From the sequence record SRR22947725_7192: DNA of 38,942 bases. The stretch is one strand, 5' to 3'. The translations under genes were made by a program, and so were the position numbers. Shown here in pieces: positions 1 through 38,942 of this stretch (within the stretch, counting starts at the first letter, position 1; each line of letters begins with the position of its first letter). The notes beneath the pieces are model-generated. The model ran no database searches. It was not told the DNA's origin and was given only the letters and a program-made list of their open reading frames with translations.

Positions 1-111
1 GTGGGGAATCAGGTGGCGGTGAACCCGGATCAGCAACTTAGACGCTATGCGGTTGCCGCGGGCTGGGAGATCCTCCGTCAGCGCAGGCGAGAGCTAAGGA
101 CCCAAAAGTAA
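1..111 (+). CDS. HAD-IB family hydrolase, 3' end only (runs off the window edge)
   Basis: Frame 1 reads VGNQVAVNPDQQLRRYAVAAGWEILRQRRRELRTQK*, matching the HAD-IB C-terminal pattern VGxPxAVNPD..LR..A...GW; stop TAA at 109-111. Not in the ORF track. Confidence 0.75.
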   Translation: MGNQVAVNPDQQLRRYAVAAGWEILRQRRRELRTQK

Positions 112-133
112 AAACCCGCCTCATTGGGCGGGT
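104..133 (-). terminator. Intrinsic terminator of bS22, between convergent genes
   Basis: Perfect 7-bp stem ACCCGCC(114-120)/GGCGGGT(127-133) with a 6-nt loop, followed on the minus strand by a T-rich tract just after the bS22 stop. Confidence 0.75.
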
Positions 134-138
134 AGTTA

Positions 139-237
139 CTACTTCTTGTTGCGACGCTGGTGGCGCGTCTTGCGAAGAAGCTTGCGGTGCTTCTTCTTCG
201 ACATGCGCTTGCGGCGCTTTTTGATTACTGAACCCAC
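139..237 (-). CDS. 30S ribosomal protein bS22 (AURKAIP1/COX24 domain), 32 aa
   Basis: Manual translation gives MGSVIKKRRKRMSKKKHRKLLRKTRHQRRNKK*; GTG start preceded by a GAGG RBS. Too short for the ORF track. Confidence 0.95.
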   Translation of the reverse strand: MGSVIKKRRKRMSKKKHRKLLRKTRHQRRNKK

Positions 238-286
238 AAAAACCTCGTCTATGTTCTTTTTGCCCTTGTGGGCAACCTGCCAAAGT

Positions 287-571
287 CTAGCCCTTGCGCC
301 TTAGGCGCTCAACCTCGGCATCGATTTGCTCGTCGGTTATCGGCTTGCCGCCAAGACGGCCGTAGGCATCGAGACCCACAAAGATTGCCGCAATACCCAT
401 CCCCAGGACTACCCAAATTGGCCAGTAGGGAGCACTCGGTGACGTAATAAACCAGACCCCGGACGTCAACGCGACCACTGCCGCGTAGACCCACATATAG
501 GTTCTGAAGTCCTGCTTTTTCTTCAGCTGCTTCTGAGCGAAGTTACGGAGAGCGTCACTACCTTCAGCCAT
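287..571 (-). CDS. 2TM domain-containing small membrane protein
   Basis: 94 aa with a basic N-terminus, two hydrophobic segments flanking a YWPIW motif, and a ...ITDEQIDAEVERLR tail typical of 2TM proteins. Confidence 0.75.
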   Translation of the reverse strand: MAEGSDALRNFAQKQLKKKQDFRTYMWVYAAVVALTSGVWFITSPSAPYWPIWVVLGMGIAAIFVGLDAYGRLGGKPITDEQIDAEVERLRRKG

Positions 572-981
572 TACTTCTTACCTACCTTTGCCTTGACTTC
601 TTCGGCGAAATGAGTGGCTTCACTTCGAACGTCGTCAACGACCTCTTCGACCTTTTGCCTGGCTAGCTTCTCGAAGTCCTTTGCACCCTTTTCGGCATCG
701 ACCTTTGTCTCTGCGAGTTTCCGACCTAGCCTCTTGCCAAGCTCCTTGGGGTCAACATCGACATCTAGCTCATCTGCGCGAGCGCGGAGCTGCTCACCAA
801 GCCAGGATGCCCTCTCGGTTATCCAGTGGCCCAACTTCTCGCCTGCCTCACTGAGGTTCTTAGCCAGGTCCTCCTCACCCTCAGCCTCGAAGCCGAGCGA
901 GAGGAAGTTGATCATCCAGTCCTCGATCTCCTCGAGCGGCTCAGGGGTTACCGAGTAAAAACGCTTTTGGCCATCCTCGCG
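571..981 (-). pseudogene. ArsR/SmtB-family regulator, 5'-truncated (helix-turn-helix missing)
   Basis: [23 protein letters not shown] is the ArsR wing and following helix. Upstream of 981 the sequence is the antisense of pnp, so there is no N-terminal HTH and no native start. Confidence 0.7.
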
Positions 982-2726
982 TGGCACTGATTGACGGCCA
1001 GTGGGTGGCATTCCCCAAGCACTCGCAGCTCGAGAACGCCGTGTTTGACATGGTGGTTGCCGGTCGAGTCATCTCGGACGGTGGCAAGGAAGACGTCGCC
1101 ATCATGATGGTTGAGGCCGAGGCCACAGACAACAGCTGGGACCTAATTGGTTCCGGTGCCCTCTCACCAACCGAAGAGGTCGTTGCTCAGGGTCTTGAGG
1201 CTGCCAAGCCATTTATCAAGGCACTGGTTGAGGCTCAGAACAAGCTTGCCAAGCAGGCTGCCAAGGAGACCGCAGAGTACCCAGTATTCCTGCCCTACTC
1301 CGATGAGGTTTATGACGCAGTTGCCGCTGAGTGTGGCGACGAGCTTGCCAAGGTCTACCAGATCGCGGACAAGCAGGAGCGTCAGGCAAAGGATGACGAG
1401 CTCAAGGCCAAGGTTCGCGAGAGCCTAGAGTCGAAGCTCTCCGAGGAGCACATGACCCAGTTCTCAGCTGCCTACAAGGCGGTTTCGAAGAAGGTAATGC
1501 GCACCAGGGTCCTCAAGGAGGGCATCCGAATTGACGGTCGTGGCCTAAGCGACATTCGTGTTATTGATGCTGAGGTTGCAGTAATTCCTCGCACCCACGG
1601 CTCGGCGATCTTCCAGCGCGGTGAGACCCAGATTCTTGGTGTCACCACCTTGAACATGCTCAAGATGGAGCAGCAGCTAGACGCGCTGACCCCTGAGACC
1701 TCAAAGCGCTACATGCACCACTACAACTTCCCTCCCTACTCAACCGGTGAGACCGGCAGGGTCGGTTCCCCGAAGCGTCGTGAGATTGGTCACGGAGCCC
1801 TTGCAGAGAGGGCGCTGGTTCCAGTGCTTCCTTCGCGTGATGAGTTCCCATATGCCATCAGGCAGGTTTCCGAGGCACTGAGCTCAAACGGTTCAACCTC
1901 TATGGGTAGCGTTTGCGCCTCGACTTTGAGCCTGCTAAATGCGGGTGTGCCGCTGCGCGCACCTGTTGCAGGTATCGCCATGGGTCTTATCTCTGACACC
2001 GTTGACGGAAAGACGCAGTACGCCGCGCTTACCGACATCCTCGGTGCCGAGGACGCCCTTGGCGACATGGACTTCAAGGTTGCCGGTACTCGCAACTTCG
2101 TAACTGCAATTCAGCTCGACACCAAGCTCGACGGCATTCCATCGGCCGAGCTTGCCAAGGCGCTTACCCAGGCCAAGGAGGCAAGGCTCTTCATTCTCGA
2201 CATCATGAACGAGGCAATTGACGAGCCAGATGAGCTTTCAGTCTTCGCACCAAGAGTCATCGCGGTGAAGATTCCGGTTGACAAGATCGGTGAGGTCATT
2301 GGTCCAAAGGGCAAGATGATCAACCAGATCCAGGAAGACACCGGAGCCGACATCTCGATCGAGGACGACGGCACCGTCTACATCGGAGCAACCGACGGCA
2401 CCAGCGCAGACGCAGCCAAGGCTGCTATCAATGCAATCGCTAACCCACACGTTCCAGAGGTAGGCGAGCGATTCCTGGGAACCGTTGTGAAGCTTGCGAC
2501 CTTCGGAGCCTTCGTTTCGCTGCTTCCAGGCAAGGACGGACTGCTACACGTCTCCGAGCTCAAGAAGCTATCGGGCGGAAAGCGCGTTGAGAACGTCGAG
2601 GACGTTTTGGAGGTTGGCCAGAAGATTCTGGTCGAGCTAACCAAGGTCGACGATCGTGGCAAGCTATCGCTCTCACCAGTTATCGAGGGTGAAGATGCTG
2701 CCGAGTCCGAGGAAGATTCCGAGTAA
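981..2726 (+). CDS. pnp: Polyribonucleotide nucleotidyltransferase (PNPase), 5'-truncated
   Basis: Motifs [37 protein letters not shown] and [12 protein letters not shown], plus KH and S1 domains. Begins mid-domain at (R)[12 protein letters not shown]; 581 aa against roughly 740-760 aa for typical actinobacterial PNPase. Confidence 0.95.
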
Positions 2727-2729
2727 TTA

Positions 2730-4040
2730 TTGGAACTAAAGCTAGATAGCTCAGTCGAATTCACCGCTGAGGCATCAAGGATCTCAAGAACCTTGCTGCC
2801 CAGCGGTGTTCGCATTCTTAGCGAGGAGGTTCCATCCGCCCCATCGGTTGCGATAGCGGCCTCTGTCGGCGTTGGTTCAAGAGATGAGACCGATGACCAC
2901 CTCGGGTCAACCCACTTCTTGGAGCACCTTTTGTTCAAGGGGACTGCAAGACGTTCGGCCAAGGATATCTCGGTCGCATTCGATTCGGTCGGTGGCTCCT
3001 CTAATGCCGCTACGGCAAAGGAATACACCAGTTACTACGCAAGGGTGCAGAACGCGGCAATGCCGCTGGCACTTGACGTGATTCTCGACATGTTCACCTC
3101 AGCCAAGCTAGATCCTCAAGATTTCGAGACCGAGCGAACCGTGATTCTCGAGGAACTTGCCATGAATGAGGACGATCCTGAGGATGTTGCTCACGAGGCC
3201 TTCGCCGATGCCCTGATGCCCAACACTTCCCTCGGTCGCCCGATTGGAGGCAGCCCTGAGAGCATCAAGGCTGTCACCAGAGACCGCGTCTTCGAGCACT
3301 ACCTAGAAAACTATTCACCCAGCTCCCTCGTTATTACCGCAGCCGGCGGTCTCAAGCATGAGGAGCTTGTGGAGCTGGTTTCTAAGCAGCTGGCGGAGGT
3401 GGGTTGGACCGCTAATGCGGCCCCAATGCCTAGGCGTCAGCATGGTGCTGCGGGTATTCCAAGCCCAGAGCCGATGAGGCTTATAAAGAAAGACGTGCAG
3501 CAGGCGAATGTGCTGCTTGGTCACCAGAGCTTCCATGCCATGGATGATCAGCGCTACGCGCTTGGCATCATGAACACCATCCTTGGCGGTGGCATGTCAT
3601 CAAGGCTCTACCAGGAGATTCGGGAGGACAGGGGTCTTGCCTACTCCACCTACTCCTACCAGCACGGATACTCCGATGCCGGATTCTTTGGAATGTATGC
3701 CGGATGTAATCCTGAGAATGCCGCACTGGTTGTGGATTTGATGCGTCAGGGACTGGACGGCATAGCCCAGTCTGGAGTTACCGACCACGAGTTCGAGTTG
3801 GCACTTGGGAACATAACCGGGGGCCTGGCACTGCGCTTTGAGGGGACACTCTCGCGGATGAACAGGCTGATGGGTGCCGAGCTTGGAAGCGGCGAGTGGC
3901 TTAGCGTCGAAGAGGTGCTGGAGCGGTTCCGAGCGGTCACCAAGGAAGAGGTTCAGCAGGTAGCGCAGCGCATCAGGGCGATGCCGCAGACGCTGGTGGC
4001 AGTGGGTAGCGCGCTAGATCAGCTTGAAAAGAGAGCTTGA
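2730..4040 (+). CDS. M16 family (pitrilysin/insulinase-like) zinc peptidase
   Basis: HFLEH inverted zinc motif and LGGGMSSRLYQEIREDRGLAYS; usual position downstream of pnp. Confidence 0.93.
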   Translation: MELKLDSSVEFTAEASRISRTLLPSGVRILSEEVPSAPSVAIAASVGVGSRDETDDHLGSTHFLEHLLFKGTARRSAKDISVAFDSVGGSSNAATAKEYTSYYARVQNAAMPLALDVILDMFTSAKLDPQDFETERTVILEELAMNEDDPEDVAHEAFADALMPNTSLGRPIGGSPESIKAVTRDRVFEHYLENYSPSSLVITAAGGLKHEELVELVSKQLAEVGWTANAAPMPRRQHGAAGIPSPEPMRLIKKDVQQANVLLGHQSFHAMDDQRYALGIMNTILGGGMSSRLYQEIREDRGLAYSTYSYQHGYSDAGFFGMYAGCNPENAALVVDLMRQGLDGIAQSGVTDHEFELALGNITGGLALRFEGTLSRMNRLMGAELGSGEWLSVEEVLERFRAVTKEEVQQVAQRIRAMPQTLVAVGSALDQLEKRA

Positions 4041-4053
4041 TAGGTTTAGACAC

Positions 4054-4770
4054 ATGATTTCAGTGGCAATCCTTGGCGCCTCAGGGCGAATGGGCCGGCT
4101 TACCAAAGACCTGGTAGATGCCGACGCCAATCTAAAGCTGCACGCCGCCATGGACTCAAGCTCTGCGCCTCAGCAAATGCTTGGGGCTGACGTTGTCATT
4201 GACTTCACCAACTTAGGCGCCTCCGAGGAGCTTGTGAGGTTTGCTGTCGAGTCCGGCATGAAGGTCGTGGTCGGAACCTCAGGTTGGTCCGAGGTGAAGC
4301 TTGCCGCTATTGAGAAGCTTCTCAATCAGAACCCAGCGGCTGCGGTTGTGGTCGTGCCTAACTTTTCGATCGGGTCGATGCTGCTGCAGCGCTTTGCCGC
4401 TGAGGCTGCTGCCCACTTTGCCTCGATAGAGATCATCGAGGCCCACCATGCAGGAAAGCTCGATTCGCCCTCGGGAACGGCCATGAGAACCGCGGAGCAG
4501 ATTTCGAAGAATCGTGGCTCTCAGCCGCTGATTCCGGGTGTTGATCAGGAAGCCAGGGGAGAGGTGGTGGCAGGAGTGCCAATCCACTCGCTTCGAATGG
4601 ACGGGGTCAGTGCTAAGCAGGATGTCATTTTTGGTGGTGATAGTGAGCAGCTGGTGCTGAGTCACGATGTCTCCTCTCACCGTGCCTATTCGGCCGGAAT
4701 ACTTCGGTCAATCGAGTTTGCAGCCAAGTCCAAGGGCCTAACCGTTGGCCTGGAGAATGTTCTTGTCTAA
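4054..4770 (+). CDS. dapB: 4-hydroxy-tetrahydrodipicolinate reductase
   Basis: GASGRMG, VVGTSG, PNFSIG and EAHHAGKLDSPSGTA motifs; ATG 4054 preferred to the ORF-track start at 4024. Confidence 0.95.
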   Translation: MISVAILGASGRMGRLTKDLVDADANLKLHAAMDSSSAPQQMLGADVVIDFTNLGASEELVRFAVESGMKVVVGTSGWSEVKLAAIEKLLNQNPAAAVVVVPNFSIGSMLLQRFAAEAAAHFASIEIIEAHHAGKLDSPSGTAMRTAEQISKNRGSQPLIPGVDQEARGEVVAGVPIHSLRMDGVSAKQDVIFGGDSEQLVLSHDVSSHRAYSAGILRSIEFAAKSKGLTVGLENVLV

Positions 4771-5215
4771 GAGCGCGACCCTCGCCTGGCTTGCAGTAAT
4801 TGTTTTTCTCACTCTCCTTTACGCATTTGAGCTGGTGCAGCGCGCGGTAGTGCTTATCGCCGATGGTTCCCCCATTGCTCTTGCCATGGGGCTTGCGATT
4901 ATTGTGCTGCCACCTTTCGCGGTGGCCTTTGTGCTCATAGAGATTCGCTTTGGCCTAAATGCGGCAAAGCTGCAGCGCCTGGTTGACGAGGCCGGTCTTG
5001 TCTTTGACTATGAGCTTCGCCCCAGCGGCAGGGCTGTTCGAGAAAGCGCACAGGTTGGCTTTGAGAGATTCAAGCTGCTCGTGGAGGAAAACGAGGAGAA
5101 CCACCTCTACTGGTTCCTACTCGCAGACGCCTATGACAAGATGGGCGACCGCCCAAGGGCCAGAAAGACGGCTAGAAAAGCCTTCCTACTTGCCAAGCAG
5201 GCCGGCGCGCTTTAG
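4757..5215 (+). CDS. Conserved actinobacterial membrane protein with TPR-like C-terminus
   Basis: Two N-terminal TM helices, then RPSGR and WFLLADAYDKMGDRPRARK. Start is either 4757 (ATG) or 4763 (TTG). Confidence 0.75.
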   Translation: MFLSKSATLAWLAVIVFLTLLYAFELVQRAVVLIADGSPIALAMGLAIIVLPPFAVAFVLIEIRFGLNAAKLQRLVDEAGLVFDYELRPSGRAVRESAQVGFERFKLLVEENEENHLYWFLLADAYDKMGDRPRARKTARKAFLLAKQAGAL

Positions 5216-5635
5216 AAGCAAATACATCTGGCACCCCAGGCAAAAGGCAAAGAACGCATTCAGGAAGGCAGCCAGGAAAATAAATGCAGCTGCAATGGCC
5301 ACAACCGTCTCGCTCAAAAGCGCAACTCCAATGCCGCCAAGAATTGCAAAACTGAGCCCAACCTTCTGAGCAAACTGGGGAGGCCTTGGGTCTTCAAGCT
5401 CGGAGGGCTCTTTGAGTCTGGGCCTGACAAGTTTTTTAAAAATTTGTTGGTAGGGGTGGCTTGCCGGGGAGAAAACGCTCCATAGAAAAGATGCGAGCAG
5501 CGCTGCCATCAAGACAAATGCGAATGTGGTGTTGAAAACCGCGCCAATGGCAGCGGCGAAGGTGCCGAGCGATAACACGCTCGTAATTCCGGCACCGAAC
5601 CTGGGACCGCGAGGGTCTATAAACTGCACGCTCAT
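5186..5635 (-). CDS. DUF4395 domain membrane protein
   Basis: IDPRGPRFGAGIT, EDPRPPQFAQKVG and AAFLNAFFAFCLGCQMY signatures. Confidence 0.88.
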   Translation of the reverse strand: MSVQFIDPRGPRFGAGITSVLSLGTFAAAIGAVFNTTFAFVLMAALLASFLWSVFSPASHPYQQIFKKLVRPRLKEPSELEDPRPPQFAQKVGLSFAILGGIGVALLSETVVAIAAAFIFLAAFLNAFFAFCLGCQMYLLLKRAGLLGK

Positions 5636-6069
5636 TTCACTCCTAGTTTCTCTAGTTCCTGCATAAGTAGTGGCAGCTTTGGAACGCCACCTACTCGGTA
5701 GACGATCTCGCCACTCGGGTTCAGCACGAATATCGTTGGTGTCTGACTGATGTTGAATTTGGCCGCTATCTCAATTCGCTCTGTGATGTCGACCTCGAGG
5801 TGGGAAAGGCCACCTAGTCGATACTCGAGTTGGGCTAGCTGCCTGCGAACTCCTGGGCACTGACCGCAGTACTCGGTGGAAAACTGCAGCAGGGTCGCCT
5901 TCTTACCAAGGACATTGGTTGGAACACCGTTCTTGGTGGCGCCCAGCCTGCCCAGGTCTACCCGCTGCTTGCCAGCTACCTTGTGTCCTCTGCCGTGCAG
6001 CAGCCGATAGCTGATTCCGGCCGCGATGGCTGCCAGCAGCAGCAGGCCAACAAGGGTTAGGGAATCCAC
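5632..6069 (-). CDS. Membrane-anchored thioredoxin-family protein
   Basis: N-terminal TM helix, LLQFSTEYCGQCP (CxxC) and a TPT cis-Pro motif; ATGA overlap with the DUF4395 gene. Confidence 0.88.
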   Translation of the reverse strand: MDSLTLVGLLLLAAIAAGISYRLLHGRGHKVAGKQRVDLGRLGATKNGVPTNVLGKKATLLQFSTEYCGQCPGVRRQLAQLEYRLGGLSHLEVDITERIEIAAKFNISQTPTIFVLNPSGEIVYRVGGVPKLPLLMQELEKLGVK

Positions 6070-6149
6070 CGTGCAAGGTTAAGCGAAAAGGGAGATAAAG
6101 GGCGGAGTGTTGCGCTTTTTTACATCGAGCTAGCTTTAGGCTTTGTCCG

Positions 6150-6878
6150 ATGAGTGAGATTGAGTTTAGATCCGATGTGACCGTTGAGCTGGTGCGCTCC
6201 AGCGCTCAGGATGCCGATGTGCTTTTTGCCGCCAGGGTTTCCACCCAGGGTGAGCAGACTCTAGAGAGCGCAAAGGTTATTGACGCTGAGATTGAGAAGC
6301 GCGATAAGGGCCTAATCAACTACCTGATGCGTGACCGCCACGGCTCACCATTTGAGCACAACTCGATGACCTTCTATGTCCAGGCTCCAATCTTTGTCTT
6401 CCGCGAATTCATGCGGCACCGCATCGCAAGTTACAACGAGGAGTCCGGTCGCTACCGCGAACTCCGTCCGGTTTTCTATGTCCCGGGACCCGAGCGCAAG
6501 CTGATTCAGGTTGGAAAGCCGGGAGCCTACGAGTTTGAGGACGGCACCGCCGAGCAAACAGCACTGGTTGAAAAGGAAACCATGGCGGTCACCAGGGCTG
6601 CATATGAGTCCTATCAGCGCATGCTCGAGGCAGGTGTTGCCAGAGAGGTCGCGAGAATCGTGTTGCCGCTAAACATCTATTCGTCGATGTATGTCACGAT
6701 GAATGCCAGGTCACTGATGAACTTCCTCTCCCTGCGGACCAAGCGCGAGGGGACCCACTTCCCCTCCTTCCCGCAGCGTGAGATTGAGATGGTTGCGGAG
6801 AGGATGGAGGAGGCCTGGGCCAAGCTCATGCCGCTCAGCTACGAGACGTTCAACGAGAACGGTCGGGTAGCCCCATAG
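6150..6878 (+). CDS. thyX: FAD-dependent thymidylate synthase
   Basis: HGSPFEH and the ThyX motif RHRIASYNEESGRY. Confidence 0.97.
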   Translation: MSEIEFRSDVTVELVRSSAQDADVLFAARVSTQGEQTLESAKVIDAEIEKRDKGLINYLMRDRHGSPFEHNSMTFYVQAPIFVFREFMRHRIASYNEESGRYRELRPVFYVPGPERKLIQVGKPGAYEFEDGTAEQTALVEKETMAVTRAAYESYQRMLEAGVAREVARIVLPLNIYSSMYVTMNARSLMNFLSLRTKREGTHFPSFPQREIEMVAERMEEAWAKLMPLSYETFNENGRVAP

Positions 6879-6911
6879 TCTTTCGGCCTGCGATTTCGCT
6901 AGGCTAGCCGG

Positions 6912-7892
6912 ATGGTTACTCAAGAGCCCGACGTCTTCGGCCAGGTGCTGGTCGCACTTGTCACGCCCATGAATCACGAGGGCGAAGTTGACTGGGATGC
7001 CACTGAGAAGCACATCGACTATGTGATTTCGGCTGGTGCCGATGGCGTGGTCATCACTGGCACCACAGGTGAGACGTCTACCCTGACCGATGCCGAGAAG
7101 ATCAAACTGGTTGAGGTTGGTAAGTCGGTCTCTGCCGGCAGGGCCAAGATAATCACCGGTGGTGGCTCTAACGAGACCGCTCACGCAATTCAGCTCTACA
7201 AGGCCAGCGAAAAGGCCGGTGCCGATGGCGTGATGGTGGTAACCCCCTACTACAACAAGCCAACCCAGGCCGGCATCCTCACACACTTCAGGCTGATAGC
7301 GGATGCTACCGACCTGCCAGTGATTCTCTACGACATCCCTGGGCGCACTGGTGTGCCGATTTCCTATGACACCTTCCACAGGGCGGCAAAGCACCCAAAC
7401 ATCGTTGCCATCAAGGATGCCAAGGGTGATCTTGCCCAAACGTCTAGGTTGCTGCTCGAGACGGGGCTGATGTATTTCTCGGGAGATGACTCAAACGTTC
7501 TGCCTCACCTTTCTCTGGGGGCGACGGGACTAATTGGAGTGACTGCAAACATCGCACCGCATGCCTATCGGGCCATGGTCGATGCGACAAATGCCAATGA
7601 CTTCCACGCGGCGCTCGCGGTCCACAACGCACTCGAGCCGCTACAGCGCGCCATCATGACCCACGTCCCAGGAACTGTTGCGGCGAAGTATGTGCTGCAC
7701 GGACTCGGAAAGATTTCTTCTCCAAGGGTGAGGTTGCCCCTTGTCGGACCAGAGGACCATGAGGCTGCTCTGATTGAGGGCGGAATCGACCAGGTGAACA
7801 AGGTTCCGGGCGTTAGCTTTGACAATTTCAGGCCGGACCGCAATGCGGCTGCCGGTGGCGCCCTCCCCAAGGTCGCCGGAACTACTCGCTAG
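6912..7892 (+). CDS. dapA: 4-hydroxy-tetrahydrodipicolinate synthase
   Basis: GTTGE, VTPYYNKP, LYDIPGRTG, and the Schiff-base Lys in AIKDAKGD. Confidence 0.96.
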   Translation: MVTQEPDVFGQVLVALVTPMNHEGEVDWDATEKHIDYVISAGADGVVITGTTGETSTLTDAEKIKLVEVGKSVSAGRAKIITGGGSNETAHAIQLYKASEKAGADGVMVVTPYYNKPTQAGILTHFRLIADATDLPVILYDIPGRTGVPISYDTFHRAAKHPNIVAIKDAKGDLAQTSRLLLETGLMYFSGDDSNVLPHLSLGATGLIGVTANIAPHAYRAMVDATNANDFHAALAVHNALEPLQRAIMTHVPGTVAAKYVLHGLGKISSPRVRLPLVGPEDHEAALIEGGIDQVNKVPGVSFDNFRPDRNAAAGGALPKVAGTTR

Positions 7893-9574
7893 TGGAAATT
7901 AGCCAGCCCCCAGCGCTAAAACCTGGAGTCCTGCGCGTCATACCGCTCGGGGGGCTTGGCGAAATCGGCCGCAACATGACGGTCTTCGAGCTCGATGAGA
8001 AGATTCTGATTGTCGATTGCGGCGTGCTTTTCCCGGAGGAGACTCAGCCCGGTGTTGACCTAATCCTTCCGGATCTTGGCTATCTAGAAGACAAGCTAGA
8101 TCGCATCATCGGCATGGTGCTCACGCACGGTCACGAGGACCACATTGGCGGCGTTCCCTACCTTCTTAGGATGAGAAGCGACATTCCCATCATGGGCTCG
8201 CAGCTGACCCTGGCACTTATTGAGAGCAAGCTCAAAGAGCATCGAATTAACCCCTTCACCCACACCGTCAAGGAGGGCATGAGGGAGCAGGTCGGACCGT
8301 TCAATCTCGAGTTTCTTGCGGTAAATCACTCGATTCCAGACTCATTGGCCGTTGTGATTCGCAGTGCTGCCGGAAGCATTCTTGCAACAGGCGACTTCAA
8401 GATGGACCAGCTGCCGCTGGATGGTCGGGTTACTGACCTTCGTGGCTTCGCACGCATCGGGGAGGAGGGGCTCGACCTTTTCATGGTCGACAGCACCAAT
8501 GCCGATGTTCCAGGTTTCACCCCGCTCGAGCGGGAGATTGGGCCGGTCATCGAGTCGGTGATTGCGAAGACCCGTGGCAAGGTCGTGGTGGCATCGTTTG
8601 CCTCCCATGTCCATCGGGTTCAGCAGGTAATCGACGCCGCGATCGCCAATGGGCGCAAGGTGGTCTTTGTTGGGCGCAGCATGGTCAAGAACATGGGCAT
8701 CGCCTCCGAGCTTGGCTATCTGAATGTCCCAGCGGATGCCGTTGTCGAGCTCAACGAGAGTGAGCGGATCCCTGACAACCAGCTCGTCTTTATGTCCACC
8801 GGGTCACAAGGCGAGCCAATGGCCGTGCTTTCAAGAATTGCCAACAGCGACCACCGAATCTCTATTGGTGAGCGCGACACTGTCTTGCTCGCGAGCTCTT
8901 TGATACCCGGCAATGAGAATGCGGTCTACAGGGTCATCGATGGCCTCACCAAGCTTGGGGCCAATGTCGTTCACAAGGGCAATGCGAAGGTTCACGTCTC
9001 CGGCCACAGCGCAGCCGGGGAACTCCTCTACTGCTACAACATCTTGCGTCCGCGCAACGTCTTGCCGATTCACGGCGAGTATCGTCACCTAACCGCAAAT
9101 GCCAAGCTTGCGATTCAGACCGGCGTGAATCCCGAGCAGGTGCTCATTGCAGAGGATGGTGCGGTAATTGACCTTGTGGACTCGGTGGCCCGGATTGTTG
9201 GCAGGGTGCCGTGTGACATGCTCTACGTCGATGGCAAGACGGTAGGCAAGATCACCGAGGAGGACCTCCGCGACCGCATGATTTTGGCTGCAGAGGGATT
9301 CATCTCCATCTTTGCCGTGGTGGATAAGCAGACCGGAAGAGTGGTTGAGGGTCCCGAGATTAGGGCCCGCGCCTATGCCGAGGAGGACCATGTCTTCGAT
9401 GACATCGTTCCCGCAATTGAGAGAGCACTAGCTGATGCTGCCAATGACGGTGTTCGAGACAGCTATCAGCTGCAGCAGGTTATTCGCAAAACCGTTGGGT
9501 CATGGGTGGCAAAAGCCCATCGTCGCAAGCCGATGATTATCCCAATCGTTGTCTACTCCTCCCGCCCTGCCTAA
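7892..9574 (+). CDS. rnj: Ribonuclease J
   Basis: PLGGLGEIGRNM, THGHEDHIG, TGSQGEPMA and HVSGH motifs. Confidence 0.96.
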   Translation: MEISQPPALKPGVLRVIPLGGLGEIGRNMTVFELDEKILIVDCGVLFPEETQPGVDLILPDLGYLEDKLDRIIGMVLTHGHEDHIGGVPYLLRMRSDIPIMGSQLTLALIESKLKEHRINPFTHTVKEGMREQVGPFNLEFLAVNHSIPDSLAVVIRSAAGSILATGDFKMDQLPLDGRVTDLRGFARIGEEGLDLFMVDSTNADVPGFTPLEREIGPVIESVIAKTRGKVVVASFASHVHRVQQVIDAAIANGRKVVFVGRSMVKNMGIASELGYLNVPADAVVELNESERIPDNQLVFMSTGSQGEPMAVLSRIANSDHRISIGERDTVLLASSLIPGNENAVYRVIDGLTKLGANVVHKGNAKVHVSGHSAAGELLYCYNILRPRNVLPIHGEYRHLTANAKLAIQTGVNPEQVLIAEDGAVIDLVDSVARIVGRVPCDMLYVDGKTVGKITEEDLRDRMILAAEGFISIFAVVDKQTGRVVEGPEIRARAYAEEDHVFDDIVPAIERALADAANDGVRDSYQLQQVIRKTVGSWVAKAHRRKPMIIPIVVYSSRPA

Positions 9575-9609
9575 CGGGTAAAAGGCCAATGGCTTGCTAG
9601 CTTTTTGGC

Positions 9610-12120
9610 ATGGCTGCAAAGACCCCTCCACCAAGACGGCCGGGTGGAAAGAAACCCTCGCGCCCGGCTCAGTCGAAGGCTGCGCAGCCCAGGGAGAAAA
9701 AGAGCGCAAGGCCCGAGGTGTGGCCAATGTTTACCAAGGGTTACATGGCGCTGGCTCACGGCCTCGGGGGAGTGGTTCGGGCCTTTAGCACAGAGCGTCT
9801 GGCGGAAAATGACCGCCGAGATGGGGCTCCGTTTTTCCTGTTTTTACTGAGCATCCTCGGTGCTGCCTTCGCCTGGTTTTTGATTAATGAAACCTGGGCA
9901 ACATTTATTCACCAGTACAGCTTTGGGATGCTGTTCGGACTTGTTAGTTTTTCGCTACCGGTGATCTTCTTCGCCTACTCGCTGTTTTTGTTTCGGCACC
10001 CCGCATCGATACGCGATGGCTCTAGATTCGCTCTTGGTTTCTGGCTATTTCTCTCGGTCATCTCAGGTTTCTTCCACGTCTTTTTGGGCAGCCCATCGCC
10101 TCAGGATGGTGTGCCGCAGCTAGCTGTGGCAGGCGGACTGTTTGGCTGGTTGGTAGGCGGACCTCTTCTGACACTTCTTACCATCTGGGGAGCTGTACCC
10201 GCGCTCGTGGTTTTGGCAGCTTCATCGGTTTTGATTATGACTGGAACCCCACCCAATCGAATCAAAGCGCGACTGGGCGAGCTCTATCGCTTCCTGTTCA
10301 ACGTCTCAAGCCCAGAGCTTGCCAGCGACGGGTTTGACGGTAAGAAGTCAAAGTGGTGGCAATCCAATAAGTCCTCAGACAGTGCCTTTGAGACTCCGGT
10401 TGTGGACATCCCCGAGTTTGTTGCAGAGGATCTCGAAGAGCCACCCCTTGAGGATCTCCCGGAGGTCGATGTTGCTGAGCCGGAGGTGGACCTTGAGTTC
10501 ATGCATGGCGAAGAGGGCCTGACAGAGCCGATTGACATTCCGCCACCTAAGTCAAAGCGGCCCTACGTTCTTCCCGCAATCGGGCTACTGGGTGCTGGCA
10601 CTCCCGCCAAGGCAAAGAGCGAGGCGAACACGCAGGTGGCTGCCGCCATTGACGAGGTCTTCAAAGAGTTCGACATTCAGGCAAAGGTTTCCGGCTTCCA
10701 GCGCGGACCTACAGTAACCCGCTACGAGGTGGAGTTGGCTTCGGGAGTCAAGGTAGAGGCCGTAACCAGGCTCACCAACAACATCTCCTACGCGGTCGCT
10801 TCAAACGAGGTCAGGATCCTCTCCCCAATTCCTGGTAAGAGCGCCATTGGCATCGAGATTCCAAACTCCGATCGCGAGACTGTCTCCCTGGGGGATGTCT
10901 TGCGCAGCAAGAATTCCACCGGCAGCACCCACCCACTGACCATTGGCGTCGGTAAGGATGTCGAAGGTGGTTACCTGGTTGCCAACCTTGCCAAGATGCC
11001 GCACCTTTTGGTTGCAGGTGCAACCGGCGCTGGTAAGTCGAGTTTCGTTAACTCGATGATCACCTCAATCCTGATGCGCGCCACCCCGGCTGAGGTTCGA
11101 ATGGTGCTGGTGGATCCAAAGCGTGTTGAGCTAAGCGCGTATCAGGGCGTTCCCCACCTGGTCACTCCAATTATCACTAGCCCCAAAAAGGCCGCTGAGG
11201 CCCTGCAGTGGGTGGTGAAGGAGATGGACTCTCGCTATGACGATCTGGCATCCTTTGGCTTCAAGCACATTGATGACTTCAACCGGGCCGTAGTTGCTGG
11301 CGAGATTTCGGTTCCCGAGAACTCCATGCGGGAGCTTCAGCCCTACCCTTACCTACTGGTGGTAGTGGATGAGCTAGCGGATCTAATGATCGTCGCTCCA
11401 AGAGACGTCGAGGATGCGATCGTAAGAATCACCCAGCTTGCCAGGGCCAGCGGAATTCACCTGGTGCTTGCCACGCAGCGGCCGTCGGTGGATGTTGTCA
11501 CCGGTTTGATCAAGGCAAACGTTCCCTCGAGGCTTGCCTTCAGCGTTTCCTCGGTAACCGACTCTCGAGTTATTTTGGACCAGCCGGGAGCTGAGAAGCT
11601 GGTTGGTCAGGGTGATGCACTCTTTGCCCCGATGGGCTCCAATAAGCCGGTGAGGGTTCAGGGAGCCTGGGTGTCAGAGGCGGAAATGGCAAAGGTCGTC
11701 TCTCACGTCAAGCAGCAGATGGAACCCGAGTATCGCTCCGACGTTACGGTTACATCTCAGAGCAAAGTTGTTGACAGCGATATCGGTGATGATCTGGAGC
11801 TGCTTCTTGCCGCTTGCGATCTGGTGGTGAACTCGCAGTTTGGCTCAACCTCGATGCTGCAGCGCAAACTCCGCGTCGGTTTCGCAAAGGCCGGCAGGCT
11901 GATGGATCTGCTCGAGTCGAGGGCAGTGGTTGGTCCATCTGAGGGATCGAAGGCCAGAGAGGTTCTCGTAAAGCCTGAGGACCTTGCGGATACCCTTGCC
12001 AAGATTTCCGGTCAGACCACCGCCGCCGTCGAGGGTGATGTTGCGCCACAAACCTCAACAGGGGAAGATAGCGATGATGAAGACGCGTGGCAGCTCACCG
12101 GCAGAAGAGATGACTTCTAG
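9610..12120 (+). CDS. ftsK: DNA translocase FtsK
   Basis: N-terminal TM domain, Walker [26 protein letters not shown], and the gamma domain [21 protein letters not shown]. Confidence 0.97.
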
Positions 12121-12658
12121 AGGCTTTCTCTACCGCCAAACCCCGAACCTAATAACTGGTGCGCGGATTGCGCTGGTTCCTCTCGTGCTTTGGATGCTCT
12201 TTGAGTACTGGGAGAACCCATGGGGCAGATTCTTTGCGATGCTGCTGCTGATTGCCGCAGCCTCGACAGACGGCCTAGATGGCTCCATCGCGAGGCGCCG
12301 CAATCTGATAACCAACCTCGGCAAGATTCTTGACCCAATTGCGGACAAGGCGCTTTTGTCGGGAGCGCTCATCGTGCTGTCGATTTTGGGTGCTGTTCCA
12401 TGGGTGGCGACGCTCATCATTCTCGGTCGTGAGCTCGGCATTACTCTCTATCGTCTGGTTGTGATCAAGAAGCAGGTGCTGGGAGCATCTGGCTGGGGCA
12501 AGTTCAAGACCGTCATGCAGATAGTGGCAATCTGCATGGTGATAGCTCCCTTTGGGTTTCTGGGGGCCTGGTTTGGCTGGCTCACCCAGATAGTGCTCTG
12601 GTTTACCGTCGCCCTCACCGTCTATACGGGTGTGCAGTACCTGGTTCCCAAGAAATGA
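12110..12658 (+). CDS. pgsA: CDP-diacylglycerol--glycerol-3-phosphate 3-phosphatidyltransferase
   Basis: PNLIT..R and the CDP-alcohol phosphotransferase motif [30 protein letters not shown] at 12110. Confidence 0.92.
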
Positions 12659-13134
12659 TTATTGATACGGCCCTCGCGAAGGGGCTCCACATCGCAACCG
12701 CTGAATCAATTACCGGGGGTGCGGTGAGTGCGAGGCTCGCTCAGACGCCGGGAGCCTCAAAGGTTTTGCTTGGGGGAATTACTGCCTACCAAGATCAGAT
12801 CAAGTCGCAGCTAGTCGGAGCCTCCAGCCAGCTGATTGCTCAGCAGAGTGCTGTGGATGCCGAGGTCTGTGCCCAGCTTGCAGAGGGCGTTCGATCGAGG
12901 TTTGCAGGGGCAATGGGGCTTTCAGAAAGCGATGTCATCGGAATCTCAACCACTGGGGTGGCCGGTCCAGATTCGGTTTCGGGTAAAAGCGTTGGCGAGG
13001 TGTTTATCGGCATCTCCTCAAAAGCTGGGGTGAAGGTCTTCTCAGAGAACTTTGCAGGAGATCGGCTTGAAATTATCGAGGCAACTATTCGGCGCTGCGA
13101 GGAAATCCTGCTGGAAGAAATTGCGCTTTGTTGA
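12655..13134 (+). CDS. cinA: CinA C-terminal domain protein (NMN deamidase, PncC-like)
   Basis: ATAESITGG and STTGVAGP motifs; stand-alone domain. Confidence 0.88.
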   Translation: MIIDTALAKGLHIATAESITGGAVSARLAQTPGASKVLLGGITAYQDQIKSQLVGASSQLIAQQSAVDAEVCAQLAEGVRSRFAGAMGLSESDVIGISTTGVAGPDSVSGKSVGEVFIGISSKAGVKVFSENFAGDRLEIIEATIRRCEEILLEEIALC

Positions 13135-13215
13135 GGTTTAGCTTCAGGAAACACTCAGTAACCAGCATTATTCTTTGTCACATCCAGAGGGTAAGTTAGA
13201 GGGCCAGGAGGAAAC

Positions 13216-13530
13216 TTGGTACTACTAAGGCAAGAAATCGGTGACGTGCTGCGCACGCACCGTCAAGAGCGCGGTCAGACGCTGAGGCAGGTTGCATCAA
13301 AGGCCTCGGTCGCCTTGGGCTACCTGTCGGAGGTAGAGCGCGGTCAGAAGGAAGTCTCTTCGGAGATCCTTGCATCGGTTGCCGAGGCACTTGAGGTTCC
13401 ACTGTCTGTAGTAATGCGTGATGTTTCCGAGCGACTAGCTTCGGTTGAGGGCATGTACTTCGACGACACCTTCATTCCAGACACTGTGCCGGACGACTTC
13501 GTCACTGAGGCAGAGCTCTACTCTCACTAG
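13216..13530 (+). CDS. XRE-family HTH regulator (ClgR-like)
   Basis: LLRQEIGDVLR...VALGYLSEVERGQKEVSSEILAS; TTG start after an AGGAGG RBS; usual position after cinA. Confidence 0.88.
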   Translation: MVLLRQEIGDVLRTHRQERGQTLRQVASKASVALGYLSEVERGQKEVSSEILASVAEALEVPLSVVMRDVSERLASVEGMYFDDTFIPDTVPDDFVTEAELYSH

Positions 13531-13757
13531 TGACTCTCAGTCGCTTTCACGAATTAGTTCTCGAGGAATTTGGCGAGCAGTTTTCGCAGGTGGTTCTTAG
13601 AGACACCAGACTTCTCAAATTTGAAGACAAGACCCCTTTTGAGCTAATCAATGCCGGGCTTCATCCCAAGGACATTTGGTTTGCAATTTGCGATCAGCTA
13701 GCGGTTCCAAAAGAGCGTTGGCACGGCAAAACAAAGACAATCAGACACGCCGAATAA
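13530..13757 (+). CDS. DUF3046 domain protein
   Basis: MTLSRFHELVLEEFG...IWFAICDQLAVPKERWHG; usual position before recA. Confidence 0.85.
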   Translation: MTLSRFHELVLEEFGEQFSQVVLRDTRLLKFEDKTPFELINAGLHPKDIWFAICDQLAVPKERWHGKTKTIRHAE

Positions 13758-13763
13758 AGTTAT

Positions 13764-13779
13764 TCGAAATTTTGTTCGA
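13764..13779. promoter_or_regulatory. LexA (SOS) box upstream of recA
   Basis: TCGAAA-TTTT-GTTCGA, one mismatch to the actinobacterial consensus TCGAAC-N4-GTTCGA. Confidence 0.8.
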
Positions 13780-13815
13780 ACGCTTAGAGTTTCAACAACT
13801 CAACTAAATAGCTAG

Positions 13816-13824
13816 TTATCCACA
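13816..13824 (+). promoter_or_regulatory. Consensus DnaA box upstream of recA
   Basis: Exact TTATCCACA in the intergenic region; a single copy, function unproven. Confidence 0.5.
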
Positions 13825-13846
13825 GCGTGTCGGATTACTACAAAAG

Positions 13847-13868
13847 TGTCTGAGCCAGGGTTTAGCTT
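13847..13868 (+). promoter_or_regulatory. Candidate PafBC-type (RecA-NDp) promoter of recA
   Basis: TGTCTG-N10-TAGCTT against the mycobacterial TGTCGG-N10-TANNNT; ends 35 nt before the ATG. Confidence 0.55.
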
Positions 13869-13903
13869 TCCTTCTAGCTAACCCAGAGAGAGAAGAGGAC
13901 CTA

Positions 13904-15001
13904 ATGCCATCAGCAGCAGACCGCGAGAAAGCACTAGAGACTGCGCTAGCGCAGATTGACCGCCAGTTCGGTAAGGGATCGGTCATGCGACTAGGTTCCG
14001 AAGAGCGTGCACCTGTTGAGTCCATCCCCACCGGAGCAATCGCTCTGGATGTGGCGCTCGGCATCGGTGGACTGCCAAGAGGCAGAATTGTTGAGGTCTA
14101 CGGACCAGAGTCCTCAGGTAAGACGACTATCGCCCTGCACGCCATTGCGAGTGCTCAGGCCAAAGGTGGCGTTGCGGCATTCGTTGACGCGGAGCACGCA
14201 CTAGACCCTGAATACGCCAAGAAGCTAGGTGTGAATATCGACGACCTTCTAGTCAGCCAGCCAGATACTGGCGAGCAGGCTTTGGAGATTGCGGACATGC
14301 TGATTCGCTCAGGTTCGGTGGACGTAATCGTCATTGACTCGGTCGCGGCACTGGTGCCACGAGCGGAGATCGAGGGCGAGATGGGTGACAGCCACGTAGG
14401 CCTGCAGGCCAGGCTGATGTCCCAGGCACTCAGGAAGCTCACCGGTGCGTTGAGCAACACCGGAACCACCGCAATCTTTATCAACCAGCTGCGTGAAAAG
14501 ATCGGCGTATTCTTCGGCTCACCCGAGACCACCTCAGGTGGTAAGGCTCTCAAGTTCTACGCCTCGGTTCGTCTAGACATCCGTCGCATTGAAACCCTGA
14601 AGGACGGCCAGGACTCTGTTGGTAACAGGGTTCGAGTCAAGGTGGTCAAGAACAAGCTTGCCGCTCCATTCAGGCAGGCCGAGTTCGACATCCTCTTCGG
14701 AGAGGGCATCTCCCGCGAGGGCGGTCTTATCGATTTCGGTGTCGAGCAGGACATCGTCAAGAAGTCCGGCGCCTGGTACACCTACGAAGGCGAACAGCTC
14801 GGTCAGGGCAAAGAGAACTCAAGGCGCTACCTGAAGGAAAACCCTGAGCTGGCAAATGAGATCGAGCAAAAAATCAAGTCAAAGCTCGGCATCGGAGTGC
14901 CAAGGGCAGTGGCAGATCTTCCAGCCGAGGAAGCTGCTGCAGTTGCAGAAGAAGCGCCAGAGACTTCGGAGCCGGTGGCCAAGGCTGCCAATGACTCTTG
15001 A
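13904..15001 (+). CDS. recA: Recombinase RecA
   Basis: [24 protein letters not shown] and [17 protein letters not shown]; no intein. Confidence 0.99.
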
Positions 15002-15479
15002 GCAAAAGGAACTAGACCGGCTCGAGAAGCGAGCTCGTAACGTCTTGCTTTATCAGCTGGGCCGCTCCATGAAAACGCGGCATCAGCTAGGGCAAATAAT
15101 GCACAAGCGCGAGATCCCAGAAGAAGTATTCGAGCCTCTATTGGATCGCTTTACCGAAGCTCAGCTGATTGACGATGCTGCCTACGCTCGGGCTTTTGTG
15201 GCGAGCCGATTCCACCAACGAGGCAAGTCTCTTTCGGCAATCAAGCGCGAACTCAGACAAAAGGGCGTAGCCGAGATGCACATTGAGGAGGCAACAGCGG
15301 AGATTGACTCCGAGCAAGAGCTGGAGCTGGCAATTCAGGTAGCGGTTTCCAGAAACCGAAGGCTTGCCAGCCTGGACGATGCAACCAGGCGACGCAGACT
15401 CACCGGCTTTCTGCAGCGGCGAGGGTTCTCAGGTCCTGTTCTCTCGAGAGCACTGCGAGAGGCAGAGGCTCAGGGGTAA
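14991..15479 (+). CDS. recX: Regulatory protein RecX
   Basis: [22 protein letters not shown] and [16 protein letters not shown] 14991 overlaps the end of recA. Confidence 0.92.
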
Positions 15480-15491
15480 TATCCCTTAGCA

Positions 15492-16961
15492 ATGTCGCTT
15501 TTCTATGAGGTTCGCACCTACGGGTGCCAAATGAACGTTCACGATTCTGAACGTATCTCTGGCCTGCTCGAGTCTGCGGGGTATGCAAAGGCAGAAGGCC
15601 AGGAAGCTGACCTGGTTGTTTTCAACACCTGCGCTGTTAGGGAGAACGCCGACAACAAGCTTTACGGCAACCTCGGAATGATGCTCGCCCGCAAAGAAAA
15701 GGACCCCAATTTCCAGATTGCCGTTGGCGGCTGTCTGGCCCAAAAGGATCAGAACACGATCTTGAAAAAGGCCCCGTGGGTGGATGTTGTGTTTGGCACC
15801 CACAACATGGGTTCGCTGCCCACTCTCTTGGAGCGGGCAAGGCACAACAACGAGGCCCAGATCGAGATTCTGGAGTCGCTAGAGGTATTTCCATCGACGC
15901 TACCGTCAAAGCGGGAGAGCGCCTATGCGGGTTGGGTGTCGATCTCGGTTGGCTGCAACAACACCTGCACCTTCTGCATCGTCCCCTCGCTTAGGGGTAA
16001 AGAGAAAGACCGCAGGCCTGGTGAGATTCTTGGAGAGATTCAGGCTCTCGTTGACGATGGAGCGGTTGAGGTCACCCTGCTGGGGCAGAACGTCAACACC
16101 TACGGCGTTCAATTCGGAGACAGGGGAGCGTTTGCAAAGCTGCTTCGGGCTTGTGGCGAAATTGAGGGACTAGAGAGAGTGCGCTTCACCTCTCCCCACC
16201 CCGCGGCCTTCACAGAGGATGTAATTGAGGCAATGGCCGAGACCCATAACGTCATGCCGCAGCTTCACATGCCCCTGCAGTCAGGCTCAGATTCCATTCT
16301 CAAGGCAATGCGGCGTAGCTATCGCGCCGAGAAATACCTCGGCATTTTGGATCGAGTTCGAGAGCTAATCCCAAATGCGGCCATCACCACCGACATCATC
16401 GTCGGCTTTCCCGGTGAGACCGAGGAAGACTTTGAGGCCACCATGGAGGTGGTGAGGAAATCGCGTTTCGCCTCGGCCTTCACTTTCCAGTATTCCAAGC
16501 GTCCTGGAACTCCTGCGGCAGAGATGGAGGGCCAGGTGCCTCAGGAGGTGGTTCAGGAGCGCTATGAGCGGCTTTTGGAGCTAGTCAACGCCATTGCCTG
16601 GGAAGAGAACCAAAAGCTCACAGGCAGCGACGTAGAGGTTTTGGTTGCCACTGGCGAAGGCAAGAAGGATTCTCAGACCAACCGCATGACCGGAAGAGCA
16701 AGAGACAACAGGCTCGTTCACTTCGAGATCCCGGAGGGCGCAGAGACCCCCAGGCCTGGAGACGTGGTCACTGTGACGGTAAGTCGAGCAGCTCCCTACT
16801 TCTTGGTTGCTGACTCGGTGGCAGGTTCAAAGTATGAACTCAGGCGAACCGCTGGCGGGGATGCGTGGGACCGCTCTCAACTTGAGTCCTGCGGAGCACC
16901 GGAGCTAGGCGGCAGCAAGGTAACCCTCGGGCTTCCTATTCGGACAAAGCGTGAGCTCTAG
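15492..16961 (+). CDS. miaB: tRNA-2-methylthio-N6-dimethylallyladenosine synthase
   Basis: [21 protein letters not shown], radical-SAM CNNTCTFC and a TRAM domain. Confidence 0.97.
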
Positions 16962-17853
16962 CCTGATAGCGGTCGTCGGGCCGACCGCCTCAGGGAAGTC
17001 GGCTCTAGCAATTCAAATAGCTAAGTCGCTCGGGGATTGCGAAATCATAAGCGCCGACGCGATGCAGCTATACCGGGGGATGGACATTGGCACTGCCAAG
17101 CTCTCACCTAGTGAGCAAGAGGGCATTGCTCATCACCTAATTGACGCTGTGGAGCCGACTGAAGAGGTCACCGCGGTTCAGTATCGCGAGCTTTTTGATG
17201 AGGCGCTGTCAGCCATCGGCAAAAGTGGCAAGACGGCAATAGTTGCAGGTGGCAGCACGCTCTATCTCGCTGCGGCGTTAGATGAGATGCAGTTTGCGCC
17301 AACAGATCCTGAGGTTAGGGCAGCTCTAGAAGCCAAAGCCACAGAAATTGGTCAGTTGGCAATGCATGCTTTGCTCAAGTCGAAGGATCCTGCTGCCGCG
17401 GCAAAAATTCCGGCTAGCAACCTAAGAAGGGTAATCCGGGCGCTTGAGGTGGTTGAGATCAGCGGAAAGTCTTTTGCCGCATCGCTCCCCGAACCTGCCT
17501 ATCGAAGACCCACCACCCAGATCGGCATTCTCGTTGAGCGTGAGCTTCTCAGGGACCGCATCGAACAGCGCGTTCGGGGGATGTGGGAAGCAGGCCTGGT
17601 GGCCGAGGTCGAGGGACTATTGGCACGCTACCCAAACCTTTCAAAGACTGCTCGGGTAGCTATCGGCTATCAGCAGGCGGCAGCCCAGCTCAGCGGCGAG
17701 CTAACTGAAGATCAGGCAATCGCCGAGACCGTGCAGCTCACTCAGCGCTATGCCAAAAAGCAGATGACCTGGTTTAGGAGAGACAGCCGAATAGTTTGGC
17801 TGGATTCTTCCAAGGACTTGCTGGGCGCTGCCATGGATGTAATTAGGCTGTAG
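16951..17853 (+). CDS. miaA: tRNA dimethylallyltransferase
   Basis: [23 protein letters not shown] and [10 protein letters not shown]. Confidence 0.97.
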
Positions 17854-17855
17854 TG

Positions 17856-18725
17856 ATGTCCATCAACTTCACCAAGGGCCACGGCACCGGTAACGACTTC
17901 GTTTTGGTTCTTGACGAGATTGGACAGCTGGATTTCTCGGAACTCGAAATACAAAAGCTTTGTGATCGAAACTTTGGGGTTGGGGCAGATGGCCTGATAG
18001 TAATTCGGCCCACCAAATCCAGCGAAGTAGAGGACCTTCTGGACCAGGAGAGTGCTGCAACCTGGTTTATGGACTATCGGAACCGAGACGGTTCCAAGGC
18101 AGAGATGTGTGGCAACGGGATCCGGGTGATGGCTCGCTTTCTTGTTGAGCATGAGCTGGTCAAAATTGACCCGGGTAGCACCCTTCCGATAGCAACCAGG
18201 GCCGGAATCAAAGACCTAACTCAGACCGCGAATGGTTTTGCAGTCGATCTTGGTCGCTTCTCAATCGATGAGGAAGAGGTTCTGGTCAAGGTCGCAGGAC
18301 TGAGAGTTCCGAGACCTGGTTTGAGCGTGGACTTGGGTAACCCTCATGTGGTTGTGGCACTTGCCGACCTTGATGAGCTTGAGCACCTAGATCTTCACAA
18401 GATTCCAATTTTGGACCCGGAGCCTGAAGAAGGCGCAAACGTTGAGTTTGTTGTCATAGACGAGCCCATGATTGTCGAAGGGGTTGCTGGAGTGAGCATG
18501 CGCGTGTTTGAGCGTGGTGTTGGAGAGACCTTGAGCTGCGGCACGGGCGTTGCTGCCTCAGCGCTTGCCGTCAGGCACTGGGCCGGGGGAGAGCAGAACC
18601 ACTGGAAGGTAAGTGTTCCCGGTGGCGATTTAGGCGTGCGGGTATTTCCAACCGAAGACGGCGAACACGTTTCAATAAGTGGTCCGGCCGAGCTTGTCTT
18701 TAGTGGTAGCTGGCGGGGGCTGTAA
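17856..18725 (+). CDS. dapF: Diaminopimelate epimerase
   Basis: [17 protein letters not shown] and [16 protein letters not shown] 17856 (alternative GTG 17853). Confidence 0.96.
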
Positions 18726-19314
18726 CCCTTATTACTCGGTAGCCCTTGCTGTTTTCTACCTTTGTCACCTGGCAGTCATCAAATTCGCTTGCGAGCCACT
18801 TCTGAAAGCTCTCGGCACCAAGCTGCTTTTGAACCACCAGGTAGGCATTACCCCCAGGCCTGAGTCTCGGAAGATACCTGCGCATCAGTTCGTGAAGTGC
18901 GCTCTTTCCAATGCGAATCGGTGGATTGGACCAGATTGCATCGAATTTCTGGTCTGGTTCCAGACCTGTTGGCATTACAGCCTTTATGTTCTCAAGCCCG
19001 AGGCGCTTTGCATTCTCTATGGTCTGTGACACAGCCCGCTCGTTTATGTCGACCGCGAATACTTCAGTCTCGGGAGAACTAAGCGCGATTGAGAGCGCTA
19101 TCGGGCCCCACCCACACCCTATGTCCAGCACATTGCCTGCAGTTGGAAATTGCTCGTGGAGACTCAATAGGACCTTTGTGCCGGGGTCTAGCTTGGTGGT
19201 AGAGAAGGTGCCGCTAATGCTTAGGGCCTCTATTTCTTTCCCGGCTACTTCAAAGCGGATTGTCCTTTGTCTTCTTTCGACGCTCGGGTCTTCGCTGAAG
19301 TAGTGCTGGGTCAT
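18700..19314 (-). CDS. Class I SAM-dependent methyltransferase (MTS/RsmC-like)
   Basis: HYFS N-terminus, [12 protein letters not shown] and [11 protein letters not shown]. Confidence 0.9.
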
Positions 19315-19347
19315 TTCACCAACCTATTACAGGCCTAGTGTTAAGCC

Positions 19348-20781
19348 GTGGAATCTGAGAGCGCCCTGGAGCGAATTCTTCGTCGAGGCGCCGCCGCACC
19401 CGCTCAGGAATACGACGGCGATCAGCTAGATCTAGAAGAGCGAGAGTCGCTCAGGCGGGTAATTGGCTTATCGACCGAGCTAGAGGACATCACGGATGTC
19501 GAGTATCGACAGCTCAGGATTGAGAAGGTCATCCTCATAGGAGTGTGGTCTCAGGGCAATCTCACCGCAGCCGAGAACTCGCTTCGCGAGCTTTCAGCAC
19601 TTGCGGAGACCGCCGGGGCAAAAGTTCTTGACGGACTGCTCCAGCGCAGAAACATGCCTGATCCCACCAGCTACCTTGGTAAGGGCAAGGCCTCGGAGCT
19701 AAGAGATCTCGCTCGCTCGCTTGGTGCCGATACCGTAATCGCAAATACCGAGCTCTCTCCCTCTCAGCGTCGATCGCTTGAGGACATAGTCAAAATCAAG
19801 GTCATTGATCGAACCGCAATCATTCTTGACATCTTCGCTCAGCATGCAAAAAGCAAGGAGGGTAAGGCTCAGGTTGAGCTGGCCCAGCTGGAATATTTGC
19901 TCCCCAGATTGCGCGGTTGGGGTGACTCGATGTCCAGGCAGGCTGGTGGTCAGGCCGCAGGTGGTGTCGGAATCGGCTCCAGGGGTCCCGGAGAGACGAA
20001 GATCGAGCTCGACCGGCGACGCATCAACACCCGCATGGCCAAGCTCAAGCGCGAAATCAAGGGCATGAAGCTTGCTAGGGACACTAAGCGTCAGTCAAGG
20101 CAAAAGTCTCGCGTTCCTCAGGTTGCGATCGCCGGCTACACCAACGCAGGCAAGTCCTCTTTGCTGAACAGGCTCACCAAGGCTGGTGTTTTGGTCGAGA
20201 ACGCTCTTTTCGCGACTTTGGACCCTACCGTGAGAAAGCACTCAACACCTGATGGTCGGGAGTACACAATCTCCGACACGGTTGGCTTTGTCCGAGACTT
20301 ACCTCACCAACTTGTTGAGGCATTTCGTTCGACCCTCGAAGAGATTGCCGGGGCTGACCTGATAGTCCACGTCGTAGATGCCACAGATCCTGACCCACTC
20401 GGTCAGATTTCTACCGTGAGAAGCGTTATTGCGGACTTCGATGCCAGTTCAATTGCAGAGCTTGTGGTCTTCAACAAGGCAGACCTCGTGTCCGATGAGG
20501 TTCAGGTGAGGCTCAGGGGCATGGTTCAGGGGGCGCTGCTCGTGTCTGCAAGAACTGGCCAAGGCATAGACGCTTTGCAAGAGGCCATCGCCGGCATGCT
20601 GCCAAAACCTGATGTTGAGTTTGTTGGGGTGATTCCATACTCCCGAGGAGATCTGGTTTCGCGTATCCACCTGGCCGGGAAGGTCTTAGACACAGAGTAT
20701 GTCGAGGAGGGCACTTCCCTGAGGGCGCTTGTCCGCGAGGATCTTGCCCACGAGCTCAAAGAGTTTGCTAAACGGTCCTAA
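19348..20781 (+). CDS. hflX: GTPase HflX
   Basis: [34 protein letters not shown] and NKAD. Confidence 0.97.
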
Positions 20782-21388
20782 GGACCGCCACAACCTTTCC
20801 AAGGATTACTGCCTGGTCGCCAAGGATGGGCTCGAAGGCTGAGTTTCTTGGCAAGAGCCAGGTGTGACCATCTCGTTGCTTGAAGGTCTTCACGGTGGCT
20901 TCCTCTTCGATCAGCGCTGCAACTACGTCGCCGTTCTCTGCAGTCTGCTGCTGTCTGACTACTACCCAGTCGCCATCGCAGATTGCTGCATCGATCATGG
21001 ACTCACCAACTACCTTCAGCAAGAACAGCTCACCCTGGCCGACCAGCTGCCTGGGGAGAGTAAAGACGTCCTCGACATTCTGCTCTGCTGTGATTGGAAT
21101 GCCGGCTGCAATTCTTCCCACGAGTGGAACAAGGGCGGAATCAGGACGGATGATCTCTGCCGCTGGTTCCTCGCCTAGTAGGTCGATGGTGCGCGGCCTT
21201 CTTGGGTCCCTGGAGATAAAGCCCAGTAGCTCTAACTTGTTGAGCTGATGAGACACGCTTGCTGTGGAGGAGAGTCCGACAGACTCGCCAATCTCTCGCA
21301 TGGAAGGTGCGTAGTTTCGGGACTGCATTGACTCTCTAATGACATCCAAAATGCGCTGCTGTACTGCAGTTAGTCCGCTCTGATCCAT
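20768..21388 (-). CDS. lexA: SOS repressor LexA
   Basis: [16 protein letters not shown] cleavage site, GESM catalytic Ser and ATVK Lys; ATG at 21388 after GGAGGAGAG. The ORF-track start at 21511 is too far upstream. Confidence 0.97.
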
Positions 21389-21461
21389 CTCTCCTCCAAA
21401 AATGTCGGTGGCCAGTGTTTTGCTTTGTCTATCGAAACTGTATTCGGAATTTGCAGCAAAT

Positions 21462-21477
21462 CCAAACACATTTTCGA
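21462..21477. promoter_or_regulatory. LexA box near the lexA promoter
   Basis: CCAAAC-ACAT-TTTCGA (reverse: TCGAAA-ATGT-GTTTGG), upstream of a minus-strand -10 TACAGT at 21437-21442. Confidence 0.6.
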
Positions 21478-21505
21478 AAAAAACCAAAAAAGTAGCAAGA
21501 AATGC

Positions 21506-21549
21506 TTGCAAACCGCAGGAAGATTTCTATACTTAGAACAAATGTTCGA
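21506..21549 (+). promoter_or_regulatory. Promoter of the LysM gene with an adjacent LexA box
   Basis: TTGCAA(21506-21511)-16 nt-TATACT(21528-21533), followed directly by TAGAAC-AAAT-GTTCGA (21534-21549). Confidence 0.78.
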
Positions 21550-21579
21550 AAAAGAAATTCGAGCAAGGAGGTAAGAGCA

Positions 21580-21873
21580 ATGCAGAAACTCAGTGCGTAT
21601 GAACTGACTGACCCACGACGTTTCGCTCGCGCGATCGTCATTCTCATGCTTGCTGTCGTCCTAAGTGTGGTCGGCATCACAGGCTCTGTTGCCACCGACT
21701 CAGAACCCGGCAACCTCACCTACATCACCGTTTCTCAAGGAGATTCACTTTGGTCGCTGGCCGAGGCGCACGCCAAGGGTCAGGATCCAAGAGACTGGAT
21801 CGCAGAGGTTGTAATGACAAATGCACTTCAGAGCTCAGACCTAATTCCTGGGCAACAAATCGCACTTCCATAG
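21580..21873 (+). CDS. LysM-domain membrane protein, probable SOS cell-division inhibitor (YneA/ChiZ/DivS-like)
   Basis: TM helix followed by LysM ITVSQGDSLWSLAE...LIPGQQIALP; divergent from lexA; AAGGAGG RBS before ATG 21580. Confidence 0.88.
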   Translation: MQKLSAYELTDPRRFARAIVILMLAVVLSVVGITGSVATDSEPGNLTYITVSQGDSLWSLAEAHAKGQDPRDWIAEVVMTNALQSSDLIPGQQIALP

Positions 21874-21894
21874 TCTGATGGCTAGCATTTATGG

Positions 21895-22965
21895 GTGAGC
21901 AGTCTCGAAAATCTTCCAATTCGCGTTGACCTGCGTGGTCAGGAGCCCTATGGCGCTCCGCAACTTGCTGTTCCAGTTTCTCTGAACGTAAACGAAAACA
22001 CCCATGGCATACCCGAAGAAGTTGCCCTCACAATCGTCGAGAAGTTGGCCGCGGCAGTAGTTGGTCTAAATCGCTATCCGGATCGCGAATTCTTGGAACT
22101 TAGAGAATCACTTGCCAACTTCTTGGGACACGGGCTCTCCGCTAAGCAGGTTTGGGCGGCCAATGGGTCTAACGAGGTGCTTCAGCAGTTCTTCACAGCC
22201 TTTGGCGGACCCGGAAGAAAGGCCTTGAGCTTTGGGCCCACCTACTCGATGTATCCAAACATCGCCCGGATAACCCTGACTGACTACGTTGAGGCCCAGC
22301 GACCGGAGGGGTATGAACTAACTCCAGAGTTCGTGGCTGAGGCAATTTCTGAGCACAAACCAGACATCGTTTTGATCTGTGCGCCAAATAACCCAACTGG
22401 GACTGCGGTGACACTTGAAACTGTGCGGGCAGCATATGGGGCTTTCGAGGGGATGCTTCTTGTAGACGAGGCCTACGCCGAGTTTTCGCAGGGACCGAGC
22501 TCAATTGAGCTGCTTCCCACCATGGAGCGCCTGGTGGTGTCCAGGACGATGAGTAAGGCCTTCGCATTTGCTGGGGCGAGGGTTGGCTTCATGGCCGCTT
22601 CAGAGGCGGTTGTTGACGCGATGAGGATTGTCAGGCTGCCCTATCACCTGTCAGCTCTGACGCAGGCTGCGGCTCTTGCTGCCCTAGAGCACAGCGCCCT
22701 CATGCTCGCAAACGTTGAGAAGATTAAGGTCCAGCGAGATCGAATCATTAGCGCTTGCAGGCAGTGGGGGCTCAAACCATACGACTCCGATGCAAACTTT
22801 GTTTTGGTCGCGGGCTTCTCTGACCCCAATGCTGTATTCGAAGATTTGTTGGCTAAGGGGGTTTTAGTCCGAAACGTCGGAATCCCCGGAACCCTCCGGA
22901 TTACCGCTGGCACAGAGGCCGAAACCACAAAACTTCTTGCTGAGATTGCGCTTTTGCTTGACTAG
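21895..22965 (+). CDS. hisC: Histidinol-phosphate aminotransferase
   Basis: [25 protein letters not shown] and the PLP-Lys motif [16 protein letters not shown]. Confidence 0.96.
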
Positions 22966-23000
22966 ACTTGGGGTTCAATCCCAAGTTGAAGGTGCTAAAG

Positions 23001-23600
23001 ATGACTCGCATTGCCAAAGTGAGCCGCAAGACCTCTGAGTCTGCGGTTGAGCTTGAGCTGAATCTGGACGGTTCAGGCGTTTCCGAAATCGAGACCACGG
23101 TTCCTTTTTTCAACCACCTTCTAACTGCCTTTTCCAAGCACTCACTGATTGACCTGAAGGTCAAGGCAAAGGGCGACACGGATATTGACATCCACCACAC
23201 GGTCGAAGATGTCGCAATTGTTTTGGGTCAGGCCCTCAAAGAGGCGCTCGGTGACAAGGCTGGTATTTCGAGATATGGGGATGCTGTTGTCCCGCTTGAT
23301 GAGGCCCTAGCCCAAGCGGTGGTAGATATTTCTGGCAGGCCGTATTTGGTGCACGAAGGAGAACCGGCAGGCTTTGAGTATCACCTGATTGGTGGTCACT
23401 TCACCGGTTCCATGGTTCGCCACGTCTTTGAGGCCATCGCCCACAATGCCGGCATAACGCTTCACGTTTCGCTGCTTGGTGGCCGTGATGCTCACCACAT
23501 CGCAGAGGCCCAGTTCAAGGCTTTTGCCAGGGCGCTAAGGGCTGCGGTTGAGCCTGATCCTCGGGTGCAGGGAGTTCCCTCGACGAAGGGAAGCCTGTGA
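23001..23600 (+). CDS. hisB: Imidazoleglycerol-phosphate dehydratase
   Basis: [24 protein letters not shown] and PSTKGSL; ATG 23001. Confidence 0.97.
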
Positions 23601-24226
23601 CCAAAAAGGTCACGGTCTTAGATTACGGTTCCGGCAACATCCACTCTGCTGTTCGCGCCCTTGCCGAGGCAGGTGCCGAGGTGTCCCTCACCTCTGACCC
23701 AAAGGACCTAATTGAGTCTGATGGCATGGTGATCCCCGGTGTGGGTGCCTATGCGGCAGTAATGCGAAAACTCGCAGGGGTTTCTGCGGCCTCAATTGTT
23801 GACAAGAGGCTCGCAGCCTCCAGGCCTGTGCTGGGGATATGTGTTGGGATGCAGGTGATGTTTTCTTCAGGGTTGGAGCACGGGGAAGAAACCCCAGGTC
23901 TTGGTCAGTGGCCAGGAGAGGTTTCCAAGTTGAAAGCTGAGACTCTTCCTCACATCGGCTGGACAGCAGTTGAGCCCGACGCAGGCTCGGAATTGTTCAA
24001 GGGCATTGAGGGTGAGAGGTTTTACTTCGTGCACTCCTACGCTGCAAAAAAGTGGGAGCTTGATGTGCAAGCGCCTTTCATCCCGCCAAAGCTGACTTGG
24101 GCAGAACACGGCGAGAGGTTCCTAGCTGCAGTTGAGAATGGACCACTGAGTGCAACTCAGTTTCACCCAGAGAAGTCTGGTCGGGCTGGCCTGCAGCTTT
24201 TGAGAAACTGGACAAAGACCCTCTAG
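23597..24226 (+). CDS. hisH: Imidazole glycerol phosphate synthase, glutaminase subunit
   Basis: DYGSGN, PGVGA, GICVGMQ, YFVHSY and QFHPEKS. Confidence 0.97.
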
Positions 24227-24235
24227 GAGTAGTGG

Positions 24236-24964
24236 ATGCATTTAGAACTGTTACCGGCTGTTGATGTTGCCTCAGGCAAAGCGGTTCGACTAACCCAGGG
24301 TGAGGCGGGTAGCGAGGAAGACTTTGGCCACCCGCTCGATGCAGCAATGGATTGGATTAGCGCAGGCGCTGAGTGGATTCACCTTGTTGACCTAGATGCG
24401 GCGTTTGGCAGGGGCAGCAACAAAGAGGTAATCGCTGAGGTAATTGCCAACGCTGGGGATACAAAGATCGAGCTCTCTGGCGGCATCCGCGATTCTCATT
24501 CACTGGAGGCGGCTCTAGAACTTGGTGCTACAAGAGTCAACCTCGGCACCGCCGCCCTAGAGGATCCCGAGTGGACTGCAGGAGTAATAGCAAATTACGG
24601 GGACAAGATTGCGGTTGGGCTCGATGTTCGAGGCACCACCCTCGCTGCCAGGGGCTGGACCAAAGAGGGTGGGGACTTGTTCGAGGTTCTAAAGAGACTG
24701 GAAGAGGCTGGCTGTGCTCGTTATGTGGTGACCGACGTCACCAAGGACGGAACCCTGAGGGGTCCGAACCTGGAACTTCTCAAGACGGTTATGGAGAAGA
24801 CCGCCAAGCCGGTTGTGGCATCGGGCGGTATTTCATCGCTTGAGGACATTTCCAATCTGGCTGCACTCGTTCCCCTGGGTCTTGAGGGCGCCATCCTTGG
24901 AAAGTCGCTATACGCCGGTCGCTTCACCTTGGAAGAGGCCCTTGAGGTTGCGGGCAGGGCTTGA
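24236..24964 (+). CDS. priA: Phosphoribosyl isomerase A (bifunctional HisA/TrpF)
   Basis: [27 protein letters not shown] and the ARGW loop typical of PriA. Confidence 0.93.
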
Positions 24965-25704
24965 GCGACAAATACAGCGACTCGGCTGGCGTTCCATGGG
25001 AAGGACGCTCGTTTGAGGAGAACGCCTTCGCAGATGACGACGGTAAGACTCCCAAAGCTCTTGGGGCGGCGCTCGCGGATCAGCCCATTGACAAGTCGGC
25101 CCTAGTTGCCGCCCTCACTGATTCCAGGCTGCTTATCCCTCTGATCGCCAATCTCGGTGAATCCGAACAGGGGCCTCATGGCCAGCTGGTGGACAAGAGT
25201 GCGGAGCTTGCAATTGTTGCCGTCGCTACCCCCGATAAGCAGACTGCAATACCTGTTTTTAGTTCGGTTGCGGACATGGCAAAGTGGAAAAGCGATGCCA
25301 GGCCGGTGCCAGCATCTTCACAGCGGGTCGCACTGGCGGCTGCAAGTGAGGGGCACTCGAGAATAATTCTGAATCCTGCAACTGACGCCGTTGCACTCAG
25401 AACCCCCGCTCTAGAGGCCATAGCAAAGCGCGAACAGTGGTTTCCTCCCCACAAAGACCCCTGGGTTCTTAGCTGGTGTGAAGAGGTGGCCATGAGACAT
25501 CCGCTGATTTCGACCATCGACCTCTTTGATGGAGACCCAAAGCTCGATCTTTCGCATGCGGAGCTACTGATTCAGCTGGGCATGCGCCCGAGCGTTAGCC
25601 CTGACACACTCAAGGAGCTCCTGACTTCTTTTACGGATGAACTCAGGAGTGAGGAGTTCAACCGAAGGGTTGACTCAATTGGCTACCGACTAGTGGTCGC
25701 TTAG
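24961..25704 (+). CDS. SseB family protein
   Basis: [27 protein letters not shown] and ARPVP motifs of actinobacterial SseB-like proteins. Confidence 0.8.
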
Positions 25705-26021
25705 CTAACCGGTCCGGTGTATTTCTCGCCTGGGCCTTTACCGGGCTCATCAGGCATTGCCGAGGCCTCACGGAAGGCGAGCTGAAGAGAACGAAGACCG
25801 TCGCGAAGAGGTCTTGCGTGGTGGTCACCGATTTCAGGAGCGGCAGCAGTTACCAGTCCAGCCAGAGCGGTTATCAACTTGCGGGCCTCGTCTAGGTCGG
25901 CAGGTGCATCCTCCGCAAGACCCGTCTGCACCGCAGCAGCGCTCATTAGGTGAACCGCTGCGGTATTTATAATTTCGACGGCTGGAACCTCGGCAATATC
26001 TCTTGCTGCACCCTCGTCCAA
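25701..26021 (-). CDS. DUF1844 domain protein
   Basis: RDIAEVPAVEII..AAVHLMSAAA, DLDEARKLI and LRSLQLAFREAS; divergent from infC. Confidence 0.88.
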   Translation of the reverse strand: MDEGAARDIAEVPAVEIINTAAVHLMSAAAVQTGLAEDAPADLDEARKLITALAGLVTAAAPEIGDHHARPLRDGLRSLQLAFREASAMPDEPGKGPGEKYTGPVS

Positions 26022-26203
26022 TTTGCCTCTTCTCTGTTGGCTTTTACTCTGCTAGAGTATTGCAGGCTCTGGGCTAAGGCTCAGTGAAGAAGTGGATTGC
26101 GATCCCACCTGCCAACCGCATAAAAAGGTTGTTTGGGTAAGAGAGTTTATTTATTTCTGCATGCCGCATGGCGAGCTAAAACAATTGGCAACGAGGAGCA
26201 GTT

Positions 26204-26782
26204 ATTAGCGATCCGCGCATTAATGAGCGTATTCGGGTCTCTGAGGTTCGACTAGTCGGACCAACCGGAGAACAGGTTGGTGTAGTACCAATCGAGCGGG
26301 CATTGAAGATGGCACAGGATGCAGACCTAGATCTAGTCGAGGTTTCACCCGGTTCCAACCCACCTGTCTGCAAGGTCATGGACTACGGCAAGTTCAAATA
26401 CGAAGCGGCTCAGAAAGTGCGAGAGGCTCGCAAGAACCAGGTCAACACAATCTTGAAGACGGTTCGCTTCGGTCTAAAGATCGACGATCACGACTACAAC
26501 ACCAAGGTTGGTCAGGTTCGCAAGTTCCTCAAGGCTGGCGACAAGGTGAAGGTGATGGTTGTCTTCCGAGGCCGCGAGCAGTCCAGGCCCGAAATGGGCG
26601 TGAAGCTGCTGCAGCGACTCAGCGAGGAAGTAACCGAGTTCGGAACCGTGGAGTCGACCCCATCAATCGATGGCCGCAACATGGTCATGGTTATTGGGCC
26701 ACTAAAGAACAAGGCCGAGGCAAGAGCCGAGGCGAAACGAGTTCAAACCAAGGACTCGTCTCAGACGAGCGAAGAAAACTAA
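26204..26782 (+). CDS. infC: Translation initiation factor IF-3 (ATT start)
   Basis: The frame extends upstream of the ORF-track start as [34 protein letters not shown] (26193-26198) lies 5 nt before ATT 26204; MDYGKFKYE and FRGRE motifs. Confidence 0.95.
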
Positions 26783-26793
26783 GAGGAGAGATT

Positions 26794-26988
26794 ATGCCGA
26801 AGATGAAGACCCACTCGGGTGCCAAGAAGCGCTTCCGCTTCACCGGTAGCGGCAAGCTCATGAAGCAGCAGATCAACATGCGTCACAACCTGGAGCACAA
26901 GAGCTCCCGCAGGACGCGTCGTCTGAACCAAGACCAGGTGGTATCGCCTGCAGATTTCAAGAAGCTTAAGAAGCAACTAGGCCGCTAG
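26794..26988 (+). CDS. rpmI: 50S ribosomal protein L35
   Basis: [21 protein letters not shown]. Confidence 0.98.
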
Positions 26989-27006
26989 GCGAAGGAGAGT
27001 AAGAAC

Positions 27007-27390
27007 ATGGCAAGAGTAAAAAACGCCGTCAACTCACACAAAAAGCGTCGAGTTGCACTAGAAAGAGCACACGGTTACCGCGGACAGCGCTCAAGGCTTT
27101 ACCGCATGGCAAAGCAGCAGCTGCTGCACTCGTTTGTCTATGCATACAACGACCGTCGTAAGCGCAAGGGTGACTTCCGCAGGTTGTGGATCAGCAGAAT
27201 CAACGCTGCTGCCCGCCTAAACGGCATGACCTACAACCGCCTAATCCAGGGCTTGAACCTGGCGGGTATCGAGGTTGACCGTCGCATCCTGGCCGACATG
27301 GCAGTAAACGACCCAGGCGCTTTTGCAACATTGGTTGCAAGCGCTAAGGCAGCACTGCCAAAGGACGTAAACGCTCCAAAGGTTAGCTAG
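27007..27390 (+). CDS. rplT: 50S ribosomal protein L20
   Basis: MARVK...[11 protein letters not shown]...[15 protein letters not shown]. Confidence 0.98.
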
Positions 27391-28190
27391 TGGCGCTTGA
27401 CCCAGGTTCTGCCCGGGTCAAGGAAATTGCGCGACTTTCACAAAAAGATGCCCGGTATGAAACCGGGCTCTTTTTGCTTGAGGGCCCTCAAGGGCTCAAG
27501 GAGCTAGCGCAGTATCCCGAACTCGCTCAGGAGATATTTGTTACCGAGAGTGCTCAAGAGCGCTACTCGGCTGAGATATCCACGCTTGAAAAGGCCGGCG
27601 TCGCTGTGGAGCAGGTTTCCACGCGGGTCATGGAAAAGATTGCCGACACCAAAACCCCACAGGGCATTGTCAGTGTTGTTCATCACGTTGATGTTGAGTT
27701 TTCGGAGATCGTGGAAACGAGTCCGAAGCTAGTTGTGCTGCTCGATCGCATTCAGGATCCGGGTAATGCCGGCACGATTATCCGTGCGGCAGATGCAGCC
27801 GGAGCGGATGCCGTTGTCTTTTCAACCGGGTCCGTTGACCCCTATAACTCAAAGGTGGTTCGCTCGACCGCAGGCAGCTTGCTGAATGTGCCAATTAGTG
27901 TCGGGGTCGACATGCAGGAAGCCGTAATCGAGCTGCAGTCCAAGGGTATGCAGGTGTTATCAACCAGTGCCAAGGGTGAGTCGCTGCCGGAGCTGCCCCA
28001 GGGAACGCTTGCTACTGCCTCGGCGTGGATCTTTGGGAACGAGGCTGGGGGAGTCGGCGCTGAGCTCGCCGCCTTGGCAGATAAGACGGTCTCAATTCCG
28101 ATTTATGGCTCTGCAGAGTCGCTGAATCTCGCTACAGCGGCTTCTATCTGCCTGTATTTCACTGCGTTCGCTCAGCGGGCCAATCACTAA
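27390..28190 (+). CDS. TrmH/SpoU family RNA methyltransferase
   Basis: IQDPGNAGTIIRAADAAG, FGNEAGG and AESLNLATAA. Confidence 0.93.
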   Translation: MALDPGSARVKEIARLSQKDARYETGLFLLEGPQGLKELAQYPELAQEIFVTESAQERYSAEISTLEKAGVAVEQVSTRVMEKIADTKTPQGIVSVVHHVDVEFSEIVETSPKLVVLLDRIQDPGNAGTIIRAADAAGADAVVFSTGSVDPYNSKVVRSTAGSLLNVPISVGVDMQEAVIELQSKGMQVLSTSAKGESLPELPQGTLATASAWIFGNEAGGVGAELAALADKTVSIPIYGSAESLNLATAASICLYFTAFAQRANH

Positions 28191-28200
28191 ACTTGTGCAG

Positions 28201-29232
28201 GTGTCCGAGCTAACCCAATCCGAGGTAACCAAGGCGCTCAAGAGCTCCTTGGATGCTCTGAGCGCGATTGGAACAGCGGAGGAGCTGAGGCAATCTAAGG
28301 CCCAGCTGGTAGGGGACGCAGCTCCGCTCACCAAGCTCAATGCGCTAATCAAGTCGCTACCGGGAGATAAGAAGGCCGAGGCCGGCAAGATGATGGGCGA
28401 GGCAAAGGCTGAGCTCATGGCCGCTTTTGAGGCAAAGGCTGCAGAGCTCGAGAAAATAGCCAGGGCGCAGCGTCTTGAGGCTGAGAAGGTCGACATCACG
28501 GCCGCTGCCAATTACATCCAGCGCGGAGCTAGGCACCCGCTATCGCTATTGATGGACCAGATCAGTGACGTTTTTGTTGGCATGGGTTGGGAAATCGCCG
28601 ATGGTCCAGAACTTGAAAACGAGTGGTTCAATTTCGATGCTCTGAACTTCCACCCGGATCACCCGGCGAGGGCCATGCAGGACACATTCTTTGTTTCTCC
28701 TGTTGAGAATCACTTGCTTCTCAGGACTCACACCTCCCCGGTTCAAATCCGCTCGCTTCTCGAGCGGGAGCTTCCGGTTTATGTGCTTTGCCCTGGCAGG
28801 GTCTTCCGCACGGACGAACTTGATGCGACTCACACTCCCGTTTTCCACCAGGTTGAAGGTCTAGCCGTAGATAAGGGTCTTACGATGGCCGACCTACGCG
28901 GAACTCTGGAGCATTTTGCGCGGGTGATGTTTGGACCCGAGGCCAAGATCAGGCTTCGCCCCAGCTACTTCCCCTTCACTGAACCCAGCGCAGAGCTAGA
29001 TGTCTGGCATCCAGGAGCAAAGGGCGGGCCGAGGTGGGTCGAGTGGGGCGGCTGCGGCATGGTCAACCCCAATGTTCTGCTTGCAGCGGGCATTGACCCA
29101 GAGGTCTATTCGGGATTTGCCTTCGGAATGGGCATCGAGAGAACCCTGATGTTTAGAAATGGCGTTTTGGACATGCACGACATGGTCGAGGCGGATGTTA
29201 GGTTCTCAAGGCAGTTCGGGCAGGTGATCTAG
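28201..29232 (+). CDS. pheS: Phenylalanine--tRNA ligase alpha subunit
   Basis: HPARAMQDTF, LRTHTSPVQ, YFPFTEPS and GFAFGMGIER; GTG 28201 preferred (alternative 28195). Confidence 0.97.
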   Translation: MSELTQSEVTKALKSSLDALSAIGTAEELRQSKAQLVGDAAPLTKLNALIKSLPGDKKAEAGKMMGEAKAELMAAFEAKAAELEKIARAQRLEAEKVDITAAANYIQRGARHPLSLLMDQISDVFVGMGWEIADGPELENEWFNFDALNFHPDHPARAMQDTFFVSPVENHLLLRTHTSPVQIRSLLERELPVYVLCPGRVFRTDELDATHTPVFHQVEGLAVDKGLTMADLRGTLEHFARVMFGPEAKIRLRPSYFPFTEPSAELDVWHPGAKGGPRWVEWGGCGMVNPNVLLAAGIDPEVYSGFAFGMGIERTLMFRNGVLDMHDMVEADVRFSRQFGQVI

Positions 29233-31700
29233 TGAAGGTCCCGCTTAGTTGGCTCGCTGAATACGTTGAACTTCCCAAGGACGCCTCGCCGCACGATGTC
29301 ATGGAGCAGCTGGTCCGCGTTGGCCTAGAAGAAGAATCCGCTATCGGTGGAGAGATCACCGGGCCAGTCGTTGTTGGCAAGGTGCTCGAATTTGTCGAGG
29401 AAGAGCAGTCAAATGGCAAGACCATTAGGTGGTGCCAGGTTCAGGTCGGTCCAAAGCCGGAGGATGTCCGAGGCATAGTCTGCGGCGCGAGAAACTTTGA
29501 GGTTGGCGACAAGGTGGTTGTAACGCTGCCAGGGGCGGTGTTGCCTGGTGGCTTTGAGATCGCTGCCCGAAAGACCTATGGGCACATCTCCGACGGCATG
29601 ATCGCATCGGCCAAGGAGCTCAGTCTCAGCGACGACCACGACGGAATCCTGCGGCTAGTAACCCTGGGACTTGATCCTGAGCTGGGAAGCGATGCGTTGG
29701 AGCTGCTAGGTCTCAATGAAGCCGCGGCTGAAGTCAATGTGACTCCCGACAGGGGCTATTGCTTCTCAATCCGCGGAATTGCCAGAGAGTACTCGCACGC
29801 AACCAAGGCCAAGTTCACCGACCCAGCATCGCAGGTAACGCCTGAGAAGGTCTCCGGCTTTGATCTCAAGGTCGCCGACAGCGCCCCAATTCATGGCACC
29901 GCTGGCTGCTCAAACTTCTTGCTGGTGGGGGTTGAAGGAATCGATGCCACCTCGCCCACTCCGTCCTGGATGGCAAATCGACTGAAGCTTGCGGGCATGC
30001 GATCAATTTCGATAGCCGTCGACATCACGAACTACGTGATGCTTGAGATGGGCCAGCCCCTTCACGCCTACGACCTCGACAGGCTGACCGGTGGCATTGA
30101 GGTTCGCAGGGCCAAAAAGGGCGAGAAGATAACCACCCTTGACGATAAAGAGCGCATCCTGCACGAAGAGGATCTCTTGATCACAGATCAGAGTGGACCT
30201 ATCGGCATCGCCGGTGTCATGGGAGGCGCGAGCACTGAAGTCAGCGACGCCACAACAAAGATCCTGCTTGAGGCCGCGATCTTTGATCCGATCTCGATCG
30301 CGCGCTCGGCACGCAGGCACAAACTGCCATCTGAGGCATCTCGAAGGTTTGAGCGCGGTGTTGACCACAAAGTTTCCGCCTACGCTGCCGCTAGGGCCGC
30401 ACAGCTGTTGGTCGAGCTCGCCGGCGGCAAGCTCTCAGGACTTGGCGCAGAGCACGTTACCGAGATGGCTGCTGTAAAGATTTCCATGGACGCAAGCTTT
30501 CCTTCGGCTCTCGTCGGCTATGAATACCAGGAAAAGGAAGTCGTCGCGGCTCTGGAGATGATTGGCTGCAAGGTCTCAGGCAAGGGGTCTTTAGAGGTTG
30601 AGGTTCCTTCTTGGCGGCCAGATCTCAGGCACAAAACTGATCTAGCCGAAGAGGTTGCAAGGCTTGTGGGGTATGACAAGATTCCTGCCACCATTCCAGT
30701 CGCACCTCCCGGCAGAGGACTCACCCGCAAGCAGCAGCTGCGCAGAAAAGTTCTCGGCACGCTCGTTGGCGGCGGCTTTGTTGAGGTCCTCAACTACCCG
30801 TTCTACTCTCCCGAGCAGAATTCTTGGTTTAGCTCTCGTAAAGCAATAGAACTTGAAAACCCGATCCAGAGCGAGGCGGGACAGCTTCGCAAGGAGCTGT
30901 TGCCAGGGCTGTTGCAAGCAGCATCAAGAAATGTCTCCAGAGCAAATAGCAATCTCGCGATTGTTGAGGAGGGTTCCGCTTTCAAATTTGGCGGAACCGC
31001 GGTTACTTCGCTGCCGGTGGGCAATGAGCGACCAAGTGACAAGGTTTTGGCGAGCCTGAACGCCTCGATTCCGTCGCAGCCGAGGAAGCTTGCGGGTGTG
31101 GTCCTAGGTGACTGGGTTCCGCAGCAGCCAGGTCAAGCCTCTATAGAAGCTGGCTACCAGCAAGCCATCTCGGCTCTGTTTTCTGCCCTAGGCAGCATTG
31201 GAGTTGATGCAGCTCTCACTCAGTCCGAGGTTATGGGCCTTCACCCTGGCAGAGGAGCAAAGGTTTTAGTTTCGGGCAAAGAGGTCGGCATTGCCGGTGA
31301 GCTACACCCCGACATCGCTGACGAGCTTCACCTTCCAGGGAGGGTAGGGGTCTTCGAGGTTGATCTGAGTGCCATATATGACCTGTCACCAGAGCTAATT
31401 ACCGCATCCGAGATAGGCGTCATGCCAGCTGCCACCCAAGATCTTTCGCTGGTTGTCGGGCTCGATGTTTCGGCAGCTGATCTGGTGGAGACAATTGAAG
31501 AGGGTGCCGGTGAGCTCCTTGAGAGCATCTCGCTAGTTGATGACTGGCGCTCGGAGACTCTCGGCCAGAAAAAGTCACTCACCTTCTCAATGGTCTTTAG
31601 GGCCAAGGACAAGACACTGACTGCAGCCGAGGCCACCGCTGCCAAGGAGTCAGCTGTTCAGCTGGCCGCAGAGCGGCATGGAGCGGAGCTGCGCGCATGA
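29232..31700 (+). CDS. pheT: Phenylalanine--tRNA ligase beta subunit
   Basis: [39 protein letters not shown] and [10 protein letters not shown]. Confidence 0.97.
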
Positions 31701-32743
31701 CGATTCAGGTTGCGGTCGCGGGAGCCAGTGGTTACGCAGGCGGGGAGCTGCTTCGGCTCATCTCCGCTCACCCAATGCTCGACCTGGGCAACGTGACCGC
31801 TTTTTCAAACGCAGGGGAGACCCTGGGCAAGATTCAGCGGCACCTAGGTGAGTTTGCCGACCGCGTTCTGCTTGAGACGACTGCTGAAAACCTGATGGGC
31901 CACGAGGTGGTCTTCTTAGCCCTGCCTCACGGTCAGAGCGCGGCTATTGCAAATCAACTTCCTGAGCACATGCTGGTGATTGATTGCGGAGCGGACTTTA
32001 GGCTTCACGACCCCTCCGCATGGCGTGACTACTACGGCAGCGAGCATGCGGGAACCTGGCCCTACGGACTTCCCGAGATGGTCACCGCGGACGGCGGAAA
32101 GCTGCGCGGGAGACTGCGTGAGCAGCGCAGGATCGCAGTCCCGGGCTGCAATGTCACGGCGGTCACTCTTGCCTTGGCGCCCGCGGCGGCGACGGATCTG
32201 ATTCAGGTCGAAGACCTGGTTGCCACCCTCGCGGTTGGCACATCGGGAGCTGGCAGGGCGGCAAAGCCGGACCTGCTCGCCACCGAGGTGATGGGATCGG
32301 CGAGGGCCTACTCCGTGGCCGGGTCACATCGCCACATCCCTGAGATGCTTCAGAATCTTGCGATTGCATCGGGTAAGCGCGGATCGATTTCCTTCACACC
32401 AATCCTGGTTCCGATGACAAGGGGCATCTTTGCCTCCGTGGCTGCAAAGCCGGGCAGGCGATTCTCTATGGAATACATTCGCGAGGTTTATCAGGATGCC
32501 TACGGCGATGAAGAGTTTGTGAAGCTGTTGCCTCCGGGAGAGGTTCCACAGACCGGAGCTGTGCTGGGCTCGAACATGGCCCACGTCGCAATCGAATACG
32601 ACGAGCGTGCCGGTCGGGTTTTGTTTATGTGTGCAATTGACAACCTAGTGAAGGGCACCGCAGGTGCTGCGATTCAGAGCATGAACATAGCGCTGGGACT
32701 CACCGAGCAGACTGGGTTGACAACCGTTGGGGTAGCTCCTTGA
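31697..32743 (+). CDS. argC: N-acetyl-gamma-glutamyl-phosphate reductase
   Basis: [22 protein letters not shown] and [16 protein letters not shown]. Confidence 0.96.
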
Positions 32744-33891
32744 GCGTCAGCTTTCCAGAAGGTTTCAGGGCAGCGGGAGTTGCATCGGGGCTGAAGGCAA
32801 GTGGCAACAAAGACGTGGCGCTAGTTGTCAATGACGGTCCCAAGCACGTTGCGGCAGCTGTCTTTACCTCGAACCGCTGCAAAGCAAACCCAATTCTTTG
32901 GTCTCAAGAGGTAATCAAGTCAGGTCTTGCCCGGGCAATCATTCTCAACTCCGGCGGCGCGAATTGCTATACCGGACCCCAGGGGTTCCAAACTACCCAT
33001 GCCACCGCCGAGAAGGTTGGGGAGCTCCTAGGTACTGGAGCGGCAGAAATTCTCGTTTGCTCCACTGGACTCATCGGGGAGCAGCTCGACAGAGACAAGC
33101 TCTTGTCGGGAGCGCAAGAGGCTTTTTCGACTCTCGCTGCCGATGGTGGTGCTAGAGCGGCCGAGGCGATCATGACCACCGACACCGTTCCGAAGCTTGC
33201 AACTCGGCAGGGCTCAGGGTATCGACTTGGCGGCATGGCAAAGGGTGCTGGCATGCTCGCCCCTGCGCTAGCGACCATGCTCGTTGTGATCACCACCGAT
33301 GCTGATCTTGAGCCCCAAGAGCTAGATACTGCGCTGCGGGAGGCTACTCGCCTCAGTTTTGACCGGTTGGACTCTGATGGTGCGATGTCGACCAATGATC
33401 AGGTAACGCTAATGGCCTCTGGTGCATCAGGAGTGGAGCCTGCGCCAGCTGAGTTTCAAGAGCTGTTGACAGAGCTTTGTCAGGAGCTGGCACTGAAGCT
33501 TCTTGATGATGCCGAGGGTGCAAGTCACAACATCCACATCAAAGTTCAAGGCGCGGCCAGCGAGACCGATGCTCTTGAGGTTGGTCGGGCTATTGCACGG
33601 AACAGCCTGTTTAAAACTGCAATCTTTGGAAACGATCCAAATTGGGGCAGGATTCTGGCAGCCATTGGCACCACCTCGGCGGCCTTTGACCCCTACAACA
33701 TTAATGTCTCCATGAATTCGGTGTTGATCTCTGCCAAGGGAATGCCTGCCGCAGACCGCTCCGAGGTAGACCTCAGCGGCAGAGAAGTCGTAATCGAGAT
33801 TGACCTTCACTCTGGAGACCAAGCGGCTACCGTTGTCACCAACGACCTGACCCATGCCTACGTCGAAGAGAACAGTGCATACTCAAGCTAA
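32740..33891 (+). CDS. argJ: Glutamate N-acetyltransferase / ornithine acetyltransferase
   Basis: [34 protein letters not shown] and DPNWGRI. Confidence 0.96.
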
Positions 33892-34778
33892 TGAAGCCAC
33901 AGCAATCCGATAATGCCCTAGCCAAGATCAAGGCAGAGACCCTGATCGAGTCGCTGGACTGGCTCAAGGACTTTCACGGCCGCATCGTCGTCATTAAGTT
34001 CGGCGGTAATGCCATGGTTGATGAAGAGCTGCAGAAGGCCTTCGCCCAGGACATGGCCTATTTGAGGTTCGTTGGCATAAAGCCAGTTGTGGTTCACGGG
34101 GGCGGTCCTCAAATCACCGCCAGGCTTGCAGAGCAGGGCATCGAGAGTGAGTTCCGAGGGGGACTTCGCTATACCGATGAGAAGACCATTGAGGTCGTTC
34201 GCGATGTCTTGAGGAATCAGATTGGTGCAAAGCTTGCGGGGCTAATTAGCGATAGTGGCGCTGGGGCAAAGGTACTTTCAGGCGAAGACGATGACCTGTT
34301 TCGTGCCGTGAAGGTGAAGGGGAAGACCCCTGACGGTGAGGTTGATCTCGGGCTGGTTGGGGAAGTCAGAAGCGTGAACCCCCGCAGCGTCATTCAGGCA
34401 ATTGAGCGCGGAGATGTCCCGGTAATTTCGACGGTTGCCCCCACCACCCAAGGAGAACTTCTCAACGTAAATGCCGACCTGGCCGCGGCCTCATTGGCGG
34501 TTGCGCTAGGAGCCGAGAAGTTGATGGTGCTCACCGACGTGGCAGGTCTCTATGCGGACTGGCCAAATCGCGACTCGCTGGTTTCGGAGATAGCCGCGAA
34601 TGAACTTAGGGAACTTATGCCCTCTTTGGAGTCTGGGATGATTCCAAAGATGCAGGCCTGTCTGGACGCAGTAGATGGTGGTGTGCCAAAGGCCCACATA
34701 ATTGACGGACGGGAGCCGCACAGTATCTTGCTTGAGATTTTTACGGCTTCAGGTGTTGGTACGCAGGTGACGAGGTAG
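33891..34778 (+). CDS. argB: Acetylglutamate kinase
   Basis: [25 protein letters not shown] and GMIPKM. Confidence 0.96.
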
Positions 34779-34780
34779 AG

Positions 34781-35704
34781 ATGACAAGACACTTTCTCAA
34801 AGACGACGACCTAACTCCTTTGGAGCAGGAGGCCATAATTGAGCGCGCCATCAAGCTGAAGGCCGACAGGTTTGCAGAGCGACCTTTTGCCGGCCCTCAG
34901 ACCGTTGCTGTCATTTTTGACAAGACCTCCACGAGAACCCGAGTTTCTTTTGCGGTCGGTATCGCCGACCTTGGGGGAGTGCCGCTGATACTCGACACCG
35001 GTGTTTCCCAGCTGGGAAAGAAGGAGTCGGTTGCCGACACCGCCAAGGTCTTGGAGCGTCAGGTGGCGCAGATTGTTTGGCGCACCTATGCCCAGACCGG
35101 TCTTGAGGAGATGGCGGCAAATTCTTCGGTGCCGGTTATTAATGCCCTAAGTGATTCGTGGCATCCGTGCCAGCTCTTGGCCGATCTCATGACAATTCGT
35201 GAGCAGTTCGGAAAGACAAAGGGTTTGAAGCTTGCCTATGTGGGCGATGCCGCGAACAACATGGCTAACAGCTACCTCGTTGCCTGCGCGCTTGCCGGCA
35301 TGAGCGTGTCGGTGGCAGCGCCCGAAGGCTACCTGCCAGACGAGAGCGTTGTTTCACGGGCAAGGGAGATTGCGGCGATGTTGGGCGGAGTGATTGAGGT
35401 AACCACTGACCCGACTCAGGCAGTGGTTGATGCAAATGTCATTGCCACCGACACCTGGATCTCGATGGGAATGGAGGAAGAGGCCGAAAGGCGCAAAGCG
35501 GACTTCGCAGGATTTAGCGTTGATCAAAAGCTGATGAACCTGGCCTCACCCGATGCGGTGTTCCTGCACTGCCTACCTGCCTATCGGGGGTTTGAGGTTA
35601 GTGCCGATGTAATTGACGGTCCGCGTTCGCTTGTTTGGCAGGAGGCGGAGAATCGCCTCCACGCCCAGAAGGCCCTAATGGCTTGGCTGGCGGAGCAAAA
35701 CTAG
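34781..35704 (+). CDS. argF: Ornithine carbamoyltransferase
   Basis: STRTRVSF, HPCQLLAD, TDTWISMG, HCLPAYRG and AENRLH. Confidence 0.96.
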   Translation: MTRHFLKDDDLTPLEQEAIIERAIKLKADRFAERPFAGPQTVAVIFDKTSTRTRVSFAVGIADLGGVPLILDTGVSQLGKKESVADTAKVLERQVAQIVWRTYAQTGLEEMAANSSVPVINALSDSWHPCQLLADLMTIREQFGKTKGLKLAYVGDAANNMANSYLVACALAGMSVSVAAPEGYLPDESVVSRAREIAAMLGGVIEVTTDPTQAVVDANVIATDTWISMGMEEEAERRKADFAGFSVDQKLMNLASPDAVFLHCLPAYRGFEVSADVIDGPRSLVWQEAENRLHAQKALMAWLAEQN

Positions 35705-35730
35705 ACTTAGACAAACTCGGGTAAGGAATT

Positions 35731-37131
35731 ATGGCACAAAGTAGCGATGCCCTTTGGGGCGGCAGGTTCTCAGGAGCCACCGCTGACGCCATGGCTGCTC
35801 TGAGTAAATCCACCCACTTCGATTGGCGACTTGCCAAGTATGACCTGAGGGGGACAGCTGCCCATGTCAAAGCCCTGAATGCCGCAGGGTATCTAAATGA
35901 CGATGAGCTTGGGGTCATCCAGAAGGCGATTAAGGAGCTCACTACGCGTGTCGAGGGCGGCAGCTTCAAGCCAAAGCCCGAAGAGGAAGACGTTCACGCA
36001 GCTTTAGAGCGTGGCCTGATCGAGATAGCTGGCAGCGATGTCGGAGGCAAGGTCCGCACCGGCCGCAGTCGCAATGATCAGATTGCGACGTTGATCCGTA
36101 TGTTTATGTCCGATGCGGCCGATGCTCTTGAGGAGCAGATCCTTGGCTATATCGAGGCGCTCAGCGGTAAGGCGGAGGAATACATGGGTGCCGCAATGGC
36201 CGGCAGGACCCACTTCCAGCACGCCCAGCCGGTATTGCTCTCGCACCATCTAGCAGCCCATGCCTGGCCCCAGGTAAGAAACCTCCAGCGGCTCGAGGAC
36301 TTTAGGAAGCGGCTCAACAAATCGCCCTACGGATCAGCTGCACTTGCTGGCAACACCCTTGGGCTTGACTCGCAGGCCATTGCCGAGGAACTCGGCTTTG
36401 CCGCTACCACCGAGAATTCGATGGATGCGACCTCGGCTCGAGATCTGGTTGCTGAGTTCACCTTCATAATGTCGCTCGTCGCAATAGACCTATCGGGGCT
36501 CAGCGAAGAGGTCATCGCTTGGGCAACCGTGGAGTTTGGCTATGTCCAACTGGACGATGGTTTTGCAACGGGGTCCTCGATCATGCCGCAGAAGAAGAAC
36601 CCAGACATTGCAGAGCTTGCAAGGGGAAAGACCGGAAGGATTATCGGCAACCTAGCTGGGCTTCTGGCCACCCTCAAGGCTTTGCCGCTTTCCTATAATC
36701 GCGACCTCCAGGAGGACAAGGAGCCAATGTTTGACTCCTTCGACCAGCTGATGCTCGTGATGCCTGCGATGACGGGCATGATTTCCACCCTCACTTTCAA
36801 CAAGAGCAGGATGGAGGACATGGCGTCGGCCGGATTCTCTCTTGCTACCGACATCGCGGAGTGGCTGGTTCGCCAGGGTGTCACCTTCCGCGAGGCCCAC
36901 GAGATATCCGGCAAGCTGGTTAGTTTTTGTGAGGAGAATGGCCTCGAACTTCATGAGCCCAGCGATGAACAGTATCGAGAGGTTTCGATTCATCTAAAGC
37001 CCGAGGTTCGTAAGGTATTGAGTGTGTCGAGCGCCATTGAGGGTAGAAACGGTGCCGGTGGCACATCATCGAAGCAGGTTATCGAGCAGCTGGTGCAGCT
37101 CAGGAAGCTCGTTGGAAAGGCCAAGAAGTAA
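35731..37131 (+). CDS. argH: Argininosuccinate lyase
   Basis: LWGGRF, GRSRNDQ, GSSIMPQKKNPD and YNRDLQEDKE. Confidence 0.97.
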   Translation: MAQSSDALWGGRFSGATADAMAALSKSTHFDWRLAKYDLRGTAAHVKALNAAGYLNDDELGVIQKAIKELTTRVEGGSFKPKPEEEDVHAALERGLIEIAGSDVGGKVRTGRSRNDQIATLIRMFMSDAADALEEQILGYIEALSGKAEEYMGAAMAGRTHFQHAQPVLLSHHLAAHAWPQVRNLQRLEDFRKRLNKSPYGSAALAGNTLGLDSQAIAEELGFAATTENSMDATSARDLVAEFTFIMSLVAIDLSGLSEEVIAWATVEFGYVQLDDGFATGSSIMPQKKNPDIAELARGKTGRIIGNLAGLLATLKALPLSYNRDLQEDKEPMFDSFDQLMLVMPAMTGMISTLTFNKSRMEDMASAGFSLATDIAEWLVRQGVTFREAHEISGKLVSFCEENGLELHEPSDEQYREVSIHLKPEVRKVLSVSSAIEGRNGAGGTSSKQVIEQLVQLRKLVGKAKK

Positions 37132-38429
37132 TGGCTACCAAGGAGACCCTCAACACCCAATCCAACGATTCGAGTTTTTCTCACATTCTCGACGAGCTTC
37201 AGTGGCGAGGCTTGGTGGCGCTTTCGACCGACGAGAAGGAGCTCAGGGCAGCTCTGAGCAAGCCGATCACCTTTTACTGCGGTTTTGACCCGACAGCGCC
37301 AAGCCTGCACCTAGGAAATCTGGTTCAGCTACTCACAATGCGAAGGCTGCAGCTTGCCGGGCACAACCCCCTCGCGTTGGTTGGCGGCGCTACCGGTTTG
37401 GTGGGGGACCCCAAGCCAAATTCTGAGCGGACTCTCAACGATCGCGAGACAGTTGCAGCCTGGGTTGAGAAGCTCGCAGAACAAAACCGCAGATTCTTAG
37501 ATTTTGACGGCAAGAACGCAGCCCAGATGGTGAACAACCTGGACTGGACTAGTGAATACAGTGCGATTGACTTCCTAAGAGAGATTGGTAAGCACTACCG
37601 GGTCGGCAAGATGATCTCAAAGGATGCGGTTTCTGCCAGGCTCAATTCCGACGCCGGCATCAGCTACACAGAGTTTTCCTACCAAATCATGCAGGGACTT
37701 GACTTCCTGGAGCTCTACAGGCGCTACGGCTGCGTGATGCAGACCGGTGGCAGCGATCAATGGGGTAACCTAACCTCCGGCACGGACCTCATCCACAAGG
37801 TTGAGGGCAAGAGTGTGCATTTGATTGCGACTCCGCTGATAACCAATGCCGATGGTAAGAAGTTTGGAAAGAGTGAGGGCAACGCGATCTGGCTCGATAG
37901 CGAGCTCACCAGCCCCTATGCGATGTATCAGTTCTGGCTCAACACCGACGATGCAGATGTTATTGACAGGTTAAAGGTCTTTACCTTCCTCACCAGGGAG
38001 GAGATAGCCGAATACGAGAAGAGCGTTGCCGAGGAGCCATTCAAGCGTGAGGCGCAGCGCAGGCTCGCACTTGAGGTAACGGAGTTGGTGCACTCAAGAC
38101 TTGAGGCCGAGAGCGCTAGGGACGCGTCCCTTGCGCTGTTTGGAAGCGGAGATTTGGCAAGCCTGGATGAGAAGACCCTCAGTTCGGCGCTCGCAGAACT
38201 ACCCAGTGCAAAGCTGCCCAGGGGAGCAAAGATCATTGAGGCTTTGGTAGCGACAGGGCTTGTGGAGTCTAACTCGGAGGCAAGAAGAGCCATTGAGCAG
38301 GGCGCGGTGAGCGTGAACAAGGTAAAAATTGGCTCTGAGGATGAGGCCCTAGAGCCGCTTGCGAGCATGTCCCTAGCCGTTATTTCAAAGGGAAAAAAGA
38401 ACCTCGCCGGGGTTTTCTTTTCAGCCTGA
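37131..38429 (+). CDS. tyrS: Tyrosine--tRNA ligase
   Basis: GFDPTAPSLHLGN, GGSDQWGN, KFGKS and a C-terminal S4-like domain. Confidence 0.98.
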   Translation: MATKETLNTQSNDSSFSHILDELQWRGLVALSTDEKELRAALSKPITFYCGFDPTAPSLHLGNLVQLLTMRRLQLAGHNPLALVGGATGLVGDPKPNSERTLNDRETVAAWVEKLAEQNRRFLDFDGKNAAQMVNNLDWTSEYSAIDFLREIGKHYRVGKMISKDAVSARLNSDAGISYTEFSYQIMQGLDFLELYRRYGCVMQTGGSDQWGNLTSGTDLIHKVEGKSVHLIATPLITNADGKKFGKSEGNAIWLDSELTSPYAMYQFWLNTDDADVIDRLKVFTFLTREEIAEYEKSVAEEPFKREAQRRLALEVTELVHSRLEAESARDASLALFGSGDLASLDEKTLSSALAELPSAKLPRGAKIIEALVATGLVESNSEARRAIEQGAVSVNKVKIGSEDEALEPLASMSLAVISKGKKNLAGVFFSA

Positions 38430-38449
38430 CACGCCCGAAAAAGTTTTAT

Positions 38450-38479
38450 TTGACACGTTTACCAAAACGTAACTAAGCT
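38450..38479 (+). promoter_or_regulatory. rrn promoter P1
   Basis: TTGACA(38450-38455)-18 nt-TAAGCT(38474-38479), with an AT-rich tract upstream. Confidence 0.75.
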
Positions 38480-38641
38480 TTTGCAAGTTGTCCATAGCCG
38501 TAGAGACTCGTGGAGATTCTCGGCTCAAGCACAACAAGTTCTAGACCCTTCGATATTGGCCCTTGTGGCCGGTGTTTCTAGTGTCTAGGATTTAGGTCCG
38601 CAGATAGCTTTTCTGCCCCGAAATCTCAGGGAAACTAGAGA

Positions 38642-38670
38642 TTGCGGAAAGGTCAAGAAATCTGTAGGCT
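38642..38670 (+). promoter_or_regulatory. rrn promoter P2
   Basis: TTGCGG(38642-38647)-17 nt-TAGGCT(38665-38670), followed by AAGTTG as in P1. Confidence 0.62.
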
Positions 38671-38719
38671 TGTGAAGTTGCTCTGGATAGGACCCGAGAG
38701 GGAAATTTCAGAAGCATCC

Positions 38720-38745
38720 GATCTTTGAGAACTCAACAGCGTGCA
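38720..38745 (+). promoter_or_regulatory. rrn leader boxA / 16S processing-stem strand
   Basis: GATCTTTGAGAACTCAACAGCGTG, the conserved actinobacterial rrn leader element. Confidence 0.75.
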
Positions 38746-38909
38746 CAATGTCGATGCCAAAAACCTCGGCAGAAACTTACGTTTCTGCAGAGATTCCTTT
38801 TGGATAAAACAGAATTGTCAGCAAGACAGTTCATTAGCCAAATCAAATTGTTCACCTCAGCTTGCTGGGGTGTTCGTAAAGCTTGACCTCTTTTGAGGTC
38901 AAACAAATC

Positions 38910-38942
38910 TTTACGGAGAGTTTGATCCTGGCTCAGGACGAA
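38910..38942 (+). rRNA. rrs: 16S rRNA, 5' end only (runs off the window edge)
   Basis: AGAGTTTGATCCTGGCTCAG (27F site) at 38917-38936 followed by GACGAA; the mature 5' end is approximate. Confidence 0.97.

Follow-up and report, generated by a model that had tools for sequence, protein, structure and literature searches.

At window positions 977 to 981, two genes that have each lost their 5' ends meet head to head: an ArsR-type regulator gene on the minus strand and pnp, which encodes PNPase (GPSI), on the plus strand. The window is the whole 38,942-nucleotide stretch of DNA that was analysed, and the junction lies close to its left end. Reading inward from that end, the displaced left arm carries the 3' end of a HAD-IB hydrolase gene (1 to 111, plus strand; the last 36 codons and the stop, the remainder being cut off by the window edge), a gene for the 32-amino-acid small ribosomal protein bS22 (139 to 237, minus strand), a gene for a 94-amino-acid 2TM-domain membrane protein (287 to 571, minus strand), and the remnant of the ArsR/SmtB-type regulator gene (571 to 981, minus strand; codons 62 to 197 and the stop). 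To the right lie the remnant of pnp (978 to 2726, plus strand; codons 161 to 742 and the stop) and, in its native context, a downstream M16 peptidase gene with Pfam domains Peptidase_M16 and M16_C (2730 to 4040, plus strand). The original prediction had placed the ArsR wing on the minus strand left of 981 and PNPase on the plus strand right of 978, and the open reading frames of the window agree with it.

Both arms have close counterparts in the nearest genome, G001 (900 kb, 64% complete, in 90 contigs), where both of the broken genes are intact. The bS22 model NF047430 (ribo_bS22) matches the ribosomal protein gene at an E value of 3.3e-17, with 62.3 bits against a cut-off of 34, and Pfam 2TM (PF13239) matches its neighbor at 2.1e-7. 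The start of the 2TM gene overlaps the stop of the arsR-like gene, and a 2TM gene also follows the arsR-like gene in G001. The HAD-IB fragment ends in VGNQVAVNPDQQLRRYAVAAGWEILRQRRRELRTQK and a stop codon, as does a 236-amino-acid G001 protein that, at full length, matches TIGR01490 (HAD-IB) and Pfam HAD. The regulator remnant aligns with residues 62 to 197 of a 197-amino-acid G001 protein, from which it differs at 1 amino acid. Within that intact protein, Pfam HTH_5 (arsR family) covers residues 10 to 59 and NCBIfam NF033788 residues 1 to 80; both assignments come from the G001 protein only, as a domain search of the window open reading frame (571 to 1011) returned no HTH match. Since the window copy begins at residue 62 and HTH_5 ends at residue 59, the whole HTH is missing, as had been proposed. 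With residues 1 to 61 gone only the wing is left, and the window frame lacks the winged helix-turn-helix DNA-binding domain that characterizes ArsR/SmtB proteins. The frame runs on past the junction for 10 codons (982 to 1011, minus strand) up to an ATG at 1011, a spurious extension that is antisense to pnp and has no counterpart in the native protein of G001, G018, G024, or G009.

The damage to pnp is of the same kind. Its longest open reading frame extends from an internal GTG at 981 to 2726, and the resulting 581 amino acids are identical to residues 162 to 742 of the G001 PNPase. In the intact 742-amino-acid enzyme, the first RNase_PH domain occupies residues 21 to 152. The window protein keeps the Pfam domains PNPase, RNase_PH, RNase_PH_C, KH, and S1, with a single RNase_PH core; the first is missing, and with it the full two-RNase-PH-domain core of a functional PNPase. 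Consistent with such a truncation, the NCBIfam PNPase models (NF008805 / TIGR02696) match the window frame only from position 149 of 683 or 158 of 720, and the score of 1026.8 bits falls below the TIGR02696 cut-off of 1106.75. An N-terminal loss of about 170 residues had been expected from the window alone; the loss is real, and measured against G001 it amounts to 161 residues (1 to 161).

The order of genes around each native locus in G001 shows what has been separated. On contig C13, rpsO (Pfam Ribosomal_S15) is followed by the intact 742-amino-acid PNPase gene, in line with the expectation that pnp usually lies behind rpsO, and the M16 gene comes after pnp as it does in the window. On contig C55, proC is followed by the intact 197-amino-acid ArsR/SmtB-type gene and then by the 2TM, bS22, and HAD-IB genes in the order found in the window, which bears out the view that the bS22/HAD-IB neighborhood is normally a separate locus from pnp. 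Window positions 1 to 981 correspond to C55:11433-10453 at 97.5% identity and without indels, and positions from 977 onward correspond to C13:16142 onward at 97.9% identity, again without indels, so that the two arms match G001 in opposite orientation and on separate contigs. The rest of the window is conventional: positions 977 to about 20100 are collinear with C13, positions 19632 to 28641 with G001 contig C6, and positions 27000 to 38942 form one collinear piece with G015 contig C5 (78%) and are also collinear with contigs of G024 (97%). The sole break in synteny in the window is therefore at 977 to 981, and the missing 5' parts of pnp and of the arsR-like gene are not found elsewhere in the window.

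A three-way alignment of the window with both native G001 loci fixes the switch point at 977 to 981. The left arm fits C55 up to 981, the right arm fits C13 from 977, and the pentamer TCGCG between them makes up the only letters that both native loci have in common at the switch. The original prediction had recognized a microhomology here but counted four letters, CGCG; the shared stretch is five nucleotides long. When window sequence was joined at random in 400,000 simulations, only 0.55% of the joins had a microhomology of at least 5 nucleotides (P = 0.0055), and since this length is so rare by chance, the join was probably made by annealing rather than by blunt ligation or simple concatenation.

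The arms abut directly, with no spacer or intergenic DNA between them, and no sigma-70-like promoter or terminator was matched within positions 500 to 1500; the absence of both promoter and intergenic DNA had been noted before. As the window contains no N letters, a scaffolding join is ruled out. A repeat-induced error in the assembly graph is likewise ruled out, the left arm having no second copy in the window and the native loci sharing only 5 nucleotides. Programmed, site-specific inversion was also rejected: TCGCG is all that the native sites have in common, and neither G001 site carries a recombinase gene.

Three origins had been put forward for this geometry: an inversion, a deletion, or a chimera. 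The first would be a real, very recent, and strain-specific inversion at TCGCG between a co-oriented arsR-like gene and pnp, produced by illegitimate recombination or a replication template switch. A few hundred kilobases would have been flipped, the window would hold one of the two resulting junctions, and the cell line would have been left without an intact PNPase or ArsR-type regulator. We regard this as unlikely, but several properties of the window suit it. The junction is clean, with neither N letters nor filler. The arms are equally similar to G001, at 97.5% and 97.9%; arms drawn from different strains would have proved a chimera, and the lack of a difference is not decisive, although the absence of any sign of different strains does count against a chimera. 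The GC skew of the first kilobase is -0.10, compared with positive values in 34 of the 37 other one-kilobase bins and none below -0.03, as expected for a freshly inverted segment, although a chimera would give the same value.

Comparison with relatives was one of the checks proposed for the breakpoint. Of 41 related genomes, 39 have matches to the query, and none of the 41 carries the junction; the 62 match rows listed include none that bridges it. Left-arm matches in these relatives stop at query positions 479 to 487 and right-arm matches begin at 478 to 500. The same pattern recurs in metagenomes. We compared the window with four public runs from four different studies, all from samples other than the window's own (best share of sampled words, 0.70), and among the matches listed, contigs in all four match the window on one side of the junction alone, with the match either ending at 981 or beginning at 977. 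The loose ends shown in runs X1, X3, and X12 are the native G001 continuations letter for letter, and in run X4 the match of record 25 stops at 981 and that of record 26 at 977, each record continuing for hundreds of letters. Of the 32 pieces among the matches listed (136 further pieces exist), none crosses the junction.

Larger collections gave a consistent picture within the limits of exact searches. A 40-mer spanning the junction had no match in JGI metagenome contigs or in GTDB species representatives; these collections may omit the window's own records, and since the 40-mer includes a strain-private letter (973), the search would overlook this junction if a different strain carried it. 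The corresponding native G001 pnp 40-mer occurs in three JGI contigs, all of which align with the window only from 977 rightward and diverge to the left. Neither the 145/146-amino-acid chimeric frame nor the 581-amino-acid frame was present in an exact look-up of a 15-billion-protein collection, from which the assembly may be missing and in which gene callers may have picked other starts. Measured against all of the relatives and other samples examined, the junction is a true breakpoint. Its absence from all 41 genomes, from the four runs among the matches listed, and from the three JGI contigs weighs against a real inversion. That the junction lies so near the window's left end was dropped as evidence of an artifact. 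In other metagenomes the conserved bS22 gene is a tangle, with depth spikes and several loose ends at 139 to 236, and such a tangle would end the contig under any reading.

How long the two genes have been broken can be judged from their substitutions. Compared with G001, the pnp remnant has 27 synonymous and 0 nonsynonymous differences in 581 codons, and its dN/dS is 0.059 against G018 and 0.038 against G013; the arsR remnant has 12 synonymous differences and 1 nonsynonymous difference in 136 codons. Each remnant has kept evolving like a functional gene over essentially the entire period since the lineages of the window and G001 parted. As a rough estimate, assigning half of the dS of 0.067 to the window branch and multiplying by 1321 nonsynonymous sites gives about 44 neutral changes expected in a pseudogene of branch age, against the 0 observed, which would date the break to about the final 7% of the branch. 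With 27 synonymous and 0 nonsynonymous changes, the join has to be extremely recent if it is biological at all, and an inversion would have to fall within that short final interval.

A related idea would account for both the uniqueness of the junction and the complete lack of decay. The window could derive from a real but nonheritable molecule, one that arose in vivo, whether in a dead-end cell or in DNA undergoing degradation or repair, and was sampled by chance. Many low-frequency spontaneous junctions are described, in the available text of PMC3411829, from deep-sequenced Salmonella chemostat cultures. The short-microhomology candidates described there failed verification, a single rare molecule is not normally the path an assembler chooses, and a molecule of this kind could be told apart from an in vitro chimera only with the source reads. 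We give this explanation very little weight.

What a real rearrangement would have involved can be worked out from two closed genomes. In G009 (1,362,706 bp), which belongs to the genus, pnp lies at 897 kb and the arsR-like gene at 1,248 kb, both on the minus strand and 350 kb apart. Relative to these co-oriented genes, the arms of the window lie on opposite strands, so the second segment is inverted, and in this layout only an inversion of about 350 kb could join the two 3' parts head to head. The geometry of an inversion is exact in this respect. With both genes on the minus strand, the inversion would probably fall within one replication arm, and it would probably turn about a quarter of a streamlined 1.4-Mb genome against the direction of replication. 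Closed G023, with a genome of 1.5 Mb, has the pair on opposite strands (434 kb and 1,279 kb). No inversion can yield the junction from this layout; only a deletion could, and it would take out about 650 kb.

The G023 arrangement is the one point at which the genomes lend themselves to a large deletion between a divergent arsR-like gene and pnp, removing everything between them, which would also produce a head-to-head join. On the G001 contigs, such an event would take away at least C55:1-10452 and C13:1-16141, a minimum of 26.6 kb with proC and rpsO among the genes lost; in G023 the arc between the divergent genes is the 650 kb just described, and in G009 the co-orientation of the genes means that no deletion gives the junction. 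Of the three geometries first proposed, inversion thus fits closed G009 and the chimera gains support, and deletion is so improbable that we treat it as practically excluded. An inversion is possible but costly. It would destroy a near-universal RNA-decay enzyme as well as the regulator, and would leave the M16 gene without its upstream DNA. PNPase (GpsI) is called essential in Mycobacterium tuberculosis in the available text of PMC12203904, and this bears on the window organism indirectly, by analogy with a distant actinobacterium.

We therefore favor an origin outside the cell, in which the join at 977 to 981 would be an in vitro template-switch or assembly chimera that represents no state of a chromosome. 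We consider this likely, as did the original prediction in preferring an artifact to real biology: the junction is unique to the window, neither gene shows decay, and both genes are intact in relatives. Each arm is collinear with a separate native locus and otherwise unaltered, the second segment is inverted, and the microhomology exceeds that of random ligation. By analogy, an inverted, GC-rich microhomology of 5 nucleotides would match the signature reported for polymerase chimeras. The likeliest route would be that the polymerase switched templates while the DNA was being amplified or made into a library: a nascent strand ending in TCGCG may have reannealed to the same pentamer at the other locus, and the assembler would then have taken the chimeric molecule into a metagenomic contig. 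Under this mechanism, the first 980 bases would be the bS22/2TM/arsR locus in inverted orientation, the other 38 kb would be the native pnp-M16-dapB region, and pnp and the arsR-like gene would both be intact in the real genome.

The behavior of assemblers enters this argument on both sides. A de Bruijn assembler cannot by itself make a join at 5 nucleotides. With so few letters in common between the two loci, and with no scaffold gap, the junction must have been present in one or more physical molecules or reads. Faced with a chimeric edge of low coverage, most short-read assemblers would discard it and not extend the contig across it by 980 bases. That the assembler did continue for 980 bases lends some support to a well-supported junction, for which a short-read assembly usually needs several reads, and to that extent speaks for an inversion and somewhat against a chimera.

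The two main readings have different consequences. If the join is an artifact, gene callers would annotate a false 581-amino-acid "PNPase" and a false 146-amino-acid protein that opens with 10 residues read from the antisense strand of pnp, and the first 980 bases would lend false synteny to any bin built from the contig. The contig should then be split at 977 to 981 and neither frame annotated as a gene. If the join is real, a streamlined marine actinobacterium would have lost PNPase naturally by way of a large inversion, giving a PNPase-null lineage within the phylum of M. tuberculosis, a species in which the enzyme is reported to be essential (PMC12203904, available text). Such a variant would be of moderate interest for the biology of RNA decay and for rules of genome stability, yet it would be a single, young, and probably deleterious one. 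That an uncultured marine or estuarine strain of this streamlined actinobacterial group should carry a microhomology-mediated inversion of about 350 kb and persist as a natural PNPase-null lineage at an assemblable frequency seems to us distinctly improbable.

Known systems offer three points of comparison. Like the window, inversions found in Salmonella chemostat cultures (PMC3411829) bring distant loci together at a unique junction whose endpoints carry short inverted homology. The resemblance ends with the length of that homology. According to the available text, the spontaneous inversions that were confirmed by experiment carried at least 12 bp, whereas those candidates that carried 7 and 9 bp could not be verified. 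The 5 nucleotides found here are thus of a length at which candidates there failed, which argues against an inversion in a cell.

Misassemblies of metagenomes, of the kinds that MetaQUAST terms "inversion" and "relocation," are a second class, treated in the metaMIC study (PMC9661791). About 65% of misassembly breakpoints in the CAMI sets fall within coding sequence, according to the available text of that study, and the window likewise has its breakpoint in coding sequence, carries a single error per contig, and is revealed by noncollinearity with a close reference. Misassemblies described there are caused mainly by repeats; the loci here share only 5 nucleotides, and a chimeric read is needed. 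The same source states that reference-based detection alone hardly separates errors from real structural variation, a limit that applies to the present comparison as well.

The third comparison is with the template-switch chimeras that polymerases form during whole-genome amplification by MDA (Lasken and Stockwell 2007, PMC1855051). In the part of that study available, 85% of 475 chimeras were inverted, and 76.8% had been primed at complementary stretches of at least 2 bp and up to 21 bp. Most of the inverted chimeras (337 of 406) join segments less than 10 kb apart, unlike the loci here, which lie at least 350 kb apart in closed relatives. This difference from the common class, together with the lack of any sign of sample amplification, is a point in favor of a join made in a cell. 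The window would resemble the rarer intermolecular class of MDA chimeras, in which complementarity was reported at only 34.8% of inverted junctions. The form of the junction itself is shared: as in the MDA chimeras described in the available text (PMC1855051), the join is inverted, it lies at a short complementarity (5 nucleotides here, 2 to 21 there), it contains no filler DNA, and both of the joined segments are otherwise unaltered.

Over its last part, positions 28642-38942, the window has no counterpart in G001, the nearest related genome (~98% identical), whose assembly is 64% complete. The same segment is collinear with contig C5 of a second related genome, G015, and with contigs C5 and C4 of a third, G024; the gap therefore lies in G001 and does not reflect an insertion in the window. 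The G001 assembly also has a contig break that the window spans at 19632-20101, where the ends of contigs C13 and C6 both match the window, overlapping by ~470 bases.

GC content, ~0.56 elsewhere, dips to 0.499 at 13001-14000 and to 0.505 at 21001-22000. Both dips fall inside stretches collinear with G001, and they could represent small islands or variable genes.

The bS22 gene (139-237, minus strand) is short and highly conserved. In other metagenomes, depth over this gene and its flanks spikes to as much as 190 against a baseline of ~11, and several loose ends occur at 139/140, 181, 188 and 236. The gene is common to other actinobacterial populations and behaves as an assembly tangle.

On the same strand, the start of the gene for a 2TM-domain membrane protein (287-571) and the stop of the ArsR/SmtB-type gene (571-981) overlap in an ATGA at 571. 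Intact forms of both lie on the stretch L002, at 1911-2195 and 1318-1911, respectively, and the pair is kept in four related genomes (G001, G018, G024 and G009). The ArsR/SmtB-type protein of the window's genus is unusual: a winged helix-turn-helix of 80 residues is followed by a charged, helical C-terminal extension of ~115 residues, for which the Pfam matches, to Apolipoprotein and DUF7342, are weak and sub-threshold.
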